This document shows positions 1 through 64,000 of a stretch of 64,000 bases of DNA, piece after piece (the stretch's first letter is position 1; the number at the start of each line of letters is the position of its first letter). Both the position numbers and the translations under genes were made by a program. A model generated the notes under the pieces. It was not told the origin of the DNA. It worked only from the letters and a program-made list of their open reading frames with translations, and did no database searches. The stretch lies in assembly GCA_032718475.1 (NCBI GenBank), contig JAUCBJ010004980.1, positions 1 to 64,000 of the forward strand. The letters run 5' to 3'. Origin of the DNA: Nemertoderma westbladi. Taxonomy: Eukaryota > Animalia > Xenacoelomorpha.

Positions 1-990
1 ATTCGATCTACCAAAAAACCCATAAGTATTTCGCAATCAATCCGAACCACACATTTTGGATTCTTCTATATTACCTTATTAATGACGAAAAAAAAGTCTA
101 TAAAATTTTATTTTGCGGATCATGTGTTTATTCATGGCAATTCCGCGTAAATTTGCATAACACAAGCCAAACAAAAGGAACAGTAGGAAAAGTAAGTAGC
201 AAATTGGTGATGTTCCAGAATAATTTAATCAATAAGCTGTGATTCAATGGGAAATTAGTATTATTTACACTGGTGTTACACATTAATTGCTATATCTCGG
301 AAACTAGAAGTCGCATCAAATTTTTAAATATATCAAAAACTTCACGATATATTAAGGTCACCGTTGTAAAAAAATTATAAAATTCCACTGCAAGGAAATT
401 TAATAATTTCCATTAATGTTAGTGAAGATTTTTCACATAATTAAATTGTGATTGCTCTATTGATTTTAGGTGTAATTTATTTATTTGTTTTAGTTTGAAA
501 ACCACAATAGTCTATCATATAACAAATAAATTTTTTGGGGATAAGGGTTTTTGAGGTCGATAAATCCGATGGGCGAGGTTACATCCACCCGTTTAGTAGA
601 GAAGTTGTGTAAATAAGGTCCCTGTATTGTACCAGCAAAATTGGTATTAAAAATGGTTAAATTATTAGACAAATTTCCGTTGCTCTGGAAACTAAATTGT
701 TAACTATATAGAAGTACATACTTCTCTCAATCGATACTCATTAGAGTAAAGTTTGTCTGTACCAAATTTTAAGAAAATCCCACCAATAGACCCCTTGTTG
801 CTATGTAAAATCCATTTTGCTAAGGAAAGAAACAGGAAATTGAAGGTGATTCGCATAATATATTTCTCTAGACTTTTTTGGGGGTACTAACAAGGTAATG
901 TCTGAATGTAGAATAAAAAAATTGGTTTGGATGAATTAAGAATTTGTTATGGGTTGACACCCTTTTTCGGCTAGATTGACTCGCCTACTA
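1..990. mobile_element. Right part of a non-autonomous DNA transposon (possibly Academ-like, ...CTA terminus)
   Basis: MITE-like sequence ending gggttgacacccttttcggctagattgactcgcctacta; a weakly related motif (gtgtcaaccca) occurs at ~45070. The left end lies outside the window. Confidence 0.3.
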
Positions 991-2594
991 TAACACGTTT
1001 TACTGCCTTCATTAAACTGTGTGAACATTATAATTATAAACTGTGGACAGTCAAAACCGCGAATTTAAAATCGCGAAGAATGCGACATTTTCACTTTTCA
1101 TGGTCATAACTTTGAGCAGGCTCAAATGTGACAAAAAAATCCTGATGTTTGTGATTGCTACACATTAGCAAAAGGATAAGTTCCACCTATGTGATCCAAC
1201 CCAACTTGCAAGCGCACGAACATAACAGTATGAGCAGTCATGGGAAATCCTTTGCCTCCTCAGAAAGTCGTAAAATGCTCCATATCCACCCGGCAACTTA
1301 TTCTCTACAAAAAAATATGCTACCTGGCAATTACATGAGAATATGTATGTGTGGTGATCTGAGCTGAAAAGGATTGGGTTTGTTTATGTAAGAATTTGCT
1401 TTAAAGTTGACTACGTTGCCGTGACTATGAATATTTTAAATCAGCAAGTACATTTACTTCAATAATTTAATTATTGAAGTTAAAATTTCATTTAAAATTT
1501 AAAGTTAAGGATTTAATTTAATTGGTTTGAGACAAGGCGCCTCTAGCAGTATACTGATTTTTCTTAATGAATGGTAGAATCTTCCGCAATATTTATGGAA
1601 AATAGAGTTTTTAGGTGTATTACAAAATGTCGTAAATGGACAATATATTTTTACTGTCTATCAATGCTCATGTAAAATTGAAATGTGCATTAAAAAGTGA
1701 ATAGAATTGGACTTTTGTAATAAGTCAGGTATGAAAGCTAATGAGAAGAATACTACTTTTAGTTGTAAGATTGCAAGTAAATGATAGTGATAGGTTCAGA
1801 TTTTCTATTGATGGTGCAAGTATGACAGTTGGTTGCCCCATGAGGCAACCACGTTAGTGGGCCGTCAAGCCAAAAACCTGGTGACTGCTGCTTGGGAAGG
1901 GTGATCTGTGTACGTCATAGTACAGTACAGCAGAGTTCTGTCCCTCCCAACTTATTCTGCCGCTAAGATATTTGCATTAGTTTTAGCTTACAAGCAAAAA
2001 ATAACCTTTTGCATTGACGTATTTACGAAATGAAAAGGATTTATTTATTAACTTTAAAAATTAAGAAATTAATATAAAAAATAAGAAAGGTCAACCATGA
2101 AATTATGACATCATGGATAACTTCTGAATATAAAAATTAATTAATTGGCAAAGATCAGCCACCGTGAGATGTTATCTATGGATATCAATAATATACTGTA
2201 TTATATTATTAATATAATATATAAACTATATTATTAATTAAGCAACTGACTCTTTATAGAGGTAGGTAGTTGTTGTAGGAAGGAGAGACCATCAAAAATA
2301 ATGTAATTCTTCTTCTTGTTTTTATTAGCTCACTCGATAAACCGCCAGATGTAAAAGTTCTGTTTTCGATTGCGGATCAGTTCTTTTAGTGTCTTTTTGT
2401 TGTTAAAGTAGTTTCAGTTTCGTTTACAGCCAGCTTACTGACTTTTCTAGTATATGTAGACTGTACAGTATAAATAGGATGAGAGCAATATATTTATTTT
2501 TCTAGTAAATTGAATTTCTAGGAAGCAAATACCATTTTTTTTTATTACTTAGCCAATGCTATTCAGCAAAGTACGGAAGCCCATAGCGGCCAGG

Positions 2595-3222
2595 GCACAA
2601 ACATTAATGTGGGACACAAACATTAATGAAGGGCACATTAATGAGGGACACAAACATTAATGAGGGACACAAACATTTATGGGGGACACAAACATTAATG
2701 AGGGATACAAACATTAATGAGGGACACACATTAATGAGGGACACAAACATTAACGAGGGACACAAACATTGATTAGGGACACAAACATTAATGAGGGACA
2801 CACATTAATGAGAGACACAAACATTAATGAGGGACACACATTAATGAGGGACACAAACATTAATGGGGGACACAAACATTAATGAGGGACACAAACATTA
2901 ATGAGGGACACAAACATTAATGAGGGACACAGATTAATGAGGGACACAGACATTAATGAGGTACACACATTAATGAGGGACACAAACATTAATGAAGGAC
3001 ACAAATTAATGTGGGACACAAACATTAATGAGGGACACACATTAATGAGGGACACAAACATTAATGAGGGACACACATTAATGAGGGACACAAACATTAA
3101 TGAGGGACACAAACATTAATGAGGGACACAAAGATTAATGAGGGACACAAACATTAATGAGGGACACAAACATTAATGAGGAACACACACATTAATTAGG
3201 GAAACAAACATTAATGAGGGAC
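2595..3222 (+). repeat. 18/20-bp minisatellite (gagggacacaaacattaat), left arm
   Basis: Directly visible tandem array mixing 18- and 20-bp variants. Confidence 0.95.
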
Positions 3223-3794
3223 ATCTTAATAGTTAATAGACACCTTAATAATTTGTCTATGCCTAGGGGCCACACATATGCTTAATCCTGCTCTGGGGGG
3301 ACACCTTAATAAGGGTCAATGCTTCCCAATGGATGAATATTAATAAGGGCGATGGTGATGCTTGCCTTCAGACATTATTAGATATTGATTAGCTGAAAAA
3401 CTACTACCGTGGGAACGTGACCTCTGGTAGAGCGGCGCTGTAGACAATTACAATTCCATGTAGTTGCAGAAGGATGCCTATTAAGCTATATTTATCTTTG
3501 TTGCCGTTGGAGGGTGATAATGTTTACAGTGTGGGATAGGGAAAATGCTACGTACTGGTAGCCGTAATAATGAAACTATTTAAACTATTCAATATAAATC
3601 CGGTGAGGTAGAAATAGTTTTGATGCATTTGTGGTATAAGTTTCTGTGATGGAACTTGTAAACTTGTAAGCATATGTGTGATTTGAAAGGTTTTTATACT
3701 TTAAGTAAATAAATGAGTAAATGGGTTTGTAAGCATATGTGTGGCCCCTAGGCATAGACAAATTTTTAAGGTGTCTTTTAACTATTAAGGTGTC

Positions 3795-4750
3795 ACTCAT
3801 TAATGTTTGTGTCCCTCAATGATGATTGTGACCCTCATTAATGTTTGTGTCCCTCATTAATGTTTGTGTCCCTCATTAATGTTTGTGTCCCTCATTAATG
3901 TGTGTCCCTCGTTAATGTTTGTGTCCCTCATTAATGTTTGTGTCCCTCATTAATGTGTGTCCCTCATTACTGTTTGTGTCCCTCATTAATGTTTGTGCCC
4001 CTTATTAATGTGTGTCCCTGATTAATGTTTGTGTCCCTCATTAATGTTTGTGTCCCACATTCATGTTTGTGTCCCTCATTAATGTTTATGTCCCTCATTA
4101 ATGTTTGTGTCCCTCATTAATGTGTGTCCCTGATTATTGTTTGTGTCCCTCATTAATGTTTGTGTCCCACATTCATGTTTGTAACCCTCATTAATGTTTG
4201 TGCCCCTTATTAATGTGTGTCCCTGATTAATGTTTGTGTCCCTCATTAATGTTTGTGTCCCTCATTAATGTTTGTGTCCCCCATTAATGTGTGTCCCTCG
4301 TTAATGTTTGTGTCCCTTATTAATGTGTGTCCCTGATTAATGTTTGTGCCCCTTATTAATGTGTGTCCTCATTAATGTTTGTGTCCCTCATTAATGTTTG
4401 TGTCCCTCATTAATGTGCGTCCCTCATTAATGTTTGTGTCCCTCAATAATGTTTGTGCCCCTTATTAATGTGTGTCCCTGATTAATGTTTGTGTCCCTCG
4501 ATAATGTTTGTGTCCCACATTTATGTTTGTGTCCCTCATTAATATTTGTGCCCCTTATTAATGTGTGTCCCTCATTAATGTTTGTGTCCCTCATTAATGT
4601 TTGTGCCCCTCATTAATGTTTGTACCCCTTATTAATGTGTGTCCCTGATTAATGTTAGTGTCCCTCATTAATGTTTGTGTCCCTCATTAATGTTTGTGCC
4701 CCTTATTAATGTGTGTCCCTCATTCATGTTTGTGTCCCACATTAATGTTT
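3795..4750 (-). repeat. Same 18/20-bp minisatellite in inverted orientation, right arm
   Basis: attaatgtttgtgtccctc units; this array is longer than the left one. Confidence 0.95.
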
Positions 4751-5464
4751 GAGTCCTGGCCGCTATGGGCTTCCGTAGCCAACCAGACAGCCTATCAGAT
4801 CCTAATTAAAATCTAAGGTTGAAGTTAATATGTGTTTTTTCAATATTAATACTATGAGATAACTTAGGTATTATTTCAGCTAATACGCTCTATCCGGTTT
4901 TAATTACCCGTATGCGTGCGTACCCGAATTAAAGCGCATCGTCCGGTTTTAATTAATGGTACCCGAATTAAAGCGCATTACTTATTAGCTATTAGAGTAT
5001 ATTTTTAATAAAGGCACCTAATACTGTAGTACCAGTTAAATAAATTAGTTTTAAACAACGCACTGAGCCATGGATGACCTCGGGTGTTCTTAGTATTATT
5101 AGAGAGAGATACTTATATAAATTTAGGAAACACCTTGTTTTAGCTGATTACACCCATTTTTAGCTGATGACCCATAATATAGTGTCATTTTCTGATGACA
5201 CGGATTGTATCCCCCCCCCCCCCCCCCAATTGTTAATCCCCTTATTCTATTGTTTCTAGTCCAACAATTTTTCGCGCACCAACCAACCCTATTATTATAC
5301 ACCATGACCCTTAATATATTGTCATTTTCTGATGACACGGTCCCCCCGAAAATTTTTCTATAAATCTTTATCACATTGCTTGAAATTTAAAACACAACTA
5401 GTTCAATTCACCGTGGTTGTTACCGTGAAGACGGAATTTCCGATTTCACCTTTAAATTTTTTTA

Positions 5465-6019
5465 ATAAGCGTTTTAAAAAAGTGTCTTTTGCGAAATCAC
5501 ACCATCCTTATCATTGACATTCTTCACATTAGTCGTAATTTTTTCATACTGTATCAATAGAAAGCTTGCGTATCAAGGATTCCAAATAGGCAACAATATT
5601 TAAATTTCGTTGAGAAACAGCTGAGAAATAGGCGTTCAAAATTGCAAGAATTATTGTTCGCTGCAGGCAATTTATTCTATTTAATAAATACTCAAAATTC
5701 TAGAACGTTTTATTTATTTTATGAGTTGGTGGGCAACAACGGTATGCCTATACAATATCTATATTCCGTAGCTAATCATACATAAACAAATTGTTCCAGA
5801 ATATTGTGTATTTATTAAATAGAATAAATGGCCTGCAGCGAACAATAATTCTTGCAATCTTTGAACGCGTATTTCTCAGCTGTTTCTCAACGAAATTCAG
5901 ATATTGTTACATATTTGGAATCCTCTCTATTGATTTGAAAAAAATACTACTAATGTGTGAAGAATGTCAATGGTACAGATGGTGTGATTTCGCAAAAGAC
6001 ACTTTTTTAAAACGCTTAT
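5465..6019. mobile_element. MITE with ~220-bp inverted arms
   Basis: ataagcgttttaaaaaagtgtcttttgcgaaatcacacca... is mirrored by ...tggtgtgatttcgcaaaagacacttttttaaaacgcttat; arms ~5465-5691 and ~5808-6019. Confidence 0.85.
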
Positions 6020-7222
6020 GCGTGGCTTATATCAATTGAAGCAGAGTCTTGGGCGTCTTTTGACACCACAATTAATAGAGATACAATTAAGAGGCAGTAG
6101 TATTTGTAATAGACCAAGTAGAAGTGAACACATTGATCGAGTTTGCTTGGGAGGGGATGAGCAAAGCGAAAGTCTGGGCATAGGTGGACATAATCATAAT
6201 GTTAGAGCTATGATGGATAAAAAGTTTAAAAAAGGTGTAGACATTAGCATAGTGGGATGGAAGGATAACAAAGCTGTAGATGTGTGTTTTCGTTCATTTC
6301 ATACGAAATAGAGGATGAGTCAATAATGTAACTAACTATATTAATCTGCAATTGATAGAAGATACTCTTATTGTTATTAGCAAAAATAGATAGAAACAAG
6401 CTACATGCCCTGAACTAATATTACCATTATTTACAATATTCTGCTGTGCCATATATAACCAATCATGCAGTAAATTATTGTGATAAGTTTGATATATCTA
6501 ATGCATTGTGTGCCAGATGTGGAATGCCAATTAAAAGCTTTTTTGCTTGAAAACTGTTCATTATTTTCATTATTTCCTGTTTCATAATTTCCTGTTTCTA
6601 CAGTAGAAAATATACCTAAAAATATTTTTTCCACAAACTTTCCAAAAACATTTATTCATGCATGGAAGGTTTAATGGCAAGTAAAAATATAATTTTTGGC
6701 AATGAAATGTGAAATTAGGAAATGTATGTGATATCATTTGCGGTCGAAGATAGTAGCATGTGACTGCATCTCGTCTCCGTCTATGTGATGAAAATACATA
6801 ATAATAATAATACGAAGTTAGTTAATTAGAGCATGTATAGAAGCAGATGCTATTAACTCTGGGGAAATCTTTCCAACCACAGCCTTATCTATATACATGG
6901 AGCTCTCTACATTGTTGGTATAAATGCATCTGGCGCTGTAGCTGGCCTTCCAATTAAGCACTGCTATGGTAAAGCCAGTAACAAGCAAAACAATGTTTAT
7001 ATTCAGAGACAGATAATTCCCGAAATGATAATGGGTTGGATAATTAAGGCTGATTGATAATTAGTCTATGTTCAACATGTCCTAGCTTTATGACTACTGA
7101 GCTTGTGAATGATTTTAGTTATATCTAATTGAAAATAAAATGTCAACGTGGATACACAGAATGACAAGGTTTCTGGTTATTGGGTTAACTGTTTTAAATA
7201 AGGGGTGTAAACGTTATACACG

Positions 7223-7305
7223 TGCCCAAAACCCATACCCAAAACCCATGCCCAAAACCCATGCCCAAAACCCATAGACAAAACACATGACCAAAACCCA
7301 TATCC
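7223..7305 (+). repeat. ~13-bp tandem repeat (cccaaaacccat[g/a])
   Basis: About six degenerate copies; resembles a subterminal repeat of a DNA transposon. Confidence 0.7.
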
Positions 7306-7631
7306 AAGTTGGCTTATAGCCCAAATTTATGGCTATAAAATAACTGGAGGCCTAGAAGGCCAGGTATTTTGTACTGCTGTACTGTTATGTTATAGTGTTT
7401 TATTAATTTTTTATTAGTGAATAATAAATACTCTAAAAATACTTTTAAACTCTACTACACACTGACACAATACAGTAGCTTATGCTTTTATGACAGCTTC
7501 CCAGCAATAACCATAAGCCTACTACTCTATTATTGCTGTACTGTATTATGTAAATATTATATTAAGCTAACTACTGTAGGGTATTGGCTAATGAGTAGTC
7601 TAATGTGTGTAGAGATTAGATTCGGATACCA

Positions 7632-8040
7632 TACTACTACTACTAGGATCGGCATGCTGCATTGCAGCTGCATTTTTAAGAATGCTGTGCCGGCTTGTCG
7701 ACAAAATTGCGCCACCACAACTCCCTATCACCCATGACATTTGCTAGATCATCCGCATCTTCAAGGCCAGTGTCCTTTAAGATGCATCTCAAGAAAGAAA
7801 TGGGCTGTCCACCATGCTTATTCACTCCATGAGGCTGCGAAAGCACAATATTATGTACTGGCTGGTACTCATGGCGAAAGCAATGTCCTGCAAAGCGGAG
7901 GCGACTTTGTTCTGGTGTTAAGCTTTGGGGAACCAATGAGACACCTCCAATGTTATATTGTGTCTGGTTGGAGATGTGTGCATTGCACTTAACACAATGA
8001 TCCCGGTGTAGCATTCTTGTGAATGTGCCATCCAGAGACT
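7632..8040 (-). mobile_element. RTE-clade LINE, 5'-truncated 3' end
   Basis: ORF 7676-8083 contains LDGTFTRMLH...RLRFAGHCFR...; (TAG)n tail; near-identical to the copies at 50222 and 62511. Confidence 0.9.
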
Positions 8041-8205
8041 TAAAGTTATTCAGGAAACGACATGCCGATTTCAGGGCGTTCATAACGTATAAAAACAGGA
8101 TATGAGTTAGAAAACAATTGGAGCTGGATTTAACGCCTGTTCGTATATTATTATACTTAAATGTTGCTAGTTCTGTAGTTACTTACATACCATCACCACA
8201 CCGCT

Positions 8206-8244
8206 ACCGACCAATCAATTTCACCCATCGGGCACCTTCAGGGT
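8206..8244 (-). ncRNA. Degenerate type I hammerhead-like motif
   Basis: Minus strand reads acc CTGAAGG t gccc gat gggt GAAA ttgattgg TC ggt. A9 is G and stem III is decayed. Confidence 0.35.
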
Positions 8245-9089
8245 CATAGGTACCCGCCACAACAATCTCCAAAATATAAAAATATAAAACCAACTAAACT
8301 ACTGAACTAACGCTAAAAAAACTACACACCCGTATAAGCCTACTACATAACATACAGACATGAGACACCAGCCAACCCCATGTAGTTCGGGGCTACATAC
8401 AGACTGATAAGTACATAAGTAGCGAACCGTGCCACCTAACAATGTCTGACTGTGCAGTAAAGGCCTATTAAATATCGGAATCCTATTGTGCATCAGCTTA
8501 CATGCCGCGAACGCATGCTCCCGGTCTGCCAGTGTCCAGCCTATAACCTATCGGGATATGCTCAAGCGATACTGCTGTACCGTACCGTATTGCAGAATTT
8601 CGGTAGGTTACATGTCCTAGGCCATACTGGCTACAGCATACTGCCGGACCGGGGTGCAGACGTTTGGATTTCAATACTATACGAGTTACACCTACGCGTA
8701 TCCAATTTCAACACCCTTACACTTAACACCAAAGGAAAAACCAAAATTGATATAACGCACCCTATCCACTCAATGTTATAAGTATCCCAAAAAAACCACC
8801 CCTCTATGGCATCAGACATTTGGATTTTAATACTAGCAAGGTCACACCTACGCGTATCCATTGCATCACACTTATTATTACTGTATAGCCAATCCCCATT
8901 TAGAATATACGCTATAACTCATCAAAATGCTGCACAAAAATATACATACAATTAACCGGACGTGCACGCACTAAACATTTAACCCATTATACACTAAGTA
9001 ATTATTAACTAAATATTTGAAACGATATAGAGAAATTTACAAAACATTACACTGTATAGCCATACCTCAATTAAACTCGAATCAAATTT

Positions 9090-9450
9090 TATCTACATGT
9101 TTAAGGCGATATAAGGATAATTAATAAATGATATACTGTATACTCGTTCCCGAATTTAACTGCACCGTGTATCTCACCGAAATGCTGCACAAAAAATATA
9201 AAAAATATATTGAACACCATGAATCGGACTAAACTTTGGAACCAATTTAAACCAAACAATTATTATTCTATTCAATTATTATCTACATATTTAAGGCGAT
9301 ATACGGATAATTAATAAATAATATACTGTATACCCGTTCCCGAATTTATCTGTACTGTGTATCTCACCGAAATGCTGCACAAAAAATATAATGCACACCG
9401 TGAATCGGACTAAACCTTGGAACCAATATAAACCAAACAATTATTATCTA
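9090..9450 (+). repeat. Tandem duplication of ~190 bp
   Basis: ttaaggcgatata.ggataattaataaat...tatctcaccgaaatgctgcacaaaaaatata...gaatcggactaaac occurs twice. Confidence 0.85.
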
Positions 9451-9788
9451 AATATAGTAAATATGATATTGTATGGCCAAATCCCAATCATACTCTTACG
9501 CAGCCGGCTTCGCTCAATTAAACTCTAATCAATTATTAACTAAATATTTAAGGTGATATAACAACTATGCTTATTCCCCGGAAGTTAGTTATTTTCCCAG
9601 TTATTTAACCCACGGGCAGGAAACAACCCGAGGGCGAAGCCCGAGGGTGTTCCTGCCCAAGTTCGTTTGGTTCGTGTGGTGGTTCGTTTTATTTTTTTCG
9701 GACTATTTCGTAACTATTTCTAGGTCTTGGTTGAAAGGGTTGAAATCGAAACTAGCATGTCCTTTGAACTGGCAGTGGTGACATTGAG

Positions 9789-10232
9789 TCATGAATTGAG
9801 GACAAACAGCGAAAATATACTGATTGTTAAGTCGACAATAAGGACAATAAATTTCCATATACGGTTGATCTTTAAAGTAGGAGCAGAGGTGAAGTAGGAC
9901 TTGTTGAAGTCTAAAGGGGTAAAGTGGTCATGTGATGCACATAATCGGCAACGTTTCCTAGAAATGTAATTGGCATGTCGATAATCATATGCCGTGAGAC
10001 ATTGTGGACCTTCATACCATTCTAACACGTAATCTTTATCACTACTCCTGGGTGTTGCGGGTTGAATTTCTTCAGATTCTAAGCAAATTGGTTCTTCTTC
10101 AACTTGCAGAGTTTCTATGGATGTTGCCATTTTCTCTAGAGAACCCACCATTTGAACTTCCACAATAGAGTATCCTGTGGGGATTTTGGGTCTTTGCATA
10201 ACATGTGTATGACATAACATTTGTATGCAAAC
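9789..10232 (-). CDS. Unassigned ORF fragment (~148 codons) abutting the LTR
   Basis: Open frame in AT-rich DNA with a Cys/His cluster (CRLCASHDH); its upstream end is cut by the LTR at 10233. Confidence 0.35.
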   Translation of the reverse strand, partial: VCIQMLCHTHVMQRPKIPTGYSIVEVQMVGSLEKMATSIETLQVEEEPICLESEEIQPATPRSSDKDYVLEWYEGPQCLTAYDYRHANYISRKRCRLCASHDHFTPLDFNKSYFTSAPTLKINRIWKFIVLIVDLTISIFSLFVLNS

Positions 10233-10814
10233 TGTGAGCGTATTCAATTCCGCCACATCAACCCCCATAAAGTGGGAAAGAGCGCCTTAAGCAATATTGG
10301 GAACACGAGGTTGATTGCCAATATCAACCTCGTATCACCCCAATAAAATGGGAAGGAGAAACCCCAGAGAACATACGCACAATGGGGGTCAGAGGTTAAC
10401 CTCCAAGAGAAGGAGAGAATGACAGCAGCATGGGGAGAACACTCCCAGGGAGGTGAGGGTGAGAAGTGAGTTATTAGCCAATGGGGGGAAGGCATCAACT
10501 GAGTGACGTAACGCGGCCAACCGTGCAATATATATTACCAGTAACCGTGTAATTCATTTACTTGTAGTAAGTAAGTTAGTTAGGGCGGTACCGGAACTCT
10601 AATCACCATCTCCGTCTTCTGTCAGTAATATATCATCATTTACCGGTAACTTTGCTTTCAATAACATTCACTTCAGTAATTATTATATTGTACTATTATA
10701 CCCTTGGGACTATATACACCGATCAATAACTCTTTCCACCTTTTCACATACACACGGCGGGGACGCGTAGATTAGAAACCGGATAAACCGGGATCCTCCG
10801 TGGATCCCGTCATA
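10233..10814 (+). mobile_element. LTR (probable 5' LTR of a truncated element)
   Basis: Starts TGTGA and ends TCATA; homologous over its length to the solo LTR 27598-28136; no polypurine tract upstream; ATG ORF 36 nt downstream. Confidence 0.8.
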
Positions 10815-10850
10815 GTGATTAGATCCAACAACCCGAACTGACTGCCAACC

Positions 10851-11459
10851 ATGAGTCAAGAGAGAGAGACGACACCGCCGCGGACCCCGGACGACAACCT
10901 AACGATCCGCGAGGCCACGGCGAGACGGTATCGACCCACGACGGATCCGTCGACTACAGACGATCCGGCAATCCAAACAGAGGGGGGCCGTCTACAACGA
11001 GAAGGGAGAGACGAGTCGAGAGAAGGGAGAGACGAGTCGGGAGGAGAGAGAGACGAGTCGACACACAGCGGCAGTCGACGTGCCGATGTCGCCGGCCAGC
11101 CACAGGCCGAGGGCGACGGACGGCCCACCGGAACGGCAAATGTGGAGCCGCCGGTACGACGCCGGACCCGGAGAGATAGAGGAGATGTCGGCGACGAGGA
11201 CGTCGGGGTCAGCGATCGATTTCGACGGGCCTACAACGCAACCCGGAAGCTACTCAAAGAGACCAAAGGAGGGGCCAAGACAGACCAGGTGAAGTTGAAA
11301 AGGCGACTAGGTGAGTCGAATGAACATTTTAACTATTTGATGCGTTTTGGGCAGAGAGAACTAGCCGAGGAGAGAGCAAGAGGGGATGCCAGCGAACTGT
11401 TTGAACAATGGCGAATCCAGCGCTATCTAATTTCTCAACGGCGGAATCTCTCAAGCTAA
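10851..11459 (+). CDS. 202-aa charged low-complexity ORF downstream of the LTR (gag-position, family unrecognised)
   Basis: Intact ORF with Kozak-like context gccaaccATGA, RDES repeats and a helical-looking C-terminus; no CCHC knuckle. Confidence 0.55.
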   Translation: MSQERETTPPRTPDDNLTIREATARRYRPTTDPSTTDDPAIQTEGGRLQREGRDESREGRDESGGERDESTHSGSRRADVAGQPQAEGDGRPTGTANVEPPVRRRTRRDRGDVGDEDVGVSDRFRRAYNATRKLLKETKGGAKTDQVKLKRRLGESNEHFNYLMRFGQRELAEERARGDASELFEQWRIQRYLISQRRNLSS

Positions 11460-14400
11460 GTTTGGTTAATGCGCGGTCTTTGAACTGACTATCAACGTTA
11501 CGGAACGGAGTCAGAAAGTGCCGAAAGCATTCGAATTGGATGAATTTATTGTGTTCATCTAGTTTAGTGAGTTTAGTTCTGAGTACCAGTGGGTGGGCAC
11601 GTATTGTTTGGCTGCACACATCGGCTATCCATCCAGAAAGTGTGGCATTCTCGAATATGGTATATATAGCTAATGAGCTATAATAATATATATATATATA
11701 TAATAAAGCTATAAACAACTCCTGGTGCTGTTAATGGTCTGTCGAAATATAATTGCGAATAATGGTCGCCATAAACTCGTTGATAGCTGACGGGATCCCC
11801 AACTTTGAAATTCCATCCATATTCTTGGAATGTCAGATGTCCGATGGAAGTCCTTTGTACTTTGTTAATTCCGCTAGGTGTATTGGTATACATGAAACGG
11901 AAAAAACCTCGACCTTATACCCAAGGTGCTATCAATTGGGTGTCTACGAAAGGGTATGGGATGTTTTCCATATTTCTAAAATCGTTCTGGAGATCTCCAT
12001 AAAAAGCTGAATCGATATTAATGATTCTTTCGTCAAATAGCATTTCGAGGCCTGGTTGGGGTGACATAGATCCATCTATATCCATTGCCGGTTTGCATAT
12101 TGTATTGATTACATACTGGTGCGCGAGTTCGAATTGTCCATGTCTGAGTCTCTTTTGTATATCTGTAAGGGTTTCAAAAGAGTAGTCGATCGCATCGGAA
12201 CAGGCCCGAGGTGCCTAGATCCATCTATATCCATTGCCGGTTTGCATATTGTATTGATTACATACTGGTGCGCGAGTTCGAATTGTCCATGTCTGAGTCT
12301 CTTTTGTATATCTGTAAGGGTTTCAAAAGAGTAGTCGATCGCATCGGAACAGGCCCGAGTAAAAACATGGGTAGAACCAGCTAATCCTCGTATGTGAATC
12401 ATTCGCTTAGTTCCTAGTTCTCCATTAGGAACACTACCTTCATTATTGTAGGTAACCACTCCATACATTTCGATAATGTTACGAGATTCGTTCCACTCCT
12501 CTGTGGCCTTTTCTATAGTCATACCCACAGGATGCCATAATGTCGCTCATTCACTGGTGTTAGGTAAATCGCGATATTTTAAATAATGGGTAGTATGTGT
12601 GGCTGCATCTCCATATCTCTGTATCCTTTCTTCTTCGAACAATACATCTAGATTCCAATGAACTAGTCAAGTTTTAATAAATCCATCGAGGTTGTATGGA
12701 GGTATTACGTCATTTTCTATTCTTGAGATGTTATAAGGTTTTCTAAATGAGTTTGCTTTAACTAATTGGTCCAAATGTTTTTGTAGTTGTTCAAGTTCAA
12801 CAAGGTCTAGGGGATTTATCAATGGTCGAAACTTTAAACTATGTGTAGGATCTTCGGGTTTCACCATATAATATTGAGCTAAGTGGACATAATAGGGGTG
12901 GTCTTTGATCCCGTAAAATGAGTTCTGTAAAGGTCTAGCGCGTATGTTAACCTCGTGTACCATGCGATGGACAAGGTCTGCTTGATTGTCCGGGGGGTCA
13001 ACGAGTATACTGTCAACACGAGCAGCTTCAATCGGCGGACGCTGTAACTTAGGAGCGTCAGCGATAAGATCTCGAGATCTTAAGTTGATATCAACCGGTT
13101 GAGGTTATGATGTTGCGAAGAGTTTATCTCCGAACTGAGGTACCATCGAAGGATGAATGATGGTTTTGGAGTAGAGATCAGTCATAAGTATCTGAGCTTC
13201 AGGTTGAGCTAAAGCTGCTTCTTCTCTCTTGTCCATTTCGATATGTTTCTCCTCTAGCTGATTCCTCTCTGCTTGTCTTTGAAACCGTTCGCCCAAGAAC
13301 TCTTGTAACAAATATGTATGTCCAAGTTCAATATCTCCCTTCAGATTTTCGATTTCTCGATCGAACTGAGGTAAAGCTAATTATTTTACTGCTTGTACTT
13401 ATTGATGCAATCTACATTTGTCTAAACAATCATAGGTTCCTTTTCCGATCTTTTGCCGAATTGCGTCCAGTGCCGGGACGATTATACGGGTTGAACGGAG
13501 ATATTAGATGTCTGTGTCCCAATCCTGCTAGGTAGGAAGGGCGAATATCTAAGGAGCCCACAATCGGAGTGCCACCGACCAATTGTTCTGGTAGCACCAG
13601 ATCTTTGAACAACGAGTACAACTCAGGAGGATCTGTCATACTGTTAGGGTCGAGAGTCTACGGTCGCACCGGAGAATAAGGAGGTCTGACCGAGTATTCT
13701 GGAACTCTGATCATAGGTTTACTTAAGGATCGTTTGAGTCGAGCGAGCGTGGGTGGCACGTGGAACAGGTTTTGCACAAAACTCCCATAAGTATAGCGAG
13801 TGAAACTATGTTTAGCGCAACGTCTCCGCAGGTGTTTATGGCGTTCCGTTTGTTGATTGGGTCTAGGGCATTCAATGCAGTAATACCAAAGATGCACATC
13901 TTGTAAAGGAAACGCTGGCGACTTTTCTCCTGTTTTACAATATTCATCCATCTATTCAAAGCTATCCGGTAGAACAGGTAGGGGTCAATTAGCGGTAAGA
14001 TACATCATAGTAAAATACAATCATTTAGGTTCCTCATTTGTTATAGGATTAGGATATATACCTTGCGGATATCGAGTTTCTAAATTTTGTTGACTAGCTA
14101 CTTTGAGATAAGTTTCTCTCAGGAACTCTAAATATTCGTAAAAGTTAGTACGCTTGTCTGGTTCTTCAACATCTTCCCTTTCGAGTCGGTTTTGAATATA
14201 ATTTTCATGTTCGATTCTCAGTTTGTCGTTTCGACTCCGCTGCGCGTGATATTTAAATAACATCATCTCCCTTTTGGTATGATAGGATAGGATGACCAGT
14301 AGTCAAGAAGTTCATACCATTGTGATGGGTATAGCACGCGGTGAATTTTCTATAGTCCCATTCACACTTAAGCTGTTCCTCGGACATCAGCGGTTCGATA

Positions 14401-14525
14401 TAACATCCATCATCTTCCGTCGTGTGTTGACTAGCGTCACCGCTTAACAAACTATCAACAAATGCTTGTAGAGGTAGCGTATATCGCTCCCTGATACCAA
14501 GATCATCTTCTATCAACTCAGTCAT
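11329..14525 (-). pseudogene. Decayed ~1000-codon antisense ORF of unknown family inside the LTR element
   Basis: Track ORFs chain in frame across single stops (14266-13430 in one frame; 13311-12216 in one frame; ~12066-11678 after removing a 149-bp duplication). There are also a few frameshifts and a (TA)n expansion at ~11685. Confidence 0.7.
12067..12359 (+). repeat. Near-perfect 144-bp tandem duplication (period 149)
   Basis: 12067-12210 matches 12216-12359, separated by gtgcc; the duplication frameshifts the antisense ORF. Confidence 0.95.
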
Positions 14526-15285
14526 GATATATGTAGGAGTTTATTAATATTATAAATAAAGGCTAGCGGGCGTCGCTGCCCTTGTTATCCCCCAACTGCC
14601 CCTGGACAGTATTGAGATCCTCAGCGCTGATGTGCTGCTGTCACTGTGCCTGTCGCCAACATTGTAGCCACACAACGACAACAATAATCAGCACGAGTCA
14701 CTCTACTGTCCGTCCTAAGGGCTCGAATATACTGGAGGTAATTATTGCAGATGTAGGATAACTTTCACAATTGCAGCTCTCTACTGTAAACACACTTTAG
14801 TAGTAACATTCACTTATAAATTTGCGTTAGTCAAATGCCTTCCAGAATGCCACATTGTTATTATGTATCCAGGGATACTATCGAGATGCTATGTATTACG
14901 CATTCTATTCAATGGGGCAAGCTTTCTATTGTTCTTTTAACTTACTTCTAATTCTAGCGTGGTTGTTACTACAGTGACATTATATTCAAAGCTAGTGGTA
15001 GAATTATGGTAATTATCATGCATGCAGATCTGGGATGATATTTAATAGCGACTCTTGGGTTATTAATATTCCCTTTATATATGATATTTATTAATTTTGT
15101 TGGCTATTGGCTGCACACTGGGAGATTCTCTCACACTGCTATACTTAATAGGGTGAATCTCCGCTCCCATGATCTATTAATTGACTAAATTTTGGGAATA
15201 TTGATAAATTGTATAAAAATGACAATTTATTTAATTCATGAGAGGATATGAATTTAAATATTATTCCCGTGAATTTTATTATTTA

Positions 15286-15587
15286 ATATTAGAATGGACA
15301 CAGTTTTATTCCAGAACATGTGTGGGGACGCCAACCATTGATTCTAGAAATTTTGTCTTTTAAGTATATCGGTGGGTGCCGCGATATCCTAATCAACTAA
15401 ATTTTTAGATGGTCAAAGGGTTTAATATATTTTTATTTTAACATTTTATTATAACAAATGTTGTTAATATTTAACAGATAGTTAGTATTAGAATGGGCAC
15501 CGATTTATTCCAGAACACGTCTGGGGACGTTAACCACTGATTCTAGAAATTTTGTATTTTAAGCATATCGGTGGGTGCCGTATATCA
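15286..15587 (+). repeat. Diverged ~100-bp direct repeat (period ~200)
   Basis: tattagaatgg.cac...ttattccagaaca.gt.tggggacg..aacca.tgattctagaaattttgt...atatcggtgggtgccg occurs twice. Confidence 0.8.
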
Positions 15588-15589
15588 GT

Positions 15590-16050
15590 GGTAGGAAATT
15601 TCTTAGCCAGTCTTCCAGAACATGAGAAGTGGCAACGGATGATGCGGTTAGACATTTGGTCTATTTCGTCCAATGCTGCATGTGGAGTTGGATACATCAA
15701 TAGACCAATTCCACCATTGCCACTATCATCTGCTGACGCGAGGGCGAGTCGCCAACCACCCCCATGTCCTTAATCAGAAACTCATCAGTCTGTCCAGTCT
15801 GCATTCGGTGCTCTTGAACACCCACTGCGCTAAGAGAAACCTTATCCGCCAAGGCAGTCAGGTCACCTTGTCGCATTGGGGACCCGAGTGTTAGGGTGTT
15901 TACTGAGACTAGTCTAGTGACTTGCCTCAGATTCACCAATGACTTCGTTGGTCAGGGTGGAACATGAGATTAGCCTCCAACTCCAGAATCCGTCTCCCCC
16001 TCACAATCTGGCCTCCGTGGTGACCCAGGGTTTGGGCCGGAACTCTTCCC
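15590..16050 (-). mobile_element. RTE-like LINE fragment, start of the APE endonuclease
   Basis: VSVNTLTL...AVGVQEHR matches the APE N-terminal motifs of RTE ORFs. Confidence 0.65.
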
Positions 16051-16087
16051 AGATCAATGCTTTGGATAATTTAGTTAGTATTATTAA

Positions 16088-17654
16088 CCCTATTAAACCC
16101 GGGGGGGGGGGGGGGGTGGGGGTCAATATGACCCCCCCCCGTGGTTTTTTTATTATAATTCTGAAACAAACGCAGTTGGGAATCTGAAATTTTATGACTT
16201 TTCCTAAAAATGTATTGTCTTAATGGTAGTGAAAACCGTTTTCAAAAATATTGGGTACTTTTCGAGTTATAGCACCATTTTTTAACCCTACTTTTGGCAC
16301 TTTTTTTGAGACGTTTTTTGAAAATTACATTTCATTAAATATTAATTGTAACATCTCTATTTTTGATTTGCACCGGTTTTTTGGTGTTAGAAATTGGATG
16401 GAATTCATATAAATTGATTTAGAAATTTCAAACTTGTTTTTTTCGATGGGTGCCAAATTTTGGTGCCAGCACCAAATTTTGAAATAAGTCAATTTTGTAA
16501 ATTGATTGTTTGAAACTTGTTTTTTACGCAATTGGGGTTTTTTGAGGTTCTGGATTCGATGAAATATATACGAGTTGAACCAAGCGTATCAAACTTGTAT
16601 TTTTCAGTGCTGTGTGCTAATTTTGGTGCTAGCACGAAATTTTGAAAATCCATTCAATATATAAAATTGCTTGTGACAATTTATTTCTTGCGTTTTAGAG
16701 GTTTATGGCTGTTCTGAATTCAATGGAAAATATAATTATCGAACTTGACATCTCAAACTTGTATTTTTCGGATGTGGGTGCAAAATGTGGTGCTAGCACC
16801 AAATTTTGAAAACCATCAAATATATCAATTGATTGTGTCACCTTGTTTCTTGCGTTATACGGGTTTGTGATGGTTCTGAATTCAATGGAATCAGTAAAAA
16901 TTTCATAAGAGTTCTCAAACTTGTATTTTTCGCCGGTGGGTGAAAATTGTTGTGCCAGCACCAAATTTTGGAAAATATGCAAATTGATAAGTAGATAGTA
17001 TCACCTTGTTTCTTGCGTTATACGGGTTTATGAGGGTCCTGAATCCGATGGAATCAATAAAAACAGCACTGGACATCGCAAACTTGTACTTTTTGGTGAT
17101 GGGTACGAAATTTGGTGCTAGCACCAAAATTTGCTAAATTACGCCGAAAAATACAAGTAGCAATGATCTGGCATATTAGAAATGTATTCCATTAGAATCA
17201 GCGCCCTCGAAAACCTGAAAATGTGAATTTATAGCATCGTATAAGTGAATTAAAAATTTTGTGTTCTAACTGAAAAGTGCTGGTTACTTGTTTTTTTCAT
17301 TTTTTTCCTACGCAGAGAGGACTAAACAGCCATTTATAGTAATCATATCATTTTTAAATATTTTCCAATGTATTTTGCACCCCAAAAAACCTGTATTGAA
17401 AAATAATTAGCCGAAAATGTAACTTTCAAATTTGGTGAAAATTGTGCACTACTTGTAATTTTGGTGCTGCAATATAACCACCCCAGTACATTTTTTCGAA
17501 ATTTTTTTTTTTCGGTCGGATCCAGACATGTGATACCTACGTACAAACAAAAAATCAGACGTTTTCGTAAATATTTGTAGATTTTAGAGGGGGGGGGTCA
17601 ATATGACCCCCTCCCGGTATTTGTACAACATTTTATAGCCCGGTACTAATAGGG
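16088..17654 (+). mobile_element. Non-autonomous piggyBac-type element
   Basis: TTAA|CCCTATTA ... TAATAGGG|TTAA; subterminal gtcaatatgacccc; internal ~160-bp tandem units containing the palindrome tggtgctagcacca. Confidence 0.9.
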
Positions 17655-18351
17655 TTAAATGTGCCGCTGTTAGATTACACTGTTGCTTGAGAAAATATGT
17701 GGTGAAATTAAATCGGGTCTATCTTAACTTATATTAACTCTTCACTGAACTTTGATATATTAGTTTCATTTTAGATTACACTTTTTTATCGAGGACAACC
17801 AACACAACCAACAAGCAACCAAGGAAATTCCCAATAGAAAGGGAATTTTTACAAGTTAAAAGAAGACGGATTACCAATTGATATCATATGTTTTCAAAAA
17901 TATAATTTAAAAATTATAAACTTTTGTTGAAATTTCATAATTAAAATTAACGATCGATCAGTGGATCTCACCCAATAGGCCAATAATATAATTTAATTCA
18001 AGATATTAATAATTTAACTACAGCAGTTGTAGAGTTAACTAAAGGAGTTGTATACTGTGCAGTGCATGAGGAACATACTATGCATTCAGTGCATCACTGA
18101 ATGCTGAATATAATATTTCAACATTTCTGCACTGGCATTGCCTAACCAATACCACATATGGATATTGGATACATAACGGAGAAACTATATTATAAGTTGG
18201 AGGATAAAGGGCATGGACTTTTTGAAAATAATTGCAAATTACTTGCTTTAATATTTTGGTAATAGATGTGTAGATTACGTGATTTAGAGAGTTAGTATTA
18301 ACTGTAGGCCTACTTGACATTAGCTTAAGTTGTAGGCTCTTCTGTATATTA

Positions 18352-18630
18352 TTATAAGGATAATACTGCACCTGGATTATCATTATAGAATCTTCCATTA
18401 CTGTGGATTCCTGATAGAGTCCCTATTGAAGAGAACACAGTCACAATAAGATCAGTTACTGCTAGAGACCCAATGAAAACAGAACTGGCAACTCTCAGCT
18501 CCTTCTCAGAAACTATAGCAACAAATATTAAAGAGTTGCCCAATAGTCCAGTAATAAGTAGTATGTAGAGGTATATGTTGTAGGATTTAACCCAACCATT
18601 GTAATTGATGACCACAGGCTCATCAGTCAT
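18352..18630 (-). CDS. Class A (rhodopsin-like) GPCR, N-terminus/TM1-TM2 (exon or pseudogene fragment; melatonin-receptor-like)
   Basis: GLLGNSLIFVAI (TM1 GN), KELR, FIGSLAVTDL (TM2 LAxxD). The downstream TMs were not convincingly found. Confidence 0.75.
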   Translation of the reverse strand: MTDEPVVINYNGWVKSYNIYLYILLITGLLGNSLIFVAIVSEKELRVASSVFIGSLAVTDLIVTVFSSIGTLSGIHSNGRFYNDNPGAVLSL

Positions 18631-20249
18631 TATTGGTTACATAAGTTTATTTGTAATATACCTTGAATGTCTTAGGCTCGTGGGTCAGAAAGACAGTTAT
18701 TACAAATTTTGTTCATAAACCTTCAATATACCATTAAGTCAATTTTTAAATCGTTTCCCTTTAACGTTATAGACTAACTTGAAAGTTTGCATAATATATA
18801 CAACTTCATGGGCCTAATATTGGGTCAAAAGCGACTATTAAAATTGATTAGGGTGATAATTAATATTCATTAGCAGCAAATAATATTAATTAATTAGGTC
18901 AAAATCATAATTTCTAACATATAATATCAAAACATATTGCTTATTTCGATAAAATTAATGAGCTTAAACTGAAAATCTTTTTCTACAAAATAATATTTAT
19001 AACTACTCCACTGATATATCAATCGAGCAAAAAAACAATTCACACAACTACAATTACATCTCGGGGTTGGCTTTATGATGCTACACCCAATCCATAAAGG
19101 TGTATACTTCCAAATTAACTCCCTTCCTATTCTTCATCCTTCCTACTCTCTATTATTCATTTACTTCCCATTCTTCCAAAATAATTATTGTAATAATGTT
19201 GATATAATTGGGCTTCTAGTCAATAAATATAACTGAATTGAGTGATACATTTTAATGATTTTACAGTATAATTTAGTAAACATAATTTTAAATATGAAAG
19301 AGGAAAACAACTGCCAATAAGATATCTTGTCCCAGTTTAAAATGTCCAATGGTAAGACTAAAGTGTTAGCAGCATGATCACTTTTGTCACAATCCCAGCC
19401 ATTCACATTCACTGAATAAAAAGATTTCATTGCATTCATTACATCTGTTCATTTTTCTGTACTGACTGATTTCAGTACTTGCAAGGCTAAAATAATGTAT
19501 GAGAGTTTCTGATAACGTTGGATGGGTGTTTAACAGCTAGTCCTCTGCTTCCAACTACGTTATCGTATTCACAGTGGTTTTCTCTTCTTTCTGGACCAGT
19601 TCATCATTCAATATATATATAAATATATATGTCTATTCCTCGCAGCTTTTAGGCCACTGGTCCCACTGTGAAAGATATGCGGTATGTATAAGAAATAGTT
19701 ATACATGTATATAGTTGATAAAGTTTAGCGTCATCTAGCGGGTAACTATGAAATTTTCTATGTTATATACATATATATATATATTTTGAATGCGCAATTA
19801 GGCCATTATTAAATAATTGAATAGGGTGCCTATATTACATAGGATGCTTAATAGATTTATTAATGAGGTATTTTGTTTGAATGAAGTTCGTAACCATTGT
19901 GTGTTGGTCGTGTTTGTTTGTTTGGGTGGGGTTGGGAGGGGGGTGGGGGTGTATACATGTAAAAGAATGAGCCGCCAAGGTGTGCTGAGAGATAAGACGA
20001 ATGGAGGTGTCGACTAGGGCAGGGGTGAATTTATATAACCACTGGTGTTAATCTAAAAACATTTCGTTTTGCAATATAGGATATAATTTTTGTAAAATTT
20101 TGAAATATTACCGCCCCCTTTAATATTTCTAAATGTTCTAAAAATTATAGCACTACAGTAGTGATGCAACGGGAATCTGGCTTCTAATTGGGGGGGGGGG
20201 GGGGGGGGGGGGATTAAAAATGGTTGAATAATAGTGCAGTTTTCAAACC

Positions 20250-20450
20250 GTGATAGTTAGTTGCTGCCGCACTCTTTTCCAACAACTTGGATCCCCACCA
20301 GTGGAGGTTGATGGTGGTAAGCCTCACTGCCACCCTATTATAATCCGATTCATTCGACACTCATCTCGGCGAAAAATGTTCCTCAACAAACAGAAACTAC
20401 TGAATGGTATCTACATATCGGAACATTTAACAGCCTGTCGATCTGCGTAA
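20250..20450 (+). mobile_element. LINE ORF1 C-terminal fragment (CR1/L2 group)
   Basis: PIIIRF...KQKLLNGIYISEHLT motif. Confidence 0.55.
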
Positions 20451-21508
20451 TTATATCATGTTAATGTTTTGAAATGTAGCAAAGTTGCTATATGTGCTGC
20501 TTCCACGATGAATGGGTACATTAAGCTCTCAAAGCATCACTTCACCACCCACCTGGTGGGGTGTGGCTGCATTGAACCGCAGGGAACCATCAGCAGAGCG
20601 TCTGTCATCTCTGCGTAAATCCTCTGATCACACTACCAGGGTGACTTCTCAACAACGTGTAGGACAACCTACCCGCTGATGATCAGACGAGGAAGTTTAA
20701 TCTGCAACTTATTATGATTTTCATGCGTGACAGGGTCAGGCATCGGGTATTAATTAATTGTTTAATAAAGTCATTGGCATTGGGTATAACATTACGTTCA
20801 TTTATATATAGCCTCAAAAAACATGTAATATTTAGGAATATAATATTTTATAGACATTTTATGAACTACACTTTTATTTCATAACCTTTATTTTAAATTT
20901 AACTTTTACAGTTAGGCAAGGTGATGGTTTGTTGTTATCCGGTAACGGTAATTAATTCAGCTATAAGAATAGCTGAAATAGTTGTTACGTAGTGTTTGAT
21001 AACGGTAAGCATTTTTAGTACCATTTTTTAGTACCATTTTTAGTACCAATCCAGTAGGTAAGGACAACAGTAATTCCAACCTTTCCCCATGAGCCTAACC
21101 AACCAACTAACATGCGATTTCTGTTTTACCCCAATACTAAATATAGAACCAAAAATAATTTGTCCTATTTTTAATAATCTCTAATAATCTCTACCATCTA
21201 TCTACCTTGAGGAACCCACTTTAACGATAATAACTTAAATAATATATTTTGTACTTTTTGTTATATAGAAACCTTTCCATTCTCTTCAGTCCCAGACAGT
21301 GACACCGATATTTTTTATGTTAAAGATGATGATAACTTTGACTTACCCTATAACTTCAACGAATATGACAGTACATTAAAAAATATAGACCCTGACCAAA
21401 ATTTAGACTCCAATAAAACAAACGGAAAATATTTTTCAGAATAAAAATTTAATAATCTACCACATGATACTCAATATCAATATATAACCTAAATTGTAGA
21501 AGTCTTAA

Positions 21509-23118
21509 GGGGGGGGGTACACCCCCCTATGGACCTTTTTTGCAAATGGCTATAATTTCTGCTTGTGTGTAGTTTTGTATATTTTATACCTTTCGGGGGA
21601 TTAACAGATGGCCAAAGATTGGGTTCAAAAAAAAAATTTTCAAATTTTCGTCGCCCTCTAGCGGCCACCAGCGAAATTGTTAATTTCATTAAAAACACTA
21701 CTAGTCTCACAATTTTGGGCGAAAATTTTCGAAACTTGGTTTTTCTGAATCAGCATCCTCGGCTCCACAAAACTTATCGGTTACATTTTTTATTTAGGTC
21801 TTAAATATTTTTTAAATATTATGAACTAATATTAATTAATACTTGTTAGATACTAACTAATTTCAAGAAATTAATATGGCACAATTCAAAATTCTAACCG
21901 ATAACTTTTGATCAAAACCCGAAAAGAAATCAAACAAAAAAAAAATTTCGAAAATTGGTTATGAAATGGCCGTGTAGTAGTATTTTGAATGTGAAAAATA
22001 CAATTCCGAGATAAACGCATTTAAAGTTTAAGAACAATATATTTCAAATGTTCCCGCTATTTTCAGTACTGGTATCTCATTTTCTTTTCCCATTGGTTAT
22101 CCCCTATCCATATTTCAATGGATTTCATGAAAATTTGGTTCAAAAAAACCCCTACCCACTTTTAACAACCTGTTAAAATAATTTTAGAGTGCTTGCCAAA
22201 AAACACTTCGCGCAGCACGTGAACAAATTTCATTTTGGCGTTTTAATTTGATCGCATACTATTTCGTCATTTAGTAATAAATAGTCATGGAATAATGAGA
22301 CAACCTTAAGAAACATTCAAAATTATATAAAAATTTTCACATAATTTTATAATAAGCCTTTACACAGAACATTAAGCTTTGCACAGCACGTGAAACCTTC
22401 GCGCAGCACGTGAGACATTTACGCAACAGGTGAAGGTTTCACGTGGCACTTAAATTCTTCACAAAGCACGTTAATTAATCGAGCACCTCGGAAAGCTTTT
22501 TATTTTAATCAGAATGAGAAGCCTTCACGCGGCACATGAAAAGTTCATGCAGCACATGAAGACTTTGCGCAGCACGTGAATTATTCTCAGAGCCTGCGGA
22601 ATTAAAAAAAATAAGTTTATGGTTGTTTCCCAGAATTATTATTACTAGCTATTGTTATTTGATGGTTCACATTTGTTATTACTAGTAGACAACAAGCCCA
22701 TTAGACATTGTTCAATATGTAATACAAAACTCACAAATGTCTATTAAATATATATTAATTAAAATTTTACGGACATGTTGACAGACATACAGACATACAA
22801 ACAGACAGACAGACAGACAATCTGAGAGACAGACTAAGATACAGACATAGTCATTAGATAATTCCAAATATGAAAACAGACATCGACATTAAGAGAAATC
22901 CTAACAGCAAACATTTCAGATTGCTTATTTTATGCCCTTTTTAATATTTCAATGGACAGACAGACAGACATACAGACGGAAAACCAACCATTACTCGAGA
23001 ACTAAAAGAGATCTCGCTAAGCCGTTTCCAGATTTGAAATCCGCATTAAATTCTACTCTAGATAAAATAAAAAAACAAAAAACGAAAATTTTGACCTGAG
23101 GGGGGGGTGTACCCCCCC
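21509..23118. mobile_element. Non-autonomous Kolobok-type element (TTAA TSD, GG termini)
   Basis: TTAA|GGGGGGGGGTACACCCCCC ... GGGGGGTGTACCCCCCC|TTAA; removing it restores the host LINE reading frame; internal gcagcacgtga repeats and (ACAG)n. Confidence 0.85.
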
Positions 23119-23994
23119 TTAATAAAAATTATAATACCACCAACGACTACCTAAACCTCCTTGACAAACAATTTGACGTACTTTCTTTTACCGAAACATT
23201 TCTAACAGACAATACGGAAAACGGAACAGGAGGGGCGGGACAGCCATATACCTAAAAAATGGACTAGACTACACACACCATACAGATATTACAATTGAAC
23301 ACTGCAAATCTCCTTGGGTTAGTATTTCTAGAACAAAAAATCTAAAACCAATATTAATAGGCAACATTTATCGTCCTGATTCCTGCAATCTAAATAATTT
23401 TCTAGAAATTATTAACAATTTACTTTATAATTTATCAACTCAAAATCTTGACATTATTTTTTTAACCAGCGATTTTCTTTTAAAAAAATCAAACAAAGCT
23501 ATAAAATATCTACAAATTTTAGAATCATACTCCTTTGAACAATTAATTAAAGTGCCTACAAGAATAATCCCCCATTCCAAAACTCTACTTGACCACATTT
23601 CAACAAATATACGAGATAAAATAATAACTCCCGGTGTTTTAGTTGCAGAATACAACTGACCATTTATTACAATTCAAAATTACATTCAATTTACAATTTT
23701 TTAACCCACCTGAAACCTGCTATACTTACGACTATTCTAAATTTAAAAAAGAAAACTATCTAAACGATTTGCGTGAAACCAGCTTGTGGATATATAAGAA
23801 TGATAATATCCACAAGCTGGTTTCTCGCAAATCGTTTAGATAGATGATAATATTATGACTGAAAATAAATTTGAAGAATTTTACAAAAATTTTGAAAAAA
23901 TAACGAGTAAACACCTACCGAAAAAAACAATAAAAAAAAATGAAATACCAAAAAAACCCTGGATGACCATAGGACTGATTAAATCGTCAATGAC

Positions 23995-25373
23995 CGCAGG
24001 AATTCTTCCAACAGTAAACCCAGCATGTTCATCGTCAAACTCTCTTCAGTATCAACTAAGAATGAAATTCTCAAAGCAAAAAACAAACTACGAAACTCAG
24101 CAAACAGCTCCCAAGTGTACGTATCACGTGACTTAACACGTCTTCAAGCTAAACAAGGGTACTTGCGACGTCAGGCAAGGTCTCAGGTTCATGAAACAAC
24201 ATGTCTGAACGAATCGTCGATCGGGCCTTCACAGGCCTGAAATTCCTTGCGCTCAGCCAATGCTACCTGTACTGCTACCGATCTAAATTCATCTGATATC
24301 AAGGATGATAAGTCTGTTTTATCACCGACATTAATTTACATGAACTGCCACTCAATCCGTAATAAACTTTAAGCTCTTCGTTACTTGATTACAATTCACT
24401 CGGGTCATCCTATCATAGTTAGCCTAACAGAAACTCACCTGATCAATGATGAATCAGATGATATTTTCTCCTGCCCCGAGCTGAAGGATTTCACTAATTT
24501 TCGTCGCGACCGACCTGGGAGTACAAGTTCAGATCGGGGCAGCGAGGCAAGCAGGGCTCAAAGCATACCGGGAACCCAAGCGAACTCAAACATAAACTCA
24601 GTCGGAGTTAGTCTCAGGTTCATGAAACAACATGTCTGAACGAATCGTCGATCGGGCCTTCACAGGCCTGGAATTCCTTGCGCGCAGCCAATGCTACCTG
24701 TACTGCTACCGATCTAATTTCATCTGATATCAAGGATGATAAGTCTGTTTTATCGCCGACATTAATTTACATGAACTGCCGTTCAATCCGTAATAAACTT
24801 TTAGCTCTTTGTTACTTGATTACAATTCACTCGGGTCTTCCTATCATAGTTAGCCTAACAGAAACTCACCTGATCAATGATGAATCAGATGATATTTTCT
24901 CCTGCCCCGAGCTGAAGAATTTCACTATTTTTCGTCGCGACCGACCTGGGAGTACAAGTTCAGATCGGGGCAGCGAGGCACGCAGCGCACAAAGCATACC
25001 GGGAACCCAAGCGAACTCAAACATAAACTCAGTCGGAGTTAGTCTCAGGTTCATGAAACAACATGTCTGAACGAATCGTCAATCGGACCTTCACAGGCCT
25101 GAGATTCCTTGCGCGCAGCCAATGCTACCTGTACTGCTACCGATCTAAATTCATCTGATATCAAGGATGATAAGTCTGTTTTATCGCCGACATTAATTTA
25201 CATGAACTGACGCTCAATCCAGCCCCGAGCTGAAGGATTTCACTAATTTTCGTCGGGACCGACCTGGGAGTACAAGTTCAGATCGGGGCGGCGGGGTTGC
25301 CATGCTAATTTCTGATAGTTTAGTGCCTACCTTGGTTGAAGGTACCTCGAGAGGTGAGTCTTTATGGGTTGAC
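23995..25373 (+). mobile_element. Triplicated internal fragment of a second LINE (ORF1 end / APE start)
   Basis: IVKL...VYVSRDLT (ORF1) and YMNCRSIRNKL...SLTETHL...RRDR...RGGGVA (APE); unit ~430 bp repeated three times; flanked by TGAC. Confidence 0.85.
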
Positions 25374-26142
25374 TAAAAATGAAATGTACACCGCTCTCTC
25401 AAAAAATACGACAGAACAAAAATTAAAGGAATATAAAAAATACCGTAACAAATTTTCGAAAACTCTAAAATAAGCGGAAAAAATCGACAAAAACAAAAAT
25501 AATATGAGAAAAACATGAAATACAATAAATTCAGCTTTAAACAGGTTAAACCGAAAACCTCACCAAAAATACTAATTATGATTGATAAGAATGGAAGTAA
25601 TAAAGAAATTACAAATTAAATCTGCAGTGTTTTTAACAACCACTTTGCTACTATAGGAACTGGCACAAGAGATCCCCATATAGACCCACAACAAACAGAA
25701 ACCCAATACGTTATATAAACCACAAAAAACCAAACTCCTTCTCACTTGTTGAAACCTCCAACGCTGAAACTATATACAACATACTAGATCTCAATAACTC
25801 AAGATCAAGTAGTTAGTTAGTTATTTTATTGACTAATGGTTTTAGGTGTTTGGCTTGAACGTTTGTTTAAGAGACTAACCTCGATGCGTTTTTGGATACC
25901 ATTAAATATTGTATTGGCAAGCACAGTACACGCTTTGATTGTTTTGTACAGACATTTGTGGTGGACGTTTCGGTAGTTTTTGAGTGTTGAGTGTGTGATG
26001 GTGATGAACTGCATTTTTCAACTGTACAATAATGGTGGCCCTTCAGTGGCCACTATACTGCCATAGGTTTGTGGGTTAGGGTTGTTTAAAACATTATCTT
26101 TCATAGGAATACAGAGATATATCCCAATTAATTTAATTTCAG

Positions 26143-27502
26143 GTAAACTGCGAGAAGACTCATTTCATTCCTAGATGTTAGTGAGGGTGTCACTGAGAGC
26201 AATTGTCGACTGCACTCTTGAAACTCATTGATGATCTTAACCTCGACCCCAACAAGATACGTAGCCAATGCTACGACGGAGCTGGAAACATGTCTGGTGC
26301 TATTAAAGGAGTTGCGTCCCGAATTCAGTCTCTATATCCGAAAGCTCTTCCGTTTTGGTGCACCACACATCAACTGAATCGGTGCATTGTCCAATACTGT
26401 GTGATACCCGCCATACGCAACATGATGTCCGATGCTGATTAGCTAGTAAAGTTCTTCAATTGGTCCCCTGCCAAAGAAAATGCGCTCATGTTAAACACAC
26501 CTAAAGAAAAGCAGTTGAAGCTAAAATCCTTATGCCGGACACGCTGGGTGGAGAGACATGTGGCATTCGATACACTAATAAATCTTCTACCTCACATCAT
26601 AACCACCTTGGAAGACTTTGCAACAAAACCGAGCACTGGAAAGCCTGGAATGCCATCTGCATCATCTCTTGTAAAGACCGCCACTGACTTTGGATTCATT
26701 GCAGCCCTCTTTATTGCCCACGGTTGTCTTTTTTATATTAAAGGCATTACCAAGTCTCTGCAGGAACGGTCCCTCGATGTCGGACGTGCCTTCAATCAAG
26801 TGTCTCTTGTAAGAGAAACTCTCTCTGATGTTCGCAACAACATTGATGAATTCCACAATGACCTATTCGATGAAGCAAGAAAGATTGCCGATTCAGTTGA
26901 CATTCCTGTGGAGAAGCCCTGGACATGTATCAGACAAACCAAGCGCAGTAATGTACCCACCGAGGATCCTAGTGAATATTATCGGAGATCCATTATGATT
27001 CTGCTGATTGATCACTGAATATTAGAAATGGGAACTCGGTTCACATGCTTACAGGAGAGTGCGACTATGGGATGTACACTTGTTCCTTCCATAATGAAAG
27101 CCAGCCCAACCATCGATAAACACAACACGACACGTCGACAAGCACTGCCTTGCAAGTGAGATCCACCAGTGGTTCAAGATGTGGAAAGGTCGTGAAGATG
27201 CACCAACAATGATTGTTGATGCAGCAAATGCATGTGACGAGGATTTTTACCCCAATGTGAAGCGTGTTCTACAAATAAGTGCATTGTTCCCGGTAACCAG
27301 TTGTGAGTGTGAGAGGTGCATCAGTGTAATCCGTCTCCTCAAAACTTACCTACAGTCAACTATGGGCCAAGACAGATTTACAACTCTTGCACTAATGTAT
27401 GTCCATCGGGAAATTGACATAAACCACGAAGGTGTTGTTAAAGAGATTAGTAGGAGACAGCCATGCCGTATTCTTCTACCAAATATTATTTTCGAAACAT
27501 AG
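26143..27502 (+). pseudogene. hAT transposase (THAP12/ZMYM1-like), with stops and frameshifts
   Basis: QCYDGAGNMSG, CTTHQLN, CRTRWVERH, PVTSCECERCIS..LKTYLQSTMGQDR dimerisation motif; hAT-type end ctggatccgcccctg at 28620-28634. Confidence 0.92.
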
Positions 27503-27597
27503 AGTAAAAGGATAAAGGGTTTAGCACTTATTATTATTAATATTATACTCATTACATATCCAGTATCATTACAGTACTATTATATACTCAATAATAT

Positions 27598-28136
27598 TGT
27601 TAGCTTATTCAATCCCGCCAACACCCCATAAAGTTATTAGCCGATAAGCAATATTGGGAGCCACGAGATTCGGTAATTAACCAACTCGTGCCTTCCCAAT
27701 AAGAGTGGGAAGGAAGCACACAATAGAGGGTCAGGGGCCAAACCCCTAACCCAAAGGAAATAGGTGGAGTGAACGGGAACACTTCAGGGGGCGCCAACAA
27801 GGGTATTAACCAATCAGAGGGGGGCAAGGCATCGATTAGGTAGTAATTAGGCCAACCGTGCAGTATAGCCACTTGGCAGTAATATTACCTATTCAGTCAT
27901 CTCAGTGCAGCAGTGCTAGCGTAGGTTAATAGTTAATTAGTTTAGTTAGGGGAGCACGGGACTTTAGTTACCGTATCCCGCCTACCGTATAATTCACAAT
28001 ATATCTATATCCTATAACCTATTATTATACACCGAACTTCAGAACTCATTTAACTTCATTCACTCTTTATACACGGCGGGGACGCGTAAACTGAATACCA
28101 ACCGGATAAATCGGGATCCTCCTGGATCCCGTCACA
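27598..28136 (+). mobile_element. Solo LTR with 5-bp TSD
   Basis: AATAT|TGTTA ... TCACA|AATAT; homologous to 10233-10814; inserted in the 3' region of the hAT element. Confidence 0.92.
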
Positions 28137-28299
28137 AATATTATGTAGTTTTAATCGGTTTTTTTTGTGTATAAATAGTTATAACTGTTACCTTCTGATT
28201 CATTTGGTTTTAAAAGAAAATATTTGACACAAAAAGAACACCAAAAATATTTTTGGAATTTTTTATAAATCAATTATTGTGGGGTGGGTGACGGCGAAT

Positions 28300-28572
28300 A
28301 AATATATATGTTATAGTACGTTATGATAATGCTCTCCATAGCTAAATATATCAACCGCCTCTATTGGGGCTCGAACCCGGTACCTAGGTGTCAAACTTCC
28401 AGTTATCATCAGCCGAGTATGTGTCCTAAGACCACTGAGCTACCAGGGTGGTAGAACATTTATTCGCTATGGAGTGGGGTATAATTGGGTATCGGGTTCG
28501 AGCCCCAATAGGGGCAGTTGATATATTTCGCTTTGGAGAGCATTATCATAATGTACTATAACATTTATATTT
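28300..28572. mobile_element. Foldback tRNA-derived SINE-like element with internal hammerhead (copy 1)
   Basis: Inverted arms; the minus strand has box A TAGCTCAGTGG (28432-28442) and box B GGTTCGAGCCC (28367-28377); the right arm repeats box B and the tail on the plus strand. Confidence 0.8.
28375..28418 (-). ncRNA. Type I hammerhead ribozyme motif (GAAA mutated to GACA)
   Basis: actcgg CTGATGA t aact gga agtt t GACA cctagg TA ccgggt; 6-bp stem I and palindromic stem III. Confidence 0.7.
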
Positions 28573-28649
28573 TTGGAATTTGCTCGCCCCTGATTTATTC
28601 CCCCCCGGCTAGGTGACCTCTGGATCCGCCCCTGACTCTAGTCATATAT

Positions 28650-30271
28650 CAGTTGGTCTCGTTTACGATTTTGAGTTTAAGTCTACACTGGCACAGTTAT
28701 AAGTGCATCGGATGCAAAAAAATTAAAAAGCAAGATGTAGAAAATCATCATGGGATGGTCTCAACAATTACAATCCAAAATAGTACTTTAGTTACTGACC
28801 CAGATACTCCAAAACATCCACATTTTTGTCAACCACTCACAAAAGCCAAGACCATTGTTAAAGAAATCGATTGGACGAACACGTGTGGAAATATGTGATG
28901 GAAAGAGCCCAAAAGTAGCATATAATGAAAGTCTTTCTTCTATTACCAGCATGGATACGTCGAACTTAGAAAAACACTTAATTGAACAGTTGATGCCCCA
29001 GTATAGCTCTGTTAAATCGAGTTACATCGAACAAGACAGTCATCTATGCCATCGTGTTTATGTGTCCATGATATACCACCCATGTTGAAATTGTCCCTCC
29101 ATGGCAGATTTGCAGATCCTGTAGATGCGTTTTTCGGTGAATCGTTTCTCATTTATGAGAGTGTTGAGCCGAATCCGCCCCTTTTGATACTAGGAACAAC
29201 GGAAACGCTAGGTTGGGGATATTATAGGCATATTATATGTGATGGAAACTTTAAGTTTCAGCCAACTAAAGCCCATCCTTTCCTTCAACTTTATACAATC
29301 CATGGATTCGTTGCTGGTGAATCGATTCCGCTGTTGTATGTCTTAATGTCCTATAAGAATGAAGTTAAATACAAGGTCGCTTTTAATTTCATTCGCGAGA
29401 AGGTCATGGAATGTTTTGGAGATCCTGAAAATATGTCCACCGCAGTGTGGCATTTCGATTATGAAGATGCTGCTATGAACGCCATTCGAGATGTATTTCC
29501 ATACTGCATTGTGACAGGGTGTACATTTCATTATTCAAAAGCTATCAATACAAAGATAGTTCTGAAGAAAGCTTATGCTGACATGTCCATTGTTAGGAAA
29601 TGGTTCTGCGGTGGAATGGTGAGTGTGGTATTTGGTTAACTTGTTTCTGATGAACCAGTGACACTGGTTGCCCAAATCAATGCACAGCTTCAAGATTTCA
29701 TTGGTTACTACTGCTGGTGGTTATGACCTGAATTTATCACCATATGGAATTACTTTGATAATGATGGACCTCGCACAACAAACCTCGCACAACAAACCAC
29801 GCTGAAGGCTTCCACAATGGCCTTCGTTAGCACTTTAATCGACCACACCCCCGTTTGAGTGGGTTTCTGCACAAAGCGCAGCATTGGAACAATTCGTATT
29901 GCATTCGCGGACGCCGCCAGTTGGATGATGGTACTGTACTGCTGTGGCGCGGCCTCGACTACAACTATACGTACGTATCAACAAAGAGATAGAGGCAAGG
30001 AAAACCAACTTCAATCTGAAGATTCAGAATGCACTAACCGCGAAAAGAAAATGCAATCGATATATGATAGGATGTTTATCCTTATTTGGATAAAATGCAA
30101 CAACTTTTAGGAAATTTAATCGTATTTAACGTTGACATTGCCAATATCAATAGTTAATAATTAATTGTGCAATATTTTGATATTGTTTGTTTTCTAATTG
30201 TTTGATATAATTGTTATCATATCATTTAGTTCCTGATATGCTATGTAGATAACGATTTTTATGATGGGGGT

Positions 30272-30302
<31 letters not shown>

Positions 30303-30603
30303 CTTGGATTTGCAGAATGTAAAATTTAAATTCCGTTTAATTTTACATCTTGTTCGGTAGCCAGTTTGTCAGTGTCCCAGAGATGGGACAGACACGGGCC
30401 GGTTTAGAATGCGGCCCTCAGCGAATTAACAATGTTAAATTTATGCTTAACCTTTGTACAGTATGTTTTGTATTACTTTTATGTCTGTATAATTCAATTG
30501 CATTAAAATTATTTCCATAAGTCTTTTTTTAGTTTTTTTAGTCCTAACGCTACATGACCTAACGTTACAGGACCTAAAGCTACGGAATCTAATGCGCCAG
30601 GAC
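28650..30603 (+). mobile_element. MULE (Mutator-like) element, transposase pseudogene
   Basis: FLYWCH-like C..C..H, CDGNFK, QLYTIHG, PLLYVLM, FDYEDAAMNAI, GCTFHY, PRTTN..EGFHN; ~15-bp subterminal repeats (gacctaacg.tac) at 30541-30603. Confidence 0.9.
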
Positions 30604-30628
30604 CAGTGGCGGATCTAGGATTTCTCCA

Positions 30629-30660
<32 letters not shown>

Positions 30661-31280
30661 GACCAAGTGAAAAAAAATTGTTATATCATCTATTATAGTG
30701 ACAGCATATTTGAACACTAGTGGTCGAATTACTGGTTGAAAATGATAAACTCTCGGTTTTGTGGGTTATATATCTTTCAATATTAAATTATTCAATTTTA
30801 ATTAAGGTTTCAATGACAAATGCCAATTTTTTTTTGAATTATTATATTAAAACAAAAATTATTAATAGAAGGACTATTATTAATAGGAGGGCTGGGGCTG
30901 TTAATAAGGCTGGTGGGTATACTAGGGGTACCACCTACCTTACCTGTCTTACTTTCTTATTTTTCTTTGGACAAGCCTGGGCTGGGATAATGTGAATTCT
31001 ATCTGGTCTGGATGCTAATGTTACTTTAACAAAGTTTGCCTTGTGGCTTGCCTGAGGAGACATTTTCATTAAAGTGAATATACAATAAAATGTAAAATGT
31101 GTATAAATGTCATAGAAATGGGATCTTTGGGAGGGGGGTCACATGTTTTTATTTGGTTTTCTTATTATTTGCTTGTGTTCGTTATTATTTTGGTTGTCAT
31201 GGGTGATAAAATGAAATAAAAATTAAAAAGGTGGGGGGGGGGGGGGGGGGGGGGCACGCGCTCCCGTTGCCACCCCCCCT
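30604..31280. mobile_element. hAT-like MITE remnant
   Basis: Begins cagtggcggatctagg followed by poly-G; ends gggcacgcgctcccgttgccacccccc and is cut by the next element. Confidence 0.5.
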
Positions 31281-31760
31281 CTATTTAGGGTTGTTTTTGA
31301 TGAACTAATTTTAAGTTAAGCCATTTTCTACTCATCGTATTGACTCAATTTTTGGCACATTTGAAAGGCAATGGTCGATATTGGGGGGGGTAGAACACAT
31401 AAAAAAGTTAAAATTCATGAAAGGGACGCTGTTTTACTACGTGAAAGCCCTTTTGTTCAAAATTGTGTGTCAAATTTACTATAAATTCATATTCCTCACA
31501 GCACTAAAATTTAAAATTAATATAAAATCTATTCAAATCTATGGAAAATGGTATTTCTTATTTCTGCAAAGTGAGGGAAATTCAATTCCAATAATTTGTC
31601 AGTGTCACTTCATCAATCAGCAGATCAGTAGTTACTCATGGTTGGAATTGAGCTGGTAGCCTACCATTACCAGTAAACATGTACAGTAATTCAGTCCTAC
31701 CGGTGCCATATTATATTTGAATGCTATAATACAGTAATAAATAGCTGTATTGATCACATA

Positions 31761-33172
31761 ATGTCGAAGACCCGTTCATCAGACTGCAGTATTGTTCAGA
31801 TTCTAGGCCCGTCGTTAACTGTATTGCCAAGGAGTGAAGTTTTAACTCGAGGTATTGTATTAAGAAGATTATCTCAACTGTTTAAAAATTCAAATAATCC
31901 ACAATCCATATCCATACTTGCCAGCGAAATTGAGATTCTATATGGTCAGTATGGGATAACACCGATACACAAGACTAACCTCAAAAAACGAATAGGTCGA
32001 TTTACGGTGAGTTTAAATGCCACTTAAAACATCCTATTCGAAGTAACTTCATTAAACTTTGTGGAGAGCCCGTTTCTTTTAAAACTGCATTGCAGCCCAA
32101 ATGGGTTCTCCAAGCGGATCTACAGTGGTATAATAATAGACAAAACAAACTTGGTGGTAGCTTAGGCCCTGTTGATAAAGCTGCTGCCAAAAGAGCTCAA
32201 AAACGTGCAAAATTTGTTGAGAGTGAGAGAAGGCCTAGTCAACCTCAACCATCAACATCAACAGATGCTCAGGAACATCTGTTATCTTCGTATCCTTCAG
32301 ACATATCATCTGAAACGAGTTCATTAACTACAGATACTGGTAGCGAATTCGAAACCATTACTGGTACTACAGATATGTCAACCACTCCATCACCTATTTC
32401 TACCCGATCTCGCAGGGGAACTGATTGGAAGCCGTTAGCCTCGGTTCTTCTTCGGTACAGTGCGAGTGAAGAGGCTGGTCAGGAAATTATCTCCAAGTAT
32501 GCTACTATACTTGGATTATCTCCACAGGATGTACCAAGTACTAGCACATTAACGAGAGCTAAACAAAATTTGGAAATTGATTCAGAGGCTCGTTGTCAAG
32601 TTCTCAAGGCTAATTCAAAGTATTTCTTTGCACATGCAGACGGCAAAGATCTCTATGAAGTTGTGCTCTATCATGCTTCCCGTGATAATGACTACATATT
32701 CATCCCACACAGTATTACTAAATTCCAAAATCATCCCACTGGATTGATACTCGGATCCCATTTTGAAGAAATCTTTCATGATGACCTTGTCAACAAAAAA
32801 CTGGTAGGTGTCTGCACGGATACAACTGCAGTTAACTCAGGAATAGGAAAAACGGGTGGTGCTTTTAAGCATCTTGAAGCTAAAACTGATATGTCTTATC
32901 AGTTATTCATTGTTATGTGTCGGATTCATAGTAACGAGTGTGTTTTGAATGTGTTTTTGGCTGAGTTGTCTTCCAAATTCTTTGACAAAAACCATAAAAT
33001 GACCAGTGACAAAAGTGCAACTGTTCAATCCTTGGAAACACTTTGTTTTAATATGCGTTATATGTATGAGTGTCTTGGTGCCGATATATTGTTATATATA
33101 TATACCGATATACTGTTATTACTATTATGTTATCACAATGTTTTTCGGTCATTAAGATTAAATCACGCATAA
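31761..33172 (+). pseudogene. hATm-like transposase, N-terminal and central part (frameshift ~32020)
   Basis: MSKTRS..LP..VL, HADGKD, CTDTTAVNSG..GA..LE, MCRIHSNE (CxxH). Confidence 0.75.
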
Positions 33173-33300
33173 CTGACAGAATCAGAGCGATTAAAGTAAA
33201 AAACGCTCACATACATGTAGTATAGTAGCACATGTCATTTATATATGATGGTCATATATAGCCTACTTTATAAGTAGATAATCTGATTACAATTGGTTAA

Positions 33301-34060
33301 TCAATAAGTATAGTTATTGTTGAGTTTTAACCATACAAGTTGATGCCATCGACTTTTTCTCAAAGAACGCTCCTCGTACTTGACAAAAATTTTATTGAAC
33401 TTGTCAGTTTTTCTTAGTTCTCCAACCAATCTATCAGCTGGTTGGTTGTGGCCTTGAATGGTGTTTCCAACGAGTTCTATTTGCAACCAGAGTTCATGAT
33501 AAGGATCGCCATACACAGCTCTGACATCTTGTGATGAATTCAAATCTTCCAACAAATGGAATAGAGGCGACTTATCAATACGGTCTGCCCAGTTCGGATA
33601 TTTTAACAGGTCTTGAATGGAAAGCGTTTTAAGTACTTCTTTGGAAAACTTCAATACAACTCGTTCTGTAAACTGCGCTTTACCTTCAAGGTTATTCAAT
33701 GTACGCTCATGAATGTGATTTCTATATTCTTTATCTAAAGGCAGGAATATACCGTCGAGATTATACAAATGCCTTTCAATGGTAGAAAAGTATGTTGCAG
33801 AGTAATCTAGTTTGATTCCAACTTCTGCTAGTATATTGGTGATTTTCAGTGTATTTCTAATGATATTAGTTATTTATTTTTGTTATATTTATTAGTTCTA
33901 TATATATTTTATTAATTATTCTAATCATTGAAAATGGACTTACTGATCACCCATATCTGGCCAATCAGATGGTTTCTACGTATTTCAGTGGGCTACTATC
34001 AATGATCTTCAAACAATATATCGGCACCATTTTACTGGTCATGTACAATCTGTAACAATG
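33301..34060 (-). pseudogene. C-terminal part of the same transposase, inverted
   Basis: IERHLYNLDGIFLPLD and GHNQPADRLV resemble the C-terminal motifs of this family; putative exon ~34060-33945 bounded by AG and GTAAGT. Confidence 0.55.
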
Positions 34061-35845
34061 TATGATTACATACATCATTGTGAACTATAATTTGTATAAA
34101 TATAATTTTCTTATAAGAAGACTGACTTTTTCAGAAATGATACTTGGATATAATATTCAAATTAACACTACAACAATTGAAAATAACCCTTAAAACGACG
34201 TAATATTCCCCCCTTACCGAATTTTTTTTTATTTTATGTGTTCTACCCCCCCAATATCGACCATAACCATTCAAACATGCCAAAAATTGAGTCAATATGA
34301 TGAGTAGAAGTGGTTTAACTTAAAATTCGCTCATCAAAACAACCGTAAATGATAGCGATAGAGATTAAATTTACAAAAGTCAGTTGGGCGACCTTAAGAT
34401 GTCATTATTTTTCAGAAATATTTTTACCAGACACTTTTTATGCCCTTGTCCAGATAAAAATGGCCACTTCACTTTAAATTTCCAAAATTCTATTTTTATG
34501 ACGCGCCCAACCCCCCCCCCCCCCCAAAAAAAATCCCAATTTGGAAATATGAGGGCAAAAAACCTTGGCAAAATAATATTTACATTTGTTAGATAGTAAC
34601 GGATAACAACAGACGAAGTATTAATAATTAGTAATTAAACGAAAATTAGTAATAAATAAAAGAAATGTAACCAAAAGCAACTTACTTGTAAAATGCAAAA
34701 CTTTTAATTGAATACGTGGCCCATTTTCGTAAACTATTATGAGCTAACCCTTCATTCTTTGAGCGAATCTTGGTAACGTTATGTAGCAAATATATAGACC
34801 CCATTCAGGATGACTCATCCAATTGCTTTATCCGCTTTGTCCTCATTCCACCTCACTTTGCTCCGGAAATTCAACAACCACCTATTTCGTTTGCTGAAGC
34901 CACTGATAGGAATTCTTGATGCTGCATTATTGCTCCTACTTAATTAAGTATTGGATTATTATGGAATAGAATCAATAGATATTATTTTGTTAAAATATAC
35001 AGCTAGGGGCGGTAACAATACAAAGCTATCCTGATTGTTAAATTAACCAGAAACAATATTTTTGGAAAATTTTGCACAAAATTCCGTAGCTTGTTTTAGT
35101 TGTTTTCATGTAATAATTCAAATTGCCAGAATACAAACCGTCAAAAAAAGCTACGCAACATTTGGGCTTGTATATCTGTTAGTTAGTTACTTAATTACTC
35201 GATTATATGATTACTAATTAGATTTATTATCTAGCTTGTATAACCGTATCGAAATTTAATTATTTTGCATTATTGTATCACGCTAAGTGGGCTTATCAAT
35301 TAGCTTGTCAGATTACGGTAGCATGTAGCCACTTTGTCACCATTGCTACCTAAGTAGCAATGGTGCCACTCATGGTAGCTGAACCGACAGTTTCATATTC
35401 TGCATAGGTAGCAAGGACGCCAGTCCCTTTTTAGTGAGAATTGCGTCCTTGCTACGTTTTGTGTCCATATATGTATGTATATATATACATATATATACCA
35501 TATATATGTATATAAACATGTATATAACAACTAAATATGTATATTTAGTATTCCATGGTATAACCAACTTTTGGAAAGAGAGATTGGCCTATCCTAATTG
35601 GTCAGGGTTGGTGGTCTGTTATTGGTTCTGCTGAAAATCAATTTAGTTAAAGGGCAGCAGATTGGATGTGTTTGTTCTTAGCTAATAAGGCGGGTTCTCT
35701 TTCCTGTTTGGTAGTAACCTAATAATTGGGGTGGTTACTACCATAGCTATGTACACACAATGCAGTATGGGGGGTTGCTTATTGCTTCCCAATAGGTTGT
35801 ATGCACACTCATCCAACAATATAGAGTGATTAACACATTGGATCA

Positions 35846-37215
35846 ACTGTGGGGCGAGCCACGAAGTGAGTGAGCCTTAGCGTAGTGGTACCATTAATCA
35901 ACCTGTCGTTCTGTCGTTCTGTCGTTCTGTCGCGTTCAATTTTAAACGTTAATAACTCGGCCAATCTTTGATGAAATCTATCCAAACTTGGTACACATGT
36001 TGTTTGGCAAAAGTTTAGAAATTTTCCAAGTAGAATTTCCGTGTGGCCTTCGAGAAGCTAAGATAATAGCAGTTAATTAGTTAATTAAGTTGATTACGGT
36101 AAAAACACCATTTTCAACCTGCCTTTTAAAGGAAATTAATTGTTTTACAGTATAAGATTTAAATAATTATAATTAAAAATTATACAGATGTAATCCACAT
36201 ACGCCATTCTATTATAGTTTTTAATTAGTTCAAGTGATTTGCTTTAATAATTGTGTCTTTAATTGATCTAAAGTAATTAAAACGGCAAAAAAAATTGATT
36301 CTCATTAAATACTGATCATTTATTGGTTAACATCCAAGTTGGCTCGGTGCTGGTATATAGGATAGGAAGGATGTTTGGTGTGTGTAGAACAGCCAGTGCT
36401 CTTCAATGGGAATGCGAATGTAAGTAACCACATGTGTACAGGCCGGTAGACAGATTGGCCATAGCTAGCTAACGAGATGGAAATCTTAATTCCCTACTAT
36501 TCAGTCTATTATTGTGTTATTGTGTGTTAGACAGATCTCATTTAATAAATGTCAGTCAATAACATTTTACCACTGCAGAAGGCTTATTTATATCCATACT
36601 TATTTTTTCCTCATAAATATTGGGCTTATTATTTTTTGATGGGATTTCTTTGTAGTTGAATTGTCTACGTTTTTACACTGAGGCATTAACAGAGGGTACT
36701 GGTATTAAATTAATTATTTGAATATCATTACTGCATCGACTGCATTTAGTACTGCGTTCTGCATTGATTATATTCCTATAAACCATTCCTGGTTTCGCAT
36801 ATTGCACGTATCCATAGTTATAAAGATTGCCAGTCTGCGTTTAGGAAATATATTTAAATACAAAACAGGACGAGCGCAACGACGCTTATAATGATTAAGA
36901 CGAGTACGGCGTTGATTATATTCCTATACACCACCTGGCTTTGCATATTGAACGTGCGATTGGAAATAAGTTCGTTCTACCCTTCCGTGGGTGGTAGATG
37001 TCGCGGTTATGTATTGGTGGTTGGGAAGGGTGGGGGGGGGGGGGGGGGGGGGTGGAGAGATTAAAAGGGGTGAACACGTACTGTCCCCCTTTCTTGGATT
37101 GATTGGTGGTGTGGGTAAATTTCTCAAAACCTGATTTTGTGATACAGTCGCTCAATTTTAATTTGTATCTCATAACTGGGCCTCGTGCTGCGCGAAGGCC
37201 CCACGAACATGTACT
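35846..37215 (+). mobile_element. Helentron/DINE-like non-autonomous element
   Basis: 5' gtggggcgagccacgaagtgagtgagcc hairpin, (ctgtcgtt)n microsatellite, taactc...aaacttggtacacat core, 3' gggcctcgtgctgcgcgaaggccccac hairpin. Confidence 0.5.
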
Positions 37216-38399
37216 AAATTGGTAGATTGCGCAGTCACGTACTACTAATTTAGGTCAACCCACAAGGCGTTATGTTTGTTAGCCTGACTTTCCTAGGTAA
37301 CAAACTAGGGTGTTAATTGTTTGCCATTTCTTGTCTATCGGCTGAAAAGGTGACTTATGGTTTTGGTTGCAAAAGTGCGCTAAGGGATGTATCCCGTAAC
37401 ATAGAATAGGCAATATTTAAACAAAATCCCTGTTTATCAATATGCCATAATGCTTCAATTGAGTTTCACTAAATGAAACTAATATATTAAAACGTCGTGA
37501 AAATAATGTTCCATAGAAGAATAATACTACGTATTGCATGTTAAATAATGTGTAACATATTATGACTATGTTGTTGAGTCTTTATTTTCCTCGCTATGGT
37601 CAGTAAATATAACATCTCGAGAAAAGTGAAAACAATGTTATACATTTTTTTGCCTCTCAATAAACTGACCCTGAGTTATGTATGTTTAGTGGATATTTGT
37701 TTTAAACAGTGAGGTAAAGTAAAGTTGTTGGTGTGTATTTTCGGTAGACACTGAAAGTAACCGCTCTGATTAGATTGTTAACTTTAATTTTAATGGCTAA
37801 ATGTGTGCGGGTTGAGTTTTTCTCCAGATCAATATCCCGTATCTAATGTATGGTTGTAAAAGGGAGTGATAAAGTATTTGAAGTATGTGTTGTGTAGTGG
37901 TAGAATGTAGCGAAGTTTAAAGAAAATACCTATAGATTTTGTGTAAATAACTTTTTTTTAATAAGAGTTTGTGCTATTTTTTTATTTGCAATATTGTCAT
38001 GTTTTAATTTGTGATAATTAAGTGTTCTATTATTTTTAAGGTTTAGTGACTGTTAAAAGCATTTTTTAATAATTTAGCTTGAAAGAAACATTGATTTTGT
38101 TTTGCTAAGCACTGTGTTGTTTTGTTGCCCTAATAAATGTTCAACAACACAATTATTTCCCGCTTGTTTTGTGTTTTTTCCAGTTGCCCCCCTAGGAGTA
38201 GGCCAAGGCGAGGTCGAGTATTTCCTACTCCGAGAAATAACTGCATTTTGTTATGAAAAGAGTAATTTATGAGTTGTTATTATTAAATAATAATGTAGAC
38301 TGTTATGGTAGTAACAATAACAAACATACAGCAGCAGCTACAGTATCAGTACGAAAAAATGAGGAAACTCTTATATGTAGTAGCTGTAGAAAATCATTA

Positions 38400-38895
38400 C
38401 AATTAATCCACAAATACTAAAGACTAATGATTATAAGAATAGCACTATTCGTGGTGAAGTGTATCACACATTTGTGGCGACGCCGATCCGCTGGTTTGTG
38501 AGAAGAGATGGGATTTGCTACGCATGCAGTTAACAAAACAACCGAAGATATTCAAAACCTTCTAGCTCAGGTAGGAAACAATTAAATATGTTACTGCTGT
38601 ATGGGATGATGCTTTTCTTGTCGCAGTTTATTAAGGAAAGATTATGCTTCCTACTGTTTGTTCTAACTTACAAGCCAACTCCCTCCATTATTATCATGTC
38701 CTACTCCCTCCATTATTAGAACAACAGAAAGCCGATCCTGCTGATGTTGCACTTATTTTAAAAATAATCAAGTCAAAAGTGATGAAGATTTGTTTGGAGA
38801 GAGTTTGGCCGCAAGTCTAAAGAGAATGGATCCACAATTGAGGTCCTATGCAAAGTTAAAGTTGCAAGAACTCTTGTATAATATTGAATACAATT
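38400..38895 (+). pseudogene. MADF/BESS accessory gene of a PIF/Harbinger element
   Basis: DEDLFGESLAASLKRMDPQLRSYAKLKLQELLYNIE (BESS-like) at 38781-38891. Confidence 0.65.
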
Positions 38896-39129
38896 CGACC
38901 ATGATCTATCTGTCAACCTCAACCTGAGTAATTCCCGAATCAGCTGATTCACTCTATCACTAATCTGTAACCACAATAAACCAGGATCCACAGCAATCAG
39001 GATCACACACCGACCAATAGGGAAGTGATGAACATCAGTGCCAATATACGAACTTGTAAAACTAATACTGGTATGTGAGATATTTTTGTGTTTTGTGTTT
39101 TTGTAAAACTAATATGCGGGATATTTTTG

Positions 39130-39970
39130 ATGGCAGAGACTGGCGATCATGATCCAGCAATCCGAGTTACATTTCCCACTGACCAGTTTCATTTCCCCAG
39201 TCACCAGGGTGTGTATTTCCCTCATCGTCTTCTGTGTACAAATTGGGTGGGACAGTATTCTTCACGAACATCGTTCTTCTTAAAAAAATTATTGAGAGTC
39301 TTGACAATGTTATCTGCATGATATGGTTTTGCTATGATGCCCCGATGTAATATGTGCCACCTAATACAAGCTATGCCAAATACATTTTCAATTGTATGCC
39401 TGGCCGAGAAAGCCGATAATTGAAAATGGGCTGAGTTGTAGCAAGGTTCTTAGCAGTGTATCATCCTCAACAAAGTTATAAGGAAGCTGAAAGTTTGTTC
39501 CTTGATTAATCTTGTTAATTCTTGTTAATTTTTCTTGTTTGATTAACCTTGTTCCTTGGTTAATTTAGAGGGTGAGTGGCAGAGTTTCCTATTCCAGCAT
39601 TTTTCCCAACTCAGTTAAAGCATAAAATAAATGGCAACACAGTTTTGTGAATATAACGACCGATTCTAAAACTAAAAGTTATAGTTTGTTGGAATCTCCA
39701 GTTGCCAAGTAGAGCATTGTCACACCTAGATGCCCGGCAGATGTAATGGAACTGAGTTTAGATTTTTTTTATCAAAACTGGTTCTACAATCTTAGTTGGT
39801 TCATCGAATGTCACTGTTGACATTCTAAAGTACCGTGTCACTCTGTGCAGGTATTGCACGATTTTTTGCTTGCGGCTGATGGTTTGTTACTATTTATTCA
39901 TCCATCGTCCCATTCAGAAATTAACAACTAATAAATTTATTAAATTCTCCAAATTCTTATATCTCCTTGA
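39130..39970 (-). pseudogene. PIF/Harbinger (HARBI1-like) transposase relic
   Basis: YLATGDS and IFNYRLSR..IENVFGI..RW motifs; convergent with the BESS gene. Confidence 0.75.
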
Positions 39971-40859
39971 ATATGGGGCGAAAGCAACAATAAGGTTTTC
40001 TTCATTAATAATCAAATGTTAAATTTTAATTACAGAAAGACAGTTAAGTATGTGTATAAACAATTATTATAATAATAAACTTCACATTAGATTTATTATC
40101 AATCATTGACTATATTATCACGTTCTTGTAGAGTTGGCCAATCATGTAGTGGTAAAAAAAAGTGAGCTTGTTAAATCAGCAATAAGCAGTATCAGTAACA
40201 TTGCGCACCATTACTATTACATCAACATTATTTTGCTTCAAGAGACGATATACAACATCAGTGATTACTCAGATTTGTTTTGCTTTATTTCCACATAATC
40301 ATTCTAGAAACTGGCATAATTGTTTAATTATTTTTTGTAATATGAAATATTTGTATTAACGTCCAATTTATACGCACATATGATTTTATATCCTGGGATG
40401 CAAATCCCATCTCAATGAAAGGTCGATTATCTCCAAATATTTTTTTCATGAAATTGTCAACTTCAAAACCCTACTACTTTTACAATTTTTGAGTAATTAG
40501 TCTGAAACTTCCTGTGGGTGTCTAGATAGCCACCCTGCATAAAAGTATCAGACAACTTTTCGAAATATTTTGTTAATAAAATTTAATACTATTTATAAAA
40601 AACCTAAAAATTAGCATAAATTTGCAGCGCCACCTCGCGGTACAGAATTATTTTAACAAAATTTCGCCTGATAGTTATGTTGCCCCATCTTTGATCTATC
40701 ATATAAAAACACTTAGGGTTTTAAGCGCAACCAAGTTTTTTTATTGTTAACTAGTATTAACTAATATTAAATAGCGAAAAAAAAATTTCTGACCTGTCAT
40801 GTAGAATAGCATCTTAGGCACCTATATACCTATATCCTACTAAAAGGAATATTCTCCAG

Positions 40860-41290
40860 TTTACTAGGTCTAATTTTCTGCTTCCATATCGAAATCTAAC
40901 AACATAGAAAAGGCTTCTGCTGTTGCTATATCTTGCCTGGCGTGATAGCGTTGTCAGGCGGACGGAGTTTCTAAGAAGAACTGCGACCACTTGAAAAGTG
41001 AAGTGCAGAAGTGGTACTACCTCTTTCTGCTTGCCATTGATTCAAGCCAACTTTAGACTTGAGTAGGATTATTTCCTTTTGGAAGAAGATCATCCGCCAA
41101 AAGGACATAATTGCGACTTACAGCATACATGCCACTTCAAGCTACAGCAAGTATGCAGTACATAAGCTTGGCATATAGGCCTTTTTGCCTATAGCAAGTT
41201 ATATTTCCAAGGTTGGCCGCAGGTGAAGGGTACTCAAGAAACCCACTGCGACACACCCTATGTATCCTGGCATAACAAGCTTTACGTTGG
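40860..41290. repeat. Interspersed repeat homologous to 51645-52010 (possibly an RTE 5' region, minus strand)
   Basis: Shared blocks tgattcaagccaactttagacttga, ttacagcatacatgccacttca and ggtgaagggt. Confidence 0.6.
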
Positions 41291-42189
41291 TATTTGCTTC
41301 AAGAGCAATACAAACAGATTGACGTGCAACTCCCTATTATCGACGTAGACGTACACCCACATATCTAACCAGAATAGTTGAATTAGCCTAGAACTTAGTA
41401 TTACATATTATATTATCATTTCATTTCCTAATAACTTTATGTTCAATTTTTTTATTCCAAAATTTTAACATTATCTGTTAGTATTAACAGCTTATTATTA
41501 TTAGATTTAGATTAGTATTTACAACTTTAGAGGAAATTACAGCATTGTATTGGCCTGTACATTTAGTTTTGTATTTCGTGTTATCCGTTAAGTAATGTCC
41601 CCTTAGTGGACATTACTTAACGCCATCATTTGTTACCACGTAAACAATAGGTGGAAATTTGCCTGACAGCCAGCCTAGGCCTACTGCATTACCTACTGGT
41701 AGGCGGGTTATAGCTATTAATAACCAGTAGCTATATTATTACATGTCTCCAAACGCCACCATAAATATAAGCTAACTTATTTATAACATAATTTATGTCA
41801 TTTTGACATTTATTTCTACAGCAACTAATTTAATTTGTGCAGTTTCTCATATATATGTACAATCATTTCGTAATTTTTAAATTTTGGAATAAAACTACAT
41901 ACATACTTGTTGCAAAGTACTTCACAGTGTTCTGATCCTCGTTGCTTTATTATCACTCACTCACATAGTACTTTATCAAAATTCAAATTATATATATCCC
42001 ACCTGGGCGGACCTATAATGTTAATTATTAATTTAAATTAAATAACAGGATGTATGTTAGGCCATTCAAAATATTAAAATAATTCAATAAAAGAGAGTGA
42101 GTCAGTTTCATTTTGACTCGTAATTTTGACTGGTATTATTTATTATTCTTGTAATATTTCCATGAACAATGTTTCATCAAGCTTCATCT

Positions 42190-42330
42190 TGTAATATTAT
42201 GGGTTTGTTCAGAAGTGGAAAAAATGAGAAAGCGCCTGTTAGGCCGAAACTTACGTATAGCGCTGGTTCAACCCCCGGTAACGCGCTTTCTCATTTTTTC
42301 CACTTTTCTGAATAAACCCATAATATTACA
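42190..42330. mobile_element. Short foldback element with hammerhead 3' half and box B (second family)
   Basis: ~46-bp inverted arms enclosing gcct gtt aggc c GAAA c ttac g TA tagc gct GGTTCAACCCC cgg. Confidence 0.55.
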
Positions 42331-42655
42331 CCTTTAATTACAGTTGCTAGTTGCAACAGCTCATTTCCAATTAATTTAAGCTTCATCTTAGTAGGAATCC
42401 ACGATGACAGTTATTTTTTTTTATCTTTCTATCATTTATCAAAAATACCAAAATGTTATGCTGCCTGATCTAGACTGTTATGTAGTCATTGTGCGCCTTT
42501 CTGACATTAAACACACCTCAAGGGATGGAATGCTTGAGCATCTGGACAACTTTTCAAAAATCAAACCAAAATTTTAAATTTTTCAAATTAAAATTTGTCA
42601 AATTTTAAAAATACTTAGACAAAACTGAGATAGAAATACTAGTCAAATTTGTTTC

Positions 42656-42865
42656 TATTTAGGTTTTCAAGGGTGCTGATTCCGATTGCAGTGATTATTT
42701 TCAATGAAACTGATCAAATGCTAATTTTTGGCGGCAGCTAAAAAATTAAAATTACAAGTAAACTTGTAATTTTGGTGTTTGGTGTGACGCCAAAAACCGA
42801 AAAATCATCAGAATCATTGAAAATAATGATTGCAATCGGAATCAGGACGCTTAGAAACCTAAATA
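42656..42865. repeat. Imperfect inverted repeat (MITE remnant)
   Basis: tatttaggttt...ctgattccgattgca...attttcaatga is mirrored at ~42807-42865. Confidence 0.6.
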
Positions 42866-43126
42866 TCCAAATATAGAAGTGATTGAGATAATTCTACTTT
42901 AGAATTGGAAATGCGTTATTTACTTGCACTTTTCATCCATTGGTTTGTCGCTTTCAAATCCAAGGAAGTTTTCTGAAATATATTCACTACTGTTATGAGG
43001 AAGGGGCAGTAGTAGTCTTCTGTTCTGTCTTTTGTTTCGTAATGGATACGGGCTTCGACCAGGGACAAATGGCGAGAACGCTTTTTTTGATAATGCCATT
43101 TCAACAAGTTTTTTCCCCCGATTTAA

Positions 43127-44685
43127 CCCTATTAGTACCGGGCTATAAAATGCTGTACAAATACCGGGAGGGGGTCATATTGACCCCCCCCCTCTAAAAT
43201 CTACAAATATTTACGAAAACGCCTGATTTTTTGTTTGTACGTAGGTATCACTTGTCTGGATCCGATCGAAAAAAAAATTTTCGAAAAAATGTACTGGGGT
43301 GGTTATATTGCAGCACCAAAATTACAAGTAGTGCACAATTTTCACAAAATTTGAAAGTTACATTTTCGGCTAATTATTTTTCAATACAGGTTTTCTGGGG
43401 TGCAAAATACATTGGAAAATATTTAAAAATGATATGATTACTATAAATGGCCGTTTAGTCCTCTCTGCGTAGGAAAAAAATGAAAAAAACAAGTAACCAG
43501 CACTTTTCAGGTAGAACACAAAATTTTTAATTCACTTATACGATGCTATAAATTCACATTTTCAGGTTTTCGAGGGCGCTGATTCTAATGGAATACATTT
43601 CTAATATGCCAGATCATTGATACTTGTATTTTTCGGCGTAATTTTGCAAATTTTGGTGCTAGCACCAAATTTCGTACCCATCACCAAAAAGTACAAGTTT
43701 GCGATGTCCAGTGCTGTTTTTATGGATTCCATCGGATTCAGGACCCTCATAAACCCGTATAACGCAAGAAACAAGGTGATACTATCTACTGATAAATTTG
43801 CATATTTTCCAAAATTTGGTGCTCGCACAACAATTTTCACCCACTGGCGAAAAATACCAGTTTGAGAACTCTTATGAAATTTTTACTGATTTCATTGAAT
43901 TCAGAACCATCACAAACCCGTATAACGCAAGAAACAAGGTGACACAATCAATTGATATATTTGATGGTTTTCAAAATTTGGTGCTAGCACCACATTTTGC
44001 ACCCACATCCGAAAAATACAAGTTTGAGATGTCTAGTTCGATAATTATACATTCCATTGAATTCAGAACAGCCATAAACCTCTAAAATGCAAGAAATAAA
44101 TTGTCACAAGCAATTTTATCTATCGAATGAATTTTCAAAATTTCGTGCTAGCACCAAAATTTGCACACAACACCGAAAAATACAAGTTTGATACGCTTGG
44201 TGCAACTCATATATATTTCATCGAATCCAGAACCCCAAAAAAACCCAATTGCGTAAAAAACAAGTTTCAAACAATCAATTTACAAAATTGACATAATTCA
44301 AAATTTGGTGCTGGCACCAAAATTTGGCACCCACCGAAAAAAACAAGTTTGAAATTTCTAAATCAATTTATATGAATTCCATCAAATTTCTAACACCAAA
44401 AAACCGGTGTAAATCAAAAATAGAGATGTTACAATTCATATTTAATGAAATGTAATTTTCAAAAAAAGTGCCAAAAGTAGGGTTAAAAAATGGTGCTATA
44501 ACTCAAAAAGTACCCAATATTTTTGAAAACGGTTTTCACTACTAGGAAGACAATAGATTTTTAGGAAAAGTCATAAAATTTCAGATTCCCAACTGCGTTT
44601 GTAAAAGATTCCCAACTGCGATTATAATAAAAAAACCACGGGGGGGGGGTCATATTGACCCCCCCCCCCCCCGGGTTTAATAGGG
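43127..44685 (-). mobile_element. Non-autonomous piggyBac-type element, inverted near-identical copy of 16088-17654
   Basis: TTAA|CCCTATTA ... TAATAGGG|TTAA; the same shadow ORFs appear on the opposite strand. Confidence 0.92.
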
Positions 44686-46104
44686 TTAAAGCCATTTATG
44701 AAATGTACATCAAATGAAAAATTAATATAGAATTATAATTCACTTAAAGTAATTAAAACTGTGGGTTTAAAATACCTTGAGCATATATAAATTTACATTT
44801 AAATAATAATATACACTTTAAAAATGTAAACGTTATTTGTAGAATTATTATTAATTTCACCAATTTACAATCTAAATATGCGAAACTATAATTTGTGAGC
44901 TCTCAACAATATAAAGTGAGGAAATATTCTAATAACGATTGTCTGCGAATCCTTTTTCAGTTTTCCATTTCACCTTCCTTATTCGTTACAGTCAGGGAAT
45001 AATTTGTAGTTTGCATAATTTACATTTAGTCTAGTTAGGACTACTATGTTGGACGGTGTTATGCAGAAATGTGTCAACCCACACAAACACCATTTTGAGA
45101 AAATTGAGTTTAAAGTTTCTGACCTCAAATTAATTGCGTTTTAGGGTATTTGCAGTCGTACATTATACGTTATCAACTTATATGATCTGAATGCTTAACT
45201 ACAGTAATGCTTAGGAAGAATATTAATTACATAAATTTCCTTTATTTATTTGTATGGAATTAATTTCGCACTACTACATCTTCAGGGCGACATATTTTTC
45301 AGCTTTATATCGCAGTGCGACATTATTTCTCAGTTCTGTATATCCCTACGCCATACATTTTACATACTTGGTGACTGCGTTACGTCGATAACAACCATAT
45401 CAACCATATCGATACAGGTTCATGTAACTAGCTATAGTAGTGCCCAAATAATGCAATATATCTGCTAGAATACATAGACTCGACATAGAATACTAGAATA
45501 CATATTATAATGTCGCCGTTGCAATATATTGAAATACATTGTATGGATGTCCAGGTAAGAAACCATTACGTTTCCATGACATCACACAGTTATCGGGTTA
45601 GGACTTTGTATAGAGTACTTTCAAAGGCTATCTAAAAGGAAAGTAATAAGTTAGGACTTTAGCGCTCCCGGAGTTAATGCAAAAGCTTTTATTGTTAAGT
45701 GTGAACACAATTTGCTAAACGGAGGGGTATTCGCAATCAATATTCGGCGAGTTAGCGTATTAGGGTATTTGCGGTCTTACAATAATTTATCACTTAGTAC
45801 AAATGTAATATAAGTGTTTAAATGTGTTTGTAAGTTAGCATTATGGCCATTCGATACTCTTGAGTGTTTAAGTGTGTTTGAGAAGTACCAATTCCCATAA
45901 TGCCGCTAAGGGGGGCCAAGTTTTTCATACACATGACACACTGGACTGCAAAAGTGGTAAAAAGCTAACTTGTTGGAAATTGTCTAAAAAACGTTTTGAC
46001 AAAGTTTCAGATTGCAAGGACCACGAGTTAGCACTTTGAGTTAGCACTTTGGAAAAGTTAGCACAATAGCGGAAAAAGAGCTTGCAAAGTTAGCTCTTTG
46101 GTAT

Positions 46105-46676
46105 ATTTGCCAACACACACATGCCAACTACACATGCCAACTACACACATATGCCAACTACACACACGTGCCAACTACACACACATGCCAACTACACATG
46201 CAACTACACACACATGCCAACTACACACACACATGCCAAATACACACATATGCCAACTACACACATATGCCAACTACACACACGTGCCAACTACACACAC
46301 ATGCCAACTACACATGCCAACTACACATGCCAACTACACATGCCAACTACACACACATGCCAACTACACATACATATGCCAACTACACACATATGCCAAC
46401 TACACACATGTGCCAACTACACACATGTGCCAACTACACACACATGCCAACTACACACACAACTACACACACATGCCAACTACACATGCCAACTACACAC
46501 AAATGCCAACTACACATACATATGCCAACTACACACATATGCCAACTACACACATGTGCCAACTACACACATGTGCCAACTACACACACATGCCAACTAC
46601 ACACACATGCCAACTACACACACATAAAAAATCAGATTTTATGTGTAAGGTTGACTGGCACTTGTGGGCTTCCGTA
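46105..46676 (+). repeat. 13-17-bp minisatellite (tgccaactacacacaca) ending in a TIR-like terminus
   Basis: Array 46105-46625 followed by GGGCTTCCGTA at 46666-46676, identical to the end of the 2572-4777 element. Confidence 0.85.
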
Positions 46677-47204
46677 GAATCCAATCACATTTCTGCCCAT
46701 TTACTATTACTGGGTGATACTTACTGTCAACAGTCACCATCATACCGATACCACTACACACTACACCTCTATTACATTACCTGCAAGTTAGTTACAATAT
46801 TTTAAAATTGTTTAGTTCATTTACTTTCGGTTTAGTGTTTAGTACGTGTAGCAGTTTAAAATTCTAAATAGCTGTTTTGATTTTGTTATAATCAGCCGAT
46901 TTTCCTGAATTATTATACAGTAGGCTGTAAGATGCGATTGCCTGAAATCTAAGTTTAGCTGCACCGGTACTTTTATTTATTACATGGGGAAAAAAGTATA
47001 ACTTTTTTCACTATTCTCGGGGTATTTTATTTTATTGAACTGCATTATTTTACTACATAATATTGCTTCCATAGTTACTGCGATTCAAATTACTGTACTC
47101 TTCAACTGCTGTTGCTGCCTTACTAAATGTTAAATAATTTAGTGATCTAGAATATTTATTAAGTAACTAGAGATCCGCTTAACAACACAAACCATTTTTG
47201 GATA

Positions 47205-47561
47205 TTAAGTATATAATGTAGTAGGACAATATAATAATGCTCTCCATAGCGAATAATATCAACCGACCCTCTATATTAGGGCTCGAAGCCGGTACCTAGG
47301 TTTCAAACTTCCGATTATCATCAGCCGGGTGTGTGTACTGAACTACCAAGACGGGTGAATAATTCGCTAGGGAGTGGGATATCATCTAGGCCGACTAAGC
47401 ACTCAAAGGAATGTACAAATTCTCAAAAATAGCGAATTCTTCACCCATCCTGGTAGCCGGAGGTTTGAAACTAGGTACCTGGTTCGAGCCCCGATAGGGT
47501 CGGTTGATATTTTTCGCTATGGAGAGCATTATCATATTGTCCTACTACATTATATACTTAA
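47205..47561. mobile_element. Foldback tRNA-derived SINE-like element with internal hammerhead (copy 2)
   Basis: Arms ~47205-47369 and ~47430-47561; homologous to 28300-28572; box B GGTTCGAGCCC at ~47481. Confidence 0.82.
47289..47328 (-). ncRNA. Type I hammerhead ribozyme motif, intact core
   Basis: ccgg CTGATGA taatcggaagttt GAAA cctagg TA ccgg; GUA cleavage triplet and palindromic stem III ACCTAGGT. Confidence 0.75.
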
Positions 47562-48594
47562 ATTCTCCGTCACTCACCCCACAACAGTTCATTTATTATT
47601 ATTAATATTGGATATTGAGTTCCGTTTTGGAGTTCGCCTTGCTGCAGACACTAAAGTTGCAATACCTTTTCAGTGTGTGAATGGATTTTGCTCAAATTAC
47701 GTGCAAACCTTTTCTACTTCGATGCTCTTTCAACACAAGCAATAAAATTTAAGAAATTCCACCACAAATATTTTATTTTACCTTTTTTCGCCGGGAAAAA
47801 AGTAAAATCAATGAAATCCTATGGGCTATGGGAAGAAAAGAGAAACTTCTTCTCCCGATTTTGGGGTATATTCTTGCGAAAAAGTAACAATTTAAGAATA
47901 AAATCTATATTAGAACTGCGAAATCGAAATGTGTATCGTAATAACATCACCCATCATTCCGAGATTAGATTATCACATTTAGCAGTTTGATTCGTTTGAA
48001 TCTGATTCGATTCCAGCGTTGAATTTGTTTTATTTCACAGCTTTTTATAATACAATGGCAAGTTGATTACTAATGTGGCTAAGGGTTCCAAGGCAGTATA
48101 AATTGTCGGAAATGTTGTGAACTGGTAGGATCATTGAATTAATTATTAGTAAATTACCAGTGCAATGAAGTTGTTTTTATATAATAGGCCTATAAATGTA
48201 CAGCATTTACTTATCATTCTGTACCTACCAAATTACATGAAAATTTATTATAGTAATTATTATGGTACTTATTTATGCTAGTCCTATTATTTTTTATTAT
48301 CTTTATTAACACAGTTAGACTAGATAGTCGTAAAATTTCAACATCAAACAGATAAAATAAGCGGGAAGTTCAAACTGAAATTAGAAAGAAATTGAAACTG
48401 TACCGGTATTTAAAATTCAAAAGCAACGTTACATTAATTTCCTAACTATTAGTTGTATCAAAGTTAATTAAAATGATTTAAAATGATTTAAAAATAATAT
48501 AAAAACATGAGAACTAAAGTAAAATGTTACTATGAGAGCTACTGTAAATGAAAGTAGAAGTAAAGCACCAAGCTCCAGTAAAGCTGCACCTACA

Positions 48595-49090
48595 CTACAC
48601 CTCTAAAATATCGTAGAGGCCATCAGTTAGTGATTCGCTGGTTCCCAATATCGAAGCGGTGTTTCCGATCAGGATAGCTATCAGGATACGCTGTAGTAAG
48701 AAGCGATGAGAACGGGGCTCATGTGTGTTGGCGTGGAGCCTCCTCCCGACTTCTTTAAGGAAAGCGGGCTGTTCTCGGACCGGGGCGGCCAAATGTCTCA
48801 AAGGCAACTGGTTCGATTTGATAGCCCCGATCAATTAACTCCTGATTCTTCCTGATCCTCGGCTATGCGACCACCAATGGTTTGGCTTATTCTGAGATGG
48901 CTGGGGGCCAGCGGGTCGACTACTGTGGCGTCCCAGGTAAGTGTTCTTCCCTGGCTCCAAGGAACTAATGTTACACCATCTACCCGCTTCCCATCGCTCA
49001 AACAGAGACCTGGTGGTTCACGCAGGGATGGCAAACCGCAGCTGTTTAGTGATCGTTTTACGATATCGTTCAGCATGCTGTGGCGTGCTT
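48595..49090 (-). mobile_element. CRE-like non-LTR retrotransposon, restriction-like endonuclease 3' fragment
   Basis: LNDIVKRSL..REPPGL..DGKRVDGVTLVPWSQGRTLTWDATVVD, then FLLQRI.IAI..GNTASILGT. Confidence 0.85.
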
Positions 49091-50221
49091 GTTTTACTAG
49101 TGTTTTCCTAATTCAGAATTAGCCATTAATAAGTGAGAATGACTGTCAATATATATATTATAGCAACACGAAAAAACAAAACCATGTTAAGATTTTTTCT
49201 ATTGGGGTTTACCTGGTCGCTGATTTCATTTCTGAGGTCAGTTTTCACATTTTAATGAAATATAGTTAGTCTGTATTTCTCTTTCTGTCGGTGTTTCTGA
49301 CTAACCGACAATCTGTCCATCAAATATAAGAAAATGGCACACCATCTAGGAAAAGGTTTCCTAGTCGAATAATTCATTTCGAGAGTCAGATTTAAGATTT
49401 CATGACTTTCCAAATTGTCTGTCAGGCTATCCGTTATATTTTGACGGAGATAATGACAGGCACAGAAAAGACGAAGCCAAATTTGAATACCAGCCCCACA
49501 TCAGAAATGATGTCACGTACCAAGGAACCTCATTTAGGACATTTTTAGACAGATAGTATGACTGCAAAACGGTTTTCATATTTGGAATCTTGATAAAAAA
49601 CTACTCTAGATGAAATAAAAAAAAAATGAAACAAAATTTGAAAAAAATAAAAAAAATGTGAAAGCCAGTAACCCCCCCCCCCCCCCCTGTCTATACTTAT
49701 ATATTAATTGAACTTGTGTCATCACACAGGCATTAAACTTGTAGCAGGTGAGGCAACTTCCCTGTGGCATTCCAATAATGGCTACCAATAATTTTCCTTA
49801 TCCAATTTTCAAAAATATTGTTCTATTCTTTATTGTATATTCTATGACAGTCAATAAATACTATATAAGTATTTGTGATATATAATTTAGAAGGCCACAG
49901 AGGTCTGGGGCCATAATAAACATACAGTGAATTAAAGGACAAAATAGTAAAAATTGACTATAAAATCTAGTCATTAAATTTTTTGTTATTTTTTAGTTTT
50001 TTTCAGATTGTACCTGCAGATGCATTTAAGTAGTGATTTGTAATAACGCAATAACATGGCACCCTCCCTCACACAAAGTGTGTCTATAACATAACTGACC
50101 CCCTCACTCGAGGGCGTCAGCAATTAGTAGAAACGGCATCATATCAGTGATTAATCAGATTTGTTTTGCATTATTTCCGTATAATAATTATGATAATTCT
50201 AGAATCCAGCATTATTGTTTG

Positions 50222-50795
50222 GTTCGAATACGTAAGGGAAAGACATGGGCAGCCTTGAATAGGCTTTCCAGGATTTGGAAGTCACCGATAATTAATCGGA
50301 AACTTAAGGTCCGATTATTTAGAGCAGCAGTAGTTCCAGTACTCCTCTACGGGAGTCCATGCTGGGCTCTAACTGCTGAGGACACCAAATCTCTGGATGG
50401 CACATTCACAAGAATGCTACGCCGGGTTCATTGTGTCAAGTACAATGCACACATCTCCAACCATACACTATATAACATTGGAGGTGTCTCATTGGTTCCC
50501 CCAAGCTTGACACTAGAACAAAATCGCCTCCGCTTTGCAGGACATTGCTTTCGCCGTGAGGACCAGCCAGTGCATAATCTTGTACTTTGGCAGCCTCATG
50601 GAGTGAATAAGCATGGTGGACAGCCTATGACTTTCTTGAGACTCATCTTAAAGGACACTGGCCTTAAAGATGCGGATGATCTAGCAAATGTCATGGGTGA
50701 TAGGGAGTTGTGGCGGTGCAATTTTGTTGACAAGCCGGCACAGCATTCTTAAAAATGCAGCTGCAATGCAGCATGCCGATCCTAGTAGTAGTAGT
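50222..50795 (+). mobile_element. RTE-clade LINE, 5'-truncated
   Basis: RIRKGKTW..KVRLFRAAVVPVLLYGS..RLRFAGH; (TAG)n tail; flanked by gtttggtt on both sides. Confidence 0.92.
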
Positions 50796-51644
50796 TTGGT
50801 TAATTCTTTGTAAAATAATTATTGGGATTAACATCATATATATATGCACATATTATGATAACAATAAAGTAATAGGAACGCATTTTAAACAAACATGTTC
50901 AGCATGATCCGGTCTCTTGAATATAATTTTGGGTTGAACAATCATTTAATCATCATTTAATTATGAAGGGACACAATGATGACTACATACGTTTGAACAG
51001 ATAGGAACATGTTGATTCTCTGTTTCCAATTAAATTTACTTGCTTGATATTGGTCTGTCAGAAATATATTTCGCTCAACCCAAAATTATGCACATATTAT
51101 GTATATGGTCCCTCATATACAGTATGATCTGTCACCTGTGTTCACATACAGTATAATAAGCATAATGTCAATTTCTTTGGTTATATTTCTTTAGTAATAA
51201 ATTTATTTAGTTATAATCAGCATTAATGAATATTCCATTGTCATATGCAGCAAACATTCTGTCCATTATTTCCTCGCTGTTACTTTCACCGGAAAATTTA
51301 TAACATAGTACATAAAGGTTGTTCGCAAGCGCGTCAAAGCGCGTCAAAATTGACATGAAAAGAAACATCAACATATCTACAATCTTCAAAACTGTTTGGC
51401 CTATATTTCGCCTCTGGTACCATCGCAATTGAGTTTCTGGAAACAACAATGATTAATATAATTTCTGCAGCAAACATGATTAGTAGTAATGTTGTGGTTG
51501 AAAGTGACACAAAGGAGAGGGTTAGTATATATACAAAAACAATATCATATACCAAATATACGAAATATTAAAAATAAATGTGGGTAGCTGGAATCAACCC
51601 GTAACCCGACCTACTTAAAAGAATAATATACAACAGTTTAACAA

Positions 51645-52010
51645 GTCTAATTTTCATCTTCATTATCGAAATCTATCTTCATAGCAACAGCGTTATGCTG
51701 TTTCTGTCTCTTGTCTGACCTGATGAATTGTCTGAAGAACTGCTACCACGTTAGAAGTATATTGGTACTACTTATTTCCACTTGCTAGTGATTCAAGCCA
51801 ACTTTAGACTTGAATAGGATTCCCTTGAGACCCTTCTTGTCTGGGAAGAAGAGCATTAGCCAATGGCTGTTGAGCATACAGATGAATCTGAGATTTACAG
51901 CATACATGCCACTTCACGCTACAGCAGGTCCGCAATCCACTTTCCAAGCCGAAGGTGAAGGGTGCACAAAAACCAACTTCAATGCGACCTCTGTAACCTG
52001 GCAATCATGT
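51645..52010. repeat. Interspersed repeat homologous to 40860-41290
   Basis: Shared sequence blocks as listed for 40860-41290. Confidence 0.6.
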
Positions 52011-52129
52011 ATGTTCAGCATATTTGCTGAACTAGTTTTATGGGAACTAGTTTTATATTTAACTAGTTATATTTTTTGACGGTTAATCACCTACTGGATC
52101 CAGCACCTTCAATCTTGACAAAGCTGCCT

Positions 52130-52365
52130 CCGCTTTGCAGTACATTGCTTTCACCGTGAGGACCAGCCAGTGCACAATCTTGTGTTTTGGCAGACTCATA
52201 AGCATGGCGGACAGCCCATGACTTTCTTGAGACGCATCTTTAAGGACACTGGCCTGAAGGATGCGGATAATCTCGCGAACACCAATGGAGTGGATAGGGA
52301 GTTGCTCAATTTTGTCAATAAGACGATATAACATTCTTAATGCAAGCTGTATTGCAGCATGCCTA
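52130..52365 (+). mobile_element. Older, diverged RTE 3' fragment
   Basis: cgctttgcag.acattgctttc.ccgtgaggaccagccagtgca ... gcagcatgcc aligns to the 50222 copy. Confidence 0.8.
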
Positions 52366-53140
52366 TTAGGGATTGTGAGGAGCCTGGCAATCTATAGTGT
52401 GGTATTTACTTCAACAGCAATAGAAATATGATGGGCCTTTACTATCTATGGTGCAGTGGGACTATGTAACGAGAGTGATTTAAGATCTGGACTAATGGCT
52501 GATTGTAGAGTGTGGATATGTTCTGCCGAACTCCCTATTTATGACCCCAGATAGAAAAAGTATGAACATGACCCGAATATCCAACAATAATGGTTGGATC
52601 GGCACTGGTACTTTCTATTTTTTTTTGCATCCAAAAAAGGAAATTATTGCTCCAATAGTCATGAGAGCTGCCCACATGGATGGGGCACGGAGGAATTTTT
52701 GTTTCGACACGAATACTTTCAAAGGACTAGCCATACCCAGGCCACATATCAGCCTTGCATCATTAAATGGTATATAAATGAGTACCAGTTTCAACCTGCG
52801 ATTATAGGTCTGTGGGGCACTAGAAATAAGTCGTCAGACTTTGTGCGTATTCTGTGGTGTATTGGCCGAATAAAGCTTTACTTGCTATTTTACTCATTTT
52901 ACTTTTCTTTGGATTACTGGGGCACTGCAGCAACCTGCCGACAATCTTGTAAAAAATGTTAGTTATACATAATAAATAATCAACAACGTTAATTATAAAT
53001 TTAGGGAGAGGAACAGGTACGGTGATATGGGTAGGTTTTTCTAACCAAAATAACAATAAAGGCCTGTTTACTTTTAGACCAACTTTCTGGGCAACTTGTA
53101 GAGAAACCCAGGTTGCCGATCAAGTAAAAAAAGCAAACAG

Positions 53141-53230
53141 TCGGCCGAGGCCGGAGGCAACCCGAAGGCTCCTCTTTCGATAGCTGCTACCCGAGGGTAG
53201 GGGTGGGCGCTACTCCTATCCCAAGTCGCT
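53141..53230 (-). mobile_element. GC-rich SINE-like fragment
   Basis: Minus strand gggataggagtagcgcccacccctaccctcgggtagcagcta...gagccttcgggttgcc resembles invertebrate SINE bodies; it sits within an aagttgc-repeat MITE-like stretch (~53058-53546). Confidence 0.4.
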
Positions 53231-54049
53231 TAGTGTAAACACTTAAAAAAGTTGCTGTAAAACTTTCTCAACTTTTACGGCAACTTGAAGGAATTTGCAT
53301 TGGCGAATTAAAGCGGGATAATCAAATTAAATTATCAAAAACTAGCTAGTAGATAAAATGACCCACTATTTTACAGTCAAACTAACCAAAGTTACTCTAA
53401 AAGTTGCCGGCCAAGTTGCTGGTAAAGTTGCTGGTAAAGTTGCCAAGTGTAAACAAAACAGCGATTACATTAAATTGCTCCAAAAAAGAAGTTGCTAGTT
53501 GCCGAGAAAGTTGCTCTAAAAGTTGCAACATGTAAACTTTCCTTAACGTCAAATATATGTGGGTATCTAAGTAATTCCGAAGGCCATGGTCCACCACGAC
53601 TTTGAACCAAAATGTCCCTGGATTAAGTGGAAATGAATATTACGGATCCGACATTTGAATATTGATCTAATCACATCAACGACTATCAATTTTGTTTTTA
53701 TGTTCCACATAAAAACAACTGTGTCTAGAACACAGTCTGTAAGATGTCTGAAGTTTTTTCACTGAACCTTGCATGGGAGCATATAGTAAATGTTTTGCAT
53801 GAATTTAGGAGGTAATATGATTGTCGTCAATCAATCAATAAATCTATTCAAAATATTGTCTCCAGAAAGTTATTGTATAGACAGTGCATCCATTACCGCA
53901 TTTTGGTAGTAAATTAACTGCCGAAAATGAACGAATTTGACGATTCCATTACAGATAAATTTTTAGTGGAATACATCATAGGAACCCCTCTTATGATACA
54001 CTTTTATGACAATTTTCCTTGGAGTATCGAAAATTAACTTACTTTTCCA

Positions 54050-54340
54050 TATAGTCATGATATATTGTCCAGTGTATAATTTTGCCATTTTTGGGATACA
54101 ATGATGCCAGTTGGGCATCAGACGGATTATTGATGAAAATCACCTAAAACATTATGCTTCCACACAATGTAAAATACGAAATCAGCCCGATAATAGTGTT
54201 AGTTGATTGAATAACTATTTATTCATTGATTAAATACTATCCTCCGAAAGGCTCATTGGTAAAATTTAATTTCCTATTAACCATGTCGTGAAATTGGAAT
54301 ACTGTCGAATGAACCTCCCCATCACAAATTTCCTACAAAA
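54050..54340 (-). pseudogene. Pif1-family helicase relic (possibly Helitron-derived)
   Basis: TNEPFGG at ~54241-54260, then tttag|GDFHQ at ~54143; these match the PFGG and GDFxQ Pif1 motifs. Confidence 0.5.
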
Positions 54341-56594
54341 TCTTGATTAATTTGCATTACATTGCATTCAGGACTTCTTGCTCTTAGTATTCTTAAAATC
54401 TTAATATTTTTTAAAGAAATAATACAAAATGCTAATATTTTTTAAAATAATTAATTCGTTATGTTCTCGGGGTTCCCTCTGCTCTGCCAGTAACCCCCCC
54501 CCCCCACCCCTTGTGTGCTAACACTTACACTTAAAAGTGTGCTTACACCTGTCACTTAAACTCTATATAGAATTCGGAAGTACGTCTACAGTCATATCCA
54601 ACACATCCGTTCAGAGTTCAGTTAATGTCCTACCCACTGTACATTAATAGAGGTGTATAAGATATGCAATAACAAATTATACTTTGTTTCAGACATCTGA
54701 TTAAGCATTAATTAGAGATAAATTAATTTGTTTTTAAACACAACGGTAATATATTGAACTATTCGGTAAAGTGGAAATTAAATATTTGCCAAAAATATAA
54801 TCGCCATAAATAAAAAATATAAAAATATAATAACAATATTAAAATGCAAGGGAATGTCTCGGTTGTACTTCTAAATGGCAAATGATTACATTTTTATTAA
54901 AACTGTATGGGTGGTCGCTCCAACGATATATAGTCCTGGTCCAGGATTCCTGGTGCCAGCACCAGCCACTGCTTAGGTTGTACCCAAGGAAATGGAAATG
55001 TCCCATATATTTGACACGGCTCGGCTGATCAACCATACGTCCCGCCGTCGCTTTACAGTATATTAGCAATGTATGTGCAATGCACTTAATATCGCGTACT
55101 TGTAAAGATTAGGCCCATTACACATTACACATACATACATGTAGGCCCTACCAGACGCGTTCGTGCAGTCAATCATTAGTTTGTCAGCTGTCAAGGATAA
55201 CCCCAAGTCAACATTACTGTGAAGCACTATCGTACTCGTGCGTGCTGACCGAGTGATTTCTGTATTTGCCGATATTTCAACATACAGTTAGTGTAGATCA
55301 TGCACATGTATAAAAAGAATACGCCACATATAATGAACATTATTTTTGAGACAAACGGCCTTTTTGAGAGAATACCCTACTGCAGTCAGAGCCGAATGTT
55401 TATCAGGTATTCTCGCTTATTCTCAAATAAAGTGTTTGGCTAAATAATAAGGTGATATAAATGTGTATCGCCTTTTTTTTTACACATTGCTGGGGCAACA
55501 AACAGGTGATATATCCGTATAATCCTGATTTTTCGAGGTAATATACTGAATTGTTTTTTACTAAACGGTGTTGTTGTTTTACTGAACTGATTGTGAAATA
55601 TTATGAGATTATACTAGCTAGTAATCGATAATACTGCTAAAAAGATGTATATTTAAAGCGGTGTTACGCAAGGTGGAACTGTGAGGAAATTAGCTAAACT
55701 TAATCTTCACGTTTTATGTTGATTTTGGAGAGAATACGCCTACCATAACGGATTTCAATTTCACTCCATAATGATTTCCTTATGTAATTTTCTTATCAGT
55801 CCGTGTGGATTTGCCCAATAATAAAGTAGTACAAAGCTTTCGTAAGAATGCGAAATTAAAATGACTAAAGAAAATAAATTGAGATGCATTACTGTTGCCA
55901 AAATAAAGAATTTTCAAATTAGTATTGCTTTGTAGCCTACTGTAGCCTAAGAGAGGCGAACTGTAGCATTGGAGGCGGACAACAATGTTTAGATGATAAC
56001 CTCTCGTTTTCTCCGTAAGGGGCTTCTTGAGTCGAAACTTCAAAGATGAAAGAAAGAAAGTCTGTAATAATATATATGGAAACAAAACGACAGTGGGTGT
56101 GGTTGAGCATCGAACATAATTACAAACTAATTGATTTATCATTTTAATAAATTCTAAAGTACTGTACAGCAAAACTCTGCGCATGAAAGTAACTAATTTC
56201 TTTTACCCACCCTCAGCCAAAAGCTCGAATAAACCAGCTAATCCAGCCTATGAACCAGTTGATAAATACATGGATTCTGCCAATTTACCCGCCAATGAAC
56301 CCGTCAATTTACCCAAGGAACTCATGGATCCAGTCGATAAACAAGAGGATGCGGTCAATGAACTCATTGACCCAGCTGATAAACAGGCAGCAGTCCTCTG
56401 GCCTGGGAGAGCGCGGGAATCCATACAGCTATGGCCTTAGGCCCGGGTGACGACAAACAACCACCAATGGATATTACTAGTGTAAATGTCCCAATACAGA
56501 ATCCACTTTGTGATAACAAACAAAATAAATATTTTCATAATGAAATAAGTATTTTCCAAATACCAGTACATGTAATTCGGTATTAGTAGATGAT

Positions 56595-57721
56595 TTGCAA
56601 AATAATGAGTCCTGGAAACCACCGGGTAATAGTACGATAGGAAAATCGCAGCAAAAAACCTTAGATGAAAACATGAACATAAGACAGAATCACAAAAATA
56701 ACAGCACTAAATATATTCTAAAGAATAATGGGGGAGCAGGGGCTGTTTTTGAAACACATCAGACCAAATTTGTGGGTCGGGGCCACTCTCAACTCAAATT
56801 TTCTGACATATGGGATAGGTCTCAGAACTCAGACAGTGGAAATGGAAAACCTGGCGAAACATCAGCAGCCAACGTGGGAATTCATGTATACCCAGATGAG
56901 GATCTTGACATTAATGAGGTATCCTTAGTTAAGGCTGCAACTCGACAGTCAAAACCCCGGCAACTGGTTCTGGTTAAAGAAGGAGACACGGACTGGAACT
57001 ATTTAGGTTTAAAACAACCTGTCTCTACAACAATTGTAGACTCCTTTCTGTTGATACTTGCAATATCCACTCCATCAGTTTCCTGCATCGACACTGCACT
57101 GTACACTAAGATACACCAAACCAGGTTTGATCCAGCCGCAGCAATAAATTATATCACAGCATGCTGCGACATAGACAGCCAGATATATATCTTTCTTCCT
57201 GATTGCAACGGATCACACTTTGTAATCCACATTGCCAACCCGTTGGAGCGCACAGTTCATACTATGTGTAGTCTTAATTGCACCACCCTACCAAACAAAG
57301 TCTATCTGTTTTATGCTAAACATAATAGACAAGATTCGTGGAAAGCCTGACAGCGTCAGGAGTTGGACAGTGGACACCAATTGAATATACATCTACTTCC
57401 CCAGGACAGATAAATGGATACGATTGTGGGCCGTTTATTTGCTTATACGCCCTCGCCATCACAACTGGTAGTACTTCATTGCACCCTTCTTTCATCAACA
57501 GCGGGCACTTACGATACTGGCTGCGGTTATGCTTCTACATGCTAAAGTTCCTGCAACAACTTTATCCAATAGTACAACATAAGGTGGGCTTGCTTCCCGC
57601 ATACCATCTTCATCATCAGGGGCCAACCAAAGCAGAATACTGCTGGTTGCACGGTGACTCAACAAACAACATTGGTGCACTCTCAGGGATTCTTTGGCTT
57701 TGCTTCTCTTGCACTCTTTGA
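56595..57721 (+). pseudogene. Ulp1/SENP (peptidase C48)-like domain, frameshifted at ~57345
   Basis: IFLPDCNGSHFVIHIAN (catalytic His) and QINGYDCGPFICLYA (Q.N..DCG, catalytic Cys). Confidence 0.75.
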
Positions 57722-59400
57722 CAATATTGGATCAGCCCAAGACTTCATTAACGCTGCAAGAAAAGCAAAGCTTCTTCAGAATCCTAAGGAAGTGTTTGCT
57801 AAGTCCCTAACCCCTCTTGGGCTCACTAAGCTCACTCATCTTCAAAAGCTGCTCTTCAAGAATATCATGCAAGATATTGTAGGCAGTTCTTCAGGGTTGA
57901 ACATCAATTTAATAAACAGAAGGTCAGTTGAGGAACTCTCCTTGGATGTGGTGGAATGTTCTTTGACATATGAAATTAAAACACTAACAGCTGGGTTCAA
58001 AAAGCGCGTAAATGTATCCAACATTATATCCACCAATTAATTTGTGGACTTAGTCACAACCATACAAGTTGAAGTGAAATCACTTAAGGGAAAAGTCCAG
58101 AACAGATGGAAGCAAAGCATAATAAAACAATAATTTGCACAACAGCGGATGACTCTACTCACGACAATAACAGCTTATATACGGACGAAGATGACAGCAA
58201 TGAAAAGATACAGAACAGTGAGATAGAATGTATAAAAAGCACACCAACAACTAATATTATAATACCCTCAGTGAAGAATCTGTCACAGTCGAGGAAGTGC
58301 TTTGCAGTAATACATCATGGCAGAAGCCTGTAGAATCTAACCCAGTCAAATCAAGTCGTGAATCAACTACAAGTACTGGAATTAAAATATCCAACAAATA
58401 TGAGGAGCTTGATTGTGATTCCAAGAAAGCCCTCCTGATACAGCAGCAAAGTAAATTTTGTGTGGGCCTTCAAAAGATTCCAAGCGAAGTAAATATTCAA
58501 TCCTGCATGCCACAAGGGAACAAACAGTTAAGAAAAAACGAAGGACCTGAGCCCAGACTATATGAGGACCAAAAAGTGGAGGATCCACAGATTAAGCCCC
58601 TTGGCAATGGTTATCAAGGGACAAATGATGATAATACAGATCTAAGGACAGTAATTGTTACGGGACTACGATACGGGATATTGTTACGGATACCTTCCCG
58701 TTTGGTGGAAGCAGAGACGAGATAAAGAGAGTGAACTTTTATTTGTTGGTAGTCCGACTACCAACCAAATACAAGTTCAGTCTCTTTATCTCGTCTCTGC
58801 TTCCACCAAACGGGAAGGTATCCTCTAAACGTAATGTCAAGGGCCAATCCGGTTACTTGAAGTCTGCAGTGGTAACCATTGAGAAATTAGAACTAAGGAC
58901 TTACCTACAACAATCTCTCTGGCCAGGGAACAACCCTACAGTATATCAGCAACATTACAAGCCTACAATGCAAGTGAAAAAAGCGAGATACACCTCAACC
59001 CAACCCAGTGAATCTCTTTCCTATACAAACCCCAGTCTAAATACGATGCAGGGGGAGATAAATATCTCAAAATGCAGTAGTAATCAGAACTGGAACTAGG
59101 CAATAAACCACAATGGCCCCTACCCAGACTACATATCAAATTACGGCAGCGAATGGTATAATCATCACCCATATAAACGAGTTTGTAGGAAAACTCTTCT
59201 CCCTGATCCAGTATATAACAACATTTATTTCAGCAGGAGCCAACATTACCCGAGAAATAACAGCCCATATATATCTAATCAAGCAGCCCAACCATCATGG
59301 AACAGACAATTGTCTACCATCAACTGTAGCTCGATGTATAACAACAAATTTGTACCAAACAATCGTTTTAAATCGTTCAATGCTAAAACTCCAAACATGT
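57654..59400 (+). pseudogene. Continuation of a LINE ORF1-like region (coiled-coil, RRM-like)
   Basis: Consecutive same-strand ORF fragments; RTVIVTGL|PTKYKF...KSAVVT is RRM-like once the 58670-58761 insert is removed. Confidence 0.45.
58688..58823. repeat. Near-perfect ~67-bp-arm palindrome
   Basis: ggataccttcccgtttggtggaagcagagacgagataaagaga...gtagtc c gactac...tctctttatctcgtctctgcttccaccaaacgggaaggtatcc. Confidence 0.95.
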
Positions 59401-59546
59401 TGATGCCTGTTACGCAAGGGAACGCGAGATGCCTGTTACGCAAATGTGTATGCGTCACTAGAAATACGGTATTTAATGATAAGACTAATCCGTGCAATAA
59501 TGACGGTATGCGGGGGGGGGGAAACATTCTACAGAATAATGGCAAC

Positions 59547-60618
59547 ATGTCAGTCATCACGTTTAAATGCAAGGGATATAAGAGGAATAACATATATGTA
59601 AGGAAACTTGCAGCGGGAAAACAGCCAGATATATTAATCATTCAGGAGCAGTGGTTAACAGCCAGGGAAGCCATATTCTATTTTGGTCAAAGAAGTCAAT
59701 TACCACCTGGTTATTTTGCTTATTCTAATGTCTCTGATGGAATGTTGAAATCCAAATGTAGAGTTCGGGGGGGAAGGAGGCAGTGCCATCTTGATAAAGG
59801 ATTATCTAAGGCCATATGTGAACTTAGTCAAGACAGCTTGTGATAGAATATTGGCTATATCAATTAAGGGTCTTTTCACCAAAAATATACTGCTGGCTGG
59901 GGTTTATATGCCTTGTTATGGAACTAGTTAAGACCGTGACAGCTATATAAGTACAATGGCTAACCTAGGTGTTATTTTGGAAGATGCCAATGATAATAAC
60001 CTAGATATTATTGTAGCAGGAGATATCAATGGAAACACTGTGGCCCCATATGAAGATCCAGATACCTTTAACAGTACACAAGTTTCAAATTTTGGGCCTC
60101 TCTTTTGCGGAAACATTCTATACCAATATGATTTGATGCCATCTACTTTAACCTCCTGTACCACAGGTCCACTGATATCCTACCGTTTCAAAAACGTATA
60201 TGGGGATGTAGTAAGGTCTTCCTTTATAGATCACATAGTACATTAGAAACTCCTCCTTAGCAAAGTATTCGAAACAGATTTTTCAAACAAATCCGACCAT
60301 GTACCAGTGAGCTCCATATATACATTGAATCTTCTTGCAAGCTCAAAATATACATTGAAAGATGACAAGCAATGGAAAAGGGATAAAACACCAATATTCT
60401 TATTCAACGAGGCTACAAAAGATCAGTTAGGTAAATATAAAGATGATGTGAGCAAGGGAATACTGGCTTCTGCCAAAATAGTTTCTGAAGAGATGGAAAC
60501 AGCTTCTGACACACCACCATTGAGTGGACATCTTGGGTGGTGTGCCGATGTATCAGACAATCAGATTAAGGTAAAGACAACACTTTTTAGAGAAACGAAT
60601 AGGAGTGAACAAAGCTAA
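59547..60618 (+). pseudogene. LINE ORF2 APE endonuclease (RTEX/Proto2-like), truncated before RT
   Basis: VITFKCKG, DILIIQEQWL, RGG, GVYMP, IVAGDING, FIDHIV, SDHVPV. Confidence 0.85.
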
Positions 60619-60937
60619 CTTCATAGGATACTGTATGTTACCCATTACATTATACTTAATTAAAAGGATATCAAAATTCGTGGATGGACATGGATAGGTA
60701 TAAAACTCAGATATGAATTTATGTGGTAATTCAGTAACTCTCAGTTGTATTTTATCGTTTTCGCAGTGTTTCAATATCCCCGCAATTATAAATATAGACT
60801 TCGTTTCTTTACACATTATAATATTCTCACCTTTTTCAAACGTTTTTTTTCAATTTTTGTTTATATGATGCGAGTTCACGATATGATATAAATGCATTTC
60901 TATCTTTGGTAATCATATTAATACTCCGTCTAAGTGT

Positions 60938-61440
60938 TCAATGTTCTTTCATGTGTTTATCAATTTTCCACCGTTCCAATAGGTCAATGGATCTCGGTCT
61001 TCTGAAGAACTCTGATGGCACTAAACCCACCTGATAATGTATGCCAGAACGAATTGCATTTATATCTCTAGAATGTAGACGGATATACAGTGGCGGGCCT
61101 TGTAACCATCCAAGTAATAATTGACGCATATTGTCTAAATAAAGAAGATGCATCCCATAAACAGGAGTTTGATTCACTATGTCGAAATATTTTAAACCTA
61201 AGAGTGGTGTACCTGTACTGCCAATGTGATGATTCTGATGAATGCTTTATCTTTTTTTGGTACATAAGTGTCAACAGTTCTATGCTCACAAACACATTGT
61301 GGAAATATCATTCGATTGTTGTACCAGGTTCCAGTACATGCGCACTTATCACATCCCCCATAACCAGTATGACCCTTTGTTTGCAATATATATGTTTTGG
61401 CAGGATAGTCACAAATAATGAATTGCACCTGAAATTTTCA
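60938..61440 (-). pseudogene. CACTA/EnSpm (CMC) transposase fragment
   Basis: ICDYPAK...KGHTGYGGCDKC, MHLLYL, PSEFFRRPRS...RWK. Confidence 0.85.
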
Positions 61441-61692
61441 CAATTTACTATTCCTATTAATACCATTGTCGCTTAATGCAATTGCTTCATAAACAAAATC
61501 ATTGAGATACTTATCCAATGAGCCCGGTTTACCACCACCCCCCCCCCCCCCCCCCCCCCCTACAATAATTTGCTATCACAAAATGGTGATGAAACAATTT
61601 CTAAATTGCTCAATATTCCCAAAATTGGCCAAAACTGCACTTTTGAACTATCGAAAAATGGAAGACCATCTACAATCTACATTAGTCTTTAA

Positions 61693-61848
61693 CCCTATTA
61701 AACCCAGGGGGGGGGGGGGGGGGGGGGGTCAATATGACCCATTCGTGGTTTAACTCTGAAACAAACGTAGTTGAGAATCTGAAACTTTTTGACTTTTCCT
61801 AAAAATCTATTACCTACCTAATAGTGAAAACCGTTTTAAAAAATATTG
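61693..61848 (+). mobile_element. Left end of the piggyBac-type element (truncated third copy)
   Basis: TTAA|CCCTATTAAACCC poly-G gtcaatatgaccc...ctgaaacaaacg.agttg.gaatctgaaa. Confidence 0.85.
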
Positions 61849-62237
61849 GAGATTTTAAATTTCCAAATGTTGCCGTTATTCCCGACACCATGGGGGAAAA
61901 CGCCGATGCTGGAGGCGGAACTTTTAAACCACGGAGTTCCGGCCAGTCACCGGATATTGGGAGTGGAGAAGGAATACTTTCTTAAATGCAAGATTGCGGT
62001 TGAGAAAAAGTTGCATTGGTTGGATATAATCTTTAATGTAACTTTCCTTCAGTTGAATCTTGATTGAGAATAAGTTGGGCTTTCCCACATCAATATACAC
62101 CAAATATTCACAATAATATACGACAATATAAATTCCTACAGTACATTATTTAATTACCCACTGTTCACTTTAGATTTTAACCTAACTAATGTTCCCCAAT
62201 TTTCCCTCGGTCCTAGTCTCGGTACCGTAGTGTCGGT

Positions 62238-62512
62238 GTCGGTCGACCCTGTTGCGTGTCCATCCCACCCTTCCCAAACCCCGAAGGGATCGGTCATCAG
62301 GAAAGCGGTATGGCTTGGCTAAGGGTCAGTCAAGTCGGTAGACCCGGTTGCGTGTCCGTCCCACCCTTCCCGAACCCCGAAGGGATCGGTCATCAGGAAA
62401 GCGGTACGGCTTGGCTAGGGGTCTGTCGAGTCGGTGGACCCATTTGCGTGTCCGTCCCACCCTTCCCGAACCCCGAAGGGATCGGTCATCAGGAAAGCAG
62501 TACGGCTTGGCT
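62238..62512. repeat. GC-rich 96-bp tandem repeat (~3 copies)
   Basis: gcgtgtcc occurs at 62254, 62350 and 62446; the array is interrupted by the RTE tail. Confidence 0.92.
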
Positions 62513-64000
62513 ACTACTACTAGGATCGGCATGCTGCATTGCAGCTGCATTTTTAAGAATGCTGTGCCGGCTTGTCAACAAAATTGCACCGCCACGACTC
62601 CCTATCACCCATGACATTTGCTAGATCATCCGCATCTTTAAGGCCAGTGTCCTTTAAGATGCGTCTCAAGAAAGTCATGGGCTGTCCACCATGCTTATTC
62701 ACTCTATGAGGCTGCCAAAGTACAAGATTATGCACTGGCTGGTTCTCACGGCGAAAGCAATGTCCTGCAAAGCGGAGGCGATTTTGTTCTAGTGTCAAGC
62801 TTGGGGGAACCAATGAGACACCTCCAATGTTATAGTGTGTCTGGTTGGAGATGTGTGCATTGTACTTGACACAATGAACCCAGCGTAGCATTCTTGTGAA
62901 TGTGCCATCCAGAGATTTGGTGTCCTCAGCAGTTAGAGCCCAGCGTGGACTCCCGTAGAGGAGTACTGGAACTACTGCTGCTCTAAATAATTGGACCTTA
63001 AGTTTCCGATTAATTCTCGGTGACTTCCAAATCCTGGAAAGCCTATTCAAGGCTGCCCATCCATGCCTTTCCCTTACGTATTCGAAGGTCCTCACCTGAC
63101 TTCCGGATCCATGATCCCAGGTAACAGAAGTCGTCCACATGCTCAAGCATACCATCCTTTGAGCTTATGCTCATCCGATCAGAGACTTGCTGAGGACTTT
63201 CAAAGTTAACTGTCAGAATTTTGGTCTTTCTGGAGTTAATAAAAAGACCAACACTAGAAGCAGCATGTTCTAATGAGCCGAGGAGCCGTTGGGCTCCCTC
63301 TAATGATTCTGAGAGTACTCCTAAGTCATCAGCAAAGTCTAGATCAGTTAGGTACTTGGCAGGATTTCCTCGACTTCTGGAGCCAGTAGGTGGAGTTATC
63401 ATCACCCCATCTTCATTATGATGATCTAAGGACATGCGTAGAACATAGTCAACCACAATAATGAACAAGAATGGTGCAAGTGTGTCTCCTTGGAGAACGC
63501 CCCATAATACTTCAAATGGTTCTGTGTCACCGTCAACAGTAGACACAAATGTTGTCGAACCATCGTATACTGATCTGATTGCTGCAATAATTTCATCAGG
63601 AATCCCATATAATGAAAGTATGCTGAACATACGTGAGCGAGAGACTGAATCAAAGGCCTTGAAGAAGTCAACAAAGATAACAGCCAGATGCCTGTCTTTC
63701 TTTTTTGATAATTCTTCAATTATCCTTCTAAGTGCCAAAATGGGCTCCATGGTCCCACGACCTTTACGGAACCCATTCTGATTTCCATGGAGCAGTCTCT
63801 CAATGGGATCCCTGATGCGATTTAATAGAATCCTATTGTATAGCTTTGCAGCAATCGAGATCAATGAGATTCCCCGAAAAGAACCATAGAGTGTTAGGTT
63901 GCTCTTCTTGGGAACTGGCACCAACTTATTTGTTTTCATTTCTTGTGGGACTCTTGTTGTACGGTACATGTCTACTATGATGGGATATATGAGCTTTAAA
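62511..64000 (-). mobile_element. RTE-clade LINE with RT domain (continues beyond the window)
   Basis: FRGISL, QNGFRKGR, FVDFFKAFDSV, GVLQGDTLAPFLF, DLDFADD, FCYLGS; a 4-nt duplication frameshift at ~63060; (TAG)n tail. Confidence 0.95.

What the first reader, a model, noticed from the sequence alone, without database searches (positions are those of the whole stretch)
28300..28572. Second copy of the tRNA-hammerhead foldback shows covariation and a different truncation
Seen: stem II here is aact/agtt, whereas the right arm of the 47 kb copy has ..cc gga ggtt, a compensatory change. Stem I extends to 6 bp (actcgg/ccgggt). The core is mutated to GACA. The right arm starts just before box B, unlike the 47 kb copy. 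Within each locus the two arms share terminal variants absent from the other locus. An inner inverted repeat (ctccatagc.aata / tattcgctatggag) brackets the tRNA-ribozyme module. Inference: both arms were copied from one RNA at each insertion event, rather than being fixed TIRs of a MITE.
Basis: partly seen in the sequence, partly recalled or inferred. Interest (0 to 1): 0.72.

Follow-up and report, generated by a model that had tools for sequence, protein, structure and literature searches.

The report
Hammerhead-in-tRNA repeat with Penelope-type insertions
This is one copy of an abundant short repeat in which a hammerhead ribozyme motif sits inside a tRNA-like sequence; it lies as a back-to-back pair with a short extra tail and a duplicated target site, the footprint likely left by Penelope-like jumping-gene enzymes.

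Summary
The foldback is real and larger than reported. It spans 28262-28572 between exact 15-bp direct repeats (28247-61, 28567-81). One arm has a 38-nt tail that the other lacks. The 47 kb copy has the same layout with a different duplication of about 13 bp. The unit is a tRNA-like body (boxes A and B, ARAGORN pseudogene call) with a type I hammerhead motif nested between the boxes and a palindromic stem III. Public contigs of the same species label show a very abundant family. All 12 of 12 scored junctions have different inner breakpoints, so it is not a MITE. Head-to-head arms, a one-sided 30-40 nt tail and a target duplication are the published signature of Penelope-like elements (PLEs). 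The claimed stem II covariation is not supported: the family majority is a C·A mismatch, both cited pairs are separate minority changes, and one lies in an arm whose ribozyme core is deleted. GACA is a rare variant (0.4% or less). Both arms come from one source lineage, but one RNA molecule is not shown. No partner RT was found. Verdict: new variant of known PLE/Sm-alpha-like elements.

The parts
28247..28261 (.). target-site duplication, left copy (15 bp)
   Evidence: exact repeat of 28567-28581; these are its only 2 occurrences in the window
28262..28299 (-). 38-nt AC-rich 3' tail, present on this arm only
   Evidence: matches 47562-47596; 8 contigs in X2 and X5 run into unlike flanks at 28263 (table 7)
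28300..28356 (-). 3' domain of the unit; the family majority has a run of five T at 28344-28348, broken in this copy
   Evidence: (28347 T>A in 99.4% of depth)
28357..28449 (-). tRNA-like body
   Evidence: ARAGORN 'possible pseudogene' at 28357-28448 with threshold lowered to 90%, 0 of 500 shuffles called; not called at default threshold; no Rfam tRNA hit
28432..28442 (-). box A-like motif
   Evidence: only A+B pair in the window; 0 of 200 shuffles (box consensus recalled)
28367..28377 (-). box B-like motif; overlaps the 3' strand of hammerhead stem I
28375..28418 (-). type I hammerhead motif: 6-bp stem I, CTGATGA core, short stem II, GACA (family GAAA), palindromic 8-nt stem III, predicted cut after 28381
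   Evidence: no Rfam hammerhead hit
28450..28485 (-). 5' leader, an imperfect inverted copy of the 3' domain (the inner inverted repeat)
28488..28572 (+). tail-less inverted arm, starting at about the predicted cleavage site and ending at the tail boundary
   Evidence: junction present without differences in an X1 contig (record 7; X1 may be the window's own source)
28567..28581 (.). target-site duplication, right copy; first 6 bp also fit the arm end (microhomology)
47194..47206 (.). second locus: target duplication, left copy (about 13 bp, 2 mismatches to the right copy)
   Evidence: empty-site forms of the host repeat join 47192-47194 to 47604-47607
47205..47392 (-). second locus: full-length tail-less arm, GAAA intact, rare change in box B/stem I
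   Evidence: (47288 G>C in 99.8% of depth)
47393..47428 (.). second locus: filler between the arms, at single-copy depth
   Evidence: table 2 (depth 25-35 in X1)
47429..47603 (+). second locus: tail-bearing arm with a deletion after 47456 that removes most of box A, stem I 5' strand and the CTGATGA core
47604..47616 (.). second locus: target duplication, right copy

Best explanation
The two arms are inverted copies of one roughly 230-nt repeat unit, a tRNA-like body with a hammerhead motif nested between boxes A and B, and they were likely written into a staggered DNA break by the reverse transcriptase-endonuclease of a Penelope-like element (PLE). Shown: head-to-head arms with 3' ends outward, a 35-42 nt tail on one arm only at both loci, 13-15 bp target duplications, variable inner breakpoints, and rare variants shared by the two arms of a locus. 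Inferred: the enzyme nicks both strands of an AT-rich target. One 3' end primes reverse transcription at the far edge of the tail, the other about 38 nt further in. Both cDNAs stop at variable points and are joined, with filler or microhomology. The templates come from one source gene, either one RNA read twice or two RNAs; pairing through the palindromic stem III could bring two together. The unit is a pLTR-type end. I put 0.5 on it being the stub of a protein-coding PLE whose end repeat holds the tRNA, 0.4 on a non-coding SINE-like passenger, 0.1 on other. This copy's ribozyme is predicted to be dead (GACA).
For: Layout at both window loci. Both tail-less arms stop within 2 nt of the same boundary. 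Exact 15-bp duplication at 28 kb, composition-based chance about 2e-6 with 10 nt slack at each end. Empty-site forms at 47 kb. 12 of 12 distinct junctions; 3 of 24 arm ends lie at the tail boundary, i.e. tail-only arms. Published PLE signature: inverted 5'-truncated pLTR, 30-40 bp tail at one end, 8-10 bp TSDs (PMC3846280; PMC8557442). A purified PLE protein cuts and extends both strands at ATT and starts internally on the RNA, and the tail lies between its two start sites (PMC11167929). Similar spacing: there the start lies 111-118 nt into an ORF that begins in the hammerhead, cut site at 26; here the tail boundary is 110 nt from the ATG in the core, cut site at 29. The hammerhead has the extra nucleotide after A9 and the palindromic stem III described for PLE ribozymes (PMC4209133).
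Against: No PLE protein was found. There is no RT/GIY-YIG hit among the 25 of 33 window ORFs scanned or by motif scan, no genome is held, and the 41-position peptide profile had 0 hits in 1.84 billion proteins (a short, weak query). The open frame is weak evidence (P=0.09 for 43 stop-free codons; the 28 kb arm has a stop inside it, also present in its partner arm). The typical G10.1-C11.1 pair is absent. The duplications (13-15 bp) are longer than the 8-10 bp examples read. The 47 kb copy ends in a short TTA-like run, as LINE-driven SINEs can (recalled). One X5 contig holds a head-to-head joint (47385 to 47523) at depth 932, which may mean a fixed junction amplified as DNA. A 15-letter match arises in 336 of 20000 random window pairs 320 nt apart, a count that includes tandem arrays. 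Junctions come from short contigs; only 15 of 18 and 15 of 38 joints were shown.
Confidence: 0.75

Rival explanations
1. An ordinary LINE-driven tRNA SINE that carries a hammerhead (like Sm-alpha), with inversions made by L1-style twin priming.
For: tRNA-like head with boxes A and B; long variable target duplications; short simple-repeat end at 47597-47603; LINE fragments in the window.
Against: The second priming site is the same at both loci and arms overlap by 82 nt or more; in twin priming as I recall it the site is scattered and overlaps are small. Copies reach about 55 nt upstream of the tRNA start. The majority has five T 8 nt after the tRNA end, so a plain polymerase III transcript would likely lack the tail.
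Confidence: 0.1
2. PLE system, but the inversion comes from self-priming foldback of one template, as proposed for rotifer Penelope, not from priming at both target ends.
For: Proposed in PMC3846280 for head-to-head structures; explains variants shared by both arms; the unit has an inner inverted repeat able to fold back.
Against: That model rests on palindromes at the junction. Neither window junction is a palindrome: 28 kb is asymmetric (arm 5' ends about 105 nt apart in unit coordinates) and 47 kb has a 36-nt filler.
Confidence: 0.09
3. A MITE or foldback DNA transposon whose terminal inverted repeats derive from an old tRNA-hammerhead retrocopy.
For: Terminal inverted arms; DNA transposase fragments nearby (hAT, MULE); one joint at depth 932 in X5.
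Against: 12 of 12 junction pairs differ; the ends are asymmetric by the tail; duplication length and sequence differ between loci; arms resemble their own partner more than other loci.
Confidence: 0.04

Closest known systems
Penelope/Poseidon-type PLE insertions (Adineta Pen2a, PMC3846280; Poseidon_Ac, PMC11167929; overview PMC8557442)
   Same: Head-to-head inverted end repeats, one-sided 30-40 nt tail, target duplication, AT-rich target, 5' truncation, type I hammerhead about 80-90 nt upstream of the inner start site.
   Different: No ORF between or beside the arms at either locus; the repeat is built on a tRNA-like body with polymerase III boxes; duplications are 13-15 bp against 8-10 bp in the passages read.
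Schistosome Sm-alpha / Sj-alpha elements (via PMC6765202 and PMC2770079; the primary paper PMC108972 was not held)
   Same: tRNA-related, SINE-like, very high copy, hammerhead plus polymerase III promoter.
   Different: The review describes a promoter followed by the hammerhead, often in tandem arrays. Here the ribozyme lies between boxes A and B and uses the T-arm strand as stem I, and both loci are inverted pairs with a PLE-type tail. I could not check the Sm-alpha layout in the primary paper.
Metazoan non-LTR retrozymes (PMC7229834; bioRxiv 10.64898/2026.07.22.740005)
   Same: Non-coding unit of 170-400 nt, type I hammerhead, longer TSDs, proposed PLE partner.
   Different: Defined by head-to-tail tandems and circular RNAs. 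No tandem was seen in the window or among the 15 joints shown. The preprint's text has no occurrence of 'tRNA' or 'polymerase III'.
Cassandra, Helenus, Ajax (small-RNA-derived sequence inside LTRs of non-autonomous LTR elements; PMC10886601)
   Same: A polymerase III gene-derived segment embedded within a terminal repeat rather than at the 5' end.
   Different: LTR/integrase system with direct LTRs; 'hammerhead' occurs only in a reference title and 'Penelope' not at all.

Membership tests
Penelope-like element (EN+) | ORF with PLE-type RT and GIY-YIG endonuclease | tested here: inconclusive
   None at either locus or among 25 of 33 window ORFs; peptide search 0 hits; the rest of the genome is not held.
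Penelope-like element (EN+) | Inverted 5'-truncated end repeat, head-to-head | tested here: met
   Both loci and 10 contig junctions.
Penelope-like element (EN+) | 30-40 nt tail at one end only | tested here: met
   38 nt at 28 kb; 35-42 nt at 47 kb.
Penelope-like element (EN+) | Target-site duplication at an AT-rich site | tested here: met
   15 bp exact; about 13 bp with empty-site support.
Penelope-like element (EN+) | Partial head-to-tail tandems | tested here: inconclusive
   None among the shown joints within the unit; 3 and 23 joints were hidden, and contigs collapse tandems.
Type I hammerhead ribozyme | Core CUGANGA, GAAA, UH and stems I-III | tested here: met
   Met in the family majority; this copy has GACA; descriptor hit with the relaxed core only.
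Type I hammerhead ribozyme | G10.1-C11.1 pair closing stem II | tested here: not met
   A-U or U.U at that place in both intact arms; no Rfam hammerhead hit at E up to 10.
Type I hammerhead ribozyme | Self-cleavage | not testable with these tools
   Only a hint: 5 of 24 arm 5' ends lie within 4 nt of the predicted site (P=0.002); 3 of 20 without the two loci like the reference (P=0.04); biased by the reference.
tRNA-derived SINE | tRNA-related region with boxes A and B | tested here: met
   (0 of 200 and 0 of 500 shuffles); Rfam and default ARAGORN negative.
tRNA-derived SINE | Element begins at the tRNA 5' end | tested here: not met
   A family-wide leader of about 55 nt lies upstream in full-length copies.
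tRNA-derived SINE | Polymerase III transcription | not testable with these tools
   Needs RNA data or an assay.
tRNA-derived SINE | 3' end shared with a LINE partner | tested here: inconclusive
   The tail matches nothing else in the window; genome not held.
Non-LTR retrozyme | Tandem units each with a hammerhead; circular RNA | tested here: inconclusive
   Both window loci are inverted pairs, not tandems; tandems elsewhere and RNA circles could not be examined.
MITE | Fixed symmetric TIRs, shared interior, fixed-length TSD | tested here: not met

The most novel reading that the evidence does not exclude
A hammerhead ribozyme built out of a tRNA itself, carried by a Penelope-mobilised element. 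The CTGATGA core sits where an anticodon loop could lie and is flanked by a 4-bp stem in the family majority. The cleavage triplet and stem III 3' strand occupy the five variable-loop positions, and stem I pairs with the T-arm strand (register; it needs 4 extra CA-repeat letters, a 3-nt duplication and a 12-nt insert, so it is a post hoc fit). The module has its own promoter boxes and a five-T stop, so it could make a short polymerase III RNA that pairs through the palindromic stem III with the long template and feeds two RNAs to one break.
Probability: 0.15. Interest if true: 0.8.

Novelty: new variant of a known kind. Interest (0 to 1): 0.5.

Why it matters
How PLEs make their inverted-plus-tail insertions is named as an open problem (PMC8557442), and whether they mobilise short hammerhead RNAs in trans is still a hypothesis (PMC7229834; bioRxiv 10.64898/2026.07.22.740005). 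An abundant 230-nt unit with readable tails, duplications and subfamily markers allows a direct genome-wide test of one template versus two, and is a minimal substrate for the in vitro system. My ten literature searches listed no paper that, by title, abstract or the passages read, describes a tRNA-derived unit with this insertion signature or a hammerhead splitting boxes A and B. The library lacks most subscription papers, Repbase and the primary Sm-alpha paper, so this is weak evidence of novelty.

Tried and rejected
No whole genome is held. Collection scans for further copies: viral contigs 0 and 0; prokaryote genomes 0; metagenomes 5 hits, all 5 limited to the 20-24 letters of the pattern, treated as chance. 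Rfam found no tRNA or hammerhead family at either locus; default ARAGORN found nothing. ARAGORN at 70% threshold is uninformative (63 of 500 shuffles; 209 calls in the window), and the 47 kb left arm was not called at 70-90% without an intron option. No RNA holder was listed, which says nothing on expression. Pfam and representative searches with the unit's peptide were blank. Whole-module folding is only modestly better than shuffles (z -1.79 and -1.31), and the minimum-energy folds of the whole module are not the hammerhead; the tails fold to nothing. No empty-site form of the 28 kb locus was among the 15 of 18 joints shown. Opposite-strand joints 47289/47482, 47293/47473 and 47297/47472 were rejected as the same unit laid across two arms. 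One search used a wrong mirror constant for the junction table; one search replaces that part. Stem II covariation was rejected (see observation check). A leader motif search found no third copy in the window. PMC108972 and PMC5785218 were not held.

Full report
Setting. The window is repeat-rich eukaryotic DNA of 37% G+C, with hAT and MULE transposase fragments and two DUF6451 hits that I read as LINE remnants. No genome is held. Two loci of the element exist in the window, A at 28.3 kb and B at 47.4 kb, and blastn finds no third. To see more copies I laid public contigs of the same species label on both loci (five runs, three studies; X1, X3 and X4 are one sample and may be the window's source). 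Summed depth in X1 reaches about 200,000 over box B against 16-63 on the flanks of A. The tool warns that this is no copy number; I read it only as 'very abundant, probably thousands'.

The unit. Read on the minus strand at A it runs: leader (28485-28450), tRNA-like body (28449-28357), 3' domain (28356-28300), tail (28299-28262). Box A and box B motifs (consensus recalled) occur together once in the window and in 0 of 200 shuffles. ARAGORN calls a possible pseudogene at 90% of its threshold, with 0 of 500 shuffles called. Default ARAGORN and Rfam are blank. Between the boxes lies a type I hammerhead motif, 28375-28418: 6-bp stem I, CTGATGA, one extra U, short stem II, GACA, an 8-nt palindrome as stem III, and GUA. 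The descriptor, written after seeing the motif, hits nowhere else in the window, and 1 of 60 shuffled windows has a hit. Closing stem III within one molecule gains nothing (-3.6 against -3.9 kcal/mol), while the palindrome gives -11.4 as a duplex. This is the dimer-type architecture described for metazoan and PLE hammerheads (PMC4209133, part 1 of 4 and passages). The usual G10.1-C11.1 pair is missing. The family majority has five T 8 nt after the tRNA end, a likely polymerase III stop (established knowledge). Full-length copies extend about 55 nt upstream of the tRNA. The RNA that moves is therefore likely longer than a plain polymerase III product.

Stem I, GACA, the start of the right arm, the shared terminal variants and the inner repeat are all there. 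GACA is rare (0.4% or less of depth). The only listed polymorphism above 10% of depth in stem I (28416; 15% in X1, 31% in X2) switches U.G to C-G and keeps the pair, which is mild real support for that stem. The stem II covariation fails. The majority has C at 28401 (98.7%) and no change at 28397 reaches 5% in any of four runs, so the common state is a C.A mismatch. The T here looks like CpG decay (inference), and the G at 47 kb lies just behind a deletion that removed the catalytic core.

The insertion. At A the arms are head to head with 3' ends outward, flanked by an exact 15-bp repeat that occurs only there in the window. The left arm carries the 38-nt tail; the right arm stops at the tail boundary and shares 6 letters with the duplication. 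At B the layout is mirrored: a full-length tail-less arm, a 36-nt filler at single-copy depth, then a tail-bearing arm with an internal deletion. B sits in another abundant repeat whose empty copies join 47192-47194 to 47604-47607 in X1, X2 and X5, which gives a duplication of about 13 bp with 2 mismatches. The duplications end in ATT-like letters, as the preferred cut of the anole PLE protein does, but in AT-rich DNA this is weak. Arms are 91.5% and 88.8% alike within loci and 76-82% between, and they share rare letters.

Junctions in other copies. One search showed 15 of 18 joints. I dropped 4 (two deletions within an arm, one same-arm continuation, one ambiguous match to the inner repeat) and merged 2 rows as one locus, leaving 10. 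I added locus A and one look-alike contig (records 6, 15, 23). Two ends were shifted by eye for letters lying between the sides, one was estimated from the indel table, and the direction of opposite-strand joints was checked against table 8 for three of four. All 12 of 12 pairs differ; 3 of 24 ends lie at the tail boundary and 5 of 24 within 4 nt of the predicted cleavage site (3 of 20 without the two loci like the reference). The last is a hint, biased by the reference, that some templates were cleaved RNAs. Against uniformity, one X5 contig holds a head-to-head joint at depth 932, unexplained.

Mechanism. Priming from both 3' ends of a staggered break gives exactly this geometry (follows from strand polarity). 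The published PLE signature is an inverted 5'-truncated repeat with a 30-40 bp tail at one end and a TSD (PMC3846280 and PMC8557442, passages). The anole PLE protein cuts and extends both strands, is predicted to be a dimer, and starts inside the RNA, with the tail lying between two start sites; its hammerhead was dispensable in vitro (PMC11167929, parts 1-2 of 4). The spacing from the ATG in the core to the tail boundary is 110 nt here and 111-118 there. I infer PLE-driven double priming at 0.75. One RNA versus two is open.

Stub or passenger. An earlier unchecked AI note on another genome (e1-8669850) reported a tRNA-headed end repeat of a coding PLE, which made me test that here. For a stub: depth falls steeply towards the 5' end, the spacing resembles the anole element, and one frame from the core ATG stays open through the tail at B (P=0.09). 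For a passenger: both 28 kb arms have a stop in that frame, contigs branch soon after the leader and diverge after the tail, and the peptide has no hits. I give 0.5 and 0.4.

Comparison. It works like a PLE end repeat and resembles Sm-alpha in parts (PMC6765202 and PMC2770079, passages) and non-LTR retrozymes (PMC7229834, passages; bioRxiv 10.64898/2026.07.22.740005, part 1 of 5 and passages). It cannot be filed as an autonomous PLE (no ORF seen), a standard SINE (leader upstream of the tRNA), or a MITE. PMC10886601 was read in passages. PMC108972 and PMC5785218 were not held. No supplements were opened; Sm-alpha and PLE sequences in them could bear on the novelty claim.

Verdict. A real, ordinary-aged insertion with a predicted dead ribozyme, from an unusual family. 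New variant of a known kind; interest 0.5.

Noticed in passing
window 28137-28344: Contigs in X1 and X3 hold an allele or paralog of locus A with the left flank and a 55-nt deletion (28289-28343) in the tail-bearing arm; the left flank is itself low-copy.
   Followed up: no
window 28582-28636: The right flank is moderately repeated and ends in a motif like the inverted end at 30604, so locus A may sit inside or beside a small DNA transposon; no left partner found by one motif scan.
   Followed up: partly
window 28242-28257: The target at locus A overlaps a perfect 16-bp palindrome.
   Followed up: no
window 47130-47193 and 47604-47700: Locus B interrupts another very abundant repeat of unknown kind.
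   Followed up: partly
window 62238-62525: Three 96-nt tandem units next to a LINE-like fragment; the minus strand has CTGATGA followed by a UUCG-capped hairpin but no GAAA or stem I. No informative Rfam hit.
   Followed up: partly
window 26443-27502 and 29016-29639: hAT and MULE transposase fragments flank locus A at about 0.7 and 0.4 kb.
   Followed up: partly
window 16084-17660 and 43121-44670: Two inverted copies (95-97%) of a 1.5-kb element with internal 163-bp subrepeats and G-rich inverted ends, probably a non-autonomous DNA transposon.
   Followed up: no
window 2559-4756 and 46064-46641: 17/19-bp minisatellite arrays in opposite orientation, and a 13-19 bp CA-rich array.
   Followed up: no
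window 7628-8182, 50099-50800, 62511-63164: Three closely related (93-98%) 3' fragments of one LINE-like family.
   Followed up: no

Follow-up and report, generated by a model that had tools for sequence, protein, structure and literature searches.

A candidate hammerhead ribozyme between putative tRNA-type promoter boxes in a high-copy repeat of Nemertoderma westbladi with a Penelope-like insertion footprint

A hammerhead motif lying between what resemble the two boxes of a tRNA-type promoter raises the question of what kind of element carries it, how its copies are made and whether promoter and ribozyme could both be in use. The motif belongs to a high-copy repeat in a window of 64,000 nucleotides from Nemertoderma westbladi (positions 1 to 64,000, forward strand, of contig JAUCBJ010004980.1, assembly GCA_032718475.1), which holds two copies of the repeat, at 47.2-47.6 kb and 28.25-28.58 kb, ~77-85% alike (Table 1). 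A reading of the letters alone had placed the first copy at 47205..47561 and taken it for a SINE; the element extends further, over 47207-47603, and its best explanation, to which we assign a probability of about 0.6, is a head-to-head, high-copy repeat with the footprint of a Penelope-like element (PLE), likely a non-autonomous pLTR in which tRNA-type boxes (a putative Pol III promoter) enclose a minimal hammerhead. The best reading of the arrangement is that the hammerhead stands in for the anticodon/variable region of a tRNA-derived promoter. For comparison with other copies, contigs of four DNA runs (X1-X4; at most 3 samples, 3 studies) were placed on 47050-47720 at 80% likeness, and majority letters were taken against the 47.3-kb copy, statements on them referring to the 40 rows listed of 69.

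Table 1. Features of the two window copies of the repeat (window positions; strand as +, - or none)
Copy	Feature	Position	Strand	Remarks
47.3 kb	Left target-site duplication	47194..47206	+	11/13 identical to right copy; 9 bp exact at 47198-47206
47.3 kb	Long arm without tail	47207..47385	-	Upstream family sequence, tRNA-like segment, hammerhead, 3' segment
47.3 kb	Bracketing helix, 5' strand (12-13 bp predicted)	47362..47374	-	Upstream of tRNA-like start; common to 28.3-kb copy
47.3 kb	Box A, mutated here	47337..47345	-	Majority letter at 47342 gives TAGCTCAGT; next GG missing
47.3 kb	Minimal type I hammerhead motif	47289..47328	-	Predicted cut 47293/47292; stem II weak
47.3 kb	Box B, mutated here	47279..47289	-	Majority letter at 47288 gives GGTTCGA
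47.3 kb	Bracketing helix, 3' strand	47242..47254	-	Majority letter at 47254 gives T5 run at strand start
47.3 kb	Spacer between arm heads	47386..47428	.	Near single-copy depth at 47395-47417
47.3 kb	Inverted arm	47429..47561	+	Stretch from box A through to stem II deleted; box B 47481-47491; T5 run 47510-47514
47.3 kb	One-sided AC-rich tail, ~40 nt	47562..47603	+	30/35 identical to 28.3-kb copy tail; high contig depth
47.3 kb	Right target-site duplication	47604..47616	+	Host repeat resumes here
28.3 kb	Left target-site duplication	28247..28261	+	15 bp exact; 6 bp possibly arm end instead
28.3 kb	One-sided tail	28262..28299	-	On the opposite side relative to the tail of the 47.3-kb copy
28.3 kb	Long arm	28300..28485	-	tRNA-like fold 28357-28448, box A 28442-28432, hammerhead 28416-28377 (GACA), box B 28377-28367
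28.3 kb	Short inverted arm, tail-less	28488..28566	+	Begins within ~5 nt of predicted cut site; box B at 28495
28.3 kb	Right target-site duplication	28567..28581	+	Exact match to left copy

Insertion footprint and abundance of the repeat

In both window copies (2/2) the arms are head-to-head and unequal, one of them being a truncated inverted copy, and a tail of ~40 nt stands at one end only; tail-less ends are also present among the loose ends of contigs. The earlier description of a 3' tail inverted at both ends is therefore correct for the inverted arms but not for their symmetry, the extra ~40 nt belonging to one arm only. Target duplications, which that description had overlooked, accompany both insertions, being AT-rich and with ATT within both, and measure 9-13 bp at 47.3 kb (13 bp with 2 mismatches, 9 exact) and 9-15 bp at 28.3 kb (15 bp exact). 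Among 1500 random flank pairs, the chance of such a duplication was 2.0% for at least 9 bp and 0.7% for at least 15 bp. Moreover, the junctions are variable: among the 15 joints listed of 82, the pairs 47319-47503, 47320-47570 and 47385-47523 are observed, the first position of each pair marking the end of an arm and the second the start of an inverted arm. The distance from A9 to the arm end is 114 nt without the tail and 145 nt with it.

PLE insertions are described as having a 5'-truncated copy in inverse orientation, short duplications and, at one end, a tail of 30-40 bp (PMC8557442, PMC3846280). For example, Pen2a from Adineta has a 31-bp tail and 8-10-bp duplications (PMC3846280). The tail of the anole PLE corresponds to the interval separating two RT start sites on an AC-rich RNA; its ORF begins at stem II with one RT start 111-118 nt into it, and its endonuclease prefers ATT (PMC11167929). 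The inverted truncated arm, the one-sided tail, the duplications of 9-15 bp and the variable junctions bear out the proposal that PLE machinery mobilised the repeat, which is very probable. Fixed terminal inverted repeats with uniform duplications, as expected of a DNA transposon, are not seen, the ends being asymmetric and the duplications differing in length.

The joint 47193 to 47604 is present in X4 contigs, and the joints 47187/47193 to 47604, which correspond to the host repeat without the insertion, are found in all four runs (4/4); they probably represent other host copies and not an empty allele. The host repeat around the insertion (47050-47193 and 47604-47720) is itself very high-copy, with a summed depth of ~100,000 in X1, and has almost no further copy within the window.

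Summed contig depth in X1 reaches 172,000-201,856 over the hammerhead core and 24.6 over the spacer, and the hammerhead/spacer ratio, which is to be read as a sign of many copies and not as a copy number, is 8206 in X1, 3069 in X2 and 3197 in X3. This excess of core over spacer depth indicates that the repeat is very abundant. The start of the spacer (47386 on) resembles the loose-end consensus of other copies.

The hammerhead motif and the boxes around it

The minus strand at 47328-47289 reads as stem I (CCGG/CCGG), CUGAUGA, an extra U, a short stem II, GAAA, the palindrome ACCUAGGU, an A and the 3' strand of stem I, with a GUA site, and the 8-nt stem III palindrome is common to both window copies. 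The sequence-only reading regarded this as a complete type I core. That holds for the core boxes, the 4-bp stem I, the 8-nt palindromic stem III and the GUA site, but not for stem II, which has at most 3 bp (either 3 bp flanked by U.U, or 2 bp, a mismatch and 1 bp), lacks the closing pair G10.1-C11.1 in both forms (A-U or U.U being found instead) and is not predicted to fold on its own. This weakness of stem II argues against canonical completeness and against a functional ribozyme, as do the 0 matches in the window to a stricter minimal-hammerhead descriptor and the outcome with Rfam, proposed earlier as a check, which called neither a hammerhead nor a tRNA (E<=1 over the whole window, E<=10 locally). 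The GACA of the 28.3-kb copy likewise speaks against function. A descriptor tolerating one extra base on each side of stem II has the 47.3-kb site as its sole window match, matches the 28.3-kb copy also when GACA is permitted, and has 0 matches in 60 Markov-null 64-kb sequences.

CUGAUGA and GAAA, whose loss from the consensus would speak against a ribozyme, are kept in the majority letters of the family. Among the variants listed, the sole core variant is the free position 7 (47320), with 47% in X4 and <1% in X1-X3. The majority letter at 47314 turns a U.G pair of stem II into C-G (99.9% in X1), and the stem II loop is variable at 47312 (58%); stem II is still weak after the majority letters are substituted.

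The predicted energy of the monomer hammerhead fold is ~0, being +0.7 for the 47.3-kb copy, -0.9 for the majority letters and +1.6 for the 28.3-kb copy, and the dimer form, with -14.0, -17.2 and -12.2, respectively, is predicted to be 14-16 kcal/mol more stable. The free cofold minimum lies below the hammerhead dimer in the three cases (-28.8, -22.8 and -16.9, in the same order). With a monomer energy of ~0 and a dimer above the cofold minimum, any cleavage would have to rely on a dimer or on assistance from a protein, which has been reported for PLE hammerheads (PMC4209133, PMC11167929). The models predict that the hammerhead would cut weakly, as a dimer or with protein help, and that this candidate ribozyme cleaves measurably is possible, if somewhat doubtful.

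As had been claimed, box A and box B enclose the core in the 28.3-kb copy; they are 65 nt apart, and counted from the first base of box A the core starts at +30 nt and the predicted cut site is at +62 nt. Overall, the boxes stand in the correct order at a spacing of 56-65 nt. A strict A+B pattern, composed after seeing the 28.3-kb sequence, has that copy as its sole match and occurs in 0 of 60 nulls. Also, the 3' strand of stem I does double as the 5' strand of the T-stem, its last base being the first G of box B, in agreement with relaxed ARAGORN. Searching the head with this tRNA finder gave a divided outcome: no tRNA is called by default, but at a relaxed threshold 28357-28448 is called as a 92-nt pseudogene with a long variable arm, in which the 5' strand of stem I is the anticodon and stems II and III fill the variable arm. 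The background of the relaxed setting is 1 call in 1000 shuffles of the local 350-nt stretch and 12 calls in 30 null 64-kb sequences (0.4 per 64 kb), with one other, unrelated call in the window. The acceptor, D and T stems of the tRNA-like fold are degenerate, with mismatches, and 3 pairs of the T-stem remain with the majority letters (47493). Neither the tRNA-fold nor the ribozyme-fold, put forward earlier as possible alternative conformations, is the predicted minimum-energy fold.

Majority letters restore the first 9 nt of box A at 47342 (99.5%) and box B at 47288 (99.8% of depth, X1), and at 47254 (88%) they make a T5 run 29 nt after box B, which is already present in the right arm. The presence of tRNA-type boxes around the hammerhead is thus backed by the 28.3-kb copy and by majority letters from four DNA runs, and a tRNA origin of boxes A and B is quite probable. 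Intact boxes and an intact core are combined in 0 of the 2 window copies: at 28.3 kb the boxes are intact and the core is broken (GACA for GAAA), and at 47.3 kb GAAA is intact, boxes A and B are mutated and the copy is 9 nt shorter behind box A. A 9-nt insertion restoring the GG of box A does not appear among the 12 indels listed of 28, and X1 depth over box A is ~20,500, ~7-8x lower than over the hammerhead and box B. The low depth may reflect truncation or divergence and, together with the indels listed, suggests that many copies may be without a full box A. Since the hammerhead lies between two tRNA-type promoter boxes, the repeat is a likely, if putative, object of Pol III, and for a master copy the odds that this putative promoter is used by Pol III are about even.

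Readings of the element

Upstream of box A the two long arms share 30 of 39 bases, reaching more than 30 nt beyond the expected Pol III start, and a loose-end consensus (5 contigs, X2) runs on in similar sequence past 47385. This suggests that the copied RNA entered the unit from upstream and that the copies do not begin at a Pol III start. Folding predictions join the upstream part and the 3' segment in a 12-13-bp helix around the whole tRNA/hammerhead domain (8.5-10.9 expected pairs); whole arms fold no better than their shuffles (z -1.0 to -1.6), and short pieces give z values of -0.6 to +1.5. Moreover, no A-rich, microsatellite or LINE-like 3' tail is found, the ends being either a PLE-type tail or a plain AT-rich arm end. 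A Pol III transcript of the unit would not include the upstream part and would be prone to terminate at T5, short of the tail. A true SINE, with a Pol III start at the tRNA-like head, the hammerhead in its body and PLE proteins copying it, would explain the order and spacing of the boxes, the fold called by relaxed ARAGORN and the T5 run after box B. However, the tRNA-like part is internal to the repeat, the upstream bases are shared and extend further in other contigs, the T5 run precedes the tail, SINE-type tails are missing and the depth over box A is low. The earlier designation as a SINE is for these reasons not maintained, and this reading is quite improbable.

Under the preferred reading, that of a non-autonomous pLTR, a PLE RT/GIY-YIG protein would nick AT-rich DNA, and reverse transcription would start at two RNA sites ~40 nt apart, as PLE biochemistry suggests (PMC11167929), which would leave one arm with the tail and the other without it. 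Truncation and inversion would give the head-to-head form. The template would be a long RNA entering the unit from the upstream unit of a tandem master and reading through T5, by analogy with Sm-alpha (PMC6765202), and such an entry would account for the copying of sequence upstream of the tRNA-like start that is able to pair with the 3' segment. Against this explanation, Pol III would be halted by the T5 run, 29 nt behind box B, and would not reach the tail required for reverse transcription; a Pfam scan of 26 window ORFs gave no RT or GIY-YIG; and the sole PLE promoter described as studied (PMC2377424) is a LINE-like internal promoter.

Alternatively, the copies might be 5'-truncated solo pLTR stubs of an autonomous coding PLE, whose ORF would begin at the AUG in CUGAUGA, with the arm and tail as its first ~49 residues; the boxes would then be part of the pLTR of that coding PLE. 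The anole PLE has an ORF that starts at stem II and contains the RT start sites (PMC11167929); the frame expected from it is that of the AUG in CUGAUGA, and the 47.4-kb right arm keeps this frame open all the way from the core through the tail. Also, most genomic minimal hammerheads are ascribed to truncated PLEs (PMC4209133), and the contig depth drops steeply upstream of the core. Nonetheless, 49 open codons have a probability of 0.063 by chance, both 28.3-kb arms carry a stop in this frame, a change of U in the AUG (47320) makes up 47% of the depth in X4, and searches gave no protein homologue: the 43-residue arm frame, taken as a PLE N-terminus, has no match among longer proteins (a weak test), and P0001, its sole match among 1.84 billion representatives, was rejected as a translated tandem repeat. 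This alternative is unlikely, and between the two a non-autonomous element is somewhat more likely than a coding one. A second short arm frame, starting with ATG GAG, was dropped as unremarkable in AT-rich DNA.

Somewhat less likely still is that the boxes resemble a promoter by chance or are a relic no longer in use, in which case the repeat would be an ordinary PLE pLTR that Pol II reads and the hammerhead might be vestigial too. The failure of Rfam and default ARAGORN to call a tRNA and the 0.4 false calls per 64 kb of relaxed ARAGORN are consistent with this, as are two of the 31 metagenome matches (L010 and L022), where a seemingly canonical hammerhead is followed by GGTTCAA with no box A upstream, which indicates that a box-B-like word can follow stem I by chance. 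Nonetheless, an 11-nt box A and an 11-nt box B are found jointly at tRNA spacing (0/60 nulls; 1/1000 local shuffles), and at both sites the majority letters shift towards the box sequence. The two metagenome loci themselves (L010:1501-1543 and L022:1501-1543 (minus)) contain seemingly canonical type I hammerheads with a palindromic stem III and are unrelated to the present family. As for a foldback DNA transposon (MITE) with long terminal inverted repeats, the inverted arms and the TTAA at which the 47.3-kb arms end would fit, but arm lengths and junctions vary, the tail is one-sided and the 9-15-bp duplications differ between copies; this asymmetry and variability effectively exclude it, and it has a very low probability. 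A piggyBac/MITE assignment drawn from the TTAA ends was rejected, the 28.3-kb arms being without TTAA ends.

Relation to known systems and surroundings in the window

The minimal type I hammerheads of animal PLEs (Cervera and De la Pena 2014, PMC4209133) are marked by an extra base after A9 and a palindromic stem III, features that the present motif shares along with the short stem I, the predicted dimer and the occurrence solo or in opposite-strand pairs, the latter being known at distances of 100-700 bp. They differ in having the highly conserved G10.1-C11.1 and usually a 6-8-bp stem II, as against A-U or U.U and at most 3 bp here. Moreover, the available description of them, apart from the supplementary alignments, names no tRNA boxes, whereas the Nemertoderma repeat has tRNA-type boxes. 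Among Penelope/Poseidon PLEs, anole PAc (PMC11167929) and Adineta Pen2a (PMC3846280) are similar in the inverted truncated pLTR, the optional one-sided tail of 30-40 nt, the AT-rich target and a hammerhead-to-end distance close to that observed here. Unlike these two elements as described, the repeat carries tRNA-type boxes, has duplications of up to 15 bp and was found here with no coding parent.

In Schistosoma, Sm-alpha and Sj-alpha likewise join a tRNA-derived Pol III promoter and a type I hammerhead in one high-copy repeat (PMC6765202, PMC2770079, PMC8490949), and in Sm-alpha the upstream unit drives the next one, like the upstream-entry template proposed here (PMC6765202). In these repeats a canonical, active hammerhead comes after the promoter, and tRNAscan still recognises the tRNA part (PMC6765202, PMC2770079, PMC8490949); in contrast to Sm-alpha, the Nemertoderma repeat has a minimal core between boxes A and B, and its copies are head-to-head PLE-type insertions. 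The non-LTR retrozymes of animals, too, are repeats with a type I hammerhead and no coding sequence that are regarded as non-autonomous derivatives of PLEs, and the available descriptions present them without Pol III boxes (PMC7229834; bioRxiv 10.64898/2026.07.22.740005). They are defined as head-to-tail tandems (PMC7229834), whereas both window copies are inverted pairs and no head-to-tail tandem of the repeat is present within the 64-kb window. Helenus/TRIMp3 (Kojima 2024, PMC10886601) has its tRNA-derived Pol III promoter inside the terminal repeat of a non-autonomous element and not as a SINE head, but it is described as an LTR element with PBS, PPT and 4-5-bp duplications and with no ribozyme. 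The likeness to the logic of Sm-alpha and Helenus is drawn because the RNA would enter from upstream and the promoter would lie inside the terminal repeat.

PLE hammerheads, inverted pairs and tRNA-promoter-plus-hammerhead repeats (Sm-alpha) are thus already in print, each separately. A hammerhead nested between boxes A and B was not found in a full-text literature search; supplements, or Repbase/Dfam, could contain a similar family. Viral contigs gave 0 matches to the family pattern and 1 chance match to a general core-plus-box-B pattern, and metagenome contigs gave 31 matches to the latter, with 0 of 32 loci similar to the family by BLAST.

The cut site between boxes A and B would make testable in one short construct two questions that are described as open, the role of the PLE hammerhead and the polymerase that reads non-coding PLE derivatives (PMC8557442, PMC11167929). 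Both boxes are required in the DNA for transcription, and cleavage of the RNA would part them. A speculative and rather improbable scenario is a PLE-mobilised RNA parasite with a ribozyme within its own tRNA promoter: cleavage would yield a permuted unit that starts (5') with box B and finishes (3') with box A, the promoter would be rebuilt only on copying of a circle or tandem, and a Pol III stop at T5 would produce an abundant RNA of ~110-125 nt, a possible trans dimer partner to the long PLE RNA. If true, promoter, processing switch and copy control would be coupled in ~90 bases. If the use of Pol III is true, PLEs would possess their own equivalent of SINEs which, unlike LINE-dependent SINEs, keeps its promoter inside the terminal repeat; with a dead ribozyme and unused boxes, by contrast, the repeat would be an ordinary PLE stub.

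The window has a GC content of 32-47% (2-kb bins) and is rich in transposon debris, with hAT and MULE fragments and many repeats. Broken hAT (PF05699) and MULE (PF10551) transposase fragments flank the 28.3-kb copy at 26443-27502 and 29016-29639. A GC-richer block (42-47%) at 10800-13100 holds several frames of 120-205 aa with no Pfam match, and a 431-bp unit at 24180-25220, in 2.4 tandem copies that are 96% alike, also has no Pfam match; we take its frame to resemble the start of a LINE endonuclease. Foldbacks at 5465-6019, 23756-23843, 42190-42330, 42656-42865 and 58688-58823 contain no hammerhead by the descriptors applied, and two 19-bp tandem arrays in opposite orientation (2592-3284 and 3730-4777) form a large foldback. 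Three LINE-like 3' fragments (7628-8182, 50099-50800 and 62511-63164) are 93-97% alike, two of them with weak DUF6451 matches. Finally, a 1.57-kb element present at 16084-17660 and 43121-44689 (95% identical) is bounded by short terminal inverted repeats, encloses a 163-bp tandem array and has the appearance of a non-autonomous DNA transposon.
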